From: Sulfolobales archaeon
GTDB lineage: Archaea; Thermoproteota; Thermoprotei_A; Sulfolobales; NBVN01
Length of the DNA stretch: 64,000 nt
NCBI GenBank assembly: GCA_026413885.1
Contig: JAOAKA010000001.1
Coordinates: 46,088 to 110,087 of the forward strand
Reading direction: 5' to 3'
Positions 1 to 64,000 of this stretch are shown piece by piece (position 1 is the first letter of the stretch; each line of letters starts with the position of its first letter). Both the position numbers and the translations under genes were made by a program. The notes below the pieces were generated by a model. It was given only the letters and a program-made list of their open reading frames with translations, did no database searches and was not told where the DNA came from.

Positions 1-993
1 TATTTCATAGCTCTCTCTATCTTAACCTGTGGAGATACACCAATCTGCTGGAGATTGCCGTCTATAGTGTCTGGAGCCGGGATCTTAGTGGCTCAATACC
101 TACTTCTTAGAGGTATCCTAGGGGGGTACTGGGGCGTCGTCGTATCTGTCTTAACACCGGTTATAACTCTACTCGATAGAACGTTTAGATCTATGACACT
201 TGTAGCTATGCTTGACGCACCTCTAGCTTTTCTCACATTTCTTGCTTGTCTATTTTCTCTATATGGCAGTATTTATAGGTCATCTGCTTTTCTCTCTCTA
301 GCATTCTCAACTAAATTTAATGGAGTTTTCACTATTCCAGCACTCTACTCCAGTTACTCGAAGAGAGTATCTCCAGCACTCACAATTCTACTCCTAGTCT
401 ACACACCTCTAGCAATATTCGTGGTTTTATCGATACCCCTTCTAGTATATAGAGGCGGCTTTCTCCAGTGGTGGTCTGAAGCAGTTGAGGGATCGTTTAG
501 ATGGCACTTAACTACAAAGATAGAGCCCGGCAGGGGACCCCCCACAGCACCTCCATGGGAGTGGCTCGCCGGTATTAACTCATTTATTCTCCGCTATAAA
601 TACGAAGAAGGCGTGGGATTCGTAACTGACTTAGTAGCTTCAGGAAATCCAATACTCTATATAGCTACAGCTGTGTTGAGTATATACGTAATTCCACATC
701 TCAAGAGACTTCCAGATAGAGGTCGTCTATGGGTTTATACCTGGTTAACTTGGTTAATGTATGTTTTTCTCTGGTTCGCCGGCAATAGGAGTCAGTATAG
801 TTTCTATATGATTCAAATAACACCTCTTATCTACTGCACCCTCGGTGTACTAGCATACTATATATCAGAGATAGATAACGCAAAAGAAATCTCGAAAGCC
901 TGGCTAGAGATCTTGAGGAACTTAGTTAGATATTTACGTGGTGAAGCTAGAATTAGAATTAAGATAGAAGTAGAGACTTCGAAAGATCTATAA
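1..993 (+). CDS. Polytopic membrane protein, C-terminal part of a PMT/ArnT-like (GT-C) glycosyltransferase; 5' end lies upstream of the window
   Basis: Frame 1 is open from base 1 (YFIALSILTCGDTPICWR precedes the tracked TTG at 55). It has many hydrophobic helices. The product call is by general resemblance only. Confidence 0.4.
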   Translation, partial: YFIALSILTCGDTPICWRLPSIVSGAGILVAQYLLLRGILGGYWGVVVSVLTPVITLLDRTFRSMTLVAMLDAPLAFLTFLACLFSLYGSIYRSSAFLSLAFSTKFNGVFTIPALYSSYSKRVSPALTILLLVYTPLAIFVVLSIPLLVYRGGFLQWWSEAVEGSFRWHLTTKIEPGRGPPTAPPWEWLAGINSFILRYKYEEGVGFVTDLVASGNPILYIATAVLSIYVIPHLKRLPDRGRLWVYTWLTWLMYVFLWFAGNRSQYSFYMIQITPLIYCTLGVLAYYISEIDNAKEISKAWLEILRNLVRYLRGEARIRIKIEVETSKDL

Positions 994-1125
994 AGCTCTA
1001 CTGAGTAGGCTCTGGGCTTAGAATACCGCACAGTCTTCAGTGGAGTCCGGTTCATCATGGCTCAGATAGGATGCCTCTCCACATCTAGTAGCGTTTAACG
1101 TATTCACATATAGTTAGCTAACTCG

Positions 1126-1133
1126 ATTTAAAG
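1126..1133 (+). promoter_or_regulatory. TATA-box-like element (ATTTAAAG) for sua5
   Basis: The A/T box is centred about 29 nt upstream of ATG 1158. This spacing is typical of leaderless archaeal transcripts. Confidence 0.35.
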
Positions 1134-1157
1134 CTCTCTATACTACATCTCTCTGGG

Positions 1158-2243
1158 ATGTATAGAGCTAGAGTAGTGAAGGTAGATCCGTTAAGACCTA
1201 GTGATAAAGCTATAGAGGAAGCTGCTGGAATCTTACGTAGTGGTGGACTCGTCGCATTTCCAACAGAGACTGTCTACGGCCTCGGAGCTGACGCATTTAA
1301 CTCTGAAGCAGTTCTCAAAGTATTTAAAGTTAAGAGAAGACCTCTAGATAACCCTCTAATAGTTCACGTAAGCTCTCTAGACATGCTCTATCAAGTTGCT
1401 GCAGATATCTCTGAACAGGTAGTTAGAGCTCTCGCTATAGCCTGGCCGGGACCTCTAACAGTAGTACTCAAGAGAAGAGCTGAAGTGCCGGCTGTAGTTA
1501 GTGGCGGTCTAGATACGATAGCTGCTCGCTGCCCGGCTCACCCAGTGGCATTAAAGCTAATTGAAGCTCTCGGAAGACCTATAGCAGCACCGTCAGCTAA
1601 TCTCGCTGGGAGACCTTCACCTACTAGGGCTGAACACGTTATCGAGGACTTAGGAGATGGGGTAGACTTAATCATAGATGCTGAAGAAACATTCTTCGGA
1701 GTTGAGTCTACGGTAGTAGACCTAGTCTCTCCTATACCGCAGATTCTTCGACCAGGACCTATAGGTCCGGAGGAACTGGAAAAAGTCTTCGGATTTCGCT
1801 TTAGCTTAACTCCCTATGCTCGGGGTTTCTCGATGTACACTGGAACTCCACCCTCTCCAGGAATGAAGTATAGACACTACGCCCCCAATAAGAAACTAGT
1901 TCTAGTAGAGAAAGGTCTATGCGATACTTCCACATACCTAGACTTCCTCATCAATACGCTAAAGACGTACTCTAAAGAGTTACTAGCTCTCCTAGCCACT
2001 AGAGAAACGATTGAGGAAGTCAGTAGAAGACTCGGTACCAGCATCATGTATTTAACGCTGGGACCTCGAGAGAATCTATTTGAAATAGCCAGAAACCTAT
2101 ACAGCTCTCTAAGAAACCTAGATAAGCTAGATAGTGTATCCATAGCTTTCTCTGAAGGTGTTGAAGAAAGAGGGGTAGGGTTAGCCATCATGAACAGGTT
2201 GAGAAAAGCATCATCAGAAAGAATAGTATGTGAAGTAGGTTAA
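1158..2243 (+). CDS. sua5: L-threonylcarbamoyladenylate synthase Sua5/TsaC (YrdC domain plus Sua5 C-terminal domain)
   Basis: Motif GGLVAFPTETVYGLGADAF, SANLAGRPSPT, and about 360 aa with the C-terminal Sua5 extension. Confidence 0.9.
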   Translation: MYRARVVKVDPLRPSDKAIEEAAGILRSGGLVAFPTETVYGLGADAFNSEAVLKVFKVKRRPLDNPLIVHVSSLDMLYQVAADISEQVVRALAIAWPGPLTVVLKRRAEVPAVVSGGLDTIAARCPAHPVALKLIEALGRPIAAPSANLAGRPSPTRAEHVIEDLGDGVDLIIDAEETFFGVESTVVDLVSPIPQILRPGPIGPEELEKVFGFRFSLTPYARGFSMYTGTPPSPGMKYRHYAPNKKLVLVEKGLCDTSTYLDFLINTLKTYSKELLALLATRETIEEVSRRLGTSIMYLTLGPRENLFEIARNLYSSLRNLDKLDSVSIAFSEGVEERGVGLAIMNRLRKASSERIVCEVG

Positions 2244-2288
2244 GCTTAAAGATCTCTGTAACTAAGCATACTACCTCACAAGTAAGCT

Positions 2289-2306
2289 ATTATATAACTA
2301 TATATT
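2289..2306 (+). promoter_or_regulatory. TATA-rich promoter region (ATTATATAACTATATATT)
   Basis: Two overlapping TATA-like boxes lie 24-33 nt upstream of ATG 2326. Confidence 0.3.
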
Positions 2307-2325
2307 GTTTCTGGACAACTTTAAC

Positions 2326-3576
2326 ATGGAGTTTAAATTGACTCGCTATAAAAGATATGTCTTACTACCCGACAGATTATTTGATGGTAAGGGGATTTTT
2401 CTAGATAAACCCGCAGTAGTTGTAGAAGGAAAGTACATAGTTGACGTCACTAGTAGAGGCTCTCTTGAAGTGGGGGAGCATTATTCTATTATAGAGTTAA
2501 AGGGTGTTACCTTACTGCCGGGCCTGATAGATGCTCATGTTCACTTCAGTGGTTTAAAGACTTACAACCCGGCGGAAGCCGTAGTCACTCCTTTAGAGCT
2601 TAGAGTTCTGAGAGCTGCTCAAGACTCTCAGAAAGCCCTATACTCGGGATTTACTACTGTGCGAGATTGTGGTGGGACTATCGCTCTATCCCTCAAGAGG
2701 GCTACAGCTGAGGGAACAATAGTAGGGTCACGTATTGTAGCTTCTGGAAGACCCATATGCCAGACTGGAGGGCACTGCGATATACATTACCTCCCACTAG
2801 AGGACGTCGCAAAGAGGGGCAATGCCCTACTATGCGATGGACCTTGGGAGTGTAGAAAAGCCGCTAGAATAGCGTTGAGAGATGGAGCAGACTTCATTAA
2901 GATCATGACATCTGGTGGCGTAGGGTCTGAGAAGGACGATCCCAAACACCCGCAGATGAGTATAGAAGAAGTTAAATCAGTTGTTGAAGAAGCTCACAGA
3001 GTAGGAAAGAAAGTTGCGTCACACGCTCAGGGATCTGAAGGTGTTAAAATAGCTATTCTCGGAGGTGTTGACTCTATAGAACATGGCTACTTCCTAGACG
3101 ATGAATCGATCGAGCTTCTTCTCAAGAAAGGAATATACTATGTACCGACTCTATGTCTTGTAGAAGTCTATAAGAAGATGATGGAGAATCCTCCTCCAGG
3201 AGTTCCTGAGTGGAGACTTAGAAAGCAGGAAGAGTGTATAGAGCACATGCCGAAGAGCTTTATAGCAGCATACAGAGCCGGTGTGAAAATAGCTACTGGT
3301 ACGGACTACTATGGACCCCCTATGAGAGCATTCGGACACCACGCTAACGAACCTATAACCATGGTGAAGTACGGAATGAATCCGGTAGACGCACTCATAG
3401 CGGCAACTAGTAATGCTGCTGAATGTCTAGGGTTAAGCTATGCTGGGTCTATAGAGAAGGGTAAAATAGCTGACTTAGTCGGAGTCATAGGTGACCCGGT
3501 AGCTGATATCAACAGTTTAAAGAATGTCGTATTTGTTATGAAGGAGGGAGTGACTATATCGAGAAAAGTTGACTGA
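2326..3576 (+). CDS. Metal-dependent amidohydrolase family protein (imidazolonepropionase/prolidase-like)
   Basis: Motif LLPGLIDAHVHF plus later H/D ligands (SHAQG, IEHG, GTD). I prefer ATG 2326 over the tracked TTG 2305 because of the TATA spacing. Confidence 0.8.
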   Translation: MEFKLTRYKRYVLLPDRLFDGKGIFLDKPAVVVEGKYIVDVTSRGSLEVGEHYSIIELKGVTLLPGLIDAHVHFSGLKTYNPAEAVVTPLELRVLRAAQDSQKALYSGFTTVRDCGGTIALSLKRATAEGTIVGSRIVASGRPICQTGGHCDIHYLPLEDVAKRGNALLCDGPWECRKAARIALRDGADFIKIMTSGGVGSEKDDPKHPQMSIEEVKSVVEEAHRVGKKVASHAQGSEGVKIAILGGVDSIEHGYFLDDESIELLLKKGIYYVPTLCLVEVYKKMMENPPPGVPEWRLRKQEECIEHMPKSFIAAYRAGVKIATGTDYYGPPMRAFGHHANEPITMVKYGMNPVDALIAATSNAAECLGLSYAGSIEKGKIADLVGVIGDPVADINSLKNVVFVMKEGVTISRKVD

Positions 3577-3934
3577 AATGCCGATAAAGAAGATTATAGC
3601 ACGCAGAGTGACTATTGAAGAAGGAGATTTAGTGCTAGATGGAAGCACTGAAGAAAGCAGGATTTCCTTGTCATCTATACGTAGATTCGGAGTTATGAAG
3701 AGATATAGTAGAGTATTGGTGGTTCTCACTATTGTTATAGCGGTTATCTCCATCTATACTCAAGACTTGTTTCATACGATTCTCACACTAGTAGCACTAG
3801 GGGTTACTCTAGCTACAAGAGAGGAAGTACTGGTTTTAGAGACTGCTAATGGAAGTATTTTAGAGATTAGTACTAGAGATAGAAAGTCTATCAAGAAAGC
3901 AGCTGAGGGTCTAAGCAAGTTACTTACTCACTAA
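3569..3934 (+). CDS. Hypothetical small membrane protein
   Basis: 121-aa ORF overlapping the amidohydrolase stop by 8 nt. It has one or two central hydrophobic helices (VLVVLTIVIAVISIY, ILTLVALGVTLA). Confidence 0.4.
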   Translation: MTEMPIKKIIARRVTIEEGDLVLDGSTEESRISLSSIRRFGVMKRYSRVLVVLTIVIAVISIYTQDLFHTILTLVALGVTLATREEVLVLETANGSILEISTRDRKSIKKAAEGLSKLLTH

Positions 3935-5069
3935 TAATTTCGACATTAGCTCTTGGAATCACTACTTCTCTTCCACTTTGTAAACGAACTTTAACAACTC
4001 TCACCGGAGATTCTGTCTCTATTTTATGTAGTTCTATAGGTAGTTCAGTAACTACACCTATTTCACCGAAGTATGGATATCTTATAATTCTAACAATACT
4101 GCCCGCCTTCATTTTACCCTCACCTAAAGACTCCGGTCTCGAGGTGGAGCCCTCCGTATCTAGTGGAATAATTACTTCAGGTCTTATTACACCAGCTCTA
4201 ACTTGTGTAGCTCCGTTGATTGCGGCTTCTCTACCCTCATTCTCCTCGAAGATCTCGAAAGCTCTTCTAGACATAGGAAGTCTTCCAAAACCTTCAGTGA
4301 GAACTATTGTAAATCCTATATTCTCCCTACCAGTAATAGCTACTCCTATTCTATAGCCTAAAATTCTCTCTAGGTCCGTTATTTTAGCACCTCCAACTAC
4401 AACGCCGGCAACACCTACTTTTCTAGCTTTCTCGAGTGCTTCATAGGTTATGAGAGACCCCCCAACGATTACTTTACCGGCGTGGTGCTCTCTTATATGT
4501 TCTAAATCTACGACATCTTGGTTGTTGGAGGAAACCATCTCTAGTACTCCGTGTTTTTCACCACCGAAGCCTATAATTCCTTGAATAAATGCTGCCGGTG
4601 TTCCTATAGCTACTGATTCTCCGTGAACGACTTTCAGAATTCTTCCTCTAACGTATGCCTTCAGCTCAATCTTACGTGGAGGACTTCTTATAGTTAAGTG
4701 GCCGGTAATTTCATTAAAACTCTCGACAGCGCCTTCAATAGGTGATTCAACAGACTTCTTAATGAGACCTAGAAGAGCTGAATAGCCGGCGAGTATAGTA
4801 CCCTTGGTAACTCTATCTCCTATCTTTACCTTGAGGTACCTAATTACTTCTTCAGGTTCTACCCCCAGAAGTTCCGCTACTTTAACTATATATGGAGGTC
4901 CCTCCAGAAAATATCTTCCAACTATTGTGTCGAAATCTACTTTCTCTCCCTGATCTACTAATATGTCTCCTTTGATAGGTAGAACTCTCTCACGTATAAC
5001 ATATGTGAGAGGGGTGACTGTTAGTCCAGGTGTGTACGCAAAGCTCTCCTCACTCATTTTAGCCACCAC
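3924..5069 (-). CDS. Hypothetical protein with lipoyl-like barrel-sandwich segments; last gene of the GlmL-like operon
   Basis: 381-aa ORF with an 11-nt overlap with the upstream gene. Segments IKGDILVDQGEKVDFDTIVGR and KIGDRVTKGTILAG resemble hybrid-barrel motifs. I recognise no catalytic motif. Confidence 0.6.
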   Translation of the reverse strand: MVAKMSEESFAYTPGLTVTPLTYVIRERVLPIKGDILVDQGEKVDFDTIVGRYFLEGPPYIVKVAELLGVEPEEVIRYLKVKIGDRVTKGTILAGYSALLGLIKKSVESPIEGAVESFNEITGHLTIRSPPRKIELKAYVRGRILKVVHGESVAIGTPAAFIQGIIGFGGEKHGVLEMVSSNNQDVVDLEHIREHHAGKVIVGGSLITYEALEKARKVGVAGVVVGGAKITDLERILGYRIGVAITGRENIGFTIVLTEGFGRLPMSRRAFEIFEENEGREAAINGATQVRAGVIRPEVIIPLDTEGSTSRPESLGEGKMKAGSIVRIIRYPYFGEIGVVTELPIELHKIETESPVRVVKVRLQSGREVVIPRANVEIISE

Positions 5070-6894
5070 CTACTCTATCGAGAAATTCTGCTGGGTATAG
5101 ATCTACGGCTTTAAACCACGAAGTCAACAACCTCTTTTTCTCTCTGTGGTCTTGTGGAATATAGAGAGGTCTACCTCTTCCATCTAATACTACACCGACA
5201 ACACCACCTTTAACTTTTTTTCTAACTCTCTTACCGAAGCCTAACCCGAAGTCAAATTTCTTGGTAGGTTGAATGAATACAACTACCTCCTTGTACTGAG
5301 GTATCTGAATACGTATTAGACTTCCGAAAGTTAGCTCTACATGCTCTCTCTCTTTCTCAGAATACTCTATAGTTACATCTGCTACTTTCTCACCGAGCGA
5401 GCCTATACCTGCCGCTGCTATGAGTGTGCCTAGAGGTATTAAACACTCTTTTTCAAATATTTCAAGAGCTATTTCTCTATGTATTTTAGAGAGTACTCCT
5501 AAGTGGGGTATCATGAACACACTATCCTGCATTATGTAGGTAAAGCCTATCGGCTGGAAAGCGTCTGTGAGTATAGTCATAGATTGAACTCTTCTAGGAG
5601 CTCTAGAGAGAAGACCTCCAGTACCTATAATATAGTCAACTCTCTTCATATCTATATAGGTTTCTTCAGCTTTTACTTCTTCAAATATATCTGAAATAGT
5701 TCTCTCCTTCTTAACTCCCTTGAGTTCTCTTGCTAAATACTTGTGGTGGTTGAAAGCCATTCTAATACTTTCTCTAGCTACAGCATGCTCGACAATAAGG
5801 TCTTCTAGAGACATAGGTATTGTTGTAGGTCTAATCATCTTATTGTAGATTATACCCATAATCTCGTCGTCGGTGAGGTCGAACGGGATCCATCTCTTGA
5901 TGTTCTCGAGAGTAGCCTCTCTCAATACGTTTCCGATGCTGTAACTCATCCCTAAGTTAGCACTCACAGTCCTCAAGAACCTTCCATCAAAGACGGAATA
6001 TACGTTTGTTGTAGCACCACCCATACCTACTCCAATTGCGTTTACTTCCTTCATCTCAGCAAAGGTCCTGATCATTAAGCCTTCAGCAGCCGGTGTCGGC
6101 ATTATATCTGTTGAAACTAGCTTCATCAGTTTTTCGTATCCAGGTGCGTGAGCCATCACATGCTCCATAAACAGCTCCAGTATAGCGTTTCTAGCTGATT
6201 CAACTTTCTCGACTTCTATCTGAGGTCTTATATTATCTACTATTCTTACATCGAAGAAGTCTTCAACTAGAATCTTCTTCACGTCGCTTCTAGCGTCTCT
6301 GTTTCCAGCATAGACTACTGGAAGTCTAAATGATGAACCAAATCTAGGTCTAGGTTTAGCTACAGCTATAACTTCACTCATTTCAAGTACGTGGGTTTTA
6401 TCGCCTCCATCTGTTCCTCCTGCGAGTAAAATCATGTCCGGTCTTAGAAATCTGAGTATATTAATCTTTTCGTGTACCTCTCTACCATCGTCAACCGATA
6501 GAACATCCATTACTATAGCTCCAGCACCTAGAGCAGCTCTTTGAGCACTCTCAGCTGTGATACTCTTAACTACCCCAGCTACAAGCATCTGAAGACCTCC
6601 ACCAGCACTACTCGTTGATACATAAACATCTATACCGACTTTCCCACCTAGATAGGGCATAATGAACTTCAATTCTTCTGTTGAGTCATCCAGTATGTCG
6701 TGTCCAGTGAGTTCCTCAACTTCTCTTACAGCATTTCTTACTCCCTTAGTAACGTCCTCAACTGGTTTTTCAACTGTTGTAGGTGCTTCACCACTAGCTA
6801 AGAACTTCCACTCACCATCTATCTTACCGAAGAAGCGAGCCTTAGTAGTAGTACTACCAACATCAGTCGCAAGGATAAACTTCGGTTCCCTCAT
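5059..6894 (-). CDS. GlmL/MutL-like ASKHA (actin-fold) ATPase with a C-terminal extension
   Basis: The N-terminal phosphate-1 motif ILATDVGSTTTKARFF and later GGTDGGD and IGTGGLL motifs are typical of the glutamate mutase component L family. It is 611 aa, longer than the classic roughly 460 aa. Confidence 0.55.
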   Translation of the reverse strand: MREPKFILATDVGSTTTKARFFGKIDGEWKFLASGEAPTTVEKPVEDVTKGVRNAVREVEELTGHDILDDSTEELKFIMPYLGGKVGIDVYVSTSSAGGGLQMLVAGVVKSITAESAQRAALGAGAIVMDVLSVDDGREVHEKINILRFLRPDMILLAGGTDGGDKTHVLEMSEVIAVAKPRPRFGSSFRLPVVYAGNRDARSDVKKILVEDFFDVRIVDNIRPQIEVEKVESARNAILELFMEHVMAHAPGYEKLMKLVSTDIMPTPAAEGLMIRTFAEMKEVNAIGVGMGGATTNVYSVFDGRFLRTVSANLGMSYSIGNVLREATLENIKRWIPFDLTDDEIMGIIYNKMIRPTTIPMSLEDLIVEHAVARESIRMAFNHHKYLARELKGVKKERTISDIFEEVKAEETYIDMKRVDYIIGTGGLLSRAPRRVQSMTILTDAFQPIGFTYIMQDSVFMIPHLGVLSKIHREIALEIFEKECLIPLGTLIAAAGIGSLGEKVADVTIEYSEKEREHVELTFGSLIRIQIPQYKEVVVFIQPTKKFDFGLGFGKRVRKKVKGGVVGVVLDGRGRPLYIPQDHREKKRLLTSWFKAVDLYPAEFLDRVGGG

Positions 6895-7003
6895 AATGGC
6901 TTACACCCACCACTCGTTAATACTGAAGTATGAGTTATATATTCATCAAATTGATATTAGGTGTTTATTCGCGTAATAGCTACATTGTGGTGATGCCGTA
7001 GGA

Positions 7004-7062
7004 GAAGTCAGTACTGCAGTGGTTCATCAGCTTCAGGCCGCCCGTCGTTCGCATCATCCCGC
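7004..7062 (-). ncRNA. Candidate C/D box sRNA
   Basis: Read on the minus strand: AUGAUGC (7057-7051), 14 nt, CUGA (7036-7033), AG, CUGAUGA (7030-7024), the 12-nt guide ACCACUGCAGUA, then CUGA (7011-7008). It is intergenic and on the same strand as the flanking genes. Confidence 0.4.
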
Positions 7063-7133
7063 ATGAAAAGATGTTGAAAACTAATATATTTACCTTCTCT
7101 AAAAACTAATTTTCTCCTGAAGATCTATCGGCT

Positions 7134-7394
7134 TTACTGACTATATTTCTCAATCTTACTTATTAGTTTCTCGATTTTTTCTGAGTCCTGAAGAACCATA
7201 AGGAAAAGCTCTCCGTGATTTCCAAGTAAGATTAAAAAAGGCTGTAAATATAGTCTCGCAAGCTGAGCCCACACTCGCCCCATGGGACCAAAAGAGTTGA
7301 GCAGAAAAATAGCTATTGTGTCCAATTTCGAATCGACTATCTTTTTCGCCAGTTTGTCTAGTAGTTCTTCTTCCTTACTTAGATTGCTTGACAT
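7134..7394 (-). CDS. Hypothetical 86-aa protein (operon member)
   Basis: The ORF starts 2 nt after the upstream gene stop. It has a charged N- and C-terminus around a hydrophobic core. Confidence 0.5.
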   Translation of the reverse strand: MSSNLSKEEELLDKLAKKIVDSKLDTIAIFLLNSFGPMGRVWAQLARLYLQPFLILLGNHGELFLMVLQDSEKIEKLISKIEKYSQ

Positions 7395-7396
7395 GG

Positions 7397-8125
7397 TTAC
7401 CTCTTTCTCAATATCCCTAAGATAATCGCAGCAGCAGTTAAGACTGCTGCTATAGCGGAAGCTAGAGCCTGCGGCTGTATATATATTAAATACACAGATA
7501 TTAGAAAGCCGACTCTAGTCATTATTGTGTTAGCAAATAGAGCTCCGAAGCCGACCATCATACCGTAAATGCCTATATAGTAAAGACCTCTGTAGACCAA
7601 ATACGTTAGCGAGGGTTTAACACCTTCAGCTTTCTTCGGGAATGTTGTGAAGATGAAGTAAGTTAGGCCTCCCAGAGTTATCAAAACTAGAATCCAGTTA
7701 TTAAGAGTTTTAACTGGGTCGGACCCCCAGAGAGGGACTATCGTAGCTGTAATCTGTCTAACTATGTTAGCTATAGGCACAGTTCTGAGAGCCAGTCCGG
7801 AGCCTACAGCAATATTTACAGCAACAGCATATCTAGCTAGCCAGTAATACTTCTTTGAATACTTAGTGAACATCAATACACCTAATATTGCTGGAATAAC
7901 ATAGTGCCACGAAGCAGACCAGAATGTGTGAGGACTTCTAACTGCTGGTGACACTAATACTCTGTTTAAGCTATCTAGAGCTAGTGCTATCGAATATCCA
8001 GCAGCGGTTCCAACAAACATATGTTCAGCTATCTTGTAGAACACGTTATCTCTATAGACAAAGCTATATATCCATACAACCATAGCAGCACAGAGCCACG
8101 CCCCAATTACATCCCAGCCTATCAC
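7397..8125 (-). CDS. Polytopic membrane protein, module B2
   Basis: 242 aa with about 6 predicted TM helices and a 4-nt overlap with the upstream gene. Its size and topology are similar to the 229-aa protein at 8975-9664. Confidence 0.7.
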   Translation of the reverse strand: MIGWDVIGAWLCAAMVVWIYSFVYRDNVFYKIAEHMFVGTAAGYSIALALDSLNRVLVSPAVRSPHTFWSASWHYVIPAILGVLMFTKYSKKYYWLARYAVAVNIAVGSGLALRTVPIANIVRQITATIVPLWGSDPVKTLNNWILVLITLGGLTYFIFTTFPKKAEGVKPSLTYLVYRGLYYIGIYGMMVGFGALFANTIMTRVGFLISVYLIYIQPQALASAIAAVLTAAAIILGILRKR

Positions 8126-8982
8126 TTCCCACCACCTCTTCTAGACGAGAGTCTCTTACCCCAGTAGAGAATGTTGCCGATGCCAATGAAGGCCACTATC
8201 AACATGTGAGATGTGCTCTGAGCATCCATAGACGCTATACCTAAGCCGAGCCTACCTACTAAAACCTCGTACTCCGCGGCACTTCTCTGTCCAACAAGCA
8301 TTCCAACAGCTTGCTTAGCACCAACAAACGGCTCTATAGATGGAGCTATAACGCTTAGAGCAGCAAATAGAAGAGGTACATTATATGGTGTGTGCCACTG
8401 CCTCACGTAGTAAGCAAATACATCTGTGCCAGAGGATGCTATGACGACTAAGTTGAAGTCTGTGGCTTTATCTACCTCCTTCATTAGCGGGAGGTCCTCT
8501 AATCTATTACCGAAGTTATCTACACTGATAGTTCCCTTGATGCTTCTCGCCAGAGAAGCTGCAGCAGCTTCACCACCAGCGATGTAGCCTAGGTAAACGT
8601 AGTCTCTACCATACACTTTATCTTCGAATAGGTCTGACGCCATAGACCTAAATAGAGAGAATGCTATAACTCCAAAAGCACTGAGAGATCCGTAGACTAT
8701 TTTACAGTTCTTATCGAATAGGTGTTTAGTTAGTGCTATGAGATTTGGTTCTAGTTCCCCTCTTGCCGCAACTTCGTAGTATACCTCTATATAGACATGA
8801 CACTCTTGACGCAGGTTTGTCTCTATGTAGCTATATACATCTCTAGTTCTTTTAGAAACCTCTATCGGTATTCCTAGAGGATGTATAATTGGTAAGATAA
8901 CTGAGAGTAGTAGTAGTGTATACAGGAGTTCTCTAGACCCAAGAATTTTCTCTATGTAGCTTACCCCACTCATACTACTCAC
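8122..8982 (-). CDS. Membrane-anchored protein with a soluble core, module A2
   Basis: 286 aa with an N-terminal TM, a roughly 200-aa soluble region and a C-terminal TM. It has an 8-nt overlap with the upstream gene. Segments align with the 298-aa protein at 9669-10565. Confidence 0.7.
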   Translation of the reverse strand: MSSMSGVSYIEKILGSRELLYTLLLLSVILPIIHPLGIPIEVSKRTRDVYSYIETNLRQECHVYIEVYYEVAARGELEPNLIALTKHLFDKNCKIVYGSLSAFGVIAFSLFRSMASDLFEDKVYGRDYVYLGYIAGGEAAAASLARSIKGTISVDNFGNRLEDLPLMKEVDKATDFNLVVIASSGTDVFAYYVRQWHTPYNVPLLFAALSVIAPSIEPFVGAKQAVGMLVGQRSAAEYEVLVGRLGLGIASMDAQSTSHMLIVAFIGIGNILYWGKRLSSRRGGGK

Positions 8983-9664
8983 GCCTCCCCATCCAGCTCG
9001 TCTCTCTCCATGTCAACAATCTCAGACCTAGTACTACAGTACCTAGTCCAGCACCTATAGTGATCGGTCTGAAAGCAGCTGTATTGGGAACAGTCATAAT
9101 CCAGTCTCTTAGAGGTAGAAAGCCGGGCCACACTACCCCGCCGATAGTAGTGTTTCCAAAGACCACTATCAGTGCTGTAACGAGGAGGAGTAACGCCATT
9201 GGATTTCTTACTCTAAAGGCTCTATATGAAGCAGATGCTATATAGAACACTAAGATAGAATATACTGCGGCATCTGCTGGTGCATAGAGGTTTAGATATA
9301 GCCATCTAAATTGAGGTTGTGTAGTTATAGCAATTCCAGCTGCTGGGTTACTGTAGCTGATATACCAGCCGATTAAAGCAAAGATAACCATAGTTACAAG
9401 CAATCCTATCGAAACTAAGCTAAAGGGCGCCTGCTTTAGACCTTCTTTTCTCACTTTTGTTAAGTGAAATCTTAGTATGTCGATGCCTCCAACAATAAGA
9501 GCGAAGCTCGTGATTATTACCGCCCAATCACTTAAAGCTTTATCAGCAGTACTAAATGCTCCAGCGACATCCCTATTGATGTAGAGATAGTAAAATGCTA
9601 TTGATAGTAGTATTATGATTGTCACAATAATCTGGGGAGTATATCTTCTAGCGACTAAACTCAT
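8975..9664 (-). CDS. Polytopic membrane protein, module B1
   Basis: 229 aa with about 5-6 TM helices. There is a 4-nt gap to the upstream gene. Confidence 0.7.
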   Translation of the reverse strand: MSLVARRYTPQIIVTIIILLSIAFYYLYINRDVAGAFSTADKALSDWAVIITSFALIVGGIDILRFHLTKVRKEGLKQAPFSLVSIGLLVTMVIFALIGWYISYSNPAAGIAITTQPQFRWLYLNLYAPADAAVYSILVFYIASASYRAFRVRNPMALLLLVTALIVVFGNTTIGGVVWPGFLPLRDWIMTVPNTAAFRPITIGAGLGTVVLGLRLLTWRETSWMGRRE

Positions 9665-9668
9665 AACC

Positions 9669-10565
9669 TCACCCTACTTTCCAGACCCAGTTGAGAATGT
9701 CTACAAACGTAAAGCCTTTGAGACCGGGTAAGAGTAATGCTAATATCCCCATAATTATTAATACTATCGCTAGAAACTTCCCGACATCCTGACCTCTTAT
9801 TGAAGCTAGAGTCTCCTTATCACCTGAAGCTAGAGCTCCTGCGGCAAATATTTCCTCACCTATGAAGGAGTAGTCAGCTACTAAAACGAAGAACGGAATT
9901 TGAGTCTCCCTAGCTGTTCCAGCTATCTGAAAAGCATTAACCATGTTACCAGCTTCCATAAATATGAGAGATTCCGCGTAGAAAGGACCTACAACGATAT
10001 TAGCTCCTACATTTTCTCTAAATATAGTTGCTTGAACAGCTGATGCGTAAGCAAACTGCTGGTCTGTTAGATATCTCACATTGTATGTTGTGTCGTAGAG
10101 CTCGGGTCTACCAGCTGAGTAGTAACCTTCTCTAACTATCTCCTCTGCTGTAGCTATAGCTTCCGGCACACCGAGAGTAGTGATTAGCTTAGCACCGTAT
10201 TTACCACATAATCTTGCGATATGTGATAATACACCTAGTCCAGCTATAAATTGAGGCGCCATTGCTGATGAAATTGTTCCAAAACCAAAAGTCATATGGA
10301 CTGGTCTACCCATTTCAACAGACCTAGCTACAGCTTCCTCGATAGCGTCAAATGCGCGTATCTTTCTCACTGGAAATAATTTACCACCTCTAGCCTCCAT
10401 CATGAAGATATAGCCTGCTGCTAATAGGACCACTAACATTATGAATGCCGAAAAAGGAGCTCTCGTGGTGTAGAGCTGAACGCGGAGAAACCAGCTCACA
10501 GCAGATACTACACCTATAGCCAGCAAGATAAGTGAAACTATTAATACGCTTCGGAAAGTCTTCAA
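9669..10565 (-). CDS. Membrane-anchored protein with a soluble core, module A1 (first gene of the operon)
   Basis: 298 aa with two N-terminal TM helices, a soluble core and a C-terminal TM (FLAIVLIIMGILALLL). An AT-rich promoter region lies upstream. Confidence 0.7.
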   Translation of the reverse strand: MKTFRSVLIVSLILLAIGVVSAVSWFLRVQLYTTRAPFSAFIMLVVLLAAGYIFMMEARGGKLFPVRKIRAFDAIEEAVARSVEMGRPVHMTFGFGTISSAMAPQFIAGLGVLSHIARLCGKYGAKLITTLGVPEAIATAEEIVREGYYSAGRPELYDTTYNVRYLTDQQFAYASAVQATIFRENVGANIVVGPFYAESLIFMEAGNMVNAFQIAGTARETQIPFFVLVADYSFIGEEIFAAGALASGDKETLASIRGQDVGKFLAIVLIIMGILALLLPGLKGFTFVDILNWVWKVG

Positions 10566-10755
10566 TTACTACACCTCAACATTAGAATAGAGGTATAGAT
10601 TAAAAAAGCTTAAAGTAACTAGTACGACTTAAACTCGATAATGTAACTTACTTCTATAAATTAAAATTTCAAAGATTAATAAAAAGGATATTAAAGTAAG
10701 CTCAAGTCACATAAAACGGAAGACGCTACTGACAGTATAAAACTGAAACACTAGT

Positions 10756-10782
10756 AAGTCATAGGCATTCAATCTATGACTT
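10756..10782. repeat. 9-bp perfect inverted repeat (AAGTCATAG, 9 nt spacer, CTATGACTT)
   Basis: Read directly from the sequence. It lies in the 333-nt divergent intergenic region between the membrane operon and the gene at 10899. Confidence 0.5.
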
Positions 10783-10873
10783 TATTTAATTTGTGTGTCA
10801 AGTATTCTCAAACACATTATTACCTAGTTTCACTAGTTTCACTTAAGTTTCGCGGGAGTTCGTATAAGCTAGT

Positions 10874-10881
10874 GTATATAG
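10874..10881 (+). promoter_or_regulatory. TATA-box-like element (GTATATAG)
   Basis: About 21 nt upstream of ATG 10899. Confidence 0.3.
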
Positions 10882-10898
10882 TGTTATTCGGGGAAACT

Positions 10899-11333
10899 AT
10901 GAATAGTAGGTTGCTAGCTATACTGGCGGTAGGAATAGCTTTAGCCGTAGTGCTAGCTAGTAGTGCTGTATTAGTATATGCTAAATCAGCTGAAGGTGAG
11001 AGAGGAATTCAGCGCGGTATAGCTGCTGGTCTAAATATAAGGCATAGATTGGGTCCACGTATAGAAGTTAGTGAGGAGTATAAGAAAAAGGTTATCGATA
11101 TAGCTACGAAAGACTCAGATGTAGCTAAGCTTCTAGAAGAAGGATATAACATAACAGCTGTTAGACCGATAATCAAGTTGTATGTAGGAGGAGACGGCAC
11201 GGTCACATTGAGAGCAGATGAAGCTGTAGTAGTCTTACGTAAGAATAGAAATATAGCACTAGTTCTAGTTAACGTAAGAGAGGAGAGAGTAACTAAAATC
11301 TTAATTCGAAATATAACTGTTATAGAAAAATAG
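10899..11333 (+). CDS. Hypothetical secreted or membrane-anchored protein
   Basis: Starting from the internal ATG, the N-terminus MNSRLLAILAVGIALAVVLASSAVLVYA looks like a signal peptide or anchor. The upstream 41 codons of the tracked ORF look non-coding. Confidence 0.55.
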   Translation: MNSRLLAILAVGIALAVVLASSAVLVYAKSAEGERGIQRGIAAGLNIRHRLGPRIEVSEEYKKKVIDIATKDSDVAKLLEEGYNITAVRPIIKLYVGGDGTVTLRADEAVVVLRKNRNIALVLVNVREERVTKILIRNITVIEK

Positions 11334-11365
11334 AAACCAGAGATCGACTTACGTAAGTTCAAAAG

Positions 11366-11371
11366 TTTTTT
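11366..11371 (+). terminator. Oligo-T tract (TTTTTT)
   Basis: T-run about 30 nt after the stop at 11333. Archaeal terminators are typically T-tracts. Confidence 0.3.
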
Positions 11372-11445
11372 CAATTCAATTAAACACTAAAATCGGTAAT
11401 CTTAGTAGTAATTATTATTACCTAGTCTAAGATATGTAGCTAGGT

Positions 11446-12339
11446 ATGTATGTAATTAGACCATTCGACCCGTGGCGCTCACCTATGTGTACCTGCCCTA
11501 AAAAGTATGTTCTACATCCCTATACTGGCTGCGGACACGGGTGTCTCTACTGCTACGCTAGTAGCTACATACGCAACTTCTTCGACCCCAGACCTAAAAA
11601 AGCCCTTAAAGATTATCTCGTCAAAGACCTCGAGAAACTCCCGCCGGGTGCTATCATAGAGATGTCTACTAGTAGTGACCCATATACACCTCCTGAAGCC
11701 GATTTAAAGATTGCGAGAGAAGCTATTAGAGAGATCTTAAAGAGAGGCTTTAAACTACTTATAACTACTAAGAGCTCTCTAGTTCTCAGAGATCTAGACT
11801 TACTAGCTAGGTTCAGAGATAGAGTGGTTGTCGCAATAACAATTACAACACTAGATAACCGCGTAGCTTCACTACTAGAGCCGGGAGCACCACCTCCAGA
11901 GGTGAGACTTAGAGTTGTTAATGCGCTCAGTAGGTCTGGGATACCGACACTAGTTAGACTAGACCCTATAGTGCCTTATGTGAACGATGACTACACCTCT
12001 ATAGCTAAACTAGTGGAGGGAGCATCACTCGCAGGTGCTTTTCAAATTACTAGCTCTACATATAAAGCAAGAGCAGATAGCTTGAAGAGATTGGTGGAAG
12101 CCTTTCCACAAGTATATACTGAGATAGTGGAAGCCTATAGAGCTGGTGAGAAAATCTGTGGGTATACCTATCTGAGGAGAGATAAACGGCTAGAGTATAT
12201 GAAGATAGTTAGAGAACTCGCACTAAGAGCTGGAGTGGCCTTCAATACATGTAGAGAGAGATTTCCAGAACTAGCGAGTAGAGGATTTAATTGTGATGGT
12301 TCGTCACTCATAGGAAGAAGCTCTGTCACTGAGGTTTAG
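11446..12339 (+). CDS. Radical SAM protein (SplB/COG1533-like)
   Basis: CxxxCxxC motif in YTGCGHGCLYCYA near the N-terminus, and about 300 aa. Confidence 0.8.
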   Translation: MYVIRPFDPWRSPMCTCPKKYVLHPYTGCGHGCLYCYASSYIRNFFDPRPKKALKDYLVKDLEKLPPGAIIEMSTSSDPYTPPEADLKIAREAIREILKRGFKLLITTKSSLVLRDLDLLARFRDRVVVAITITTLDNRVASLLEPGAPPPEVRLRVVNALSRSGIPTLVRLDPIVPYVNDDYTSIAKLVEGASLAGAFQITSSTYKARADSLKRLVEAFPQVYTEIVEAYRAGEKICGYTYLRRDKRLEYMKIVRELALRAGVAFNTCRERFPELASRGFNCDGSSLIGRSSVTEV

Positions 12340-12846
12340 AGCTGCTCTATATTCTTTACTGAGAGATGTTAGTCTTTCAACTATCTCCGGATTCTTTTCT
12401 AAAACCTCGTTTACGATACTTAAATATCTGGCAACTCTTACTGCGTGTGGAGATATTCTAACTAACTGCTTACCATTAACTACAACGAAGTGTTCTTTAT
12501 CGATTTTCTCACCTACTATGTACTCTGCTTCATTAGCACTTGCGTGAAGCATGAAGCAGTGGGGACTACCATCTATCGTAGCTATAGTGATTCTCCTAGG
12601 TCTCGAAGACCTAATTATACTCGCTATTTTACCGTAGTGTGTTGGATTCTCACGCTCAGGACAGGCTAGCAGCACTGTTCTACCGCTTGATAGCTGTTTA
12701 AATAGCTCTGGATTAACTACCGGTAGGCAGGCTGAAGCTATAAGGAGGTCTGAATTAGCTAGTATAGGTGCTTTAACCCAGGTACTCCAGAGCCAGGAGC
12801 ACTCACCGCAATCCATACTACCACACCAGTTTAGCTCCTTCTCCAT
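12304..12846 (-). CDS. Hypothetical Cys-rich protein downstream of thiC
   Basis: N-terminal CGSMDCGEC plus three further Cys residues. The tracked start overlaps the thiC end by 29 nt. An alternative ATG at 12816 lies 1 nt after the thiC stop. Confidence 0.55.
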
Positions 12847-14158
12847 ATCTATCGAGTACCTCCTCCGGCTTTAACTTTCTCTCGCTTAAGTACTTCGATA
12901 GCATGAGAAACACACAGTACTGCCCACACATAGTGCATGAACTCAGTTCCTGTGGAAACTTGGTCTTCAGTTTAAGTGATCTCTCTGGGTCATAGGACTT
13001 CGAGACCTGGTACTCCCAGTCTAGTTGAGCCCTCTTAATACTCATCTCGACATCTCTATAAGCAGCTCTTCTCCCTAGCTTAACTAAGTCTCCTGCGTGA
13101 GCAGCTACTTTAGCCGCTATTAAACCCTCCTTAACTTCTTCGGCTCCCGGAAGACCTAGATGCTCTGAAGGTGTTAAATAACATATTAGGTCGGCACCAG
13201 CGGCTGCTGCTACCGCAGCACCTATAGCTGAAGCTATGTGGTCGTATCCTATAGCTATATCTGTTACTAGAGGTCCGAGAACATAGTACGGTACACCACC
13301 ACTGAGAGATTTCATCAGTCTAACGTCAGCTACAACTTTATCTAGAGTCATGTGTCCAGGACCCTCGATCATGACTTGAACCCCTCTGTCGACAGCATCT
13401 CTAGCCAGTCTCGAGTTATTCACTAACTCCCCTATCTGTAGTTCATCGTGTGCGTCTGCGGTAGCTCCAGGTCTGAGAGCATCACCCAGACTTATGACTG
13501 CGTCATATTCTCTGAATACCTCTAGTAGGTAGTCCCAATGCTTGAGGTAGGGGTTTTCCTCACTATTCTCGATCATCCAGATAGCTAGCATACTGCCGCC
13601 TCTACTAACTATTGGAGCAATTCTCCCACTCTTAACAGACTTTATAGCTAGTTCTCTAGTGATTCCAGCGTGAATGGTCATGAAGTCAACGCCGTCTCTC
13701 AAATGCTTCTCTACTACAGCTATAAACCATTCTGAGGGAATACCTACACCTCCATACTTTCTAACACCTTCGATCCAGGCTTGATATGTAGGAACGGTTC
13801 CAAAGGGAGTCCCCTCGGAAGCCTCCATAAGCCTTACTCTAACCTCACTCAGATCTCCTCCAGTGCTCAAGTCCATCAAGGTGTCTGCTCCAAATTTCAC
13901 AGCTACTCTAACCTTCTCTACCTCCATATCTAGATTCACAGCGGTACCGCTAGTTCCAACATTTACATTTACCTTAGTACTCAATCCTTCTCCAACAGCT
14001 ACAGGCCTTACTTTAGCTCTCCTACTGTTTCTTACAACAACTACTCTACCGGAGCTAACTCTTCTTCTCAAAACATCGTAGTCTATACCCTCAATTTTCG
14101 CGATAATTGCTAGTTCGTCTATAGTGCTACTACTTCTAGACTCAGCTATTACTCCCAA
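12818..14158 (-). CDS. thiC: Phosphomethylpyrimidine synthase ThiC
   Basis: Motifs [15 protein letters not shown] and [16 protein letters not shown], plus the C-terminal cluster motif CTMCGQYC. Confidence 0.92.
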
Positions 14159-14304
14159 ATCTCTCAGCCCCTCTATATCTGCATATTCTACTTATATGAG
14201 CTATTTCTCGAAGTAATTAAAACTAAGTTATCGGGTGAGAATACATACATAACTTCACATAGCTTATATAATCATGTAGGGTACTGTTATCCTAGGTGTA
14301 CTAG

Positions 14305-15252
14305 TTGCTGCCTGGACTAGAGAGCTATATAGACGAAGAGAGGTCTGAATACGCACTACTAGCAGTAGGTCCTCAATATCCACACGTCTGCACGTCTTTT
14401 GACTATCCGGCTAGGTATACCGTGGATATTGGAGAGAGCCCCGAGAAGTCTCTGCTTTTTGTGGTTTTGAGAGGAAGAAATAGAGTAGAAGATATAAGCT
14501 GGCGAGTCTACGTAAATGAAGTAAAAGTTTCGAGAGTGTTTAAACCTCAACACTCACTTGTAGTGCGGGGAGACGCACACTACGTATACGTTGTAGATGT
14601 ATCACCAGCTATTAGAGGTGTTAAAACAGCTGAAGTAGTCATTAAGTGTCACGCTTCAGATACTCAAATCGAGTCTACGGGCTTTGTTCTCCTCTCCCCA
14701 GAAGAATTTAAGAGTAAAGTAAGTGTATACATCGGTATCTCGAGGATCGAGAGTAACTACGAGCTTCGAGTACCTTCTCAAGGCTTTTCAGTAGTCAGTA
14801 TAGCTGGACGTGGTGAAGGTGGAGCGGTCTCAATTGGGAGTAGCATAAGGAAATTCAACGGACTCTTCGAGCTCTCGGAGCTCCTGTCCGGTGGCTCAGT
14901 TAGTATAGGAGGGCTAATCAATCTATATGCTGTAGTTATCAATACGTATGCTGGAAGACCTCCGGAGGTCGTACTAGATATCCACCCACTAGAAGTAGAG
15001 AGAGTGAAGCTCACTATATCTAATAGTGGTGACTACAGCATTAAGAATACTGAACTAAGACTCTTGCGTGGCACTCAAACTATCAGTAAGCTAACTATAA
15101 AATCGATAAAACCTCGAGAAGAAACCTCTATAGTACTGGATAGACGACCCGGGGCCACGATGGCTAAAGTAACCTACGAGTTCTCGGGACACATCTTTAC
15201 GAAAACAATACCTCTAGAGCTTACTGAGAAATCTCCCCAATCCACACAATAG
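14305..15252 (+). CDS. Hypothetical beta-rich protein (possible CARDB-like C-terminal domain)
   Basis: 315-aa ORF with a TTG start. The C-terminal segment VKLTISNSGDYSIKNTELRLL...REETSIVLD resembles CARDB-type domains. It has no signal peptide. Confidence 0.45.
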   Translation: MLPGLESYIDEERSEYALLAVGPQYPHVCTSFDYPARYTVDIGESPEKSLLFVVLRGRNRVEDISWRVYVNEVKVSRVFKPQHSLVVRGDAHYVYVVDVSPAIRGVKTAEVVIKCHASDTQIESTGFVLLSPEEFKSKVSVYIGISRIESNYELRVPSQGFSVVSIAGRGEGGAVSIGSSIRKFNGLFELSELLSGGSVSIGGLINLYAVVINTYAGRPPEVVLDIHPLEVERVKLTISNSGDYSIKNTELRLLRGTQTISKLTIKSIKPREETSIVLDRRPGATMAKVTYEFSGHIFTKTIPLELTEKSPQSTQ

Positions 15253-15433
15253 CTCTCTAGATTCTTACCTAAAGACCTTATACACCGACCTCAAGATGTA
15301 GCTAGCTTCATTAATCTACAGTGAATTAAGTCTTATATCCACTATTTAAAATCTTCCGACTTCAATGTCATCTATCTCAGACTGAAGGAATCAGATATAG
15401 CTTATAGAAGTTGGATAGAAGCTAGCTACACTA

Positions 15434-15510
<77 letters not shown>

Positions 15511-15561
15511 TACCTAACACATTTATCACTAGATTTAAGCTTTAACTATTGGAGACTCTGT

Positions 15562-16086
15562 GTGTCTATAAAGATAGTCTACAGAGCCTTAAGGCGGAAG
15601 GAGTCTAAGCAGCTAATTGAGAGTATCTGCAGTCTCTACCCTAAGATCTGTGTTGGTATTAGAGCTAGTTCTGCGGAGACTGTCTATGAAGCAGTATTTG
15701 ATGGTGAAGTAATTTACGTAGTAAACGGTATTCCAGTAGTTTTTAAATCTGAGAACCAGCTTACTCCAACACTTATATCAGCTAGAGTAGCTGGTTTTGA
15801 AGCACTTCACTACGCAGTAGTAGATGAAGGTGCTGTTAGACCTATACTTAGTGGAGCAGATGTCATGGCTCCCGGAATTCGTAGAGTTAGTGAGTTTTCA
15901 ATAGGTGATATTGTGGTGATCTGGTCAACAGATGAGAAAACTCCTCTAGCAATCACCAGAGCTTTAATGACTTACAGTGAGATTACCTCAATTCGTAGAG
16001 GGAGAGCTCTAAAGAATCTGCACTACGCTGGTGACGATATATGGAAGGTATCTCTCGAAATACTGAAGAAATTTGAGAGATTGTGA
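15562..16086 (+). CDS. PUA domain-containing RNA-binding protein
   Basis: The C-terminal half (VVDEGAVRPILSGADVMAPGI...GDIVVI) fits a PUA domain. The tracked N-terminus is antisense to tRNA-Ala, so I place the start at GTG 15562. The exact start is uncertain. Confidence 0.6.
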   Translation: MSIKIVYRALRRKESKQLIESICSLYPKICVGIRASSAETVYEAVFDGEVIYVVNGIPVVFKSENQLTPTLISARVAGFEALHYAVVDEGAVRPILSGADVMAPGIRRVSEFSIGDIVVIWSTDEKTPLAITRALMTYSEITSIRRGRALKNLHYAGDDIWKVSLEILKKFERL

Positions 16087-16099
16087 GACTGAATTAAGG

Positions 16100-16107
16100 T
16101 ATATATA
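16100..16107 (+). promoter_or_regulatory. TATA box (TATATATA) for the Sm/L37e pair
   Basis: Centred about 33 nt upstream of ATG 16137. Confidence 0.35.
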
Positions 16108-16136
16108 CCTCACCATACGTATCAAGATGGTCCACT

Positions 16137-16364
16137 ATGAGCGATGCTGCTCACCGCCTACTCGGTGAGAACTTAGGTCAAGACGTATTAGTGAAGCTAA
16201 GGTCTAGCGAAGTTGTCAGAGGAAAACTCAAGAGTTTCGACCAACACTTAAACATAGTTTTAGAAGATGCGTATGAAGTTGCTGAAAATAAGCTCAGAAA
16301 ACTAGGTACTGTAGTAATTAGAGGTGAGAACATAGTTATCATATCACCAGCTCCCAGAGGGTGA
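16137..16364 (+). CDS. Archaeal Sm-like protein (SmAP/LSm)
   Basis: Sm1/Sm2 motifs VRGKLKSFDQHLNIVLEDA and VIRGENIVIISP. It sits in the conserved pairing with rpl37e. Confidence 0.85.
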   Translation: MSDAAHRLLGENLGQDVLVKLRSSEVVRGKLKSFDQHLNIVLEDAYEVAENKLRKLGTVVIRGENIVIISPAPRG

Positions 16365-16369
16365 GGTAG

Positions 16370-16555
16370 GTGAAGGGAACTCCATCAATGGGTAAAAGAA
16401 GTAAGGGGAAGACACATATTAGATGTAGAAGATGTGGAAGACACTCCTATAACGTAGCTAAAGGATATTGCGCAGCATGTGGCTTCGGAAGAAGTAGAAG
16501 GCTTAGAAGGTACTCCTGGAATTCTAAGAAGGTTAATAAAGTTAGAGTCAAGTAG
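16370..16555 (+). CDS. rpl37e: 50S ribosomal protein L37e
   Basis: [36 protein letters not shown] zinc ribbon, with a GTG start. Confidence 0.92.
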
Positions 16556-16788
16556 CGATAGTTATGCATACCTCTAAAGCTAATTCTCGATAAACTCAAA
16601 ACTGCTAGCGTGTATATCTACTTCTCACTTAGTAGCTGCAAGCTTATTGAGGAAGTTCTCAGAAACTCTACAACTGCGGGAGAGCTGAAGCAGCTGTTGT
16701 TACTGCCCAGTCATATAGAGAAATAACTTCAGATTACCTAACTATAGTTGCTCAAAACGTTAGACTTCAACTAAGCTGTTGTGAGAGG

Positions 16789-16887
16789 TGCGGGGGGTGG
16801 GATTTGAACCCACGCAGGCCTACGCCATCGGGGTTCCCACATGAGGTCCTGAGCCCGACCCCTTCGACCTAGCTCGGGCACCCCCGC
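16789..16887 (-). tRNA. tRNA-Leu (anticodon CAG) with an intron of about 14 nt at 37/38; no encoded CCA
   Basis: The reverse complement starts GCGGGGGTGCCCGAGCTAGGTCGAAGGGG. The anticodon arm is TCGGG-CTCAGG[ACCTCATGTGGGAA]C-CCCGA, followed by the long variable arm GGCGTAGGCCTGC, the T-arm GTGGGTTCAAATCCCAC and the acceptor CCCCCGC-A. Confidence 0.8.
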
Positions 16888-16996
16888 ACCACATAGTTCT
16901 CGCTGAAGAAAGGTTATAAACTTCTTTGAAATCTGAATAAAGACGCAGGCTTTATGTACTTAAATCTAGGTAGATAGTTACTTCACTGGGTCTTAG

Positions 16997-18385
16997 TTGA
17001 GTTCAAGAAGGCTTTTCGGTACTGATGGCGTGAGAGGTGTCGTCAATGTCGACCTCACTCCTGAGATGGTTCTAAGGCTATCTCTCTCTATAGGAACTTA
17101 CTTCGGACTTGGTTCTAGAGTTGTTGTTGGTTCTGATATGAGAGCTGGTAATAGCTTTCTAACCTACATCGTGATCGGCGGTCTAATTTCCACTGGAGTG
17201 AAGGTTTACAACGCTGGTCTAGTTCCAACACCAGCTCTACAGTACTACGTAAAAACTCGAGGATTCGATGGTGGTGTCATGATTACTGCGTCACACAATC
17301 CTCCAGAATATAGTGGTGTAAAAATCGTTATGGCTGATGGTGTTGAAGCACCACGTAAAGTTGAGGAGGAAATAGAAGAAATATATCACGAGTTGAAATT
17401 TAGGAGAGTCTCCTGGCGGGAGATTTCAGGTGGTGTTGTGAGAGTTTACGACGTAGTTGATCACTACTTAGACGGTATTGTGGATCTTATAGACGTAGAT
17501 AGAGTGCGTAAGCTCAATCTTAAAGTAGCTATCGACCCTGCGAATAATGTTGGAGCACTTGCGACACCTAGATTACTGAGAACTCTGGGTGTGAATCTAG
17601 TTGCTATAAATAGTGACTTAAGCTACAGTCCATCAAGGCCTCCAGAGCCGATACCGGAAAACTTAGAGGACTTAATAGCGGTCGTAAAGTCTACTAGAGC
17701 AAACTTCGGCATAGCTCACGATGGAGACGCCGATAGAGCTATATTTATTGACGATAGAGGGCTCTATGTACCAGGAGATGTGTCAGCGGTATTACTCTGC
17801 AGGCACTTAGTCGAGAATCGCAGTGAGAGAGATCCTCCTAGAGTTGTTACAGCTGTTTCAAGTTCAACATTAATTAGTAAGATATTGTCTACCTACGGTA
17901 TAGAGGTTGTTTGGACTAGAGTTGGTAGTATCAATATATCTAGAACTATGGTGGAGCGAGGAGCTCTAGCCGGTTTCGAAGAAAACGGAGGCTTTATGTA
18001 TCCTAAACACCAATACGTTAGAGATGGAGCTATGACTACTGCACTCATGGTGGAGATGTTGAGCTATGAGAAAACCTCTCTCTCTAACCTACTCAGTGAG
18101 CTCCCAAAGAGGCACGTAGTGAAGAAGAGAGTATACACCAGTAGGGAGCGACTACCGAAAGTGTACGAAATAATTAGGGAGAGATTCAGTAATATAGAGT
18201 TTGTAGATATCGATGGTCTCAAAGGTATTTCCGATAAGTTCTGGTTTCTTGTAAGACCTAGCGGTACCGAGCCTCTGGTGAGAGTTTTCGTTGAAGCTGA
18301 AACTGAGCAGTTATTAAGCGAGATATTAAAGGAGTTAGTAGATATCTTTGTAGAGGTGTATGGAAGTGAGGTACGTATTGCTTAA
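16997..18385 (+). CDS. Phosphoglucosamine/phosphomannose/phosphoglucose mutase family protein (paralogue 1)
   Basis: Active-site loop TASHNPPEYSGVK and metal loop GIAHDGDADR. TTG start. Confidence 0.88.
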   Translation: MSSRRLFGTDGVRGVVNVDLTPEMVLRLSLSIGTYFGLGSRVVVGSDMRAGNSFLTYIVIGGLISTGVKVYNAGLVPTPALQYYVKTRGFDGGVMITASHNPPEYSGVKIVMADGVEAPRKVEEEIEEIYHELKFRRVSWREISGGVVRVYDVVDHYLDGIVDLIDVDRVRKLNLKVAIDPANNVGALATPRLLRTLGVNLVAINSDLSYSPSRPPEPIPENLEDLIAVVKSTRANFGIAHDGDADRAIFIDDRGLYVPGDVSAVLLCRHLVENRSERDPPRVVTAVSSSTLISKILSTYGIEVVWTRVGSINISRTMVERGALAGFEENGGFMYPKHQYVRDGAMTTALMVEMLSYEKTSLSNLLSELPKRHVVKKRVYTSRERLPKVYEIIRERFSNIEFVDIDGLKGISDKFWFLVRPSGTEPLVRVFVEAETEQLLSEILKELVDIFVEVYGSEVRIA

Positions 18386-18773
18386 TCTACTGGCGTGTCC
18401 GATGTGTAAGAGCTTTCCATTGAAATTGCTAGTCTTCGAAGAAGTACTGATAGATAAGAGATATAGTGTGAAAACACCTTTCTGCGACCTCTACTGTGGA
18501 TTGAAGAGCACATATTTAAAGGAAATTAAAGTTGAAGAACTCGACTGCGGTGAGTGTGTTAAACATGACATTTTATGGGGCATACTTCACTGTTCTAACT
18601 GCGGGAGGTGGTATCCAATAATTGATGGAATACCGTTTATGTATCCAGATGACTTGAGAACTAAGCCTAGAGTAAGAAATAGGGAAGAGCAGTTTCTTAG
18701 TAGATATGCAGATAAAATACCTGCTGAAGTAATTGAAAAAGACCCACTAAAAATAGTGAAGTCTAAAATCTGA
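18360..18773 (+). CDS. Trm112-like zinc-knuckle protein with a central insertion
   Basis: LLNLLACPMCKSFPL and LHCSNCGRWYPIIDGIPFM match the two Trm112 halves. About 60 aa inserted between them carry the extra Cys pairs CDLYC and CGEC. It overlaps the upstream gene by 26 nt. Confidence 0.55.
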   Translation: MEVRYVLLNLLACPMCKSFPLKLLVFEEVLIDKRYSVKTPFCDLYCGLKSTYLKEIKVEELDCGECVKHDILWGILHCSNCGRWYPIIDGIPFMYPDDLRTKPRVRNREEQFLSRYADKIPAEVIEKDPLKIVKSKI

Positions 18774-19194
18774 AGAAAGCTGCTCTAGGTATTCCGTCTA
18801 CGTAGACTACGCGTATCTTCATAATAAGTTCCGCGCCGGTCATTACCTCAAGCTCTCTTCTAAGAGTCTGTAATGCGGTTAACTTACTGTTTAGATTTTC
18901 AATCGCTACTTCAAGTGCTGTCTGCTCCTGCTCAGCTGTAGGATTAAATATCAGTGTCAGCCCTCTTATAGTGATAGTATTAGTTAGAGCTTCCGACTTA
19001 ACTCCGAGCTTTCCTAGCAGCTCCTTAATCTTCTTCTCTTGCTCAGCTTTGATTCTAAGTTCTTCAAGTCTCTTTAGTAGCTCTCCCATTCTCCTTCTAA
19101 GTTCAGCTACATCGTCATCGATGTTCTTAATGAATTCCGCAATACCGCTAAATTCCTTAATCTCTGTGGAAGCCAGGTCCTTAGGTGAAGACAT
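18763..19194 (-). CDS. Hypothetical coiled-coil protein
   Basis: 143-aa ORF with heptad-rich, charged helices (ELRRRMGELLKRLEELRIKAEQEKK). Confidence 0.5.
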   Translation of the reverse strand: MSSPKDLASTEIKEFSGIAEFIKNIDDDVAELRRRMGELLKRLEELRIKAEQEKKIKELLGKLGVKSEALTNTITIRGLTLIFNPTAEQEQTALEVAIENLNSKLTALQTLRRELEVMTGAELIMKIRVVYVDGIPRAAFFRF

Positions 19195-19364
19195 CGTAGC
19201 ACCTTCTACTATTATCTCTGCAAGAATTTATATATATTAACACACATTGATTCAAGAACACTATTTATACTCTTACTATACTAATATTTAAACTAGATTA
19301 CATCCACAGTAGTTTAATCGACAGGTTTCCTCTCTTCGCTAATCTGTGTTGAAATTTAAGAAAA

Positions 19365-19721
19365 TCAGAGAAGTTTGAGTCTTCCAGTAATTCTATCTAA
19401 TATTTCACTAGGTGCTGGTCCCAAACCTGCTGCTGTCGTAGTTCCGGGCGGTAGCTCTGTAAGTCCAGCGTCTTGAATTATGACTGCCGGTATTCCAGCT
19501 TCCCGGGCTTTCTCCACATGTCTAAATACTTCGACTTCTGATGAAACTTTAACAACGACTTTCTTCTGTCCTCCACTAATCCACTCACTAAACCATTCCG
19601 GCTTCGTCTTCATTGCCTCTAGAGCTGCTCCAACAGCTGCGTGAGCTACTTGAACAGCGAGCTTCCCTCTACTCATCTTTAAGTCTGTTCTAACTACAAT
19701 TACCTGCTTCAAGCTTGTCAC
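19365..19721 (-). CDS. pth2: Peptidyl-tRNA hydrolase, archaeal type (Pth2)
   Basis: KQVIVVRTDLKMSRGKLAVQVAHAAV and DAGLTELPPGTTTAAGLGP, and about 118 aa. Confidence 0.9.
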   Translation of the reverse strand: MTSLKQVIVVRTDLKMSRGKLAVQVAHAAVGAALEAMKTKPEWFSEWISGGQKKVVVKVSSEVEVFRHVEKAREAGIPAVIIQDAGLTELPPGTTTAAGLGPAPSEILDRITGRLKLL

Positions 19722-20035
19722 CTATTGATAGCCGCTACTATTTTTTCTACGACACTCCTATAGTTATCGGTTACACATTTGCTGTAGCAACGATGATTTA
19801 CTAAGCCGTTTTTAACGCATCTTTCTCTACAGCTAGCTTCAAATGTATATGTATCTATTTCGAGAATAAAGTAGTTTGGATTTTGAGGGAGGTCTCTAAC
19901 TTTGATTAGAGGTCTGAGGTCACCGATAAGTTTAACTACTTCTCTTACTAACTCCAGTTTACTCCTATCAAATACGTAGAATCCGTATCTTCTCAGAGCT
20001 TCGGTAATCTCAGATTTCACATCTTGAGACTCCAT
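19718..20035 (-). CDS. Hypothetical protein (Cys-containing, 105 aa)
   Basis: The ORF overlaps the pth2 start by 4 nt and the upstream ORF by 26 nt. Confidence 0.5.
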   Translation of the reverse strand: MESQDVKSEITEALRRYGFYVFDRSKLELVREVVKLIGDLRPLIKVRDLPQNPNYFILEIDTYTFEASCRERCVKNGLVNHRCYSKCVTDNYRSVVEKIVAAINR

Positions 20036-20450
20036 ATCTCTTCACCGGTAGCTTGAGTAAATCTACAACACACTTCACAATATCGTAAGCTAGTTTCTGA
20101 TTTAATCGACACTCAACCAGTCTCACTTTAAGCTTTCTATAAACAGCTCTCAACAAGATCGCGCCTGCGGAGTCATAGACTAGTATATCCCCCCTCACTC
20201 TCTTCCTCGGGTTTCTCCTCATATCCAGAGTAATGAGAAAACCATCGGGTGGTATCTCTATCAACACATCGTATGCTTCACCTTTAGAATAAGTAGGTTT
20301 GACTGGAATTTTATCTAGGATTCGTGTGGTGATTCTAGAGCAGTCTTTACCTACAGCTAAGTAGGTAGCTATTCTCACATGAAGTCCTCTCCTACTAGTA
20401 GACCTCTCTGTCCTTACTTTAGTAGCCAATGCAGCTGACCTCGAGGACAC
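20010..20450 (-). CDS. Hypothetical basic protein (146 aa)
   Basis: The ORF overlaps the upstream 83-aa ORF by 32 nt. The true start may be internal. Confidence 0.45.
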   Translation of the reverse strand: MSSRSAALATKVRTERSTSRRGLHVRIATYLAVGKDCSRITTRILDKIPVKPTYSKGEAYDVLIEIPPDGFLITLDMRRNPRKRVRGDILVYDSAGAILLRAVYRKLKVRLVECRLNQKLAYDIVKCVVDLLKLPVKRYGVSRCEI

Positions 20451-20670
20451 TACTTCTATAGGCTAAATCTATCTTTCCAGTTACCCTAAGCACTACAGCA
20501 TCTTCAAATTCAGCAAACGATATATCAGCTACACATCTATCGGCACCGATCTTAATGTGTTTAACTGAAGTTAGATTCTGCTCTTTTACTAGCAATCCTT
20601 TTTCATCGTATAGGCGGACATCTGTGCTTCCGTCTTTATTGACGTAGAGCACAAGAGTGCTACTATTCAA
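20419..20670 (-). CDS. Hypothetical protein (83 aa)
   Basis: First ORF of the overlapping four-gene string. It appears beta-rich. Confidence 0.45.
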   Translation of the reverse strand: MNSSTLVLYVNKDGSTDVRLYDEKGLLVKEQNLTSVKHIKIGADRCVADISFAEFEDAVVLRVTGKIDLAYRSSVLEVSCIGY

Positions 20671-20770
20671 GTTAAAGCCCGAAGTATATCTCTAGATATC
20701 AATAAAGCTTTACTCCAATACCTACTCAATTAGTTAACCCGTAGAACTCTCCACTATTGGGTACTAGCTA

Positions 20771-21214
20771 GTGCGGGCATCTTACCTACTTGTAGTTCAT
20801 CTATCCCGCTCGGTGAGAGTTGAAATAGCGAGTAGAATCTGGTGCTTAGAGTGGGGATACTACGTCTATGTAGGTTCTGCTCACATATCTAGGCCCTACC
20901 TAAGAATTTCAAGACATCTCACCCCCTATAAGAGAGCTAGGTGGCACATAGACTATCTAACTTTGAGTGATTTCGCTAAACCACTGATAGGTGTAGTACT
21001 TTACGGAGTTTCTGAAGACTCTCTATATCAAGCCATATCTAGGCAGAGAAGAATTCAACCAGCTATACCAAAGTTTGGTGCTTCAGACAGAAAAGATCAC
21101 GTGACACACCTCTTCAAAGTAGAATCCACTAACTTATCGGATATAACTCGCGAATTCTTACAGCTAGCTCGCAGCTTAAATCCTTACTCTATAGAGCTTG
21201 TATCTAGCGAGTAG
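20771..21214 (+). CDS. DUF123 / GIY-YIG-like (Uri superfamily) endonuclease-domain protein
   Basis: GYYVYVGSA, then RISRHL, then RWHIDYL, which is the characteristic DUF123 pattern. GTG start. Confidence 0.7.
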   Translation: MRASYLLVVHLSRSVRVEIASRIWCLEWGYYVYVGSAHISRPYLRISRHLTPYKRARWHIDYLTLSDFAKPLIGVVLYGVSEDSLYQAISRQRRIQPAIPKFGASDRKDHVTHLFKVESTNLSDITREFLQLARSLNPYSIELVSSE

Positions 21215-21348
21215 AATTCATCTACTAAGAGTTCTAATTGATTTCCACACTAAGAAATCTCCTCGTGTAGATTCACAAAGTTGCGGCTCCATATAAGCTT
21301 AAAAACGTTGTTACAACACTAGCATACAAGCAAGCGGAGTTGGAAGAT

Positions 21349-21795
21349 ATGTCGGAAGGTAAGTTAAAGGTAGCCGAATTAAAACCCGGAATGGAAAGAG
21401 TATCTGTTTTCGTAAGAGTTATCGATCCGGGAGAGACCAAGAAGATAACTACTAAAGCGGGAGAGAGAACAATTAGAGAAGCAACCGTCGGTGATGAAAG
21501 CGGTAGGGTAAAGCTAGTTATGTGGGGTAAATCGATTAAGTCTCTAAAGAGAGGAGATGTAATTGAGGTTTCTGGTGCGTGGACTACAGTATTCAAAGGT
21601 AAAGTCCAGCTAAATGTCGGTGGCTCAGAAAACGTTAAAGTAGCTGAAGACTTAGGTAAGCTACCTTCAGCAGATGAAGTACCTGAAGAAGAACCTAAAG
21701 CCGAGGGTGCACCTCCTAGAAGACCTAGACCCAGAGGATTCCAGCAGAGAAGAAGTCGGTTTGGTAGCAGAAGTAGAGGCGAAGAGTTTGAGTAA
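21349..21795 (+). CDS. ssb: Crenarchaeal single-stranded DNA-binding protein (one OB fold plus an RG-rich, acidic tail)
   Basis: KVAELKPGMERVSVFVRVI...REATVGDESGRVKLVMWGK...GAWTTVFKGKVQLNVG closely parallels Sulfolobus SSB. The tail is RRPRPRGFQQRRSRFGSRSRGEEFE. GGAG lies 8-11 nt before ATG 21349. Confidence 0.88.
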   Translation: MSEGKLKVAELKPGMERVSVFVRVIDPGETKKITTKAGERTIREATVGDESGRVKLVMWGKSIKSLKRGDVIEVSGAWTTVFKGKVQLNVGGSENVKVAEDLGKLPSADEVPEEEPKAEGAPPRRPRPRGFQQRRSRFGSRSRGEEFE

Positions 21796-21880
21796 AGAAC
21801 CCGAGATATCACAGCAGCAAGACTCTACTCTAGCCTTCAACGATATAGCACAGAAAAAACCTCTAAAGCAAGGCACGGAA

Positions 21881-22126
21881 ATGGGAGTTAGTGGTGAGGA
21901 GTATATAGTAAGCTTAGGAGAAGATAGAGTATACGCACTTGCTCCAGCAGCCTACTACGTATGGAGTCTTTGCGATGGTGCGAGATCTGTTGAAGACATA
22001 CTGAAGAAGGTTGAGTCAGATCTTAAAGAGAGCGGTGAAGAAGGACTAGGTGAGCCCGAGCTTAAGCAAATTCTAGTCTTAGTTCTCTCCGAGCTAGGAA
22101 GTGTCGGCTTAATTGCTTGGACTTAG
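21881..22126 (+). CDS. PqqD-family (RRE-like) small protein
   Basis: From the internal ATG, the 81-aa product VYALAPAAYYVWSLCDGARSVEDILKKVESDL...LSELGSVGLI fits the PqqD pattern. The tracked upstream part overlaps the ssb tail and is probably not translated. Confidence 0.6.
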   Translation: MGVSGEEYIVSLGEDRVYALAPAAYYVWSLCDGARSVEDILKKVESDLKESGEEGLGEPELKQILVLVLSELGSVGLIAWT

Positions 22127-22137
22127 AGTAAGTCTTT

Positions 22138-23610
22138 TCACTCAAACTCTTTCGACTTAACCATTGGAAATGGTATAACCTCTTTAATTGAGCTTACTCC
22201 AGTGTAGATCATTACCAATCTATCTATACCGAGGCCGAGCCCTCCAGTAGGCGGCATTCCGTGCTCTAAAGCTTCAACAAAGTCCCAGTCAAATGGGTGT
22301 GCTTCTAGGTCTCCGCGAGCCCCTCTAACTTCTTCTTCTCTAAAGAAAGACGCCTGAATCTCCGGGTCGTTGAGCTCAGTATACGCGTTCGCTAGCTCTA
22401 AACCACCTATGTAGAGCTCAAATCTTTCTGCTAAATCTGCCCTAGACCTATGGGGCTTCGCTAAAGGTGATGAAGATATCGGAAAGTCGATGACGAATGT
22501 CGGCTGCATTAAGTAGTTTCTTCCCACAATACGGTCGAAGAGTTTAACTATAGCTCTCCCCCTATCGTATCCTCCAGCGATTTTAACTGAGTACTTGTCT
22601 AAGTATTCCTTCAACCTATCGTCAGATAGAGACTCCACATCTAGTCCAGCAAACTCTCTAAAAGCTTCATAAATAGATATCCTTCTATACGGAGGTGAGA
22701 GATTTACTTTAGTAGTTTCTCCGTTTATTGGGTATTCAACCGCATCAGTTCCTAAAACCCTCCTAGCTACTGTACTTATCAATTCCTCAGTTAAGTTCAT
22801 AATATCGTTGTAGTCTGCGTATGCTTCATAAGACTCCATCATAGTGAACTCAGGATTGTGTTCTATATCTATATCCTCGTTTCTGAAATTCTTCCCGATC
22901 TCGAATACCTTGTTGAAGCCGGCGACAATGAATCTCTTCAAATACAGCTCGAGACTTATTCTTAAATACCACTCTGTATCTAAAGCCCATATGTGAGTCT
23001 TGAATGGTCTCGCAGCAGCGCCACCGTAGATAGGCTGAAGTATAGGGGTCTCAACCTCCATGTAGCCCTTACTCCACATAAACTTCCTGATCTCCTCAAT
23101 AGTCTTAAACCGTATCTCGAAGATTCTCCTCACTTGAGGATTTGTCATTATATCTAGATACCTCTTTCTATACCTAACTTCAGGATCTAGAATTCTGTGG
23201 CCCCACTTAACCGGCGGACTTCTTAGTGCTTTTGCTAGTAGCTGTATATAGTTAACAGCTATAGTTAGCTCCCCCTTCTTAGTGTAGTAGACACTACCAT
23301 CAACGTAGATATAATCACCTAAGTCTACAAACTTCTCAAAGAAGTTGAAGAGCTCTTTATCGACATCACCTCTAGAAATAGAGCACTGTATCTTCTGCCC
23401 GTCGTCAACTAAGTCGAAAAACACTAGAGCACCGTGTCTTCTAATTCCAACCACTCTACCAGCTACACTCACATAACTTCCGGGAGTAGGTGATTGAATT
23501 ACTTCACGAATAGGTGTGACTTTACTTTTAAGTGTGTGAGGATAGGGATTTACACCGAGTTCGATCAGTCTTCTCCGAACTTCCTTCCGCAGCTCTACCT
23601 CATTACTCAC
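22138..23610 (-). CDS. lysS: Lysyl-tRNA synthetase, class II
   Basis: NPYPH at the N-terminus, FRNEDIDIEHNPEFTMMESYEAYADY (motif 2 region) and GGLGLGIDRLVMI (motif 3). Confidence 0.9.
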   Translation of the reverse strand: MSNEVELRKEVRRRLIELGVNPYPHTLKSKVTPIREVIQSPTPGSYVSVAGRVVGIRRHGALVFFDLVDDGQKIQCSISRGDVDKELFNFFEKFVDLGDYIYVDGSVYYTKKGELTIAVNYIQLLAKALRSPPVKWGHRILDPEVRYRKRYLDIMTNPQVRRIFEIRFKTIEEIRKFMWSKGYMEVETPILQPIYGGAAARPFKTHIWALDTEWYLRISLELYLKRFIVAGFNKVFEIGKNFRNEDIDIEHNPEFTMMESYEAYADYNDIMNLTEELISTVARRVLGTDAVEYPINGETTKVNLSPPYRRISIYEAFREFAGLDVESLSDDRLKEYLDKYSVKIAGGYDRGRAIVKLFDRIVGRNYLMQPTFVIDFPISSSPLAKPHRSRADLAERFELYIGGLELANAYTELNDPEIQASFFREEEVRGARGDLEAHPFDWDFVEALEHGMPPTGGLGLGIDRLVMIYTGVSSIKEVIPFPMVKSKEFE

Positions 23611-23783
23611 TTAAACCACCTTGACCTACAACCAACATCTTCGCCCTCTAGGGTAAGGATTAAAGCTTATAAGTACTGAACAAATCTAACTCACTCGTCC
23701 ATAGAGATGTAAGCCCTAGTCACAAAGTGTTTAAGCATACAAGAAGTAAGAATTTTTAAGCTAGGTTTAAGCTAAGCTGACAG

Positions 23784-26658
<2,875 letters not shown>

Positions 26659-26669
26659 AGCTTAAATCC

Positions 26670-26972
26670 CTAGTCAGCTGCTTTCGATTCTTCAGCTATA
26701 GCTTCATCAATAACTACTCTAGTAGTTAAGCAGTGACTTCTGCTGTGTGTCTTCAAGTCTTCTTCGCTGATTAAGCTCGTTCCACATGTTGCACAGTATA
26801 CTGAACCCTCCCTACCCAGAGTGCTTAGAAGATCGTCTATAGAAATCCTCCTGAATTTGCTGCATGAATCAGACTCAGACACACCTGTATCGAAAACTAG
26901 ACAGCGCCCGACTTGAGGGAAGTGTATGTGTGGACTATAGTTAGCGCAGTTTCTACATTTTTCATCTATCAT
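26670..26972 (-). CDS. Hypothetical Cys-rich protein with a C2H2-type zinc-finger motif
   Basis: CRNC...C...C at the N-terminus, and YCATCGTSLISEEDLKTHSRSH, which equals C-x2-C-x12-H-x3-H. It lies between the ferredoxin and OFOR-alpha genes. Confidence 0.55.
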   Translation of the reverse strand: MIDEKCRNCANYSPHIHFPQVGRCLVFDTGVSESDSCSKFRRISIDDLLSTLGREGSVYCATCGTSLISEEDLKTHSRSHCLTTRVVIDEAIAEESKAAD

Positions 26973-26976
26973 TAGT

Positions 26977-27231
26977 TCACCCTGCTTTCTCGATCTTTAT
27001 AGCTGCTACAGGACATGCTTCAGCTGCTTTTAGAGCACACTCATACAGCTCTTCAGGTATTTCCCCGATGGATACATTTTCATCTACTTTTACACTATAC
27101 TTCTCCACTACTCTGGTCTTCTGATTGTCGAGACCTAGCTCAAAGACCTCTGGGCAAATTGCTGGAGCAACTCCACAAGATATACATGCAGCTCTATCTA
27201 CAATAACTCTATACCTAGCCAAGTTAAACAC
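26977..27231 (-). CDS. Ferredoxin (small Fe-S protein)
   Basis: CISCGVAPAICPEVF and the distal CPVAAI. It is 84 aa and the first gene of the OFOR operon. Confidence 0.8.
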   Translation of the reverse strand: MFNLARYRVIVDRAACISCGVAPAICPEVFELGLDNQKTRVVEKYSVKVDENVSIGEIPEELYECALKAAEACPVAAIKIEKAG

Positions 27232-27423
27232 CGTGTAAGATTTGCTTTAATTAATTTATAAGCTTATATCAGTCTAATTCTTAGCTTTTCTAACTACTCA
27301 CTTAGCTTTATCTACTTCCTCAGTTGGTAAGTATAACTACGTCCAGATAGGTGTCCGAAGTGTTGGCGCTCCTAGAGAATAGTTTAAGCAACTCTCTAAG
27401 TGAGAATCTCAGCTCGTAGTTAG

Positions 27424-27576
27424 GTCTGGAAAATCGATGCCTACAAATTAAGACATTCAAAAGAACTCGCTGCTGTAGCTGAAGAAATTATTCAAGATAG
27501 TCTAGACCCTGATTGAGTTAAGATAGCTGTTGAAGAGAGATTTCGCTTTAATAACTATGCAGAAAATCCAGGCTGA
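27424..27576 (+). pseudogene. Possible decayed coding remnant
   Basis: One frame reads VWKIDAYKLRHSKELAAVAEEIIQDSLDPD-stop-VKIAVEERFRFNNYAENPG-stop. The sequence is protein-like but broken by in-frame TGA codons. Confidence 0.25.
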
Positions 27577-27784
27577 GCTAGAGACCTATGAAGAAGGGTA
27601 GATGAGGCCGGTCCCCAGCTTCTGAAATTGGAGAAGCAGTCGGCGGCGGCTCTACGAAACCGAATATGTTCACGTGTACAGAGACTACATTGCTATCTTA
27701 GACTTTCGTCTATCTGAGGTTATGAATAGTAGCTACATTAATATTTTAGTTTGTGGTCGGCAGGATATTGGGGTGTGGTTGGAA

Positions 27785-28306
27785 ATGACTTCTGAGATTA
27801 GAGGACTAGTATCTAGGTCACTGCACTGCCTAGCGGAGTTTGAGAATCTTGTTTCAGAGCTCTACTATAGACTATCTGAGTCTTCAACTGATAAAATAGC
27901 GCGCTTATCTCTCAGCTGGATATCTGCAGAGAGTAAGCAGCATTCTAAGTACTTAAGTGAACTCGCAAGCACTCTTAATCTAGAGAGAGATGCGAGTAAC
28001 TGCGCTGAATTCATCGGCGTTCCTTGGACTACCGTAGAAAATCTCTTTAAAGATATTGGAAACACTAGGTCTCTCAGCAGCAAAGAAGTCGCAGACACCT
28101 TAAAAAAACTCAATATAGTCGAAAACTTCGCTGCTGAAGAAGTATACAGTAACGTATTAATCAAGCAAATTAGAGATGTAGCAGCTCTCGCAGGAATCAG
28201 CATAAAAGTTGCGGAAATAATCTTCAGTGAAATAGCTGAAGAAGAGAGATACCACAACGAACTCGTCTCAGCACTAATTAAAATGCTGAAAAAAGACTTT
28301 ACATAA
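27785..28306 (+). CDS. Hypothetical helical protein, possibly ferritin-like
   Basis: All-helical, with ESKQHSKYL and EEERYHNELVSAL E/H-containing segments. I prefer ATG 27785 over the tracked GTG 27674. Confidence 0.4.
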   Translation: MTSEIRGLVSRSLHCLAEFENLVSELYYRLSESSTDKIARLSLSWISAESKQHSKYLSELASTLNLERDASNCAEFIGVPWTTVENLFKDIGNTRSLSSKEVADTLKKLNIVENFAAEEVYSNVLIKQIRDVAALAGISIKVAEIIFSEIAEEERYHNELVSALIKMLKKDFT

Positions 28307-28511
28307 TGACCGCAAAGAGTATCTTGAAGTTAAACTAAACTTCATTACACAAAGAACCCAGTCACTCGATCTCCTATGCGGTAGAACTACAGAAAAAAAA
28401 CTCAATCTTATTACTTCTTACACACTTCACTGAATAAGCTATAGAAGATTTGGGGTTAGTTAAGACTCTCCCAGTTAAAGACTTATTAGAGCTGCTTTAC
28501 TCACTCTGTGG

Positions 28512-28585
28512 GGGCCCGTCGTCTAGCTGGCTAGGACGCCGCCCTGACGCGGCGGAGGTCCGGGGTTCGAATCCCCGCGGGCCCA
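28512..28585 (+). tRNA. tRNA-Val (anticodon GAC)
   Basis: GGGCCCGTCGTCTAGCTGGCTAGGACGCCGCCCTGACGCGGCGGAGGTCCGGGGTTCGAATCCCCGCGGGCCCA. It folds as a cloverleaf, has the loop CTGACGC and encodes no CCA. Confidence 0.9.
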
Positions 28586-28602
28586 CTCGATTATTCTCTC
28601 TG

Positions 28603-28607
28603 TTTTT
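28603..28607 (+). terminator. Oligo-T tract after tRNA-Val
   Basis: TGTTTTTAG lies 18 nt after the tRNA 3' end. Confidence 0.3.
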
Positions 28608-28781
28608 AGAAAGACTTCGTGTTTTCTCGTTGTTTATCTCATGAGTTCACACCATATTACTGGCCTAGTATGTTAATCTTGCTTTACATAGTTTTTAGCT
28701 TAGTTAAATTAATTTTTTAATTTGATTCATGTCTTAACGTATTTATAAGTTTACGTATTGTTGTAGTAGTTGGTGTGATGT

Positions 28782-29837
28782 GTGGTACCTCTAAAGATTC
28801 GGATATCAGTCCTCAGTTTACTATTGGGTTTGACGGTGGGTTTAGCTGGAGGTTTCGCAGCAGGTTGGCTTGCGGGTCAGAGCACTATGCGTAGTGAAAC
28901 TGTCTTAGTTAAATTCACTCTGGACTGGGCTTATCAGGGACCTCAGGCACCGTTTTTAGTTGCGTATTATAAGGGCTTCTTTGCTGAGGAGGGTCTCTCG
29001 GTAACTGTTGATAGAGGATATGGTTCAGCTAGAGTTGTGAGTGATGTAGCAGCTGGTTTATTTGATATAGGTTTTGGTGATGTGAACTCTCTGATAGAGT
29101 TTAAGTCGAGGAATCCGGACGCTAAGATAAAGCTGGTAGCTATAGTGCACGCTAAATCTCCACTTAGCATAGTAACTCTAAGAAAAACCGGTATATCCAC
29201 ACCTAGAGACCTTGAAGGTAGGAGACTTGGGGCGCCGGCAGGTGACGCAGCAAGAAGGGTCTTCCCAGCATTCGCATCCGCTGTCGGTATAGATTTAAAC
29301 AAGATTCCGTGGGTAACTATGGATATACCTCTAAGAGAACCTATGCTCGCGAGAGGTGAAGTAGACGCTGTTACAGGTTTCTACACCACAGTAGTGATAA
29401 ACCTTCTAAACCTGGGGATTCCCGAAGATGAGATAGTAGTCTTTAAGTACGGGGACTACCTACCTCTAGTTGGAAACGGGATAGTAGTGAATGAAGATTT
29501 TCTAAGAAAACACCCAGACGCTGTCAGAAAGTTTCTGAGAGCGTATATCAGAGGTTTAAAGTACACTATTAAAAACATCGATGAAGCAGTAGGCACAGTG
29601 CTAATAAGAGACCCAACACTAAACAAGACAGTAGAGAAAAAGAGATTACTAATGGCTTTAGAAATAATTAATGTGAAAGGAGTTACAGATAGATACGGAT
29701 TTGGATACGTAGACCCTCAAATCATAGAGCAAAACATAGATGCTGTAGTTAGGGCGTTTGGACTTCCGAGAAAACCATCGCTAAGTGAAGTAGTAGACTT
29801 CAGCTACCTACCACCTCTAGAAGAAAGACTTCCATAA
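28782..29837 (+). CDS. ABC transporter substrate-binding protein, NMT1/THI5-like (NitT/TauT family)
   Basis: N-terminal membrane anchor and YYKGFFAEEGLSVTV, typical of the NMT1 family. It precedes the matching ATPase and permease. GTG start. Confidence 0.8.
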   Translation: MVPLKIRISVLSLLLGLTVGLAGGFAAGWLAGQSTMRSETVLVKFTLDWAYQGPQAPFLVAYYKGFFAEEGLSVTVDRGYGSARVVSDVAAGLFDIGFGDVNSLIEFKSRNPDAKIKLVAIVHAKSPLSIVTLRKTGISTPRDLEGRRLGAPAGDAARRVFPAFASAVGIDLNKIPWVTMDIPLREPMLARGEVDAVTGFYTTVVINLLNLGIPEDEIVVFKYGDYLPLVGNGIVVNEDFLRKHPDAVRKFLRAYIRGLKYTIKNIDEAVGTVLIRDPTLNKTVEKKRLLMALEIINVKGVTDRYGFGYVDPQIIEQNIDAVVRAFGLPRKPSLSEVVDFSYLPPLEERLP

Positions 29838-29852
29838 CTTAGGTTAAATGAA

Positions 29853-30626
29853 ATGGAGTATCTAGTTAAGCTGAGTAATGTAACTGTGAAATATAGAAAC
29901 AATGGTCGTAGATATCTCACTGCTATATCAAACGTAGACTTAAACATATCACCTGGAGAGTTTGTAGCAGTAGTTGGAAAAAGCGGCTGTGGGAAAACTA
30001 CTTTGCTTAAGGTAGTGGCTGGTCTAATTAAGCCGGACGAAGGTGAGGTAGTATTTAATGAGCATTTTTTCAACGGTTCCAAGAAGAGAATAGGCGTTAT
30101 GTTTCAGTCTCCACTACTTCTACCATGGCGAAATGTCCTCGAGAACATCTTCCTCCCCATAGAGATCGTTGGAGAGGACCCAGAGTCATACGTTAATAGA
30201 GCACTTACTCTAATAGAGAGAACTGGTTTAAAGGGATTTGAATACAGCTACCCGTGGGAGCTTTCCGGAGGGATGCAGCAGAGAGTAGCTCTATGTAGAG
30301 CTCTCATACATAAGCCACTCTTACTACTACTAGATGAGCCATTTAGCTCTCTTGACGCTATAACAAGAGAAGAGATGTGGTCTCTCCTCGAATCAGTTTT
30401 CCTCTACGAGAATTACACCACACTGCTCGTAACACACGATATAAGAGAAGCAGTTCTACTATCAGATAGAGTTATAGTGATGAGTGGTAAACCCGGTAGA
30501 GTAAAGACTGAGGTAAGAGTGCCCTTCAAAAGACCTAGAGATATCTCTATTCAATATAGCAAGGAGTTTAATGAGTATGTAGCTAAGATAAAGAGTATGT
30601 TGAGTGAGCAGCATGAGCTACAGTAA
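29853..30626 (+). CDS. ABC transporter ATP-binding protein (NitT/TauT family)
   Basis: Walker A GKSGCGKTTLL, signature LSGGMQQRVALCRAL, Walker B LLLLDEPFSSLD. Confidence 0.92.
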   Translation: MEYLVKLSNVTVKYRNNGRRYLTAISNVDLNISPGEFVAVVGKSGCGKTTLLKVVAGLIKPDEGEVVFNEHFFNGSKKRIGVMFQSPLLLPWRNVLENIFLPIEIVGEDPESYVNRALTLIERTGLKGFEYSYPWELSGGMQQRVALCRALIHKPLLLLLDEPFSSLDAITREEMWSLLESVFLYENYTTLLVTHDIREAVLLSDRVIVMSGKPGRVKTEVRVPFKRPRDISIQYSKEFNEYVAKIKSMLSEQHELQ

Positions 30627-31380
30627 GAATGTAAAGAGTGTTTTAAGTACTGCAGCTATATTAATACTAGCTCTCACATTATGGGAGTTCTCTATCTACA
30701 TACTAAAGATACCTAGATACATACTTCCATCTCCATCGTCAATAATTGAAACTTCCACTAGATACTCTACCTATCTCTCGGAGAACCTACTGAATACTCT
30801 GGCACACGCAATAACCGGGCTGGCTCTAGCCGCAGTTTTCTCGCTCGCATTAAGTCTTCCCCTAGCCTACAGTGAGACAGTTAGAGAAGCTATTAGTCCG
30901 TTGCTAGCCGGCTTTAACGCTATTCCTAGAGCAGCTCTTGTACCATTGCTAGCTCTATGGTTCGGCCTCGGAAGTCTCCCGAGAATTCTCACATCGTTTC
31001 TCATAGCGTTCTATCCGATACTCCTGCCGACACTCACAGCAATGGTTACTGTTGAGAAGGAACTCTGGGAAATACTCACTTCTTTTGGAGCATCAAAGAA
31101 GCAGATACTAGTTAAAGTAGCTATACCTAGATCAATGCCTTACTTTTTAAGCTCTCTTCACATGGGGTTAGCTAGCGCTCTAGTAGGCACAGTAATAGCT
31201 GAAATGATAGCATCAGACCGTGGACTAGGTTATGTAATACTGTCTTCAACTTCACGCTTAGATACACCTCTAGCTTTCTCGTGTTTAATGCTTTTAGCAC
31301 TTACAACCTTCACACTATCTAAAGCACTAGGAATAGTAGAGAAGAGAACTGTAAAGTGGGCGTATAGGGTAAGCACTTAG
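30604..31380 (+). CDS. ABC transporter permease (NitT/TauT family)
   Basis: 6-TM protein with an EAA-like loop and ASDRGLGYVI. It overlaps the ATPase gene by 23 nt. Confidence 0.85.
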   Translation: MSSMSYSKNVKSVLSTAAILILALTLWEFSIYILKIPRYILPSPSSIIETSTRYSTYLSENLLNTLAHAITGLALAAVFSLALSLPLAYSETVREAISPLLAGFNAIPRAALVPLLALWFGLGSLPRILTSFLIAFYPILLPTLTAMVTVEKELWEILTSFGASKKQILVKVAIPRSMPYFLSSLHMGLASALVGTVIAEMIASDRGLGYVILSSTSRLDTPLAFSCLMLLALTTFTLSKALGIVEKRTVKWAYRVST

Positions 31381-31859
31381 AACACATCTATGTAAGACCT
31401 ACACAGCCTTGAACTCAGCGTGCCAATCTCAAAGAGCACCATATTTTAGAACTTCTGAGACATCTATCGACTTTCACAGAAGCTTTCTATAAACACTATA
31501 AACACACCGCACGTAAATTATTTTACGTAGTCAAAAACTCTTTAAAGACGACATGTTTTCTCATTTCGATGCTCCCGACGTATATCTCCATTTTCAGTGG
31601 CGAGTCCAGACTAGAAACTAGAGTTTTATTAAGACAAGAGTATTCGGTCTGGAGAAATAGTTAGAGAAAGTTAGAACTCTTTCAAAGACCTTTGTAGAGA
31701 GTATATTTCGGTGAGATTCCTAGTACTGCATACGCGGCTCTAGAGTAATTGAAAACGAGGTAGAGACTCTGTATAGGGATCATGTGTGTAACTGCTGACA
31801 TTCCAGTAACATCTAAAGAATTTATCGGAAGCTGCTCTATGTGTGTGGAGGTGGAGTAG

Positions 31860-32828
31860 TTGAGTGTTTTAGTAGTGTTTCACGGTGATTGCGATGGAAT
31901 CATAGCTGCTTATCTGTATATAAAGAGATACCTCAAAGACCTTTACCCTAGCGGACTAACTCTCGCAGTTACACATCCTTGGAGAGCTCACACAGATATT
32001 AAAAGATTAGCTACTGGTGGGAATGAACTCATAATTCTCGATATAGCTTTAAGTGAGAGACTAGTCAATATACTTGAAAACGCTAGTAGTAGATACAAGA
32101 AAGTCATCTTCGTAGATCACCACGCCACCTCTGAGTCACTCATAAAGAAACTCGAGCCGAAGATTAAAGTACTATACTCTAAAGTTACTTCGACACCGAG
32201 ATTGCTAGCTCAATTTATTGGAACACCACTAAATCCATATGAAGATGTGCTTGTAGAAGTAGCTGATATATGTGAGGGAAAGACGCCGTACTCCGGTATC
32301 GATAAATCCGCACTAGATATCGTAGACTCTATCAGGATGTCGATAGCATTTGACCCAGGAGACCTAGGGTTTATGAAGCATCTAATAGACCTAATGATGA
32401 AGTCGAAGAATCCTTCTCAAGACCCTCTAGTGAGACTGAGAACTAGGAGAGCTAAGTTTCTTTTGGAAAACCTACTTAGAATACTGTCTGAAGACTCTCT
32501 AGATGCTGATAAAGTCAAGATGGCTTTTCTGAATCTCCCACTCTCGAGAGCGTTTGCTGGTCTAATAGGTGTTGCTGCTACAGAACTATCTAAGGCATAC
32601 AGAAAGAGTGTCATACTAATTAGAGAAGAACAAGATAAGATAGTCGTAACTATCAGATCTACTCATAGAGATGCCTTAAATATCTCTCAATTAATCGCGA
32701 ACTCTCTGGGTGGAGTCTATGGAGGTCACGCAGAAGCTTCATCTATAACTATAGGGAGAGAACCTCTTTCTAAGGTGGTCAACAGCATAATTGACAAAGT
32801 GCTTAAGCCGGAAATATCTAAGCCTTAG
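31860..32828 (+). CDS. DHH/DHHA1 family phosphoesterase (NrnA/RecJ-like, about 320 aa)
   Basis: Motif I HGDCDGI, motif III FVDHHA and the DHHA1 motif GGHAEAS. TTG start preceded by GGAGGTGGAG. Confidence 0.8.
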   Translation: MSVLVVFHGDCDGIIAAYLYIKRYLKDLYPSGLTLAVTHPWRAHTDIKRLATGGNELIILDIALSERLVNILENASSRYKKVIFVDHHATSESLIKKLEPKIKVLYSKVTSTPRLLAQFIGTPLNPYEDVLVEVADICEGKTPYSGIDKSALDIVDSIRMSIAFDPGDLGFMKHLIDLMMKSKNPSQDPLVRLRTRRAKFLLENLLRILSEDSLDADKVKMAFLNLPLSRAFAGLIGVAATELSKAYRKSVILIREEQDKIVVTIRSTHRDALNISQLIANSLGGVYGGHAEASSITIGREPLSKVVNSIIDKVLKPEISKP

Positions 32829-32848
32829 ACTTCCGCAGGGGAGAAAGA

Positions 32849-33565
32849 TTGAAGGAGATATTACTCAGTAGAGAAGTAGAGTCAGCTGAATTAGCCGAAC
32901 TAATCGCTAAGTGGTTTAAGAGAGCGACTATAGTCGTTATCGCGAAATGCTCAATCGAGTACAGTGGGAGAGCTTCAAGTACAGCTAGAGAAGCTGTAAG
33001 ACTCATATTGATTAAACAAGATGGAACTATCTTAATTCATGAGTCTTCAGGTCGAGAACCGCTTAACTGGCAACCTAAAGCAACTGTATCTGTAAAACAG
33101 CTCGACAACCAAGAAGTAGAGATTATAGCAGTGCGAAGAACTCCAGATGAAAAACTCACCGTGAGAATTCGGGGAAGAGCTCTCACAACCGTGGCTGTGC
33201 TCGGTGATGTAGGTTTAACTCTCTGCGGTAGAGAGGAAGACTTAATTGAAGAAATTGCGAGAAACCCTTCATCAGTAGTTAGAGATGCTACTCTCATAGC
33301 TCGCGAAGTCAATACACCATATGGAAGAGTAGACATCATGCTGAAAGATAGCTCGGGAAAACTAATAGTAGTTGAAGTCAAGAGGTCTCAAGCAAGCATA
33401 GAAGCAGCTCAGCAGCTACATCGATATGTAGAGTACTATAGACGCCTCGGATTAGAGGTGGAGGGTGTACTAATAGCACTAGATGTAAGTGGTCAAGCCC
33501 TTAAGTACTTAAGAGACCATGGATTAAAGTACTTGAAATATTCTGCGAAGCCTCTATCTAGCTAG
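32849..33565 (+). CDS. nucS: Endonuclease NucS (EndoMS)
   Basis: The C-terminal PD-(D/E)XK core is GRVDIMLKDSSGKLIVVEVKR...QLHRYVEYY. It is 238 aa. TTG start with GGGGAG 6-11 nt upstream. Confidence 0.85.
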   Translation: MKEILLSREVESAELAELIAKWFKRATIVVIAKCSIEYSGRASSTAREAVRLILIKQDGTILIHESSGREPLNWQPKATVSVKQLDNQEVEIIAVRRTPDEKLTVRIRGRALTTVAVLGDVGLTLCGREEDLIEEIARNPSSVVRDATLIAREVNTPYGRVDIMLKDSSGKLIVVEVKRSQASIEAAQQLHRYVEYYRRLGLEVEGVLIALDVSGQALKYLRDHGLKYLKYSAKPLSS

Positions 33566-33682
33566 AGAGTTATCGGCAGCTCGCAGTCTCTAATTCTACA
33601 CATACCTCTACAAAGTGTATCTCAGTTAGAGCTCTCACCGTTAGCTTCTAGCTATTAAAGTTAGCTAAGCCTTAAGATAGAC

Positions 33683-34423
33683 TCACTCTTCTAATTCTAC
33701 TTCACTCACTGCTTCATCTTTAGAAAGCTTATTGTAGATAGCTAGAGAAGACTTCAGAAGCTTATATAGAGCTCTACACTCAGCTTTAGTTAGTAAAGCT
33801 TTACTTAAAACGTGCTTAAGAGATGCGACTTCGTAACGAGTTAGACCGTAAGCTACTCCTAGCTTCTCTAGATATCTAGTGAGAACTCTCATATAACTCG
33901 CTGGACATCTCTCGCCTACAACTAGGTCTTCAGTGTCACGTCCAACTAACTCATATAGATAGAGTGCTACTGCGTGAGTTAGATTGAGTACGTTGTAATC
34001 AGAGTGAGTCTGCAGTGTAGAAATTAGAGAACAAGCAGTTAGCTCGGATCTCGTTAGACCAACGCTCTCGCGTCCAAATACTAGAGCTATCTTTGAGTCT
34101 TTAGGGAGTAGTAGTGAGATAGCTCTCGGAGAGACGGCTTGCCTCAGAGGGTCTTCAGGAGCTCCAGCAATAGATGTCGTACACACTGAAAAGTCTACGT
34201 CTTCGAGACATCTATCTAGAGAGTCTACTACCTTAACTTTCTCTACGAGAGCGGCACCGCCAGCAGCAAACTCGATGACTTCTCTATCTCTCAAGTCTAT
34301 CTTAGGGTTAACAACACATATGTCATCGATACCGAAGTTTCTACTGAGTCTCAACACTTGTCCGAAGTTTATTTTCCCCTCTGGTTCGACTAGAACCAGC
34401 CTTACTCTGGAAGACAATTTCAC
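33683..34423 (-). CDS. SPOUT (TrmH/TrmJ-like) RNA 2'-O-methyltransferase
   Basis: LVLVEPEGKINFGQVLRLSRNFG, ALVFGRESVGLT and LNLTHAVALYLYEL motifs. Confidence 0.8.
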   Translation of the reverse strand: MKLSSRVRLVLVEPEGKINFGQVLRLSRNFGIDDICVVNPKIDLRDREVIEFAAGGAALVEKVKVVDSLDRCLEDVDFSVCTTSIAGAPEDPLRQAVSPRAISLLLPKDSKIALVFGRESVGLTRSELTACSLISTLQTHSDYNVLNLTHAVALYLYELVGRDTEDLVVGERCPASYMRVLTRYLEKLGVAYGLTRYEVASLKHVLSKALLTKAECRALYKLLKSSLAIYNKLSKDEAVSEVELEE

Positions 34424-34430
34424 ATCTCTA

Positions 34431-35090
34431 CTACTTCTCTATATAGAGTCTGCTTAAATAATCCAGATATGCTGCGGTAGCAACACCTTTAGGTGGGTGA
34501 GCAAATAAATAGTACCTCTCGACACCTCTTAATTCGTTCAGTATTCTCTCTGTTAACGCTTTCACAGGATCAAACCCCTTGATTCTATTCTTGATGTCTG
34601 CAAAGTCTTTAAATTCTTCACGAGCTCTTTCTTCTAGTATGACCCAAAGCGTCTTCTTACCTATTCCGGGTATTAACTCGAGAACGTGGAGTTTGATAGT
34701 TAGAGATGGAGCTGTATTGAAAAACTTGGTGAACTCCTTCTCAAGGTCTAGAATAATTTTCTGAATAGCTAGAGGAAGATTAGACTTAGCTATAGCTGTT
34801 AAGTCTTCATATGCTATAGGCTCCCCCCAGACATACGCTACTTTATCTCTAAGCTCGCGTCTAGTAAACCCTATGTAGACTCTCTCCTCGATAGTAATGC
34901 TGACTCCGGACTTGGGGTGAAATTCAACAAGTGTGAAATATCGGCATCCTACTGCTTGAGCTATTGGGCGGTCCCGGTGAGATGGATGATGAGTATCGAC
35001 TGGATTACCTCTAGGCATGAAGTCTAAGACGAGAGCGTGATCTTCCCTACTAACTAATCTCAGCCAGTAATCTTTATCTTTAAAACTCAT
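34431..35090 (-). CDS. DUF655 family nucleic-acid-binding protein (OB-like plus HhH)
   Basis: EDHALVLDFMPRGNP N-terminus and the HhH segment LELIPGIGKKTLWVILEER. It is in the conserved position after rpoF. Confidence 0.75.
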   Translation of the reverse strand: MSFKDKDYWLRLVSREDHALVLDFMPRGNPVDTHHPSHRDRPIAQAVGCRYFTLVEFHPKSGVSITIEERVYIGFTRRELRDKVAYVWGEPIAYEDLTAIAKSNLPLAIQKIILDLEKEFTKFFNTAPSLTIKLHVLELIPGIGKKTLWVILEERAREEFKDFADIKNRIKGFDPVKALTERILNELRGVERYYLFAHPPKGVATAAYLDYLSRLYIEK

Positions 35091-35112
35091 GTTATCACTT
35101 TAGTGGATATAG

Positions 35113-35445
35113 TCAAGAAGACTTATAGCAATAGGTAGACACTAACTCCACTATCTGAGGAAGTAGATTATCGATGTTACTAGAAGACTCGAAGTTTAAT
35201 AAAATTCTTACTTCATCAGCACTTCTCGGAGCAATATCTACCACCATAGATGTTGTCAAATCACTTAAGCCGAGCTTAATTAGCTCTTCGTAGAGTTTCT
35301 CTGGTTTCTCACACTTCTTTAAAGCTTCAGCAAGCTCCATTGTTCTCTTTGCTAATCCCTTCACCACTAATCCCTTCTTCTCACACTCTAATAGCTTCTT
35401 GAGAGCGAGAGCTAGAGGTATGTTATTTACTCCGAGAATCTTCAT
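35113..35445 (-). CDS. rpoF: DNA-directed RNA polymerase subunit F (Rpo4)
   Basis: 110-aa helical protein in the conserved L21e-RpoF-DUF655 gene order. The call is mostly by context and size. Confidence 0.65.
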   Translation of the reverse strand: MKILGVNNIPLALALKKLLECEKKGLVVKGLAKRTMELAEALKKCEKPEKLYEELIKLGLSDLTTSMVVDIAPRSADEVRILLNFESSSNIDNLLPQIVELVSTYCYKSS

Positions 35446-35455
35446 AATTTACTCC

Positions 35456-35761
35456 CTAATTACCTATTTGAGCAGGTCTCAAATGCTCTGGGACTGTTAT
35501 AATTATCTTCCTCTTGCTGCCTATGGCGATTTCCACTAAGTAAGCCCTACCTCTTTCACCAACTATGGTTCCAGTCTTACCTACGTATCTTCTATGAGGA
35601 AGAGCTTCATGTATAGCGGGATTAGGCACTATATGTACTTTATCTCCAATACTATATTTCTGCATAACTAAGCTGAGTGGAGGTATTGCTCCTCTCTCTC
35701 TCACATTCTTTCTAAGAAGCTTTCGAGTTCTATGTCTTAAGCCTCGAGATGCTTTCACCAC
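35456..35761 (-). CDS. rpl21e: 50S ribosomal protein L21e
   Basis: MVKASRGLRHRTRKLLRKNVRERG and GKTGTIVGERGRAYLVEI. Confidence 0.92.
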   Translation of the reverse strand: MVKASRGLRHRTRKLLRKNVRERGAIPPLSLVMQKYSIGDKVHIVPNPAIHEALPHRRYVGKTGTIVGERGRAYLVEIAIGSKRKIIITVPEHLRPAQIGN

Positions 35762-35813
35762 CTACTGCCACCTAATCAACAATTATTAAATTAAACTTAA
35801 ATATCGTTCTAAG

Positions 35814-36293
35814 CTATCTACGTCTACGTCCTCTACTACCTGATAATATATTCAGCAAGTTGTCTTCGGATAGAACTCTCTGCTTTATTTCTTCAACTAC
35901 TTTTGAGAGTTCTTCAACTATTTCCTTCTGTTTGTCACTTAATTTATCTAGCATCTCTCTCCCTAGAGAGGTTAGTTTAAGCTTTCTAGCTTCTGTAACT
36001 TCTAGTAGGCCTAGATATAGGAGGACTCTAACGTCTTCAAGCATCTCTCTGCTATTTACTACTGAACCAATTACCTGAAATGGATACCCGATGTCCTTTC
36101 CCTTCTCTGTCTTAAGAATGTAGAGACAGTTGATCAATCCTCTCTCACTTACCTCACCTAAGCTCCTAACTATACCTAGAACACTGACCTTCTTTTCATC
36201 TCTTACGGCATCATCTATCGATACTACAGGTCTAGACACTACCTTAAGCTCCTTTGATACAGTCTTTTCAGCTTTTTGAGACACTCTAAGCAC
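35814..36293 (-). CDS. Hypothetical protein, possible winged-helix fold with a basic tail
   Basis: 159-aa ORF ending in the C-terminal tail GSRGRRRR. No motif recognised. Confidence 0.45.
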   Translation of the reverse strand: MLRVSQKAEKTVSKELKVVSRPVVSIDDAVRDEKKVSVLGIVRSLGEVSERGLINCLYILKTEKGKDIGYPFQVIGSVVNSREMLEDVRVLLYLGLLEVTEARKLKLTSLGREMLDKLSDKQKEIVEELSKVVEEIKQRVLSEDNLLNILSGSRGRRRR

Positions 36294-36380
36294 CTAGTAG
36301 AGTTAGAGTTATAGAAGAATATTAAGCTTTTAATGCTGCATCTCACTGTAGACTGAAGAGCTAGTACACAAGTTTAGGAG

Positions 36381-37067
36381 GTGCTCGACTTGGAGCTCGT
36401 AGCCTATATAGACTTAGATGGTACTCTAGCTGTAAGCCCCATATCCGGCATCATTGAAGAAGCATATAGGCAGATATCTCTTCGAGCAGGTCGTGAATTA
36501 GGGGAGGTAAAGCTCCTCTCTTGGAGAATACACGTAGAACTCATTAAGAAGTCTAGCCCGCTGGCTTTCGACTGGGACTACATATATGAAGAAGTTTCGA
36601 AAATACTTCAAATCAGTCCTAGTTCTAGGATAGATAGAAGACTCGAAGAACTCTGCGAATTTTCGAAGGTCTTAGACGATGCTTACAGAGTTCTAGATAG
36701 GCTTAGATCTACCGCTGGAGTTCTCGTTCTGGCTACTAATGGTTTACTTAAATATCAGAAGTGTGTTATAGAGTTTCTCGGTCTAGATAGATACTTCGAC
36801 TTAGTGCTCACTCCAGATGTCGCAGGTTGTCTTAAGAACTGTAGTAAGTTTTACTCGCTACCGAGCACTAGCAGCAGAAAGGTAGTAATAGGTGATAACT
36901 ATACTTTCGATGTCTACTACCCCAAGACATTTGGATTAAAGACTGTGTATGTGGATAGGTCTACTATAGATCCTTACGTTAAGTGGCTTGGAATTGAGAG
37001 AATAATTGAACCTGACACAGTAATCAATAGCTTGGAGCAGCTGCCGAATGTTATATCGAGACTCTAA
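36381..37067 (+). CDS. HAD superfamily hydrolase
   Basis: Motif I YIDLDGTL, motif II VLATNG and motif IV IGDNYTFDV. GTG start. Confidence 0.7.
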   Translation: MLDLELVAYIDLDGTLAVSPISGIIEEAYRQISLRAGRELGEVKLLSWRIHVELIKKSSPLAFDWDYIYEEVSKILQISPSSRIDRRLEELCEFSKVLDDAYRVLDRLRSTAGVLVLATNGLLKYQKCVIEFLGLDRYFDLVLTPDVAGCLKNCSKFYSLPSTSSRKVVIGDNYTFDVYYPKTFGLKTVYVDRSTIDPYVKWLGIERIIEPDTVINSLEQLPNVISRL

Positions 37068-37785
37068 AATCTAAGCACATAGGTACGTCTGGATTGTCTA
37101 GATATATATCTCCATTGACATCCATGTAGGTCGAGACGCTCTTTACTTTAACTCCTTTCTCAACTGCTTCAGCTATTAACCGGGGCACTACTCTATCTCC
37201 CTCACTATTTGGTTTAAAACACGTAACTGAACACATAGCCGATATAAAGACTAGATAGGTGAGTAGACCTTCAGATGCCAGCTTCGTGAGCAATCTAATA
37301 TGTCTTCTACCTCTCTCGGTTTCACAATCGGGATACATAGCCTCACCTCTAGACCCCCTCATGACAGCACTCTTAATCTCTACGAAAACCTCTCTTGAAT
37401 TACACCTTAGAACGTAATCTAACCTACTTCTGCTCACTAATGGATTTCGCTTTACTATTCTACATCCATTAAAGTAGGGAATTAGATCTAGCTCTACCGA
37501 CTTCTCGAAGACTCTAGATTGAGTGACTATATCTACGATGTAGAAGCAGCTCGGAGAGCTATCTTCAACACCGATCAGTCTGTACTTCAGCCTACTCTCT
37601 ATAGGTGTGAGAATAACTCTTCTGCCCGGGATCAGTAAGTCGAGAAGTCTACCAGTATTAGTATTGTGAGCTAAGACTAACTCACCACTAAGTCTCACGC
37701 GAACAATGAATCTACCAGCTCTCTCAACTAGTGTTCCAATGTATATTGGGTCGAGCCTAAGAACTCTGTGAAGCACTAGAAGCAC
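37051..37785 (-). CDS. sfsA: SfsA family protein (OB fold plus PD-(D/E)XK nuclease-like domain)
   Basis: LVERAGRFIVRVRLSGELVLAHNTNTGRLLDLLIPG and the later VEIKS core, with the typical length of about 240 aa. Confidence 0.85.
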   Translation of the reverse strand: MLLVLHRVLRLDPIYIGTLVERAGRFIVRVRLSGELVLAHNTNTGRLLDLLIPGRRVILTPIESRLKYRLIGVEDSSPSCFYIVDIVTQSRVFEKSVELDLIPYFNGCRIVKRNPLVSRSRLDYVLRCNSREVFVEIKSAVMRGSRGEAMYPDCETERGRRHIRLLTKLASEGLLTYLVFISAMCSVTCFKPNSEGDRVVPRLIAEAVEKGVKVKSVSTYMDVNGDIYLDNPDVPMCLDFRVSI

Positions 37786-37805
37786 CTCAAGCGATGGTCT
37801 TTCTA

Positions 37806-38435
37806 CTATATCTCGATTTTATAGGGACACATCACTGAAAATATACAGTACGAACACTCCCAGCTATACCTAGGAGCTTTCTTCGAGGTAACTCTACTTA
37901 CTACCTCGCTATCATCCATTCTATCCTCGATGTAGAATTGTGTAACTCTAGCTGGTGTTACGTACAGCAATATAGAGCCACTTAAATCCATTAACCAGTT
38001 ATATGCTCTAACTTGATCGACGTGGTGTTTCTGAGGTATGTTCTTATCCGATCGAGAACTCTTAATCTCAACAGCCACCCTCTCGAAGTCTCTCACCAGA
38101 AGCATATCGAGCCTACCTCTAATTGAAACTGCCGAACCGTCGTCGAGAATGACATCTCTACTCCCCTCGACTTCAGTCTCAACCGAGTATTCTCTAACTA
38201 ATTCTCTCAGTAAGTTCTCTAAACCACGGTGTACTAGCGTGCCAATTATCAGACTAGGTTTAAATATTTCTTGAAGCACCAAGTCTGGATAGCGGTCTTC
38301 ATAAACTCTCTTTAGCGGACATCTAACTAAGTCTGTAACCCAGATAACTCCCTTCTCCCTCTCGTACCTATCTCTCTCAGCTCTAATGAAGGAGTATATA
38401 AGACTTATAAGATCGACTACATTACTTGAAGACAT
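37806..38435 (-). CDS. Cas4-family PD-(D/E)XK nuclease with a 4-Cys cluster (stand-alone)
   Basis: N-terminal Cys in VTDLVRCPL, GRLDML...VAVEIKSSR (D...ExK), DQVRAY (QxxxY) and the C-terminal CSYCIFSVMC (CxxCx5C). Confidence 0.8.
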   Translation of the reverse strand: MSSSNVVDLISLIYSFIRAERDRYEREKGVIWVTDLVRCPLKRVYEDRYPDLVLQEIFKPSLIIGTLVHRGLENLLRELVREYSVETEVEGSRDVILDDGSAVSIRGRLDMLLVRDFERVAVEIKSSRSDKNIPQKHHVDQVRAYNWLMDLSGSILLYVTPARVTQFYIEDRMDDSEVVSRVTSKKAPRYSWECSYCIFSVMCPYKIEI

Positions 38436-38441
38436 AGCGTC

Positions 38442-39626
38442 CTACCTAGTTTTTATGTAAACTAATAAATCTGCTTCACTACTCACATCACTATTCACAA
38501 AACTCTCGATTTTACTGAGTCCGAGAACTGAGTAGGGAGATAAGCCCTTCATAAACTCCTCTACCTTCAACACCCTACCTCTGAGACCTATGTATCTAGC
38601 CGGTTTCTCAGTTCTTATCTTAACCTTAACTAGCTGAAGACCTGGGCGCACGGCGATAGCTCTCCCACTACTTAAGAGTATTTTAGATAGAGTGTTAAAC
38701 TCTCTCTTCACACCGAGCAGCTCAGCCATGAAGTCGATAGCTGAAGCAGCTCTATCAAGATAAGCATCTCTTTCATTTCTCACTCTTAGATATCTTAAAT
38801 GACGTAGTGCTCCAAATTCATGTAATTTGTAGACTAGGTCTACTGCTGACAAGATTAAGTCACCTGGAGTGCCCGCGGAGTGTGACAGTAGTGAATAGTT
38901 ACTATCTTCACACTGTACCTGCTCTCTGATATCTATTCTAAACTTACGCATGGCTTCCAGACTTTCACCTCCAACAAGCTTTTCGAGAGCAAAGCGAGGA
39001 ATTCCTCTAAGAGTTTGAATAAGAAATGTGTGTGAGCTATAGAGAGGCAGTATTCTACGTGAAGCTACGTAGAAGCCTCGGAGAGTGTTGAAGACCTTAA
39101 GAGGATTGCCGGTTAAAGTAGTGTAGTCTCTACTAGTCATAGCTCTGAGAGTCTCACTGCTTATCTCTAAGCCAGTAGCTACTCTGAGGGATTCTCTCAA
39201 CACTTTATCAAGCACTCCGAGAGTATTTAACCATTCGACCTCGTTGAAGGAGAGTCTCGCATGCACGGAGACTTGAGTTAGTGGGATCCCCATTGAAACT
39301 TTCTCTACTAGGTCTCGGCAACCTAGACACTCTACGCCTAAGAAATCTCTAAAGCAATTCTGCACATCTCTACTGTGACCGACAGTGTCTCTCCCAATAA
39401 CTCCCGCAACTACCTTTAGAGTTAGTGTGGATGAAGAAGTATTCTTAAGTAGCTCTACTAGACCTAGAATTCTAGAAGCTCTAATAGCTACTTGAACTAC
39501 GTCTGAATTGAAGAATTTCTTCCAGTCTTCGTAGTATAACTTCATAGCTCCCTTCTTGAGATCAACTCTCTCCACTACTCCCAACACCCTATCTACAGCT
39601 ACTCTAAGTTCGAAATTATATGTCAA
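38442..39626 (-). CDS. Hypothetical 394-aa helical protein (first gene of the Cas4-like/SfsA string)
   Basis: Long ORF ending 6 nt before the Cas4-like gene. I recognise no motif. It has four Cys residues (NCF, ECLGC, QCE). Confidence 0.6.
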   Translation of the reverse strand: MTYNFELRVAVDRVLGVVERVDLKKGAMKLYYEDWKKFFNSDVVQVAIRASRILGLVELLKNTSSSTLTLKVVAGVIGRDTVGHSRDVQNCFRDFLGVECLGCRDLVEKVSMGIPLTQVSVHARLSFNEVEWLNTLGVLDKVLRESLRVATGLEISSETLRAMTSRDYTTLTGNPLKVFNTLRGFYVASRRILPLYSSHTFLIQTLRGIPRFALEKLVGGESLEAMRKFRIDIREQVQCEDSNYSLLSHSAGTPGDLILSAVDLVYKLHEFGALRHLRYLRVRNERDAYLDRAASAIDFMAELLGVKREFNTLSKILLSSGRAIAVRPGLQLVKVKIRTEKPARYIGLRGRVLKVEEFMKGLSPYSVLGLSKIESFVNSDVSSEADLLVYIKTR

Positions 39627-39698
39627 ACACTAGATATAGCTCTCTCGAGGAGATTCTTCGAAAAGTTTATAATTACTAGAGAGTAAGCTACTACTGGT

Positions 39699-39783
39699 GC
39701 CGCCGTAGCTCAGCCCGGGAGAGCACCCGGCTGAAGGTCTTTGGGAGACCGGGGTGTCGGGGGTTCAAATCCCCCCGGCGGCA
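39699..39783 (+). tRNA. tRNA-Phe (anticodon GAA) with an intron of about 11 nt at 37/38
   Basis: GCCGCCGTAGCTCAGCCCGGGAGAGCA-CCCGG-CTGAAG[GTCTTTGGGAG]A-CCGGG-GTGTC-GGGGGTTCAAATCCCCC-CGGCGGC-A. No CCA is encoded. Confidence 0.85.
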
Positions 39784-40369
39784 CTCTAATACACAGAATC
39801 TCAATTCTACTTAAGCGACCGACATTTACGAATCCCTCTGGACACATAGGTTCTCCATCGCTACACATAATTGTTAGAACAACCTCCTCAGCGAAGTCGA
39901 GGTCAACTCTACTTAAGACTGCTTGAATATCTCCATATCTGCATGTGTAGAGAGTGAATGAATAGATGTGAGTGAACCTAGACTTCTCTCTAAGTGGTGG
40001 ATGTCCTACATCAGCAGCTATAACTTCAACAAGTCCTGATCTGCCGTATGTAGATCTGAGTTTTCTCAGAGATCTGGAGCTTATGTCTATTCCTATGTAG
40101 AGCTCGGGAGAGGCACGGAATTTCTTCACGAGAAAACCGTAGAGAAGACCTATACCACACCCTATATCTAGAATCTTCCCACCTTGTCTAGCTCTGACGG
40201 CTACCGAATATTTTGCTATCTGCTCACTACCATAAAGTTCTCTGTAGGATCTGGATAGAGAGTCGTAGTAATTCATAGCTAAATATCTTACGACATCTGA
40301 AGTGTACTCACAGGATCTGGTTGAGAAACTCTCTACACCTTCACGGATTTCGTACATGGAGACACACAC
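39710..40369 (-). CDS. Class I SAM-dependent methyltransferase
   Basis: Motif I KILDIGCGIGLL and post-I IGIDIS. The last 25 or so codons are antisense to tRNA-Phe. Confidence 0.75.
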   Translation of the reverse strand: MCVSMYEIREGVESFSTRSCEYTSDVVRYLAMNYYDSLSRSYRELYGSEQIAKYSVAVRARQGGKILDIGCGIGLLYGFLVKKFRASPELYIGIDISSRSLRKLRSTYGRSGLVEVIAADVGHPPLREKSRFTHIYSFTLYTCRYGDIQAVLSRVDLDFAEEVVLTIMCSDGEPMCPEGFVNVGRLSRIEILCIRVPPGGFEPPTPRSPKDLQPGALPG

Positions 40370-40653
40370 TATGATTTAATTACAGCATACACTAAGTTGA
40401 AGAATACAATCCACGAAATAAATGTGATGGAGAGATATAGGAATAGCCCATCTCTTACAGAGCACTTAGTTCTAGAGATCTTGGAGGCTATTATATGCAC
40501 TAACATTGAAGAAGCTATGTAGACTCCAATAGTTACGTAGTGAAGGACATCTGACGAGCGGTAAATAGCTACAATCGATAATACAGATAGCGTAGCTCCC
40601 ACTAAAGCACCTATCAGAGCTTTAGATAACACACAGTCCAAGTTCGGCACCAC
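40369..40653 (-). CDS. Hypothetical small membrane protein (3 TM)
   Basis: 94-aa hydrophobic ORF whose stop overlaps the methyltransferase ATG by 1 nt. Confidence 0.45.
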   Translation of the reverse strand: MVPNLDCVLSKALIGALVGATLSVLSIVAIYRSSDVLHYVTIGVYIASSMLVHIIASKISRTKCSVRDGLFLYLSITFISWIVFFNLVYAVIKS

Positions 40654-40804
40654 TAGCTGTTTTCATTATATTATATTAAAGAAGGATGTTTATATGTCTT
40701 AGATGAAACTTGACCATAAATTACCTTAAGTAAGTAGTAGCTGAGTAACACTTCAAGTTAAGTAGTCACACTGTCACGTCACTATATCTCGTGGAGACAA
40801 GGTG

Positions 40805-41047
40805 TTAGGAGTACTTTAGTCGCACTAGAGTCAGCTGTCTATAGAGAGATTTTAAGGTCTCGTAAGCTTTCTCTAAGTCCGCGGAGAGACTCTCTAAAGT
40901 CTTCATTCTCTCTCTATCTCTAGATACTCTAACTTCAGCTACTACATGCTTTAAGTCGTCTCTTAAAGCCTCCAACTCCATTAATAGAGACTCTACATCT
41001 CTAACAACTTTCTCTACTCTGTTTAGAAATCGGCTTTCACTCGACAT
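40805..41047 (-). CDS. Hypothetical coiled-coil protein (80 aa)
   Basis: Charged heptad-like helices. No motif recognised. Confidence 0.4.
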   Translation of the reverse strand: MSSESRFLNRVEKVVRDVESLLMELEALRDDLKHVVAEVRVSRDRERMKTLESLSADLEKAYETLKSLYRQLTLVRLKYS

Positions 41048-41199
41048 ACTCTAGTCCCAGAAAACTAAGCGGGAGTATATTAATGCTTTACTAGAAACCT
41101 CCATTTCCGTTAACGATGACTAATAGAGCAAATAGTGAGTTATGATAAGTCTGCGAAACGTTATTAAATAATATTTACATGTTATTACCGGGTTGAATC

Positions 41200-41715
41200 G
41201 TGCCCTTCACTCTTTTTCATTTGGGTCCAGGCTTAGGTTTAGGTTTGCCATTGAGGAAATATCTTCACGCTCCAACATTTATTCTGGCAAATATTATCGT
41301 TGATATAGAACCATTTTTGGTGATTTTTTACGGGTTAAGGTACCCCTTGCACGGATACTTACACACTTTCTTACTGGCGATACCGATGGGTTTAGCCTTC
41401 GGCTATGTCATGTTTCTTCTTGAAAGGTTTCTGCATCCGCTTTACAAAATTTTCCTACTTGAAACAGCTAAAAGTTTGAAACTGAAATCTTTTGTTGTCG
41501 CGGGCATGTTAGGAACCGGGCTTCATGTAATACTAGACACTCCACTTTACTCTGACATAAAGCCATTCTATCCAATAACAGTAAATCCCATCTACAGTCT
41601 AGCCGCTACCTTAGAAATTTACAGCTTATGTGTTTGGATAGGATCATTCGGAATAATATACTACATCGGACTATTAGCCTTTACAATTTATAGAAAAACT
41701 ATTAAAAGAAAGTAA
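41200..41715 (+). CDS. Hypothetical polytopic membrane protein (His-rich loops, possibly a membrane-bound metal-dependent hydrolase-like protein)
   Basis: 171 aa with 5 or more TM helices and the N-terminus PFTLFHLGPGLG. GTG start. Its codon usage differs from the neighbouring genes. Confidence 0.5.
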   Translation: MPFTLFHLGPGLGLGLPLRKYLHAPTFILANIIVDIEPFLVIFYGLRYPLHGYLHTFLLAIPMGLAFGYVMFLLERFLHPLYKIFLLETAKSLKLKSFVVAGMLGTGLHVILDTPLYSDIKPFYPITVNPIYSLAATLEIYSLCVWIGSFGIIYYIGLLAFTIYRKTIKRK

Positions 41716-42021
41716 ACGTAACCTCATAAAAATAATAAAAATAAAAATGTAAACGCTGCAAGTGTTAAGAGTTGATCGATTAGAAGGTATTTGGATTTTG
41801 CTTGTAGAGAGTGTTTGGAATTGTCTGCATCATTCCATATACATAAACCACGCGAGTTGGTTTTAAATGAGGCTTCCAACCTCCTCGTATATACTCTTAA
41901 CACTTCAAATATTTCAAAATGTAATCATGTACGCCATTTTCATTTTTGTCGGTTCATATTTAAGTGGGAAAGTTAGCCTTAAAGTCCCAAAAAATTCTTA
42001 TCAACTCGAGAGTGGAGTGAG

Positions 42022-42540
42022 TTGTGTAGTAACGTGATTGCGGTGGCTGAGTTTTCCGGTAGGTGTCGAGGAAGTCCGGTGAGAATTTCGAAACTTGTAC
42101 ATGAACTAGGTGGTCGTGTTACTTCATACATTCCGGAAACGGGTGTGATCATGGGATTTTTTAGAATTAACGTTCTCGACTCACAGGAAGTCGAGAAGAA
42201 GTGTAAATCATTTGTCGAGAATGCGGCCGGTGATATAGATGACTGCAGAGTTTGGATTAGGATTTTACTAGATGTTAAACTAGGTGAGACTCTCTGTAAG
42301 GCAGGGTCTATTAAATTATCTTCAAGCACCGCTAATGTTTCTATAGTAAGACTTGCGAATAATGTGTACGCTCTGTGGCGACATAGAAGAACCGATCACG
42401 TGAAGGTAACACTGCTATCTCAAACATTGAGGCCACATCCTGGAGACCTCTCGGAACTCTCGATTTCCTGTGGGGAACTCCACAAACTACTAGGTAGTAT
42501 TAGAGAAGATCTTCTGAAGCTAGTAGAGAGTAAGAAGTAG
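42022..42540 (+). CDS. Hypothetical protein (172 aa)
   Basis: Longest ORF in an atypical-composition patch. It competes with an antisense 116-aa ORF. Confidence 0.35.
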   Translation: MCSNVIAVAEFSGRCRGSPVRISKLVHELGGRVTSYIPETGVIMGFFRINVLDSQEVEKKCKSFVENAAGDIDDCRVWIRILLDVKLGETLCKAGSIKLSSSTANVSIVRLANNVYALWRHRRTDHVKVTLLSQTLRPHPGDLSELSISCGELHKLLGSIREDLLKLVESKK

Positions 42541-42607
42541 ACCCGAGTATTTTGAGGAGCTAACTGACTTGAAGAATTCTACAGTCGCAATGTGCTATCG
42601 GTTCTAG

Positions 42608-43630
42608 CTATCTGTACTCTTCTACGTACTTCTCTCCTTCAATATCCACTTCTCCCCAACCCTCTGGACAGCCCTTACCATATCTAACTAGTGGTTTTTC
42701 TAGTTTAGTTAGTAGAGCTACTCTAGAGGGTTTCGAACTAGAGGCGAGTCTATACCCGGTTGCGTCAGCAAGTTTTTTCGCGAATTCCAGTACTTCTTCG
42801 TAAGTAGGCATGCTACTTCTAGATAGTCTACTAATTGAGGCACCTACGTGCATGTACGCCTTAGTCTCCACGAAGGTTGGAGCAGATCTCTCGACAAGTT
42901 TCGCAAATCCATCGACATCTATACTACCCATATTGAAGCCTTTAACTAGAGTAATCCTGATCACAGTTCTAGTTCTCAGTGATTGAAATAGCTCCAGGGT
43001 CTTCAGCGTGAGCTTCCAGAGATTCTCACCAGCAGGCTTATTGAATTCCCGATACATGTTCTCGTTCCAGGTCTCAATCGATACGTATAGCTGTGTAGGT
43101 TCCTCCTCTAAGTTCGCTAGGATATCTGGTCTAATCCCTCTCGTAACTAAGAACGTAGTCAGTCCTTTTCTGTGGAAGACCTCGATCAGCTCTCCTAGTC
43201 TTGGATATAGGGTAGCTTCGCCAGTAAGTGATATAGCAACGTGTTTAGGGTCTATAGCCTCTCTATACATTTCCTTTGGAGCTCTCTTAGCATATCCACT
43301 CACGGTTCTTCTGTGCTCTAGAACGGCTACATCAGCTAGTATCTCCGGGTCTTCAACATACGGTAGCTTCAGGAGTTCTTGACCTTTCATACCGTAGTCT
43401 GAAGGTCTAGCTCTCCAACAGTGAAGGCAGAAATTCCAGCACCACGAAACCGCTGGGCTAAACTGAATGCATCTGTGAGACTCTATCCCATAGAATCGGC
43501 ACTTATAGCAGAATTTGCCATATGCCAGAGCATTGTGAACCCAGAGACACTTTTTAATAGCTGCATGACTACCTATGAGATGATATCCTTGCTTTTTTAG
43601 TGTAGTAAACATCTTTGTGAGAGAGTCCAC
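42608..43630 (-). CDS. taw1: tRNA 4-demethylwyosine synthase Taw1 (TYW1 homologue, radical SAM)
   Basis: N-terminal Cys cluster (KKCLW...CYKCRFYGIESHRC) plus the radical SAM motif CWNFCLHCWR, and about 340 aa. Confidence 0.88.
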   Translation of the reverse strand: MDSLTKMFTTLKKQGYHLIGSHAAIKKCLWVHNALAYGKFCYKCRFYGIESHRCIQFSPAVSWCWNFCLHCWRARPSDYGMKGQELLKLPYVEDPEILADVAVLEHRRTVSGYAKRAPKEMYREAIDPKHVAISLTGEATLYPRLGELIEVFHRKGLTTFLVTRGIRPDILANLEEEPTQLYVSIETWNENMYREFNKPAGENLWKLTLKTLELFQSLRTRTVIRITLVKGFNMGSIDVDGFAKLVERSAPTFVETKAYMHVGASISRLSRSSMPTYEEVLEFAKKLADATGYRLASSSKPSRVALLTKLEKPLVRYGKGCPEGWGEVDIEGEKYVEEYR

Positions 43631-43859
43631 CCACTCACTTGACTCTCCACTAGCTATACCGCCCCCTAAGGAAAGTAGTTAGTAGAGCTATTATAGAGAT
43701 CAACAGGTTTAAGAGCTTATAGTTCCTACTCAAACTGCTGAATTTTTGAATGACACTGAGTTTACTGGATTTAAATTCGAGATGTCTGTTTATATATGCT
43801 TTTGTGACGCGGCTTCTGCTAATACCTGTATATATTTTTTAGCTAAAGCTCGAGATACT

Positions 43860-44915
43860 GTGGGTGCCAGCTTGAAGGAGATCAGGAGAGTTCAAAAATT
43901 TGGCAAGTCTACTCTGATGGTATCACTCCCAGCTGAGTGGGTTAAAGCTATTGGTTTACATCCCGGAGACTCTGTGTCTATAGAGGTACTCGACGATACT
44001 TCAATAAGAGTATCTCCTCTATCTGTAGATAAACAAGCTAGAGAGTTTATCACATCTATTACAGTTGGGAGAAATGCTTCAGAATCTCTCTTGAGTAGAG
44101 TAATATACGCACTATACCTCCTCGGAGCTGATAAAATCCAGATTATAAGTGAAGAAAGCGTCATGCCTGAAAACATCCTCAGGTCTCTGAAAAACATAGC
44201 TAGAACTCTAATAGGTATAGAGATTATTGAGCACTCACCGAATAGAATCGTGTTTCAAATCCTCATAGACTCCAGTAAATATTCAACAGTATCCGTAATT
44301 AACAGAATGCTCGAACTCATAAAGTCTATGTTCGAGTATATCGAGACATACGTGGCGTCTGGAGCTGCTCACCTACTTAGTGAAGTACAGGAAATCGAAA
44401 TTGAAGTCGATAGATTAAACGCTCTAATTGTTAGACAACTTATAGATTTAATTAGAAATAGAGGGCTGGCTAAACACCTCGAAGTTAGAGACTCTCTAGC
44501 AACAGAGTATAGAAACATAGCTAAGTCTCTAGAGGAAGTAGCTGATGCGCTATCAGAAATTGCCGCAATACTTCAAGAGCGAGGACAAGCTCTACTAGAG
44601 AAAATGAGGAAGGAAATAAACGTACTGAGTGAGTGTATAGATATGGCGGTCCTCATAATAGATAGAATCAATAAGACACTGACATACGAAGACATACTTC
44701 TAGCTAACGAACTCTTAGACCTAGTAGCAGAATACCGAGGACACTTCAAGAAGTACGCAGATTTAATGTACAGAACTCTGGGTCTAGATGAGATGTATCT
44801 TGGTATAAAAGACGTACTGGAGAGATTCGCTGTTGCTGGAAAATCTCTCGAGTCAATAGCGGAGAGCATCTTCGATATATGTGTCTGGAAGTCACCGGAG
44901 CTGATCAGACTTTAG
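43860..44915 (+). CDS. AbrB/SpoVT-domain plus PhoU-domain regulator (archaeal PhoU-like)
   Basis: STLMVSLPAEWVKAIGLHPGDSVSIEV (AbrB-like swapped hairpin) followed by two helical PhoU-like repeats. The start is ambiguous (GTG 43860, TTG 43872, or the tracked TTG 43746). Confidence 0.7.
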   Translation: MGASLKEIRRVQKFGKSTLMVSLPAEWVKAIGLHPGDSVSIEVLDDTSIRVSPLSVDKQAREFITSITVGRNASESLLSRVIYALYLLGADKIQIISEESVMPENILRSLKNIARTLIGIEIIEHSPNRIVFQILIDSSKYSTVSVINRMLELIKSMFEYIETYVASGAAHLLSEVQEIEIEVDRLNALIVRQLIDLIRNRGLAKHLEVRDSLATEYRNIAKSLEEVADALSEIAAILQERGQALLEKMRKEINVLSECIDMAVLIIDRINKTLTYEDILLANELLDLVAEYRGHFKKYADLMYRTLGLDEMYLGIKDVLERFAVAGKSLESIAESIFDICVWKSPELIRL

Positions 44916-44960
44916 TATAGACAAGAATTTAATACTCTGAAGCTATAACCCTAATTCGGT

Positions 44961-45035
44961 GGCTCCGGTAGCTCAGCGGGGTAGAGCGCGGGGCTGTGGA
45001 CCCCGAGGTCCCGGGTTCAAGTCCCGGCCGGAGCC
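44961..45035 (+). tRNA. tRNA-His (anticodon GTG) with genomically encoded G-1
   Basis: G-GCTCCGGTAGCTCAGCGGGGTAGAGCGCGGGGCTGTGGACCCCGAGGTCCCGGGTTCAAGTCCCGGCCGGAGC-C. G-1 lies opposite C73. Confidence 0.9.
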
Positions 45036-45194
45036 CTACTGAATTCTTCTCCGTACTTTCTAAGTCTTACTTAATGCTTGCCGCAGACATATTTTATTAG
45101 TTTAGTAGGGCTTCCGAGAATCTGCTTAAATTTTCTCCAAGATGTTTACTGTAAGACTCACCCAACCGAGCAGCAGCTACCATCTGGAGGTAGT

Positions 45195-46214
45195 TTATTT
45201 AAATACAGGCAGCTCCCCGAATCTCGATAGTGAAATCACCGACTTCTCGGTGGGAATTATTCTGACTCCGTAGGGCTTCTTCTTAACGAGAAATGCTGTA
45301 TAAGTATCTGTGAAGAGGTTCTTTAAATAGTTGAAGCTTCGTGGTACAGCAACCATATCCAGACCTGCTACACAGACTGTGCTGAGTGCTATAAGGTCTT
45401 CAACTCTTAGCACGCCTCTTCTTACGTATTCTTTGAGTCTATCATCTTCAGCTACAGGCAGCATGATTTCGTTGAATCCAGTGCTCTCGATGTTTTGAGC
45501 TATTTCAGTAAGTAATCTATTTACTCGATAAACAGCGCTAAATGTCCCAGCTCTAGGGAAGCTGACTCCGAGCTTTTCGATTACATCTACAACACTTTCA
45601 CTCATCCACGGGGATAGAGACAGGTCATGGCGTACTTTAAGACCGACTTCTCTCACTCTATCTTTAAGTAAGCTATCTACCTTATCTACAAAGTCCAGTA
45701 TCGATGGACGCCAGTCAGCTGGTTCTGAAGTAGTAAATAAGTCGACGTAGCGGTAAGCTACAGATACAGCATCACTTAGAGCTGTTGAAATCGGAAAATA
45801 AGGTGTCTCGATGTATTCCCCATAGTTTATACCGATTCGAGTAAAGTAGTCTTCACCTAGATTTTTAGATAGTTCTATGTAGAGCTCTGGAAGCTTATCT
45901 AGATCTTCCTCTGATGTTAGCACTGTAGCGTACCCATTTCTACATTTTTCGAGATAACTGCTTAGTTCGTGTAGATCTATCTCTCTCACTTGCTTGTGGT
46001 ATGCTGATAGTAGTATATCACTACCACAGAGCTCTCTAGCATTAAACCACTCAAAGTCTTCACCTAGAGATATCCTGAGAGTCCAAACAAATACTCTTCC
46101 AGCTTCTAGAGTCTTCTTTAATTCTCTCAAGAATTCTACAGCTTCCGGGAGATTGAAATCTCTAGACTTAACGTGTAGAGTTAATGCTCTAACTACCGGC
46201 ATCTTGAGTACCAA
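45195..46214 (-). CDS. Hypothetical protein (possibly UPF0210/DUF711-like)
   Basis: 339-aa ORF. The N-terminus PVVRALTLHV is reminiscent of DUF711, but this is a weak recollection only. Confidence 0.45.
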   Translation of the reverse strand: MVLKMPVVRALTLHVKSRDFNLPEAVEFLRELKKTLEAGRVFVWTLRISLGEDFEWFNARELCGSDILLSAYHKQVREIDLHELSSYLEKCRNGYATVLTSEEDLDKLPELYIELSKNLGEDYFTRIGINYGEYIETPYFPISTALSDAVSVAYRYVDLFTTSEPADWRPSILDFVDKVDSLLKDRVREVGLKVRHDLSLSPWMSESVVDVIEKLGVSFPRAGTFSAVYRVNRLLTEIAQNIESTGFNEIMLPVAEDDRLKEYVRRGVLRVEDLIALSTVCVAGLDMVAVPRSFNYLKNLFTDTYTAFLVKKKPYGVRIIPTEKSVISLSRFGELPVFK

Positions 46215-46270
46215 CTACGGTAGTGTGAATACATATAAAGTTATACTGACCCTGATCATGCGGGGAGATA

Positions 46271-47635
46271 TTGGAGTTTACTAAACTCGACTCCTTTGTA
46301 ATAGAGAAAATGTCTCAAACGAAAATTCCCGGACTCTCTCTCGCTGTAGTAAAGAGTGGGGAGATAGTGTATTCTAGGAGCTACGGATTTAAAGACGTTG
46401 AGAGAGGTCTACCACCAACCTCTAAGACAGTATATGGGATAGGCTCTGTAACGAAGTCATTTACAGCACTAGCAATACTGAAGCTTGCTGGAGAAGGAAA
46501 GCTATCTGTTGATGATGATGTCTCTAAGTATGTTCCCCTAAAACTAGAAGCTATGGGTGAACCTATTAGAATACATCACTTACTGACACATACTAGTGGC
46601 ATACCAGCTCTAGCTTATGCTGAAGCATTTATCAGAAGCTCTCTAGGTTTAGACCACACCTGGCTACCTCTCTCAACTGCTGAAGACGTAGTAGCGTTTA
46701 TGTCTGATTACAGTTCGTGGGTACATTCAAAACCTGGAGCAAAGTACTTCTACTTAAATGAAGGATACGTCCTCCTAGGCTACGTAATTTCTAAAGTCAG
46801 TGGTATGAGATATGAAGATTACGTGAGAGAGAAAATACTCAAGCCACTGGGGATGTATAGAACGTATTTCGAGGAATATGGAGTCTCTAAAGACCCGGAC
46901 GTCGCAGTGCCGTATATAGTAGATAGAGATGGACATCATGTGAGGAGTAAATTTCCCTACGGAATTACAGCTGATGGAGGAATTCTCAGTAACTGTGAAG
47001 ATATGTCTAAATATATCTCTATGCTGATAAATAGAGGTTCTCTCGAAGGTATTGAAATAGTGAGTCCTAATAGTATAGAGCTAGCAGAGAGGAAGTATGT
47101 AAATATACCAGCGAGTCTCTTCGGAGACGACTCTTACGGATATGGACTCGTGGTAACCGACAACTTCTTGAATAGAAGACTTATCCGCCACAGTGGGTCT
47201 GTACTCGTCTACACAGCCTTCATGGGCTATCTACCGAGTGATAAAGTAGGTGTTATTGTTCTCGCAAATGCGGCTGGATACCCACTGTCTTTCATAGGTA
47301 TGTACGCTTTAGCTCTTACACTCGGCTACAACCCCGAAGAGAGCCTGCACTTCATTAAACAAGATAGAGTTATTGAAAAACTCACCGGTAACTACGAAAC
47401 CTATAGGGGGACTTATAGAGTTAGCGTCAAGAGGGCGGGAGACTTCCTGCTTATGGAGTATAAAGATAGGTATAGAGATATTCAAGTACCTCTAGTACCA
47501 GTAGAAATAAGTGATAACTACATGAAATACTACACTTTAAGTTACGGAAGTAGGGTAGAAGTTGAATTTACTGTCGATGGAGATAGAGTCACGATGATTT
47601 ACGAGCGCTATAAGTTTGTAAAAAGATCTAGCTAG
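46271..47635 (+). CDS. Beta-lactamase-fold serine hydrolase/peptidase (Pab87-like, with an extra C-terminal beta domain)
   Basis: SxxK in GIGSVTKSF, YxN in YLNEGY and HSG in IRHSGSV. About 90 aa of C-terminal extension. TTG start. Confidence 0.85.
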   Translation: MEFTKLDSFVIEKMSQTKIPGLSLAVVKSGEIVYSRSYGFKDVERGLPPTSKTVYGIGSVTKSFTALAILKLAGEGKLSVDDDVSKYVPLKLEAMGEPIRIHHLLTHTSGIPALAYAEAFIRSSLGLDHTWLPLSTAEDVVAFMSDYSSWVHSKPGAKYFYLNEGYVLLGYVISKVSGMRYEDYVREKILKPLGMYRTYFEEYGVSKDPDVAVPYIVDRDGHHVRSKFPYGITADGGILSNCEDMSKYISMLINRGSLEGIEIVSPNSIELAERKYVNIPASLFGDDSYGYGLVVTDNFLNRRLIRHSGSVLVYTAFMGYLPSDKVGVIVLANAAGYPLSFIGMYALALTLGYNPEESLHFIKQDRVIEKLTGNYETYRGTYRVSVKRAGDFLLMEYKDRYRDIQVPLVPVEISDNYMKYYTLSYGSRVEVEFTVDGDRVTMIYERYKFVKRSS

Positions 47636-47655
47636 CCAAAACACCTACTGAGAAC

Positions 47656-48369
47656 TCAGTAGAATACTTCTTCAAATCTACTACCTACTTTAGCTGCTAC
47701 TACATAGGAGTTCAAGCTATTGAATTGCTTTACATAGCCTTTAGAGATGACTCTCAGACCGGTTTTTCTAGCTACCTTCTCGAGGTCGCTTACTTCATAG
47801 AGAAAATACCTTCTCGTATATACCTTACGCCTAGTTCTCCACTTAACTCTGTAGTTGTGGAGTCCGGGAATATTCAGGAGTTTCGCGAGATATATAATGA
47901 ATGTTTGTGCTACAAACCTAAGCTGTCTTTTAGACCAGGAGGTTGCTAGAGCTAGACCTCCTGGCTTAAGTGTTCTTGCTATCTCTGCGAAAGTTTTATG
48001 AAGCTCTTCACTCGGTAGGTGGTGCATTAGTGCTATCGATATGATACTATCTACAGCTAGACCTCTTAGTGGTATTGTTGTGGCATCAGCAGCTACGAAG
48101 TCTACCTTCGAGAACTTCTTTCTCTCAGCTAGTTCTCTAGCTTCTAGAAGCATTGACGGAGCTATATCTACACATATGAGGTAGTCAACACTTCTCTTTA
48201 AAGCCGCTTGAAGGCCGTTAACACAGTGACCAGAACCGAGGTCTAAGATGACACCTCCCCTGACTACGTTCGCTATCTCCCAGGCTCTGCTTCTCCACGA
48301 GGAGTAGCCTCGAGATATCTCGTCGTAAACCTCTAGAGTCTCATAAACTATCCTACGTGAATTAGACAT
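47656..48369 (-). CDS. Class I SAM-dependent methyltransferase
   Basis: Motif I ILDLGSGHCVNG and LKPGGLAL. It overlaps the upstream ORF by 8 nt. Confidence 0.8.
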   Translation of the reverse strand: MSNSRRIVYETLEVYDEISRGYSSWRSRAWEIANVVRGGVILDLGSGHCVNGLQAALKRSVDYLICVDIAPSMLLEARELAERKKFSKVDFVAADATTIPLRGLAVDSIISIALMHHLPSEELHKTFAEIARTLKPGGLALATSWSKRQLRFVAQTFIIYLAKLLNIPGLHNYRVKWRTRRKVYTRRYFLYEVSDLEKVARKTGLRVISKGYVKQFNSLNSYVVAAKVGSRFEEVFY

Positions 48370-49021
48370 TTACGTCTATAACCCACTTCTTTCTAGTGCT
48401 ATCAAAGTAGGCCAGTCCCGAGTTCATTAATGCTTTTAACAACTTTCCTTCATCTCTACTGAGCTCTTTACCTATAGCTTCTTCAGAACTAGCCGTAAGC
48501 TTATCGACTTTCTCGATGAACACTCTGAAGAATTCCGGGTCAACCGCAACTCTCTCTTTCGCTAACTCTATAACAACAGCACCACTTCTTCTCAGTTTCT
48601 CAAAGAACGCATCGCGATTCTTAATTTTTCTAGCTATATCAGATTCAAACATCATTTTCTGTTCCTTCAATATGTCTACTGCTGTTTTTCTTACTTCACG
48701 TTTTTCTTCCGGCTTAACTTGTTGAACTACGTGGGGCGCGCTTCTAATTTGTTCCTCTAAGCTCTGTACTCGTGCTGCTAGGTCTTCTATGAGTTCGATT
48801 AAGTGAGATATCTTTCTATTAACTTCATCTATCTTACCGGTGTAGGCGTTTATAGTATCGATAATAGTTTTCACACTTCTATCTTCAGTTTTCGAAGGCT
48901 TTCCTGAGGATAGAGTACTGCCGATTATCTCTAGTATAGCGTCTTCTATTGGGAGGTCTGGAAACATCTTGCTTAAAGCTTCAACATGTTCTGAACTCAG
49001 ACTTATAGCTATCTTAGGCAT
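48362..49021 (-). CDS. Hypothetical protein with a central coiled coil
   Basis: 219-aa ORF co-oriented with and overlapping the methyltransferase gene. Confidence 0.5.
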   Translation of the reverse strand: MPKIAISLSSEHVEALSKMFPDLPIEDAILEIIGSTLSSGKPSKTEDRSVKTIIDTINAYTGKIDEVNRKISHLIELIEDLAARVQSLEEQIRSAPHVVQQVKPEEKREVRKTAVDILKEQKMMFESDIARKIKNRDAFFEKLRRSGAVVIELAKERVAVDPEFFRVFIEKVDKLTASSEEAIGKELSRDEGKLLKALMNSGLAYFDSTRKKWVIDVNV

Positions 49022-49109
49022 TACTACCTTATCTACTTACGCAACACTGGTAATATACACTCCAGTGTCTTCAGATTTATAATAGTTAGAGCAGCTCTCT
49101 ATGTGAAGC

Positions 49110-49898
49110 ATGTCCGGCTACAACCCTCTAGACTTAGCTAAATCTATTGAGCCTAGAGTGCATATAGAGAAGAACGGAGTCACCTATAGAAAATACTTTC
49201 GATTTAGAGTAGATAGATGGTATGGTGGAATTGTAACTGGAGATGTTGTTGGATGTAACTTGAGGTGTAAGTTCTGCTGGGCTTGGTATTTCACCTGGGA
49301 GAGCTTAAGTAAAGGATACTTCTATTCAGCAGATGAAGCCGCATTAAAATTGGTTGAGCTAACTAGAAAATCTGGGTACCGGAGAGTAAGATTAAGCGGT
49401 GGAGAGCCTACCTTAGGCTTCAAACACCTTCTAGAAGTAGTAAATGAGGTCTTAGCCAGAGACCTGGCGTTTACGCTAGAAACTAACGGCTTAGTCTTTG
49501 GATACTATAGGGAGTACTCTGAAGCTATAAGTAAATTCAGGAAGAGAGGAATAGAGATACGGGTATCAGTTAAGGGAACCAATCCACATGAGTTTTTTGA
49601 ACTCACTGGTGCTGACCCAAAATTCTGGTATGTGCAAATAGATGCACTTAGGAACCTAATAGAAGTAGGTCTTGAACCAATTCGAGAGGTCTATCCAGCA
49701 GTTATGCTGAGTATGAGTGGTGAAGAAGGCTTGAAGAAGTTTATATCGACACTGAGATCTATCCACACAGAGCTTCCAGAACTAGTTGACGAAGAGTACA
49801 TAATACTGTATAGACATGTTAAAGAACTCATGAAGAGAACAGGCTTGAAGCCTAAATATGTAGTTCTACCTGATAGAGTTCCTAGTGAGATGATTTAA
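49110..49898 (+). CDS. Radical SAM protein of unknown role
   Basis: CxxxCxxC in GCNLRCKFCWAW, and GGEPT (SAM-binding). Confidence 0.8.
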   Translation: MSGYNPLDLAKSIEPRVHIEKNGVTYRKYFRFRVDRWYGGIVTGDVVGCNLRCKFCWAWYFTWESLSKGYFYSADEAALKLVELTRKSGYRRVRLSGGEPTLGFKHLLEVVNEVLARDLAFTLETNGLVFGYYREYSEAISKFRKRGIEIRVSVKGTNPHEFFELTGADPKFWYVQIDALRNLIEVGLEPIREVYPAVMLSMSGEEGLKKFISTLRSIHTELPELVDEEYIILYRHVKELMKRTGLKPKYVVLPDRVPSEMI

Positions 49899-51301
49899 GA
49901 TAGGAAGGATTTTTCAATAGACAGCGGTTCGATACATCGAGTTTTAAGTGTCTTCAACAGTAGGTTTAGTACTGTGTCTACTAATTGCTTGAGCTTATCT
50001 GTGCTAGTTGCTTCAGCATATAGCCTTATCTTCGGCTCTGTTCCAGAAGCTCTAACTAGAATCCACGAAGAGTCTTCAAAATCTATTCTAAGTCCGTCGA
50101 TCTCAGTTAACACCGCCTTCTCTGAGTAGAGACTCTTCATAGTTTCAGCCAGCTCTTTAAAGACTTCTATCTTCAACTCTTCAGGAACCACGATGGAGTA
50201 TCTAGCCTGCGGGAAATCCGGTATCTCTCGAAGGATTTGATCTAGACTTCTTCCTTCTTCTATCATAAGCTTGGTTAGGTAAGCTGCTTGGTAAATTCCA
50301 TCAATCCAGAGACCCCACCTAGGGTCTATAAACTTCCAGGGTTCAGCAGCCATTACTGCATTACCGTACACATGAAATGCTTCATGGATCTTTCCGAGCT
50401 TATAGAGTACTAGATTGCCTCCTAAACTCTCAACTACTCTTCTAACAGCATTACCACAGTCTACTGAGACTATGACTATACCTTTTCTATCCATTAGGAT
50501 TCGGCTAGCTAGAAGCGCTATTAAGCGATCTTGCTTTACGAAGCCGCGTGTTGGTGTTAGTACCGCCAGTCTATCTCCATCTCCATCGAATGCGAAGAGA
50601 GCGTCATAACCTGAAGCTGTCAAAACCGGGTGAAGTGGCTCTAGTACGTCGGGCCTCGGCTCTGGGTATCTCCCGGGGAATCTCCCGTCTATATTTCCAT
50701 TAGTAACTAGTACTGATGCTCCAATATCTACTAAGACTTTAGGAGCAGCTAGAACTGTAGGTCCATTAGCTGTATCTAGAATTATCTTTGGCTTATACCT
50801 ATGCACTGAACTACTCAGGAGAGACCTCAAGTCGTGAATATACTCGTCGATAGGATTTAGAGTTGAGTAGCTACCGACACTACTCCAGTCAGCATAGGTA
50901 GACTTCTCGATAACTTCTTCGAGAATCTCTTCATCTGACGATGTCACTTCATCACCATTTTTTCCATAGATTTTAAATCCATTATACTGAGGTGGATTAT
51001 GAGACGCTGTTATATATATACCGCCGCCTAGCCTATATTTCTTCACAGACCACGCGAGTACCCCTATTGGCGTGAGACCTATATCTACTACTGAAGACCC
51101 TGAGGATAGAACGCCTGACATTAAGGCTAGACCTAGAGCTCTAGAGGTAGTTCTAGCGTCGTAACCAATAGAAAAAGCACTTCTACCAAAAAATTGAGTT
51201 ACAGCTTTTCCAACCTTTACCATTAGCTCGGGGTTTATCTTACTTGGAAATATACCGCGAGCTCCTGCGGTTCCAAAAAATTTCGGCAGCTGTGACACCA
51301 A
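49895..51301 (-). CDS. Phosphoglucomutase/phosphomannomutase family protein (paralogue 2)
   Basis: TASHNPPQYNGFK and FAFDGDGDR. Confidence 0.88.
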   Translation of the reverse strand: MVSQLPKFFGTAGARGIFPSKINPELMVKVGKAVTQFFGRSAFSIGYDARTTSRALGLALMSGVLSSGSSVVDIGLTPIGVLAWSVKKYRLGGGIYITASHNPPQYNGFKIYGKNGDEVTSSDEEILEEVIEKSTYADWSSVGSYSTLNPIDEYIHDLRSLLSSSVHRYKPKIILDTANGPTVLAAPKVLVDIGASVLVTNGNIDGRFPGRYPEPRPDVLEPLHPVLTASGYDALFAFDGDGDRLAVLTPTRGFVKQDRLIALLASRILMDRKGIVIVSVDCGNAVRRVVESLGGNLVLYKLGKIHEAFHVYGNAVMAAEPWKFIDPRWGLWIDGIYQAAYLTKLMIEEGRSLDQILREIPDFPQARYSIVVPEELKIEVFKELAETMKSLYSEKAVLTEIDGLRIDFEDSSWILVRASGTEPKIRLYAEATSTDKLKQLVDTVLNLLLKTLKTRCIEPLSIEKSFLS

Positions 51302-51406
51302 ATGACTAAAGTTCTTGCTGATAAAAACTTTTACACGAAATGCGAGAATTCACTCAAAAGTATATTAGAAACACAGCTTCTGTGGAAAAACTAAGTGCTT
51401 CAGAAG

Positions 51407-51949
51407 CTACAGCACTCTCTCGAGCTCGCTTGGTTTGAGAACTGAGATAGCTGCTACTTTTGCTAGACCTATCTTAATAACTCTAACATATACAACCCAG
51501 TTGGGATGTGTTAGATTTACCGGTCTATCTATTTCACTAGCTATATCTCTAACAGCCACATCAGAACTTAACTCTACCGAAAGTCCTTCCTCGATTTTCT
51601 CTAAGTGTCCCTGCAGAGTTACTCTAAAAGTCTCGTCGTGAGGTATTTTACCTGCGAGTTTTCTCACAACTTCTCTTACAGATAGCACATCAGCTCTCAC
51701 AACTGCGTCTACCGGGATCACCTTTATAATTGGTATTCCAACACTATGTGCTTCTCTCTTAACTACTTCAGCACACATATGTGGGTCGTCTAGACACTTG
51801 TAGAGAACTACTGACTGATAGGAGTATGTATATACTACTTTACTCCCGAGAATATTCTTAATGTAGTTTCTAACTCTCTCGTAGTTCTCTACGCCGGGCT
51901 CGTGGATTACTATGAGATTGAAATCGGGTATATTTAACTTCATAGCCAC
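51407..51949 (-). CDS. THUMP-domain-like RNA-binding protein
   Basis: ETFRVTLQG...VNLTHPNWVVYVRVI follows the THUMP pattern. 180 aa. Confidence 0.5.
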   Translation of the reverse strand: MAMKLNIPDFNLIVIHEPGVENYERVRNYIKNILGSKVVYTYSYQSVVLYKCLDDPHMCAEVVKREAHSVGIPIIKVIPVDAVVRADVLSVREVVRKLAGKIPHDETFRVTLQGHLEKIEEGLSVELSSDVAVRDIASEIDRPVNLTHPNWVVYVRVIKIGLAKVAAISVLKPSELERVL

Positions 51950-52019
51950 CTCTCTGTATTACGTGGTTGTAGCTTTTTAAAAACCCTCTATAGGTTAGAC
52001 ATAAGTCGAGGCGAGGACC

Positions 52020-52688
52020 GTGGGGTTACCTGAGTTAAAAGAGTTTAGGAGGGATTGGTCGGGTAAGGAGAAAACTGTTGGAGATGTATTCAAGAAATTC
52101 TTCGGTAGAGAGAAACCGATTAGGTATAGACTTGCCGGCGCTAGATATAGAATAAACTCTATGGTCAGAAAACTTGAGGTCTACGGGGAGAAGCTGAAGT
52201 CTAGAGACCAGGAGCTATTCAACAGAGTGGTAGATGCTCTAATGGCTAAAGACCAAATAAGAGCTACTATGTACGCGAATGAGGTAGCTGAGATCAGAAA
52301 GATCGCGAAAGCAGTATTTCTAACTCAAGTAGCACTAGAGCAGATATCTCTCAGACTAGAGTCTGTACAAGAGCTTGGTGATATAGCCGTTAATTTAGCA
52401 CCTATAGTAGAACTCATTAAAGACCTGAGAATGGCGGTAAAGGACGTCCTACCTGAAATAGGTATAGAACTTGGTGAAGTACACGACGTATTGAATGAAA
52501 CCATGATCGAAATCGGTGAAGTTGTTGGTGTTCCGGGCACTGGAATAGCTGCTTCAACTGAAGCTAGAAAGATCCTTGAGGAAGCTAGAGTAGTTGCTGA
52601 GCAAAGAATGAAGGAGATATTCCCAACACTACCATCAGCAGTAGCTCTACCTCAGTCACAGACCACTCAAGTAGAGCAGAGCCACTAG
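52020..52688 (+). CDS. ESCRT-III (Snf7/CdvB-family) paralogue
   Basis: Long helical hairpin with RLAGARYRINSMVRKLEVYGEKL...RATMYANEVAEIRK. 222 aa. GTG start. Confidence 0.75.
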   Translation: MGLPELKEFRRDWSGKEKTVGDVFKKFFGREKPIRYRLAGARYRINSMVRKLEVYGEKLKSRDQELFNRVVDALMAKDQIRATMYANEVAEIRKIAKAVFLTQVALEQISLRLESVQELGDIAVNLAPIVELIKDLRMAVKDVLPEIGIELGEVHDVLNETMIEIGEVVGVPGTGIAASTEARKILEEARVVAEQRMKEIFPTLPSAVALPQSQTTQVEQSH

Positions 52689-52701
52689 ACTACACTACAG
52701 A

Positions 52702-54090
52702 TTACTGAGAGTAGCTGATCATAGCTTCTACTTCTAATTCACGTATTTTCTTCATATATTCTCCGTAATACTCTCTAAAGAATTCTCTCGCAACGTCTGG
52801 GAAGAGACAGTAGGTAACTATATTTTCGTCGGTAAACGGCACATCTATCTTCCTTACTTCTTCAGCACACCTCTCAAGTTCCATCTCTAAGAGGTCTGCT
52901 GGTCTAACAGTTATTTCTTTAGTATTCTTGAGTACTCTTTCCTTTATCTCAATGTTTATAGGTCCCGGCGGTTTTCCGTAGTAGCCCGCCACATAGTCCA
53001 TAACTTCTTTCGCGATTACCTTATACTTTCCGAGTAAAACGTTTAGAGCTGCCTGTGTGCCAACTATCTGAGATAACGGGGTAACTAGCGGCGGCCAACC
53101 TAAGTCTTCTCTAACTTTTGGAACTTCCTCTAGAACTTCCTTTAATCTATGTTCTGCTTTAAGTTCCTTAAGTTGGGCTATTAAGTTCGTAATCATACCT
53201 CCCGGAATTTGGTGGAAGAGTACGTTGTGGTCCGGTATTAGTGCTTTAATTGTGAGTAACTTAGAGTACTTCTGATTAATCACGTTCTCTAAGTATTCAG
53301 AGATCTCATTGACTACTTTGAGGTCTACACTGGGTCTTAAATCCTCCCTCAGCGAGAAATAGACTGTCTGAATTCCGGGTTGTGCTGTACCAAAGGCTAG
53401 AGGGCTGATGGCTGTATCTATGAGGTCTGCGCCAGCTTCAACAGATTTAACGTAGGTAGCTACAGCCATACCACTCGTTGTGTGTGTATGTACGTCGACT
53501 GGGATATTGAATCTCTTTTTAAACTCCCTAACTAGTGTGTATGCTTTGTAGGGGTCTAGTATTCCAGCCATATCTTTGATAGTGATCATATCGACACCTA
53601 GCGATACTAATTCTTCAGCAAACTTCACGTAGTAATCTACAGTGTGTATAGGGCTAATAGTATAGCATATAGCTCCCTGAACAATAGCACCTACAGACTT
53701 AGCTTTCTTAATGCTAGCTACGAGATTTCGCGAATCGTTTAATGCGTCAAATATTCTAAATATATCTATACCGTTTCTATAAGCTAGCTCGACGAATTTA
53801 TCGACTACGTCATCTGCATAGTGTCTGTAGCCGACTAGGTTTTGACCTCTTAGAAGCATCTGTAGCTTTGTTTTCTTAACGTTCTCACGTATGGTTCTCA
53901 GTCTCTCCCAAGGGTCTTCTTTAAGATATCTAATCGCTACATCGAATGTAGCTCCACCCCAGACTTCTAAACTGTAGAATCCGGCTCTATCTAGCTTCTC
54001 CAATATGGGAACCATATCTTCAGTTCTAAATCTCGTTGCTATAAGTGATTGATGAGCATCACGTAAAGTTGTATCAACTACTCCTACCAC
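52702..54090 (-). CDS. Carboxyltransferase (oxaloacetate decarboxylase alpha / pyruvate carboxylase B / transcarboxylase 5S-like) without a biotinyl domain
   Basis: VDTTLRDAHQSL, an HMGL-like TIM barrel and HTHTTSGMA. I prefer GTG 54090, since the tracked ATG 54150 adds 20 non-conserved residues. There is no EAMKM biotinylation motif. Confidence 0.85.
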   Translation of the reverse strand: MVGVVDTTLRDAHQSLIATRFRTEDMVPILEKLDRAGFYSLEVWGGATFDVAIRYLKEDPWERLRTIRENVKKTKLQMLLRGQNLVGYRHYADDVVDKFVELAYRNGIDIFRIFDALNDSRNLVASIKKAKSVGAIVQGAICYTISPIHTVDYYVKFAEELVSLGVDMITIKDMAGILDPYKAYTLVREFKKRFNIPVDVHTHTTSGMAVATYVKSVEAGADLIDTAISPLAFGTAQPGIQTVYFSLREDLRPSVDLKVVNEISEYLENVINQKYSKLLTIKALIPDHNVLFHQIPGGMITNLIAQLKELKAEHRLKEVLEEVPKVREDLGWPPLVTPLSQIVGTQAALNVLLGKYKVIAKEVMDYVAGYYGKPPGPINIEIKERVLKNTKEITVRPADLLEMELERCAEEVRKIDVPFTDENIVTYCLFPDVAREFFREYYGEYMKKIRELEVEAMISYSQ

Positions 54091-54183
54091 ACCTATCTCC
54101 AGATATATACACGCTTCGAAATGTAATAAACACCTACAATTGCTGCGCATTTTTATGCTTATTGATAGTGGTATGTACTAGGT

Positions 54184-54507
54184 GTGCCAGTGGGTAGAAG
54201 GAAAAAGAGGAGGAAGGTTGTAAAAATCGTTAGAAGACTGCCGAAGCTATTTCAATGTCCTTCGTGTGGACAGGTAGCTCTAACTATCGATATGGATGAA
54301 GTAAAAACTGAGTCAGGTTTAGCTAAAATTGCTCGAGTTATCTGCAATAACCCGTCTTGCTGTCTTAGAGCTGAGCTCCTCGGTCTCCCGATGATATTTG
54401 AAGCTGTAGATGCGTACCACAAATTTCTAGATCTATACAACACTGGTGAAATAGGTGTTAGATTTGAATGTGCGGCTGAAGGTGAGGAGAGAAGAGAGAG
54501 TGAGTAA
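54184..54507 (+). CDS. Elf1-like zinc-ribbon transcription elongation factor homologue
   Basis: GRRKKRRKVVKIVRRLPKLFQCPSCG...CNNPSC, that is, a basic N-terminus plus a 4-Cys ribbon. GTG start. Confidence 0.7.
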   Translation: MPVGRRKKRRKVVKIVRRLPKLFQCPSCGQVALTIDMDEVKTESGLAKIARVICNNPSCCLRAELLGLPMIFEAVDAYHKFLDLYNTGEIGVRFECAAEGEERRESE

Positions 54508-55246
54508 GTACATCAGAGACAGAGTGGGAGAGGGTCGCACACTCCACTTTACCCTCATAGATCCAGCAAAACTATCTGACATAGACGAAGTGGAGAGGGT
54601 GGCTGAGAGACTAGCTGCTGCTGGAACAGACTGCTTTATGATTGGAGGGTCTCTAGGAGTTTCTGAGAGAGATGTAGATGAAGTAGCTTTAAGGCTGAGG
54701 AAATTTGGACTTCCAGTAATAGCTTTTCCAGGTAATATAAGTGGTATCTCAAAGCATGTAGACGCAGTTCTATTTATGTCTCTACTAAATTCCGAAGATC
54801 CGTACTACGTAATTGGGGCTCAAGTAGCTGGAGCATTCGTAGTAGCAAAGTACGGTATAGAAGCTCTTCCCACAGGCTACATAGTGGTAGGGTACGGTGG
54901 TACTGCCGGCTACATAGGTAGAGCTAGACCGATACCGTATGAAAAACACGAAATAGTTGCTGCTTATGCGCTAGCAGCATACATGCTCGGAATGAACTAT
55001 ATATATCTTGAAGCCGGTTCTGGAGCTCCTCAACCAGTTCCTCAAGAATCCGTTAAACTAGTTAAATCGGTTATACCAAATGCTGTTCTATTAGTTGGTG
55101 GAGGTATTAGAGACCCGAATACTGCGGTTCATCTATCTCAAGTAGGTGCTGACGTAATTGTGACAGGAAACATAGTTGAAGATAACTTAGAGAAAGCTAT
55201 AGAGATAATCAAGGCGGTTAGAAGTATTAGAAAAACTTTTCTATAA
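54500..55246 (+). CDS. Geranylgeranylglyceryl phosphate synthase (PcrB/GGGPS family)
   Basis: HFTLIDPAK, YLEAGSGA and VGGGIRD. GTG 54500 overlaps the upstream stop. Confidence 0.88.
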   Translation: MSKYIRDRVGEGRTLHFTLIDPAKLSDIDEVERVAERLAAAGTDCFMIGGSLGVSERDVDEVALRLRKFGLPVIAFPGNISGISKHVDAVLFMSLLNSEDPYYVIGAQVAGAFVVAKYGIEALPTGYIVVGYGGTAGYIGRARPIPYEKHEIVAAYALAAYMLGMNYIYLEAGSGAPQPVPQESVKLVKSVIPNAVLLVGGGIRDPNTAVHLSQVGADVIVTGNIVEDNLEKAIEIIKAVRSIRKTFL

Positions 55247-55301
55247 CTCTTAGGAGAGTTATGTTAAACTCTCTCGAATATACTTACGAATTAAATATCA
55301 G

Positions 55302-55377
55302 TGCGGCGGCCGGGATTCGAACCCGGGATCTCCGGCTTGGGAGGCCGGCGTCCTAAACCAGGCTAGACTACCGCCGC
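55302..55377 (-). tRNA. tRNA-Gly (anticodon CCC)
   Basis: The reverse complement is GCGGCGGTAGTCTAGCCTGGTTTAGGACGCCGGCCTCCCAAGCCGGAGATCCCGGGTTCGAATCCCGGCCGCCGCA, with the loop CTCCCAA. Confidence 0.9.
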
Positions 55378-55753
55378 CAGAACCTATAGTGTTATCGGTA
55401 TTTTATGTGTTTCTCTCATAGTAAGTCGTTACATAGTTTCAACAAGATCGCTTAAACAGGATCAATAGAACTAGCTCTTAATTACGATGCTGGAAGAGTG
55501 ATATGTATCAAGTAAATTTAGTAAAACTCTCCAAACGTGTCTAGACTTATCACTATAGCTAGCTAAGAGCTTCGATGTCGATAACTCGCTATATACTTGC
55601 TTGACTAAGCTGGACATCACTGGAAGAAGAATGCTTAATCAGAATTAGAGAGATTTAGATGTTATAGTTGAGAAGCAATCTCCTCGTCGTAAATAAAGAA
55701 CTAGCCTATTAAAACTGCTCGCTAGAGTTTATCGGAAAGCTAGCGGTGGTTGA

Positions 55754-56017
55754 ATGCCTAAGATAGTAAATGATAAAAACATTAGATATGTGGAAGGAGC
55801 TGTATTATCAATGCTCAGACTTAGGAGATACTTACTCTCCAGGGGGGTAGATCCCGAGGAGGTTGATGAGAGAATTAAGAAGCAGGCTATTGGAATGCTA
55901 GAAGCTTCTGGATTAAGTAAAGAAAAGATAGTTGAGATATTGATTGAACTGAAGTTAGTAGTTGAAGTTCTAATAGAGTTAGTTAGTAGAGAGATGATTC
56001 AAGAAAGCGGTGAGTAG
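55754..56017 (+). CDS. Hypothetical small protein (87 aa)
   Basis: ORF only. It is helical and acidic. Confidence 0.35.
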   Translation: MPKIVNDKNIRYVEGAVLSMLRLRRYLLSRGVDPEEVDERIKKQAIGMLEASGLSKEKIVEILIELKLVVEVLIELVSREMIQESGE

Positions 56018-56081
56018 ATTTCCAATTAATAGAAAAATTGTGATGTATAGCCTATATATCAGTTTACGCTAGTAGTATGCG

Positions 56082-57275
56082 GTGAAGGCTAAAATGAGTG
56101 CGGTGATTATACTGTTAGCCGTAGTTACCGCCATCATAACCTGCCTGAAGATCGGGCTGAGTCTAGGTCTATCCATAGCTATAGTAACAATAGGTTTGGG
56201 ATTCTTCACAGGCAGTATCTATGGAGCTATACTAGAATCTATTGTGAGTGAAGATATGTGGATACTTACTCTATCTGCGTTATCGATAGCTATACTAGCT
56301 GAGCTCTATAGAATCACTAACGCAGTTGATGACTTAGGACATGGACTCTCCGCATCATTTAGAGACCCTAGAACTGGACTAGCAGTGGTGCCGGCTGTTG
56401 TTGGACTTATGCCTGTTGCTGGTGGAGCACTACTATCTGCGCCTCTAGTAGAGTCTCTAGGTGTTCCAATGGGGTTATCTAGAGAGGCACTAGCCTATAT
56501 AAATGTCTGGTTTAGACACACACTTCTTTACTCATATCCTTTCTCACAGCTAATCGTAGTTCTCTCACAGCTAGCTGGGATTTCAGTTTTTACTATAGTG
56601 ATAAATACACTACCTGTAGCAATTCTAATGACTCTTCTGGGGCTACCCGTACTTTTGAAGGCGAAACCTAGACCTCTAGGTGGCTCTAAAAGTTTAAATA
56701 GAGAGTACGTAGAATCTCTTATTCCTATATCGATAGCAGTTATTCTATTAATACCGCTAACACCGCTACTCGGCAACTGGGCGATACCTATAGGCACGTC
56801 GGTAGCTATATTGCTCCTAGTTAAGCTTAAACAAGCATTTAAACTACTACCTAGAGCTATTTTATCAAAGCGTGTAGGTGATATAGTTCTAGCTGTAGTA
56901 GCAGTAGTTATACTGAGAGAAGTTATATCAATGAGCGGTATGTCGATAGAGCTGCAGAATACCATACAGGAAATCGGTAATACAAAGATTGCTCTAGCCG
57001 CGCTCTCCACATTAATATCTATAGCCACCGGGTCTACTATGACCGGTCTCTTCATCAGCCTGCCGATACTCTCGTCGACTGGGGTAGTGAGTGTGAGCTC
57101 TATTCTCCTCGTATATACTTACTCATTTCTCGGTTACGTAGCTTCTCCAACACATTTATGTCTTCTATATACGGTTGAATATTTTAGAGCAGATCTAGTT
57201 AAGACCTATAGATACCTCTTACCGTCGATACTCATAGTCCTCTTCATAGGAACTCTGTACTACTCGACTATTTGA
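56082..57275 (+). CDS. Polytopic membrane permease-like protein (DUF401-like)
   Basis: 397 aa with 10-12 TM helices. GTG start. The family call is from memory of the architecture only. Confidence 0.55.
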   Translation: MKAKMSAVIILLAVVTAIITCLKIGLSLGLSIAIVTIGLGFFTGSIYGAILESIVSEDMWILTLSALSIAILAELYRITNAVDDLGHGLSASFRDPRTGLAVVPAVVGLMPVAGGALLSAPLVESLGVPMGLSREALAYINVWFRHTLLYSYPFSQLIVVLSQLAGISVFTIVINTLPVAILMTLLGLPVLLKAKPRPLGGSKSLNREYVESLIPISIAVILLIPLTPLLGNWAIPIGTSVAILLLVKLKQAFKLLPRAILSKRVGDIVLAVVAVVILREVISMSGMSIELQNTIQEIGNTKIALAALSTLISIATGSTMTGLFISLPILSSTGVVSVSSILLVYTYSFLGYVASPTHLCLLYTVEYFRADLVKTYRYLLPSILIVLFIGTLYYSTI

Positions 57276-57329
57276 ATAGTGCTGTATAAGCCTTATTTTA
57301 CTGCTCACAGTAACTAACGTGCGATATAC

Positions 57330-58496
57330 ATGACTAAAAACAGTGAAATCACTGAGATAGCTCTAAATTTGAGCACTCTTCTATACTTTCTCTCACTTCA
57401 CTCTATCGCTCCCTACATATCTAGGTACGCAATACATCTAGGTGCTAGTGAGCAAGAAGTTGCTTTTCTCGGACCGGCACTCTCCGTGGTTGCTATATCT
57501 ATTAGACCTCTTAGTGGCTTACTCATAGATAGAGGATTGCTACGCGTACTTCTAGTAGTTGGGGTATCTCTAGCTATCGCAGCACAAACATCTTACTGGT
57601 TATCGACCAGCACTATCTTTATATACCTAGGAAGAGCTCTACAAGGTATTGGAGTAGCTCTTTTTATACCTGCTTCAATCTATACAGCAACACTGGTAAG
57701 GCGGAATATAGCTAGTTCACTAGCATGGAGGTCCACCATGATAGGACTCTCGATGGTTTTAGGACCAGCTGTCGGCGGCGTGTTAGTGAGCCTCTATGGA
57801 TATAGATCACTCTTTACTGCTGCTGGACTATACCTACTGCTATCTGGATTCATAACTGTAGCCGCAGTGAGAGAATTGAAGCCGAGCACGAAAGGAGAGA
57901 ACGCTCAATTACTCGATATTTTAAACTTAGACTACCTAGTAGCGTCTTTCTCGATATTAACATACAGTATAGTGTATAACTGCTTCCTCCTCTTTCTACC
58001 AGCTTACCACAGCTTGCTGAAAGTAGACGTTGTAGTAACTACTTCGCTATTTACTACTCTGTCTATAGCTAACTTCACATCGAGAGTTGCTCTATCGCTA
58101 CTATCAAGTAGATTAAAGTACCCACTAATAGCACTACTAGGCTCTATTCTGGCTCTCTCAGGTATGTCTCTAATAGTGTTAAATCCTGTTTCACCCTATC
58201 TACCCCTATATGCTGTAATTGCTGGATTCGGAGGTGGGCTGCTCATACCATCTCTTCAAATAATAGCTCTCTTAAACGTTAGAGAGAGGAGTAGAGGTCT
58301 GGCTTCCGGGACCTACACTGCTATGTTTGATGTGGGAAACATAGTTGGCCCACCGCTGGCGGTAGCTATAGGTAGAACATATCTAGACTCTCTTAAAGCA
58401 TCAATAGCGTTCTCGACGTCGGGACCGGCGATTCTACTAGTCTATAACGCTATATTGCTCTTTAGCAAGAACGGTGTGAAGCTGAGAGGTAAATGA
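57330..58496 (+). CDS. MFS transporter
   Basis: 12 predicted TM helices, with a loop 2-3 like segment GLLIDRG and GRALQGIGVA. Confidence 0.8.
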   Translation: MTKNSEITEIALNLSTLLYFLSLHSIAPYISRYAIHLGASEQEVAFLGPALSVVAISIRPLSGLLIDRGLLRVLLVVGVSLAIAAQTSYWLSTSTIFIYLGRALQGIGVALFIPASIYTATLVRRNIASSLAWRSTMIGLSMVLGPAVGGVLVSLYGYRSLFTAAGLYLLLSGFITVAAVRELKPSTKGENAQLLDILNLDYLVASFSILTYSIVYNCFLLFLPAYHSLLKVDVVVTTSLFTTLSIANFTSRVALSLLSSRLKYPLIALLGSILALSGMSLIVLNPVSPYLPLYAVIAGFGGGLLIPSLQIIALLNVRERSRGLASGTYTAMFDVGNIVGPPLAVAIGRTYLDSLKASIAFSTSGPAILLVYNAILLFSKNGVKLRGK

Positions 58497-58515
58497 AAAA
58501 CGGAGCTAATTCCAT

Positions 58516-59868
58516 TTACTTTCCTGCTATCACAATCTTAGGTATATAGTTTGCTGGAAGCACGTATCTACCGAAGCTCTCAACTTCACCCGAGACTCTG
58601 ACATCTGCTGGTTTAAGAACTTCGTAGATGTTTCCAGATATTACTACTCCTCTAACTGGGAATTTCTCCTCTCCATTCTCTACATACATACCATTAGTTA
58701 TTGTAGCATTTAGTAATCCACTAACTGGATTAGATAGCCACTCTCCAATAGTTGAGTAAACTACGACCCCTTTTCTAACATCTCTCACTAGGTCGCTTAA
58801 ATCACCGCGGCCGCTCTCTACGATTAAATTCGAAATCCACGGTGATGGAGTTGAATATGGAGTACCTCTAAATGCGTTACCCGTGGAACTTCTACCTTCT
58901 ACTAGTGCTGTATATGTATCATAGAGGAATCCTTTAAGAGTGCCTCGGTCGAAGATAGACTTCCTCGTGGTTGGAACTCCCTCATCGTCAAATCCTCTAG
59001 TGCCTGTAAGTCCTTGATATGTTCCATCGTCAATCATAGTTAAATTCTCAGATATCACTTGAGAACCTATTCTGCCTTTAAGTGGTGACCTACCCTTCTG
59101 CACTGAGTCCGCACATACGGCTGGTACTATGAGAGACTGCAGTACACCAGCGAAGACTCTAGGTATTAATATCAGCTCGTACACACCAGTATCAACTCTC
59201 TTAGCACCGAGAGTTTTAACAGCTACTTCGGTAGCTTTACTGATCATCTCTTCTGGATTGAATCTAGCCAGAGTAGGAGCTGAATATGCGTCGTAGTAAC
59301 CTGACTCCTCACCTGCTTCCACAGCTTTAACACTTACAAATACGTCGAGTTCAGTAGATTCTTCTCTTAAGGTTTCACCGTAGCTGTTTCCTATAGCTCT
59401 CTCTGCTGTAGTTATGTGAACGCTAACTGAACTCGTAAAAGCTCTCTTATCTATCTCGCCGGCTTTCTTTAAGAGAAACTGAGCTATCTCGATAAAATAC
59501 TCTATATCGGGTTCTCTAATTCTTGGGTCAACCAGTCCCTCTACCTGCGACTTCCCAAGGGACCTAGGTAGGGAAATCCACTGTGGATCTTCCGGGAGAG
59601 TACTGGCTATCTTAACCGCTGTTTCAACAATAGTATCTACATCTTCAACTCTCGAGACCAATCCTCCCTGAACTGTTGCTTTCTTACCGATAACTACTCT
59701 AACACCAACATCGACTCGCTCTCCAGAGGAGACTCTCTCAACTCCTCTAATAGTACCTACAATATCTAACCCAGTTCTCTTAATAGCGTAGACCTCGATT
59801 TCACTTACTCCGAGTTTCCTACCTAGCTTAATTCCTCTCTCTACAACATTCTCGATCACTTTAACCAC
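58516..59868 (-). CDS. pmbA: TldD/PmbA family metallopeptidase (PmbA-like partner)
   Basis: 450 aa with a conserved C-terminal beta-rich region (GxxxNxxI, GNIYEVL). It overlaps tldD by 8 nt. Confidence 0.85.
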   Translation of the reverse strand: MVKVIENVVERGIKLGRKLGVSEIEVYAIKRTGLDIVGTIRGVERVSSGERVDVGVRVVIGKKATVQGGLVSRVEDVDTIVETAVKIASTLPEDPQWISLPRSLGKSQVEGLVDPRIREPDIEYFIEIAQFLLKKAGEIDKRAFTSSVSVHITTAERAIGNSYGETLREESTELDVFVSVKAVEAGEESGYYDAYSAPTLARFNPEEMISKATEVAVKTLGAKRVDTGVYELILIPRVFAGVLQSLIVPAVCADSVQKGRSPLKGRIGSQVISENLTMIDDGTYQGLTGTRGFDDEGVPTTRKSIFDRGTLKGFLYDTYTALVEGRSSTGNAFRGTPYSTPSPWISNLIVESGRGDLSDLVRDVRKGVVVYSTIGEWLSNPVSGLLNATITNGMYVENGEEKFPVRGVVISGNIYEVLKPADVRVSGEVESFGRYVLPANYIPKIVIAGK

Positions 59869-61258
59869 CCCCTACAACGATTTTCCTCGTTCTTATGTGT
59901 GGACCACCATCTCCTACTCTAACCATCTGACCCCCCTTACCACAGCCTCCAAAGACACTCGTAGTTATCTTTAAATCATTAGCAACAGCATCAACTTCTT
60001 TCAGTGTTTCAAGGATATTCCCGCTAACGACAACCCCTCTTACGAGTTCTGAAGGTTCACCATTTCTTATTATGTAGGAGGGTCCTATACTGAAGGTGTA
60101 TGTTCCAACAGATGGGTTGACCTGTCCTCCCATCGCACCCCGACCTTTTAAGTAGATACCATATGTAATTCCTTCAAAGAGCTCGTCGACTTTCCGGTCT
60201 CTAGGTTCTGCGTAGTAATTCGTCTGTCTCACTAGAGTATCGAACGATATGTCCTGAGCTCTCGCATTTCCCGTTGGTTCTAGGTCGAGCTCTTTTGAAG
60301 TGTCTCTGCTAGTGAGATATCCTTTAAGCACTCCTCTATCAACTATGACAGTTTTCCCCTTGGGAACTCCCTCGTCGTCGTATGGGACGGGGTAACCTCC
60401 CTCGATAACACCAGCATCTACTATTGTTACGAGCTCACTAGCAACTTTCTCACCTATTCTACCTTTAAGTATAGATGCTCCAGCTACTACCCCATCTCCT
60501 TCACTTGCATGACCAAAAGCTTCATGTAAGAGAAGTCCTACCACCTCGTTGTCAACTACCGCAACATACGTACCCGGAGGTGGTGTCTTAGCTTGAGATG
60601 CTTTTACAGCTAACTTATCTACTTCTTCAGCAAAAACACCCCAATCTCTCTTTTCGATATATTCGTAACCCCCAATGAATGACTCTCTATCGCTTACTCT
60701 CTCTATTACTGCTCCATACTTAGCTACAGCCATGTGAGCAAATCCTACGCCGACTACGTCTACTTCGATCTCAGTGCCTTCACTAGCGAGAATAATTCTT
60801 CTATCTCTCTCTAGTCCAAGCCGGGTAATAGCTGATACTATGCTTTCACGCTTCATGCTGTTAGTATTTACTTCCTTCACTAAGTCTACCTTAATTTTTG
60901 GATCTACTTGGTGCGGGTCTACTTTAAACTCTACTCTAAATCTATCTCTAACTGGGCTTACTGAAGCAATTGACTTCTTTCCGAACTCACTAGCTACTTT
61001 CGATAGAGTTACAGCTCTATCAATAGCTCTAACTACACTATTGCGATCTAAAGAAGACGTATACGCATAACCTGTTCCCCCCTTAGTTATAGCTCTAATT
61101 CCAAGTCCAACTACCCTACTCACACTGTAGCTTCTTAAAACTCCCGTATCATATGTAATTGATTCATAGACTCTTTCCTGCAGTCTAACTACAGCTTGCT
61201 CCACCCCTTTCTCAAGGACCTTCTCTAAAACCCATTGAGCAAAATCTGTTTCTACCAT
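59861..61258 (-). CDS. tldD: TldD family metallopeptidase
   Basis: HEAFGHASE (HExxxH) and the GxC motif GGCGKGGQ. Confidence 0.88.
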   Translation of the reverse strand: MVETDFAQWVLEKVLEKGVEQAVVRLQERVYESITYDTGVLRSYSVSRVVGLGIRAITKGGTGYAYTSSLDRNSVVRAIDRAVTLSKVASEFGKKSIASVSPVRDRFRVEFKVDPHQVDPKIKVDLVKEVNTNSMKRESIVSAITRLGLERDRRIILASEGTEIEVDVVGVGFAHMAVAKYGAVIERVSDRESFIGGYEYIEKRDWGVFAEEVDKLAVKASQAKTPPPGTYVAVVDNEVVGLLLHEAFGHASEGDGVVAGASILKGRIGEKVASELVTIVDAGVIEGGYPVPYDDEGVPKGKTVIVDRGVLKGYLTSRDTSKELDLEPTGNARAQDISFDTLVRQTNYYAEPRDRKVDELFEGITYGIYLKGRGAMGGQVNPSVGTYTFSIGPSYIIRNGEPSELVRGVVVSGNILETLKEVDAVANDLKITTSVFGGCGKGGQMVRVGDGGPHIRTRKIVVGGG

Positions 61259-61408
61259 ACGTTCACCTACAGACTAAAGTGAGCAGTAAACTTTAAATCT
61301 ACACTAAGACATACTATACACTCCAATCTAAGAAGAGAGATTTAGACTTTAACTAGCTATAGACTCCGTATAAGAAATAGGTGTTGCTGCGTATCTACAG
61401 ACAGCCAC

Positions 61409-62599
61409 TTAAATCCCTCTAATGTGAGTCCTAATTTCAATTACATCCCCATCAGACAAAACGTGGTCTAAACCTACCTTCTCACCCGGATATTTAGCAG
61501 ACGGCCCCCAGATTCTAGCGTATTTAAAGTACTTCAGAAACTCCTCTCTTATATACTTAACGGCGTCTTCAACAGTCGAGCCTTTAGGTATTACTAGTGG
61601 TTCTCTAGAAGGCTCTTTGGAATTTGGTTCCTTAGTATACACTCTGATTAGCTCTAGAATAGTGAATAAGTACTTCGGCACAACCTCTAGTCCTACTCCA
61701 GTAGTAGCTGATGCTGGTAATATCTGCAAATATGGTGCTACTTCTCTTAACTCTCTGAGCTGTCTCTCAACTGCTTCACTACTTAATAAGTCCGTCTTAT
61801 TGAGTATTACTACCGAAGGCTTGTAGACTAAGGCTTCGAAGAGAGCCTTCTCGACATCGTCTAAAGAAACTTCTCCATATATTTTAACGAGTGCGTTAAA
61901 GACTCTGTAGGATTCGAGAAGCTTTCTAACATCATCTTCAGTTCCACCCGATATCTTCCCCATTTTAGCTAGTCTTATTCCTGAATACGCCTTACTTCTC
62001 TCTATTTGAACTCTTCCCCTAGGTTTTCTAAGTACAATACCAGCATTCTCTAAGTCTCCCATTATATTTCTAAGCTGCTCTACAGAGTCGGAAGTTGAGT
62101 CAAGCACAATTAAGAGTGCGTCAGCATTACGCGCTAATCCTACTAACCTCGCTCCCCAGGAGACTCTTCCGGAGACAGCTTCTGGAACAAATGGAGGTGT
62201 ATCGACTAGCTGGATCTGGATGTCCTCGTAGTTCACCATTCCTGGAAGGGGAAACATAGTTGTATATGGTAAACCTGTAACTCTAGACCTAGCGTTAGTT
62301 AGAGCATTAAATAAAGAGCTCTTACCTGATAGAGTATAGCCGAAGAGAACTACTTGAGCTACTCCATGCTTTTCTACGAAGAATGATGGACCTCCCCCTC
62401 TCCTCTTCTTACTCTCCTCAAGTTCTTCTCTGAGCTCAGAAAGCTTTCTTCTAACCCACGCAACTAGGTTCTCTGTTCCCTTATGCTTTGGAACTGATGA
62501 AAGAAAATCCTCGAGAGCTCTTATCTTTTCTTCAGTAGTTCTAGCTTCGAGATACTTGACCCACCTAGCTCTAGCTTCAGCAGGTAGGTTCGTAACCAT
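61409..62599 (-). CDS. DRG/Rbg-type OBG-family GTPase with a C-terminal TGS domain
   Basis: G1 GYTLSGKSSLFNALT, G3 LVDTPP, G4 NKTD, and the TGS end LSDGDVIEI. Confidence 0.85.
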   Translation of the reverse strand: MVTNLPAEARARWVKYLEARTTEEKIRALEDFLSSVPKHKGTENLVAWVRRKLSELREELEESKKRRGGGPSFFVEKHGVAQVVLFGYTLSGKSSLFNALTNARSRVTGLPYTTMFPLPGMVNYEDIQIQLVDTPPFVPEAVSGRVSWGARLVGLARNADALLIVLDSTSDSVEQLRNIMGDLENAGIVLRKPRGRVQIERSKAYSGIRLAKMGKISGGTEDDVRKLLESYRVFNALVKIYGEVSLDDVEKALFEALVYKPSVVILNKTDLLSSEAVERQLRELREVAPYLQILPASATTGVGLEVVPKYLFTILELIRVYTKEPNSKEPSREPLVIPKGSTVEDAVKYIREEFLKYFKYARIWGPSAKYPGEKVGLDHVLSDGDVIEIRTHIRGI

Positions 62600-62623
62600 A
62601 GTTACGTCTACTATGTTCTTCTC

Positions 62624-64000
62624 TCAATATCTCCTAGAATACCTCATAAAGGTCTTAGCTCTATCTCCACAGTGCACACACTTAAGTCCCTCGACTTCTG
62701 ACTCCGATATCTTTAATGGAGTTCCCAGGGCTTTCCCCCCGATCTTGAGCTCTACCTCAGTTGCGCATGAAGTTCTTCCACACCAGGGAGCTTCAACTAC
62801 GTTACCTTCAATGAAGTTTCTAGCTTCTTCTAAGCTACTAGTTCTAACGACGTGTTTACTGAACGCTTCCATAGATTCATTTTTGATTGCTTTATCGTAT
62901 TCAATTCCAATGATTTTAACGGCTTCAGTAAGCTCTTCTAGTTTAATTGAAGTCCTGATTCTATTATCTCTTCTAACAACTGTGATAATTCTACCCTGAA
63001 CCTCTTTAGGCCCTACCTCTAATCTCAGCGGGACACCTCTCCTCTCCCAGTAGTAGAACTTATCACCTGGAGTCATGTCTTCTCTGTCATCGATAACAGA
63101 CCTAACTCCATCAGCCCGTAGTTTCTCTAATATTCTACCACATAGCTCCACTATCTCTCTACGTACTTCTTCTGGACCAGCCGGTATCGGCACTATTACG
63201 ACCTGTATTGGAGCGTATTTGAAGGGTAGTCTGAGACCTGTAGAGTCTCCGTGTATCGATATTAATGTAGCTACAACTCTCTCAGATATACCGTAGCTGG
63301 TCTGCCAACCGTAATCCATAGAGCCGTCAGGCATGTGGATCCACACGTTAAATGCTATAGTGAACGACCTACCTAAGTTATGCACTGTTCCTATCTGCAG
63401 GGTCTTACCGTCAGGCATGAGTGTATCGAAAGCTATTGTGTAGACAGCTCCCGGAAATTTATCCCACTCAGGTCTCTTAGAGATGGTGAACGGTATCCCT
63501 AGCTCTCTAAAGAAGGAGCTGTATATCTCAACAGCTTCAGCTACCTGCCTCTCCGAGTCTTCAAATGTTGAGTGAAGTGTATGTGCTTCTTTAAATGTAG
63601 TAACTTCGCGTACTCTTATCATAGCTCTCGTAGCTGCTGTCTCATATCTAAACACGCTCACAAACTGGTAGTATTTCTTAGGTAGCTGCTTGTAGCTCTT
63701 AATCCACAGAGACTCTAAGTAAGACAGAGGTGTCTCACTAGTCGGTCTCAGCGCTAGCTTTATGTCTAGTGGTGTGAGACCTCCGTGAGTAACCCAGTAC
63801 ACTTGATCTTCAAATCCGTGAACATGTTCCGACTCCTTAGCTAGTATATTATCAGGTATTAGAAGTGGGAGCAGAATCTCTTCGTGGCCGGTAGCATCAA
63901 GTAAATTCCTCATGAGCTCTATCAAGTTCTTTCTAATTTTAAATCCGTAAGGTAGCCAGACACCCATACCTTTTATAGGATATCTTCCGTAGTCATATAC
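62624..64000 (-). CDS. proS: Prolyl-tRNA synthetase (archaeal/eukaryotic type); the N-terminus continues past the window end
   Basis: [11 protein letters not shown], a class II core, a Zn-binding C-terminal domain (CGRTSC...CVHCG) and a terminal Tyr. The frame is open to base 64000 ([11 protein letters not shown] precedes the tracked Met). Confidence 0.9.

Follow-up and report, generated by a model that had tools for sequence, protein, structure and literature searches.

A widespread four-gene membrane cassette and a facultatively linked ASKHA-fold ATPase module in a Sulfolobales archaeon

Proteins of the GlmL type accompany B12 mutases, and Pfam describes the MutL family, to which they belong, as close to the hydantoinase branch; no transporter is known to draw its energy from an ASKHA ATPase. 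Within this family (PF13941), GlmL/MutL, the accessory of the B12 glutamate mutase, and Or-4, of ornithine degradation, are the described proteins closest to M, one of seven proteins encoded by a gene cluster in a 64,000-nucleotide stretch of a Sulfolobales contig (hereafter the window), and share with it a full-length MutL domain and the ASKHA ATP-binding motifs. Unlike these proteins, M carries an additional conserved C-terminal domain of ~125 aa, is never found beside a mutase and is invariably followed by a second gene, K, with membrane genes frequently adjoining. Furthermore, M scores far below the NCBIfam equivalog cut-offs of both (GlmL, 222 against 475; Or-4, 216 against 600), and the label "GlmL type" given to it in a preliminary description of this DNA is not supported. 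What the cluster represents is a single copy of a system that is widespread in Bacteria and Archaea and has never been studied.

Layout of the cluster

All seven minus-strand ORFs of the 3924-10565 region (Table 1) were recovered as previously described, together with a 4-nt gap between A1 and B1 (9669/9664), an 8-nt overlap between B1 and A2 (8982/8975), a 4-nt overlap between A2 and B2 (8125/8122), a 2-nt gap between B2 and S (7397/7394), and a break of 239 nt between S and M (6895-7133). The reported 11-nt overlap of M with K (5069/5059) is replaced by a 1-nt gap after the M stop codon, because the family N-terminus M..AYTPGL and a database entry of 377 aa make ATG 5057 the most likely start of K.

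The break between S and M had been said to hold a C/D-sRNA-like element. This element is a genuine, independent C/D-box sRNA gene and no part of the protein system: two relatives, L089 and L090, keep its boxes, the D' guide ACGACGGGCGGC and the upstream AATATTAG unchanged between diverging flanks, although the Rfam sR3 score of the gene, 17.5 bits, falls below the gathering threshold of 41 bits. Because this gene, with its own promoter, sits between S and M, the M-K pair of the window is probably transcribed on its own. The placement of M-K also varies among the closest relatives, being inverted in L008, missing from the flank in L007 and cassette-free in L089. The single seven-gene operon first proposed is not supported; nor is the cluster one duplicated operon, and it consists of three conserved modules: an A1-B1-A2-B2 cassette, S, and the M-K pair.

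Table 1. Features of the cluster, in window coordinates
Feature	Position	Strand	Basis
Putative promoter and leader of the A1-B1-A2-B2-S unit	10566..10640	-	inference from sequence reading
TATA-like AT-rich stretch in this leader	10598-10615	-	inference from sequence reading
GAGGTG, Shine-Dalgarno-like, ahead of the A1 TTG start	10572-10577	-	sequence reading
A1, DUF6754 protein, 298 aa, TTG start	9669..10565	-	Pfam PF20539, 232 bits
B1, polytopic membrane protein, 229 aa, six TM helices	8975..9664	-	topology prediction
A2, 286 aa, TM + soluble domain of ~220 aa + TM	8122..8982	-	topology prediction
B2, polytopic membrane protein, 242 aa, 5-6 TM helices	7397..8125	-	topology prediction
S, small conserved protein, 86 aa	7134..7394	-	family alignment
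TATA-like box upstream of the sRNA gene	7081-7091	-	
C/D-box sRNA gene	7006..7061	-	conserved boxes, guide and upstream element in relatives
sRNA box C	7051-7058	-	
sRNA box D'	7033-7036	-	
sRNA box C'	7023-7029	-	
sRNA box D	7008-7011	-	
TATA-like box of M	6934-6944	-	
SD-like GGTGGGTG of M	6904-6911	-	
M, ASKHA-fold ATPase, MutL/GlmL superfamily, 611 aa	5059..6894	-	PF13941
K, 377 aa (ATG 5057 preferred; longest ORF from GTG 5069)	3924..5057	-	family N-terminus, database entry

Properties of the encoded proteins

A1 consists of two N-terminal TM helices, a Rossmann-like domain (~60-250) and one C-terminal TM helix, with an AF2 model (pLDDT 87, pTM 0.78) that matches only generic Rossmann folds in a Foldseek search of the PDB (E>=8e-3). 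The highly conserved Rossmann-like domain is predicted to be cytoplasmic, with K+R, by the positive-inside rule, of 0.7 before the TM and 3.7 after. Eleven residues are invariant in the family (R67, R81, E84, Q170, E198, Q213, T217, Q222, D231, E238 and D260), none of them a His. Bacterial homologs have a signal peptide and FN3 ahead of the TM; among the best 150 DUF6754 representatives, 102 carry an N-terminal ectodomain of 60 to >700 aa and 14 a C-terminal one. These ectodomains include FN3, BamB/PQQ-like beta-propellers and stretches with WDFGDG that we take to be PKD-like, the PKD-like C-terminal and FN3/propeller N-terminal extensions flanking the TM helices as the predicted topology expects; they are missing from archaeal and Bacillota versions, that of the window included.

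Both termini of B1 are predicted to lie inside, and a predicted cytoplasmic loop holds the invariant motif S144-A145-x2-R148-x-F150, while in B2 the invariant residues are E34, Q124, F157/F159, G194 and R204. A2, the most divergent cassette component, has positive-inside values of 2.3/1.1 and 0.9/3.9, and since both of its termini are predicted to be cytoplasmic, its soluble domain would face outward. Searches found no match for B1 in Pfam, NCBIfam or the PDB, none for B2 in the PDB or Pfam, and for A2 no PDB match and no Pfam family among 49 members.

The cassette had been described as a tandem duplication, (A1-B1)(A2-B2). A1 and A2 do have a common architecture, in that both have TM helices on either side of a soluble domain (~200-220 aa) and precede a polytopic protein, but their homology is not significant. 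BLASTP finds no similarity between A1 and A2 or between B1 and B2. In profile-profile comparison (hhalign), the A1/A2 pair gives a collinear alignment that is the best of 10 pairs and not significant (probability 13-17%, E about 0.002), and B1/B2 gives no signal above controls. The "alignable stretches" once reported for A1 and A2 reflect TM-helix composition, and the duplication is not upheld.

M matches the Pfam MutL profile with 395 bits (E 4.4e-118) and keeps every ASKHA ATP-binding motif, including the phosphate-1 motif previously read in it; more than 100 positions are invariant in the family, e.g. in DxGSTTTK, LLxGGxDGG, GGATT and GxGGxLSxAP, and the C-terminal extension carries GGxxGxxxDxRGRP. 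There is also a weak Pfam match to Hydantoinase_A, and no PDB sequence homolog. In agreement with the preliminary description, the B12 signature DxHxxG...SxL...GG is absent from every ORF in the window, and no B12 mutase adjoins any of 90 copies of M in 79 loci, where the sole signature match is a shadow ORF.

K always lies directly after M (median gap 3 nt, n=27) and comprises a beta-rich barrel-sandwich-hybrid region (14-175), an alpha/beta domain (196-298) with the invariant motifs AITGxE, TEGFG and GATQxRAGxxRPE, a disordered linker and a KOW domain (320-377), modelled by AF2 at pLDDT 85. The lipoyl-like segments seen in what was then a 381-aa protein correspond to family matches to RnfC_N (20/26) and Biotin_lipoyl (19/26), with NQRA_N in 11/26 and KOW in 8/26. 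The family profile matches SPT5 KOW with an E of 3.8e-4, Foldseek returns KOW/NusG matches only, and no His, Cys or Lys is invariant. S, for which neither the PDB nor Pfam gives a match, has a hydrophobic core, P-A-I-x-F-L-E-S-x-x-P-L; its presence beside cassettes without M-K as well as beside M-K pairs without cassettes makes it a candidate adaptor.

In keeping with the earlier view that the cluster has no assigned function, no component matches a characterised transporter family in Pfam, NCBIfam, PDB sequence profiles or Foldseek and none has an assigned function; known defence systems and solved structures likewise gave no match to any of the proteins, the KOW domain of K excepted. Because no component resembles a known transporter, the label "transport" derives from architecture alone.

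Distribution and linkage of the modules

The order A1-B1-A2-B2 is invariant in ~115 copies from 86 loci, the copy numbers over 85 loci being 118 for A1, 115 for B1, and 113 each for A2 and B2. Median junctions along the cassette are 13, 4 and 1 nt; B1 comes straight after A1 in 104 copies (median gap 13 nt), and B2 after A2 in 109 (1 nt). The cassette occurs in at least 562 species-level genomes from many bacterial phyla and several archaeal lineages, with a breadth of 2,621 clusters at 50% identity. Tandem arrays of 2-3 paralogous cassettes, often with a single S-M-K set, are found at 19 loci, and within them paralogs of A1 are 58% identical compared to 38% for A2. Identity between the window and bacteria likewise falls from M (51%), K (43%) and A1 (42%) to B1 (34%), B2 (31%) and A2 (29%), a sequence gradient from a conserved putative engine to variable outer and membrane parts that is typical of transporters.

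The linkage of membrane and ATPase genes proposed earlier recurs in distant bacteria and archaea: S-M-K adjoins the cassette in 28/86 cassette-centred loci, a cassette is present in 9/22 well-flanked K-centred loci, and the exact gene order of the window is kept in 3/3 distant archaeal contexts. K-to-A1 junctions measure <=30 nt in 7/15 cases. An obligate dependence of the cassette on the ATPase is not supported, since 58/86 cassette loci have no M-K within 10 kb and the K-centred loci include M-K without a cassette (9/22) and K alone (4/22); the coupling is therefore either not obligatory or not always local. Nor is the ratio of cassette to M-K fixed, because Bacillota loci carry three M-K pairs around one cassette.

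Archaeal loci lie in catabolic contexts, and recurrent neighbours include amidohydrolases (9/300 near versus <=1/150 far), S-Me-THD, Asp/Glu/hydantoin racemases, and M20, M24, M19 and S9 peptidases, an enrichment that is weak and heterogeneous. Bathyarchaeia-type loci have Hyu-like neighbours (hydantoin-type racemases, amidohydrolases, an M20 carbamoylase-like protein and S-Me-THD), K-only copies are located among housekeeping genes, and envelope-biogenesis genes do not recur near the examined loci.

A proposed machine and its relation to known systems

From the earlier picture of an ATP-dependent membrane-associated machine, the cross-phylum gene linkage and the lack of a known family survive, but the single operon, the duplication and the obligate ATPase find no support. 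Our favoured, tentative reading is that the cluster encodes an undescribed modular membrane machine with an A1-B1-A2-B2 core and an S-M-K ATPase module, most likely for the uptake of a small nitrogen-containing solute. In its favour are the strictness and breadth of the four-gene unit, its tandem arrays, the linkage to S-M-K across phyla, the conservation gradient, the predicted topology, the occurrence of S with either module, the intact ATP-binding motifs of M and the recurrent catabolic neighbours; against it are the lack of likeness to known transporters, the many loci with one module only, the variable ratio of M-K to cassette, the weak neighbourhood enrichment and the want of a precedent for an ASKHA ATPase driving a transporter. 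A1, B1, A2 and B2 would form a hetero-oligomeric complex in which B1 and B2 provide the membrane pathway and A2, with its variable alpha/beta domain on the outer face, is the likely ligand or specificity subunit. The DUF6754 domain of A1, on the cytoplasmic face of a protein to which many bacteria add modules outside, would be the docking site for S (small adaptor), M and K, which may link the membrane complex to ATP hydrolysis; several tandem cassettes could share a single S-M-K set. An amino-acid derivative, peptide or cyclic amide would be a plausible substrate.

A rather doubtful alternative makes the cassette a secondary transporter, ion-coupled and self-sufficient, and M-K (with S) a separate cytoplasmic ATP-dependent enzyme that acts on the imported compound as a metabolic partner, much as the related ASKHA enzymes of the hydantoinase/oxoprolinase type open cyclic amides. 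Such an arrangement would suit the many cassettes without nearby M-K, the cassette-free M-K pairs and lone K copies, the independent variation of M-K and cassette numbers, the Hydantoinase_A match and MutL affinity of M, the Hyu-like neighbours, and the position of M-K in the window behind an sRNA gene with its own promoter-like element. Yet there is no HyuB-like partner, K lacks any invariant His, Cys or Lys to indicate a catalytic or carrier role, S connects the two modules, K and A1 often overlap or lie <=10 nt apart, and the A1 cytoplasmic domain is conserved like M and K, as an interaction partner would be. The FN3, beta-propeller and PKD ectodomains of A1 speak against the importer model, being domains that one would sooner expect on a surface or envelope protein than on a solute importer, and together with the predicted outward-facing A2 and the K-only copies among housekeeping genes they raise the unlikely alternative of an exporter or mechanotransducer, in which cytoplasmic ATP-driven changes reach ectodomains acting on a polymer, lipid or protein. 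Archaeal and Bacillota A1 proteins without ectodomains, the lack of recurrent envelope-biogenesis neighbours and the catabolic contexts of archaeal loci argue against it.

Membership of M in the MutL/GlmL family, the association of that type with B12 mutases, and a Rossmann-like domain common to A1 and B12-binding domains could also point to a corrinoid transporter served by M as reactivase or chaperone of a corrinoid enzyme. This is largely refuted by the missing B12 signature in the window, the lone shadow-ORF match around M copies, the sub-cut-off scores of M, the absence of an invariant His from A1 and the lack of a mutase in any context listed. Very improbable, too, is a cofactor-less Rnf/Nqr relative, in which K would correspond to RnfC/NqrA, the B proteins with their six TM helices to RnfA/E or NqrD/E, and the single-domain, anchored A proteins to RnfG/NqrC: the RnfC_N and NQRA_N matches of K, which hold only at the level of the barrel-sandwich clan, and loosely similar subunit sizes and topologies are set against the lack of Rnf/Nqr matches for B1, B2, A1 and A2 in Pfam or the PDB, of conserved Cys and of flavin-attachment motifs, and against an ASKHA ATPase for which Rnf/Nqr have no place.

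Beyond the MutL family, the affinities of the cluster are partial. In most members, the N-terminal region of K matches the barrel-sandwich of RnfC/NqrA and the biotinyl/lipoyl carriers, but it has neither a conserved modifiable Lys nor an NADH, FMN or Fe-S module, and the alpha/beta and KOW remainder has no counterpart. Over its last 55-60 residues, K superposes on SPT5 KOW5 (TM 0.8, rmsd 1.3 A), a similarity to NusG/Spt5 at domain level only, with no NGN domain and no transcription context. FtsEX, MacB and LolCDE offer an analogy for the envelope reading, in that they join an ATPase in the cytoplasm to membrane subunits and to extracytoplasmic domains of some size, although no sequence or fold relation was detected and the ATPase class differs. 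ABC/ECF importers differ from the cluster, which has no ABC ATPase, Walker-type NBD or detectable subunit homology and whose ATPase is ASKHA-fold and facultatively linked; the likeness is one of functional analogy, in that both combine two polytopic subunits, a variable outward domain and a conserved cytoplasmic ATPase module, with several membrane sets possibly sharing one such module, and with the engine conserved and the outer parts variable.

Gene layout and transcription units

The locus comprises seven minus-strand ORFs, four of which encode the membrane proteins A1, B1, A2 and B2 of a cassette, while the others encode a small 86-aa protein (S), a 611-aa ATPase of the MutL/GlmL superfamily (M), and a protein combining barrel-sandwich, alpha/beta and KOW regions (K). 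All seven reading frames of the preliminary description, and each junction between them, were reproduced by the ORF list, save for the start of K. The K ORF itself is real, and the GTG at 5069 that opens its longest form is probably the wrong start; the ATG at 5057, one base past the TAA of M, is favoured because the family N-terminus reads M-x-x-AYTPGL, a public entry is 377 aa long, and the sequence at the junction is GGTGGTGGC-TAA-A-ATG. This ATG is preceded by GGTGGTGG (window 5055-5069). On the opposite strand, a putative gene of 121 aa (3569-3934, plus) shares 11 nt with the 3' end of K and has a weak match to DUF6232 (E 6.8e-4, below threshold).

Features of the locus and counterparts of its sRNA in related genomes
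Feature	Position (nt)	Strand	Basis
A1	9669-10565	minus	ORF list
B1	8975-9664	minus	ORF list
A2	8122-8982	minus	ORF list
B2	7397-8125	minus	ORF list
S	7134-7394	minus	ORF list
M	5059-6894	minus	ORF list
K (as longest ORF)	3924-5069	minus	ORF list
C/D-box sRNA gene	7006-7061	minus	boxes and conservation in relatives
TATA-like box of the sRNA gene	7081-7091	minus	boxes and conservation in relatives
sRNA counterpart in L090	~8030-8085
sRNA counterpart in L089	5474-5516

The 239-nt gap between S and M holds a C/D-box sRNA gene, which reads, 5' to 3', C box ATGATGC, guide GAACGACGGGCGGC, D' box CTGA, C' box CTGATGA, guide ACCACTGCAGTA and D box CTGA. The element has the C, D', C' and D boxes, the guides of about 12 nt and the conservation in relatives expected of an archaeal C/D-box sRNA, and its score against Rfam was 17.5 bits, below the gathering score of 41. 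In two relatives, whose flanks diverge, the four boxes are invariant, as are the D' guide and the TATA-like AATATTAG upstream, and in one of these (L089) the element lies immediately upstream of M-K with no cassette nearby. The reverse complement of the invariant D' guide (ACGACGGGCGGC) includes CCGCCCGUC, the universal 16S rRNA 1399-1407 segment, and the N+5 rule would make the counterpart of C1402 (E. coli numbering) the candidate target; rRNA genes are absent from the window. Upstream of M lie another TATA-like element and an SD-like sequence, GGTGGGTG. Because the sRNA is conserved, because these TATA-like elements are present, and because M-K is inverted in one of the closest relatives (L008) and missing from the flank in another (L007), the locus is probably composed of three units, A1-B1-A2-B2-S, the sRNA, and M-K, and not of the one seven-gene operon originally proposed, which an sRNA with its own TATA-like box would split between S and M.

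Elsewhere in the window, the 5' end of the longest ORF for a PUA-domain protein (15433-16086, plus) overlaps a tRNA gene (15437-15510, minus), and the true start probably lies further downstream, because the residues at the N-terminus (MVDRPGFEPGTSRM...) resemble a tRNA shadow. A further tRNA match (16789-16887, minus; 46 bits) spans 99 nt, which exceeds the length of a standard tRNA and thus suggests an intron-containing archaeal tRNA.

The membrane cassette

A1 matches Pfam DUF6754 (PF20539) at 232.3 bits (gathering 27, profile positions 9-246 of 257, E 6.7e-69), and its AF2 model (pLDDT 87, pTM 0.78) places a Rossmann-like alpha/beta domain between N-terminal TM helices and one long TM helix at the C-terminus; a Foldseek search of the PDB with this model gave nothing beyond generic Rossmann folds (best E 8e-3, TM ~0.3). 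The A1 TM helix is preceded in 67 of 118 bacterial copies by a start resembling a signal peptide and by an FN3-like domain, and Lys and Arg residues cluster right after the helix; the DUF6754 domain is accordingly predicted to be cytoplasmic. More generally, bacterial DUF6754 proteins carry diverse and large extracytoplasmic modules at either end of the conserved TM-domain-TM core. Of the 150 best DUF6754 representatives, 102 are extended at the N-terminus, by 60 to >700 aa, and 14 continue past the last TM helix at the C-terminus. The N-terminal extensions include one BamB/PQQ-like beta-propeller and others that resemble FN3 arrays, and some of the C-terminal ones contain, on our own reading, PKD-like stretches with WDFGDG. 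Individual examples are P0293, P0294 and P0279 for the N-terminal propeller, P0305 and P0343 for FN3 arrays, and P0302, P0315 and P0354 for C-terminal PKD-like or coiled-coil regions. The idea that DUF6754 proteins of 800-1,000 aa are fusions with B1, A2 or B2 was rejected, as the extensions are ectodomains.

Of the remaining cassette proteins, B1 has a clean prediction of six TM helices with the N- and C-terminus inside, B2 is predicted to have 5-6 TM helices, and A2 is predicted to keep its termini in the cytoplasm and to expose a domain of ~220 aa outward. The cassette had been described as a tandem duplication, [A1-B1][A2-B2]. BLASTP found no similarity within either the A1/A2 or the B1/B2 pair. 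Profile-profile comparison (hhalign) of the family alignments gave a weak signal for A1/A2 (probability 17%, E 0.0014), and when the full families were compared, with every cross-pair serving as a control, the pair ranked best of ten (E 0.0021, 13.5%, collinear across 201 columns; controls E 0.028-0.92). B1/B2, at E 0.041, was at control level, with no relationship seen. The positive-inside rule places the soluble domains of A1 and A2 on opposite membrane faces. A1 and A2 have a common architecture and perhaps a remote shared origin.

The M-K pair, linkage and conservation

M matches Pfam MutL (PF13941) over positions 1-450 of 450 (395.3 bits, gathering 27, E 4.4e-118), its ASKHA motifs are invariant in 25 sequences with every nucleotide-binding motif kept, and the family shows >100 invariant positions and a conserved C-terminal extension. 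The earlier assignment to a GlmL/MutL-type ATPase therefore holds at the level of the MutL superfamily and the ASKHA motifs, but not for GlmL itself, since M scored 222.2 bits against the GlmL equivalog NF040745 (cut-off 475); scores against the Or-4 equivalog (216.2, cut-off 600) and the TIGR01319 subfamily (154.6, cut-off 204) were likewise below cut-off. In the AF2 model of K (pLDDT 85), a barrel-sandwich region rich in beta structure is followed by an alpha/beta domain whose Gly-rich motifs are invariant, and a disordered linker leads on to the KOW domain. The barrel-sandwich region, already recognized in the preliminary description, is borne out by the model and by family matches, and Foldseek against the PDB matched the model only to KOW/NusG structures. 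The K family has no invariant Lys, and none is conserved at the hairpin tip where a biotinyl or lipoyl carrier would have one.

Searches of species-representative genomes with the DUF6754 alignment found the domain in at least 562 genomes, and an exhaustive profile search gave 2,621 clusters at 50% identity. Hosts among the matches listed include, in bacteria, Zixibacteria, Ignavibacteria, WOR-3, Cloacimonadota, Gemmatimonadota, Planctomycetota, Armatimonadota, Eisenbacteria and Bacillota, and, in archaea, Bathyarchaeia, Korarchaeia-type and Desulfurococcaceae-type archaea. Iterated HMM searches that started from the window proteins labelled 118 A1, 115 B1, 113 A2 and 113 B2 genes in 85 fetched loci, always in the order A1-B1-A2-B2 and with no ORF claimed by two profiles; median junctions are 13 nt (A1-B1), 4 nt (B1-A2) and 1 nt (A2-B2), and in 19 loci the cassette is present twice or three times in tandem. 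Fewer copies were labelled of S (23), M (26) and K (27), and K comes directly after M in every case (median gap 3 nt). Many bacteria have the order S-M-K-A1-B1-A2-B2, and archaea have A1-B1-A2-B2-S-M-K or a divergent orientation.

The co-occurrence of the GlmL-like gene with the membrane genes extends to other genomes. Counting within +/-10 kb of each hit, M or K accompanies the cassette in 28 of 86 cassette-centred loci; among 22 metagenome loci where K has 7 kb or more of sequence on either side, M is present in 18 and the cassette in 9, M-K occurs without a cassette in 9, and K is alone in 4. Three distant archaeal K homologs all lie in the exact seven-gene order of the window. Because chance adjacency within 10 kb would be ~1% in megabase genomes, the linkage is real but facultative. 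K-only copies sit amid unrelated housekeeping genes (RF-1/PrmC, AccA, Era, two-component systems); the K homologs on metagenome contigs L115, L151, L167 and L131 (~45-48% identity) have neither M nor cassette within 7-10 kb. Two Bacillota loci (L013 5915-20474 and L051 4704-10899) carry three paralogous M-K pairs around one cassette, and in these paralogous K proteins the barrel-sandwich region at the N-terminus is rearranged.

Identity between the window proteins and bacterial orthologs falls from M (51%), K (43%) and A1 (42%) to B1 (34%), B2 (31%), A2 (29%) and S (28%), and between paralogous cassettes of one array from A1 (58%) to B2 (45%), B1 (43%) and A2 (38%). The constrained 'engine' of the system lies in its cytoplasmic parts, and A2, outward-facing and the most variable of the cassette, behaves as expected of a specificity element.

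Proposed activity and comparison with known systems

Full-text searches by family accessions and names found no literature on this system, and public entries call its proteins 'hypothetical' or 'DUF6754 domain-containing' throughout. B1, A2, B2, S and K of the window have no Pfam or NCBIfam match. Across Pfam, NCBIfam and PADLOC for the seven proteins, Pfam for 49 A2 and 26 K members, and PDB profiles, the only matches were to DUF6754, MutL, barrel-sandwich and KOW; none of the seven proteins matches a PADLOC anti-phage defence model, and sequence profiles of the seven families found no solved homolog in the PDB save for the KOW domain of K. The membrane proteins thus fall outside characterized transporter families, and because the system is outside every transporter, secretion, defence and bioenergetic family tested, it appears to be of a new kind. 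That the system exists, and how it is built, is well supported; that the proteins form a complex, how energy is coupled, and the direction and substrate are inferred. It is best read, tentatively, as a modular membrane machine, with solute uptake as the likeliest activity. The A1-B1-A2-B2 complex would be its membrane unit, and S-M-K would hydrolyse ATP in the cytoplasm while docked on the conserved domain of A1; one such module may be common to several tandem cassettes.

De novo neighbour clustering found no further strictly linked gene around the system. In a bulk Pfam tally of 300 near-flank and 150 far proteins, amidohydrolases were the commonest recurring neighbours (9/300 against <=1/150); they include an Amidohydro_1 gene in the window (2305-3576, plus; E 1.3e-51), convergent with the 3' end of K, and genes in L004, L005, L014 and L088. 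Also recurring are S-Me-THD/DUF917 proteins, Asp/Glu/hydantoin racemases, glycine-cleavage P protein, PLP enzymes, and peptidases (M20, M24, M19, S9). This recurrence points loosely, and with weak statistics, to catabolism of amino acids, peptides or cyclic amides. A possible though improbable alternative has the cassette as a secondary transporter and M-K as a separate, hydantoinase-like ATP-dependent enzyme. Somewhat more doubtful is an envelope or export mechanotransducer, which the A1 ectodomains favour. If the modular machine is taken further, to a new class of primary active transporter or trans-membrane mechanotransducer, ancient and common to bacteria and archaea, in which a single S-M-K engine, powered by an ATPase of the ASKHA fold (the actin/Hsp70/sugar-kinase-like fold) and not by one of ABC, P-type or rotary design, docks on the DUF6754 domain of interchangeable four-subunit cassettes, the proposal becomes speculative and is itself unlikely.

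If the model of a membrane machine is right, hundreds of lineages of bacteria and archaea, among them Desulfurococcales-type archaea and one from the Asgard group, possess a membrane system that has escaped study altogether, and DUF6754 and four unnamed families would gain a context. In uncultured anaerobes, tandem arrays of the cassette suggest that today's metabolic reconstructions overlook a major function in nutrient acquisition or in the envelope.

The system differs from ABC transporters in that none of the seven proteins matches ABC_tran or a permease family, and ABC genes are sporadic in the flanks (4/150 near, 5/150 far); an ASKHA ATPase acting on a membrane complex would add a principle of energy coupling to what is so far a short list. 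That the system is an Rnf/Nqr-like relic is very improbable, as A1, B1, A2 and B2 match none of the membrane subunits (RnfA/D/E, NqrB/D/E) in Pfam or the PDB and the match of K is to the barrel-sandwich at clan level only. A B12-linked system, scarcely credible, was rejected: as initially noted, mutase genes are absent from the neighbourhood of M in the window, and they are absent around 90 M copies; the window has no B12 signature, and the single match near those copies is a shadow ORF. GlmL is expected beside the subunits of a B12-dependent mutase (glmS/glmE), whereas M is not so placed, and, if the proposed function is right, the MutL/GlmL family gains a role beyond B12 enzymology.

Follow-up and report, generated by a model that had tools for sequence, protein, structure and literature searches.

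The window analysed here, a stretch of 64,000 nucleotides from a Sulfolobales archaeon, contains a string of three minus-strand open reading frames at positions 37051..39626. The ORF list placed gaps of 6 nt and 20 nt between them, the spacing given by the sequence-only reading of this DNA. The string runs from a 394-aa protein through a 209-aa Cas4-type nuclease to a 244-aa SfsA protein (Table 1). Just upstream of the 394-aa frame, and divergent from it, lies a tRNA gene that in our reading of the sequence would be a tRNA-Phe (GAA) with a short intron. The same tRNA recurs upstream of the corresponding gene at five further loci of the genus, and tRNA genes stood directly upstream at 7 of the 10 genus loci in all. 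The 3' end of a methyltransferase gene overlaps this tRNA on the opposite strand; the methyltransferase, whose synteny extends to 7 of the 10 genus loci with the window copy (L001) counted, is a neighbour of the string and part of no module. At the downstream end of the string, a HAD-type hydrolase gene converges on SfsA, with a 17-nt overlap of their 3' ends. As read earlier, the window has no CRISPR repeats: no tandem or CRISPR-like array was detected in it (TRF, 0 rows), and the sole Cas1 match of the genome was located on another contig (C17), beside a second Cas4 of CRISPR type. Adjacency to cas1/cas2 or to an array, the mark of a Cas4 from a CRISPR adaptation module, was thus not found for the window protein.

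Table 1. Genes and features at the locus (positions within the window)
Feature	Position	Strand	Evidence and remarks
HAD-type hydrolase	36381..37067	+	PF00702; weak HAD and nucleotidase NCBIfam matches
SfsA gene	37051..37785	-	244 aa; PF17746 and PF03749, TIGR00230
Solo-Cas4 gene	37806..38435	-	209 aa; phmmer against PDB, family matches
Family A protein gene	38442..39626	-	394-aa ORF, TTG start; homologs, AF2 model, tree
Intron-bearing tRNA (predicted)	39699..39784	+	Rfam tRNA 57.5 bits; ARAGORN gives an odd 4-base anticodon
Class I SAM methyltransferase	39710..40369	-	Methyltransf_25/11

The 209-aa protein matched the PADLOC Cas4 models and scored 34.1 bits against Pfam PDDEXK_1, above the cutoff of 22, and 54.9 bits against the NCBIfam model TIGR00372 (cas4), under the trusted cutoff of 65. 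Since we take TIGR00372 to be built around CRISPR-associated Cas4, the missed cutoff weakens a claim of CRISPR-type Cas4 and leaves the assignment to the Cas4 family intact. When the protein was searched against the PDB with phmmer, residues 23-207 aligned with residues 20-205 of 4ic1_A (E 3.7e-44, 153.9 bits). In 20 orthologs, C39, C194, C197 and C203 (one N-terminal and three C-terminal cysteines) were invariant, as were D110, E123, K125, Q141 and Y145. The four cysteines are the predicted ligands of an Fe-S cluster, and in our reading, which the 4IC1 alignment supports, D110 would be motif II, E123-x-K125 motif III and Q141-x3-Y145 the Q-x3-Y motif of RecB-type nucleases. The earlier description of a complete Cas4-type PD-(D/E)XK nuclease with four cysteines was thus upheld by the 4IC1 match and by the invariant motif residues and cysteines, and by sequence the gene is identified as the solo-Cas4 of the order, ortholog of S. 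solfataricus SSO0001 (PDB 4IC1). Compared with SSO0001, the window protein keeps D110, E123-x-K125, Q141/Y145 and the Fe-S cysteines and is likewise not adjacent to cas genes; it is unusual solely in its position directly behind the 394-aa protein gene, in one genus only.

The biochemistry of archaeal solo-Cas4 proteins has been known since 2012-2013. Solo-Cas4 is near-universal in the order: 88 of the 121 genomes searched, from 41 of 53 genera, had it as a single copy. Outside the genus it was unlinked to SfsA, its neighbours being assorted housekeeping genes that change from genus to genus. Solo-Cas4 of the order is vertically inherited. PMC3466216 describes Sso0001 as a 4Fe-4S protein not located near CRISPR, with a Mg-dependent 5'->3' ssDNA exonuclease activity. 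According to PMC5704561, solo-cas4 passes on mainly by vertical inheritance and is under ordinary purifying selection, its function being still called uncharacterised.

The 244-aa protein matched PF17746 (SfsA_N) with 50.1 bits and PF03749 (SfsA) with 110.4 bits, and its score against TIGR00230 was 155.5 bits, above the curated cutoff of 126.45. The naming of the third gene as SfsA was therefore correct, and by its sequence it is assigned as an ordinary SfsA, in which an OB domain is joined to a PD-(D/E)XK-like nuclease domain. Nothing notable sets it apart from other SfsA proteins, among them E. coli SfsA (structure 4DAP), except its adjacency to Cas4. SfsA is near-universal as well, with a single copy in 98 of the 121 genomes searched, and was unlinked to Cas4 outside the genus of the window.

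In contrast to these two genes, the 394-aa frame had been described as an unknown helical protein, and this description was confirmed. It gave no match in Pfam, NCBIfam, PADLOC or PHROGs, and so maps to no named family, housekeeping or other. An AF2 model built from 15 sequences (pLDDT 89.1, pTM 0.88) was helical for the most part, with an alpha/beta section at the C-terminus. When the structure search that had been suggested earlier was run against the PDB and BFVD, no convincing match to this model was found. The true start is likely to be later than the TTG, at GTG 39575 (377 aa) or ATG 39545 (367 aa), because residues 1-19 were modelled with pLDDT <50, relatives align from about residue 18-28, and the ESM Atlas record of the protein begins at residue 18.

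We refer to the unnamed family of this protein, defined by alignments A1 and A2 and with members of ~360-430 aa, as family A; the window protein matched the A2 profile with E 2.2e-116. Searching 1.84 billion representatives with a family profile yielded 64 matches at E<=1e-3; among those scanned against Pfam, 48 were without a significant match, 44 having none at all and 4 only sub-threshold ones (E>=0.0013). Of 401 genomes of the phylum, 29 carried family A (21 of 162 genera), and some of them had copies in tandem. It is a small, patchy, undescribed family restricted to Thermoproteota. Across 32 diverse members two glycines were the only invariant positions, and no catalytic-type residue is conserved in the wide family. 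Binding of nucleic acid may reside in the winged-helix-like domain at the C-terminus of A.

Within the genus, full-length homologs with 39-61% identity were found in 10 of 10 genomes, with the reading frame open in nine and interrupted by one TAG in the remaining one. In the family A tree, which disagrees with taxonomy, the genus copies formed one clade (97/89) on a stem branch of 1.89 substitutions per site (100/100). A block of positions was conserved specifically in this clade (K71, G75, G78, T81, G83 and C100-x-x-C103). The sisters of the clade were two copies from another family of archaea (G027, G302), also solo and not adjacent to Cas4; in G027 their positions are about 336 kb for A and about 1143 kb for Cas4.

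The sequence-only reading had proposed that the three genes could be one repair or defence module and had named their synteny in other genomes as the test. When this was run, all 10 genomes of the genus had A beside Cas4, the two genes being 2-25 nt apart (6 nt in the window); SfsA followed Cas4 at 7 of the 10 loci and was missing from the string at 3. The surrounding genes were collinear across the genus loci. Outside the genus, neither SfsA nor family A occurred within +-1.5 kb of Cas4 orthologs (0/29 loci), and neither solo-Cas4 nor SfsA occurred within +-7 kb of family A (0/28 loci). Where Cas4 and SfsA were on one contig in other genera, they were at least 7 kb apart, and across the order solo-Cas4 is nearly always kept without A. 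These findings show that the adjacency is absent beyond one genus, and the three-gene module fails. The A-Cas4 adjacency in the genus counts as one evolutionary event; a functional operon would look alike. A is probably co-transcribed with solo-Cas4 in the genus. That the adjacency survives in every genus genome at such short gaps, despite a fall of A to 39% identity, is an observation that speaks against juxtaposition.

Outside the genus, a second protein was encoded directly downstream of A at 18 of 28 loci, at a distance of -62 to +19 nt; the two genes form a tight, translationally coupled unit in which A comes first. The second proteins (family B) are ~600 aa long, unnamed and mutually homologous, and consist of a disordered N-terminus, an AAA+-like middle domain and, at the C-terminus, a predicted PD-(D/E)XK-fold domain. 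Nothing matched B in Pfam, NCBIfam or PADLOC. None of the models of PADLOC-DB v2, a library dated 2023 and mostly bacterial, matched 13 A proteins (that of the window and 12 others) or 17 B proteins, and PHROGs gave no match to A or B at E<=0.001, the sole match being one B protein at E 0.0086.

Residues 447-571 of the B model gave a best structural match to 2okf (Z 7.5, rmsd 2.9 A over 113 aa; Foldseek probability 1.00), and this region, ~447-571, matched at least 10 different PD-(D/E)XK structures with Z 5.5-7.5, every Z being below 8. Among these were 1y88 (Z 6.3), Can2 and Card1 (6.1-6.3), BstEII (6.0), McrC (5.9) and SfsA 4dap (5.5). The Atlas's own B model showed TM values of 0.53-0.63 to CoiA_nuc, Mrr_cat, NERD and SfsA clusters. 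E444, E473 and D482 were invariant in B, with an E-V-E-T motif in most members and D-V/A-K-T in three. Comparison of B with Cas4 by hhalign was not significant (28 columns, E 0.058, probability 0.9%); in this same alignment D482 and E-V-E of B fall on D110 and E-x-K of Cas4. These Z values below 8, together with the motif reading, suggest that the C-terminal domain of B has a PD-(D/E)XK fold with invariant E, D and E/D-x-E/K positions. B would thereby share the superfamily fold of Cas4 and SfsA, an observation that makes a partner swap conceivable and speaks against juxtaposition. Residues 225-400 of B resembled AAA+ and clamp-loader folds (Z 6-6.7), the best Foldseek match being 2gno, the delta'-like TM0771 (E 7e-4). 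The Walker A pattern [AG]x4GK[ST] was found in 0 of 18 B proteins, which makes an NTP-driven action like that of McrB unlikely.

No B gene was detected in any of the 10 genus MAGs (79-97% complete), among the window ORFs or in G000; as a control, B was recovered in 5 of 5 known carrier genomes. The gene directly after A in the window is Cas4 and not B. One part of the earlier proposal therefore stood, in that A has a recurrent partner of predicted nuclease fold, often among defence-type genes; the partner is family B and not Cas4 or SfsA.

At least one neighbour of a defence- or mobile-element-type Pfam family was present at 11 of 18 A+B loci and none at 7 of 18, a count made without a control. 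The neighbours included pAgo and a TmtA-like protein (L069), a DNA methylase and HEPN (L067), Csx1 and PIN (L059), AbiEi (L052 and L054), NERD (L050) and an integrase fragment (L047). PaREP1 and ATPase_2/MCM_C winged-helix proteins adjoin some A copies. The window locus and the solo-A loci L044 and L046 were set among metabolic and translation genes, and the window locus showed neither an intact integrase nor an att-like structure.

A PD-(D/E)XK effector with an accessory subunit, for example McrBC, is a common two-gene defence design. Like McrBC-type modules, A+B are tightly coupled two-gene units, B combines a predicted PD-(D/E)XK-fold C-terminus, in which McrC is among the structural matches, with an AAA+-like domain, and known defence genes are often neighbours. 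A+B differ from these modules in that no PADLOC, Pfam or NCBIfam model matches either protein, B has no Walker A, the fold of A has no PDB match, and the window copy of A has no B altogether. The best structural matches of the C-terminal domain of B are small proteins, the XisH/FdxN-excision-factor-like 2OKF and the AF1548-like 1Y88; B shares 12-16% identity with them, no sequence-profile link was found, and B has two extra regions absent from those proteins.

Taken together, we favour, with some reserve, the reading that the trio is a lineage-specific juxtaposition and not a conserved three-gene system, that A+B is a mobile defence-type module, and that the window holds a solo A. A+B would be a mobile, defence-type (or mobile-element) nuclease module, in which B would act as the nuclease effector and A as a non-catalytic partner, that is, a sensor, adaptor or regulator. 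The window copy belongs to the divergent, long-branch solo clade without a B partner; this clade has probably lost B, so that the genus copy would be an exapted or relict solo A which, in one genus, would have landed directly upstream of solo-Cas4.

It is considerably less likely, though worth weighing, that A lost B and now works with the host solo-Cas4, and perhaps with SfsA, as a co-transcribed DNA-end-processing or defence unit in which A recruits or gates the Cas4 toroid. Consistent with such an exchange are the adjacency kept throughout the genus while A diverged, the failure to find B in genus genomes when the control search succeeded, and the predicted PD-(D/E)XK-fold domain of B, the superfamily of Cas4; moreover, the clade-specific block from K71 to C100-x-x-C103 and the long stem suggest a changed function. 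However, the sister solo-A copies are not next to Cas4, Cas4 lives nearly everywhere in the order without A, SfsA is missing from three genus strings, and the whole genus neighbourhood is collinear, so that the adjacency may be simply inherited. In its boldest form, which we hold to be doubtful, the genus A exchanged B for solo-Cas4 and would be the first protein partner dedicated to an archaeal solo-Cas4, loading an SSO0001-type exonuclease ring onto particular DNA ends as an adaptor or gate; more widely, A and B together would form a new archaeal immune system of two genes whose sensor has a novel fold.

Somewhat less probable again than the exchange of partners is a cellular or mobile-element maintenance role of A, with or without B, as an accessory of replication, partition or integration, the window copy being a domesticated regulatory or structural remnant in an incidental position. 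The patchy and sometimes multi-copy distribution, the disagreement of tree and taxonomy, the integrase fragment, PaREP1 and ATPase_2/MCM_C winged-helix proteins beside some copies, the tRNA genes upstream of A and the lack of PADLOC matches for both proteins agree with such a role. Against it, a tblastn search of 72,556 plasmid and 50,697 phage records with one A member (L059) found nothing, PHROGs matches at E<=0.001 were likewise missing, the window has no visible intact integrase or att-like structure, and the solo-A loci lie among metabolic and translation genes. That the 394-aa frame is a chance open frame, for which the TTG start and the lack of a database family are the only arguments, is refuted by its conservation in every genus genome, by the 64 profile matches and by a confident AF2 model from only 15 sequences, and we give it practically no weight.

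A conserved operon partner would have made the role of solo-Cas4 testable, and a partner confined to one genus is a weak lead. The useful by-product may be the undescribed A+B pair as a candidate defence system. To our knowledge, archaeal defence systems are poorly catalogued. A and B are unnamed families restricted to hyperthermophilic Thermoproteota, archaea of hot springs; A has a confident predicted fold without a match among solved structures, and in B a seemingly dead AAA+-like domain is joined to a predicted PD-(D/E)XK domain. A+B is thus a concrete two-gene candidate that may be tested in Sulfolobales genetic systems.

In the sequence-only reading, three consecutive minus-strand genes separated by 6 and 20 nt had been described, and the ORF list returned the same order and spacing. 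The first gene encodes a 394-aa protein whose family is termed A here, the second a solo-Cas4 nuclease (hereafter Cas4) and the third SfsA. The G+C content was flat across this string, at approximately 0.41-0.43, and in a Pfam scan of the window the surrounding genes were housekeeping ones, the neighbours being NucS, a SpoU methylase, DUF655, an Rpb4-like subunit, ribosomal protein L21e, a HAD hydrolase convergent on SfsA, a class I methyltransferase and a wyosine radical-SAM enzyme, next to an intron-bearing tRNA. The source genome (1.32 Mb, 23 contigs, 89% complete) has its sole Cas1 match on another contig, C17, and a second Cas4, which matches Pfam Cas_Cas4, lies beside it. The weak Cas_Cas4 hit in the window is due to the NucS/EndoMS-type endonuclease, a third PD-(D/E)XK-fold protein located 3.5 kb from the string. 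No tandem array was found in the window with TRF. Near-identical DNA is contained in hot-spring metagenomes (six DNA datasets from four studies, three of which may be the source, and no RNA dataset), and close homologs of the 394-aa protein came from records named 'Sulfolobales archaeon'.

Coordinates of features in the window, on contig C17 of the same genome and at compared loci (L numbers; positions counted within each locus)
Feature	Sequence	Coordinates	Strand	Details
NucS/EndoMS-type endonuclease	window	32849-33565	+	NucS_N + NucS_C
SfsA	window	37051-37785	-	244 aa
TATA-like CTATAAAAT	window	37814-37822	-	within Cas4 3' end, ~30 nt upstream of SfsA GTG
Solo-Cas4	window	37806-38435	-	209 aa
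Family A protein	window	38442-39626	-	394 aa, TTG start
Intron-bearing tRNA	window	39699-39784	+	86 nt; 4-base 'anticodon' in ARAGORN; Rfam 57.5 bits
Class I methyltransferase	window	39710-40369	-	
tRNA-His	window	44962-45036		
Cas1 match	C17	88855-89685		
Second Cas4	C17	90148-90651		
tRNA-His	L004 (G001:C4)	1006-1082		directly upstream of A
Island of pAgo, A, B, TmtA-like protein	L069 (G027:C1:656400-671100)	~3979-13138		A 475 aa, B 609 aa
Three tandem A paralogs, then enlarged B	L053 (G367:C11:1-14000)	1032-7032	-	A 459, 303, 334 aa; B 840 aa
Shorter B-like protein	L052	18-761	+	247 aa, nuclease-like domain only
B-like protein	L064	3342-4562	-	406 aa, no disordered N-terminus

Judged by its sequence, the tRNA looks like a tRNA-Phe (GAA) whose anticodon loop is followed by a short intron. 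It is antisense to the final ~25 methyltransferase codons, and this arrangement at the methyltransferase 3' end was repeated in five other loci of the genus. In one locus (L004) a tRNA-His replaced both the intron-bearing tRNA and the methyltransferase; since the tRNA-His of the window lies ~5 kb away, a local rearrangement with a breakpoint just upstream of A is indicated. A/T-rich TATA-like stretches, recognized by eye and unscored, occur ~45 nt upstream of GTG 39575 in the A gene. The CTATAAAAT element, likewise recognized by eye and unscored, may be an internal archaeal TATA box serving as the promoter of a separate SfsA transcript.

Cas4 was found directly after A in all 10 loci of the window's own genus, and SfsA came next in 7 of them. 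In two loci (L006 and L007) the place of SfsA was taken by a gene homologous to the 159-aa ORF of the window, and in another (L008) SfsA was not seen. The upstream methyltransferase was also kept in 7 of the 10 loci, so that the region is collinear as a whole. Within ±1.5 kb of 29 Cas4-ortholog loci outside the genus, SfsA and family A were absent and there were almost no homologs of any ORF in the 64-kb window; the Cas4 neighbours varied by genus (MFS transporter, UPRTase, GNAT, glycosyltransferase, ThiD-like kinase and others). When Cas4 and SfsA shared a contig in other genomes, the nearest pairs were ~7-17 kb apart (G444, G012, G037 and G013), and in complete genomes the distance was usually hundreds of kb. 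Likewise, no homologs of the window-type Cas4 or SfsA were present within ±7 kb of 28 A loci outside the genus. These findings show that the trio is a genus-specific arrangement, and the earlier proposal that the three genes form a module is largely set aside because they are not syntenic in other genomes. The 6-nt linkage of A and Cas4 suggests co-transcription, not necessarily cooperation. A predicted complex of Cas4 (alignment A4) with A residues 28-394 (alignment A1) scored 0.00, which is no answer and counts neither way.

Cas4 matched PDB entry 4IC1 over residues 23-207 (E 3.7e-44, sequence search of the PDB), which is SSO0001 according to PMC5704561. Among 20 orthologs, four cysteines (C39, C194, C197 and C203) together with D110, E123, K125, Q141 and Y145 were invariant. 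As described in PMC3466216, the gene for Sso0001 is located away from CRISPR loci, and the protein contains ~4 Fe, runs as an oligomer of ~175 kDa and acts as a Mg-dependent 5'->3' ssDNA exonuclease. Solo-cas4 genes are described in PMC5704561 as inherited vertically in the main, under purifying selection close to the genomic median and of uncharacterised function. Our own counts agree with that picture: of 121 genomes from the order Sulfolobales, 88 had a Cas4 match at E<=1e-10 (41 of 53 genera), almost always as a single copy. SfsA (TIGR00230, 155.5 bits against a cutoff of 126.45) was present in 98 of the 121 genomes and 45 of the 53 genera. Both proteins are thereby shown to be common housekeeping-type nucleases of the order, and there is nothing new in this Cas4 or SfsA.

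The A protein of the window had no match in Pfam, NCBIfam, PADLOC or PHROGs. A word-indexed search returned 11 clusters including its own, the other 10 being 41-61% identical and all unnamed or 'hypothetical'; for the 10 A clusters looked up, all names that were assigned read 'hypothetical protein' (Ignisphaera, Desulfurococcaceae and Sulfolobales MAGs). When a profile of 15 sequences was searched against 1.84 billion representatives, 64 proteins passed E<=1e-3, of which 19 also passed E<=1e-10; the majority of the 64 were 360-430 aa long. Pfam gave nothing for 44 of the 48 profile hits scanned, and for the remaining 4 only matches below the curated cutoff, with E of at least 0.0013. Among relatives of the source genome, the protein was present in all 10 members of the genus, in 0 of 15 genomes from the other genera of its taxonomic family and in 1 of 16 from the rest of the sampled order. 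With a 32-sequence profile, family A was detected in 29 of the 401 genomes sampled across the phylum (21 of 162 genera), and several genomes had two to four matches, some of them in tandem (G367 and G239). A tblastn search of plasmid and phage collections with a Sulfolobaceae member (L059) gave no match.

Only two glycines were invariant in the alignment of 32 diverse A members. A C100-x-x-C103 pair and a 'GVIGRDTVGHSRD' block are limited to the close clade of the window protein, and the Walker A pattern occurred in 0 of the 32 members. On these grounds family A is regarded as probably non-catalytic. The AlphaFold2 model of the window protein (15-sequence alignment) had a mean pLDDT of 89.1 and a pTM of 0.88, with disorder only at residues 1-19. 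This disorder, the alignment of homologs and an Atlas record beginning at residue 18 argue for a start at GTG 39575 or ATG 39545. Foldseek searches with the model returned nothing at E<=0.001 from either the PDB or BFVD. The modelled fold is unmatched among solved structures and was not accounted for by any of the structure searches; the Foldseek check proposed in the sequence-only reading mapped the protein to no known family. With VIA-align against 48,161 chains, the top matches (Z 6.2) were Dps/ferritin four-helix bundles, a likeness which is generic for helical models and uninformative by the notes of the tool. The C-terminal ~95 residues (~300-394) resembled, at Z ~5, the winged-helix domains found in CodY and in CRP-like and MarR-like regulators. 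A Helicase_dom4_arc/Sec63-type link (ESM Atlas features 0.79-0.85) was rejected, as by the scale of the tool such scores amount to no more than a lead and the VIA matches included no Hel308-type structure.

When ±7 kb were surveyed around 28 A genes outside the genus, a same-strand gene for a protein of 534-840 aa was found immediately after A in 18. These proteins are homologous to one another and form a second family, termed B. The A-to-B gaps were -62 to +19 nt in 17 of the 18 loci (longest-ORF start calls), and in L067 the two genes are separated by a 208-aa ORF. No B protein matched Pfam, PADLOC or NCBIfam at the thresholds used, and the sole PHROGs match was from one B, at E 0.0086. A B profile search retrieved 87 clusters, for which the names given were all 'hypothetical protein' (Acidilobus, Thermoproteus, Vulcanisaeta and Thermoprotei records), and gave only a chance hit (E 0.3) to PDB sequences. 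None of the four profile libraries searched contains a model for family A or B. Neither was found in print, in a literature search that concerned SSO0001/Cas4 and solo-Cas4 in Sulfolobus and could not reveal an unnamed family.

All invariant residues of B (E444, S445, H448, K452, E473 and D482, in L045 numbering) are in the C-terminal ~150 aa. After them comes 'E-V-E-T-L-Y-G' in the majority of members and 'D-V/A-K-T' in three. In the AlphaFold2 model, residues 1-224 were disordered and 225-590 mostly confident. Residues ~447-571 matched many PD-(D/E)XK-fold proteins with VIA-align, all at Z below 8: 2okf (Z 7.5, rmsd 2.9 over 113 aa; Foldseek probability 1.00), 1y88 (Z 6.3), Can2 and Card1 (Z 6.1-6.3), BstEII (Z 6.0), McrC and YaeQ (Z 5.9), PaqCI (Z 5.5) and E. 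coli SfsA, 4dap (Z 5.5). An independent Atlas model had TM 0.53-0.63 to CoiA_nuc, Mrr_cat, NERD and SfsA clusters, and 0.76-0.81 to hypothetical clusters of ~560-590 aa from Thermoproteota and Methanobacteriota. Comparison of B with Cas4 by hhalign was not significant (E 0.058, probability 0.9%); its one 28-column alignment, not significant either, sets D482 and E-V-E of B on D110 and E-x-K of Cas4. Residues ~225-400 resembled AAA+, clamp-loader and STAND folds (VIA-align Z 6-6.7; Foldseek 2gno, E 7e-4), and the Walker A motif was present in 0 of 18 B proteins. These findings show that the usual genomic partner of A is an unnamed protein with a nuclease-like fold; as modelled, its C-terminal domain is likely, but unproven, to be a PD-(D/E)XK fold.

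Pfam and PADLOC scans of the A+B neighbours revealed a pAgo and a TmtA-like GHKL protein on either side of the pair in L069, Csx1 and PIN in L059, AbiEi-type winged-helix proteins in L052 and L054 (with a NurA-domain protein also in L052), NERD in L050, GIY-YIG in L060, a DNA methylase and HEPN in L067, an archaeal integrase fragment in L047, and ATPase_2 proteins in L045, L053 and L056, with an MCM_C winged helix in the last two. At least one such neighbour was present in 11 of 18 A+B loci and none in 7; as this count had no control, the defence or mobile-element context is only suggestive.

Several A loci had further peculiarities. The L069 island is compact, with an 821-aa pAgo on the opposite strand (PADLOC pAgo, E 2.5e-50) and a 958-aa TmtA-like GHKL/NOV_C protein (PADLOC TmtA, E 5e-51). 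L053, where the ATPase_2/MCM_C protein lies near three A paralogs and an enlarged B, looks like a locally amplified A+B pair. Shorter B-like proteins a few kb from A were seen in L052 and L064, and A itself is broken in L064 into two parts of 107 and 185 aa. In genomes of family f2 (L062, L066 and L068), solo A copies form a separate long-branch clade; an ABC_ATPase gene (PF09818/PF20446), divergent or convergent, lies within two genes of A in all three, and a metallo-beta-lactamase-fold gene adjoins A in L062 and L066. Family A may here have a second association of a different kind.

A maximum-likelihood tree was computed for 35 A proteins whose alignment rows reached 300 aa, with fragments excluded. 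In it, B-linked copies from different taxonomic families were intermixed with high support. Nine copies from the genus formed one clade (97/89), sister (99/94) to two solo copies found in a different family, and the stem below them all measured 1.89 substitutions per site (100/100). The sister genomes (G027 and G302) each hold an additional, separate A+B pair, and in G027 the solo A and Cas4 are ~800 kb apart. A search for B in the 10 genus genomes (79-97% complete) found nothing; the same query was positive in 5 of 5 known B carriers. These findings show that the A of the window belongs to a divergent clade without B.

Taken together, the data suggest that A and B would together make up a mobile nuclease module, of a type serving defence (or mobile elements), in which B would be the effector and A its non-catalytic partner, and that the A of the window would be an exapted or relict solo form. 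The main alternative, that A exchanged B for solo-Cas4 in the genus, is consistent with the Cas4 nuclease superfamily fold modelled for B and with an A-Cas4 adjacency kept in 10 of 10 genus genomes; that adjacency, however, counts as one evolutionary event within a stretch that is collinear, and we consider the exchange rather unlikely. The exapted or relict solo form is preferred for the window, with the A+B pair elsewhere as the suggested module. Such a system would be of a familiar kind, in which two genes, one of them coding for a PD-(D/E)XK effector, form a unit located in variable parts of the genome; its function is unproven. The outcome is a concrete, testable archaeal pair of candidate defence genes, with a small chance that solo-Cas4 has a natural partner in the genus.
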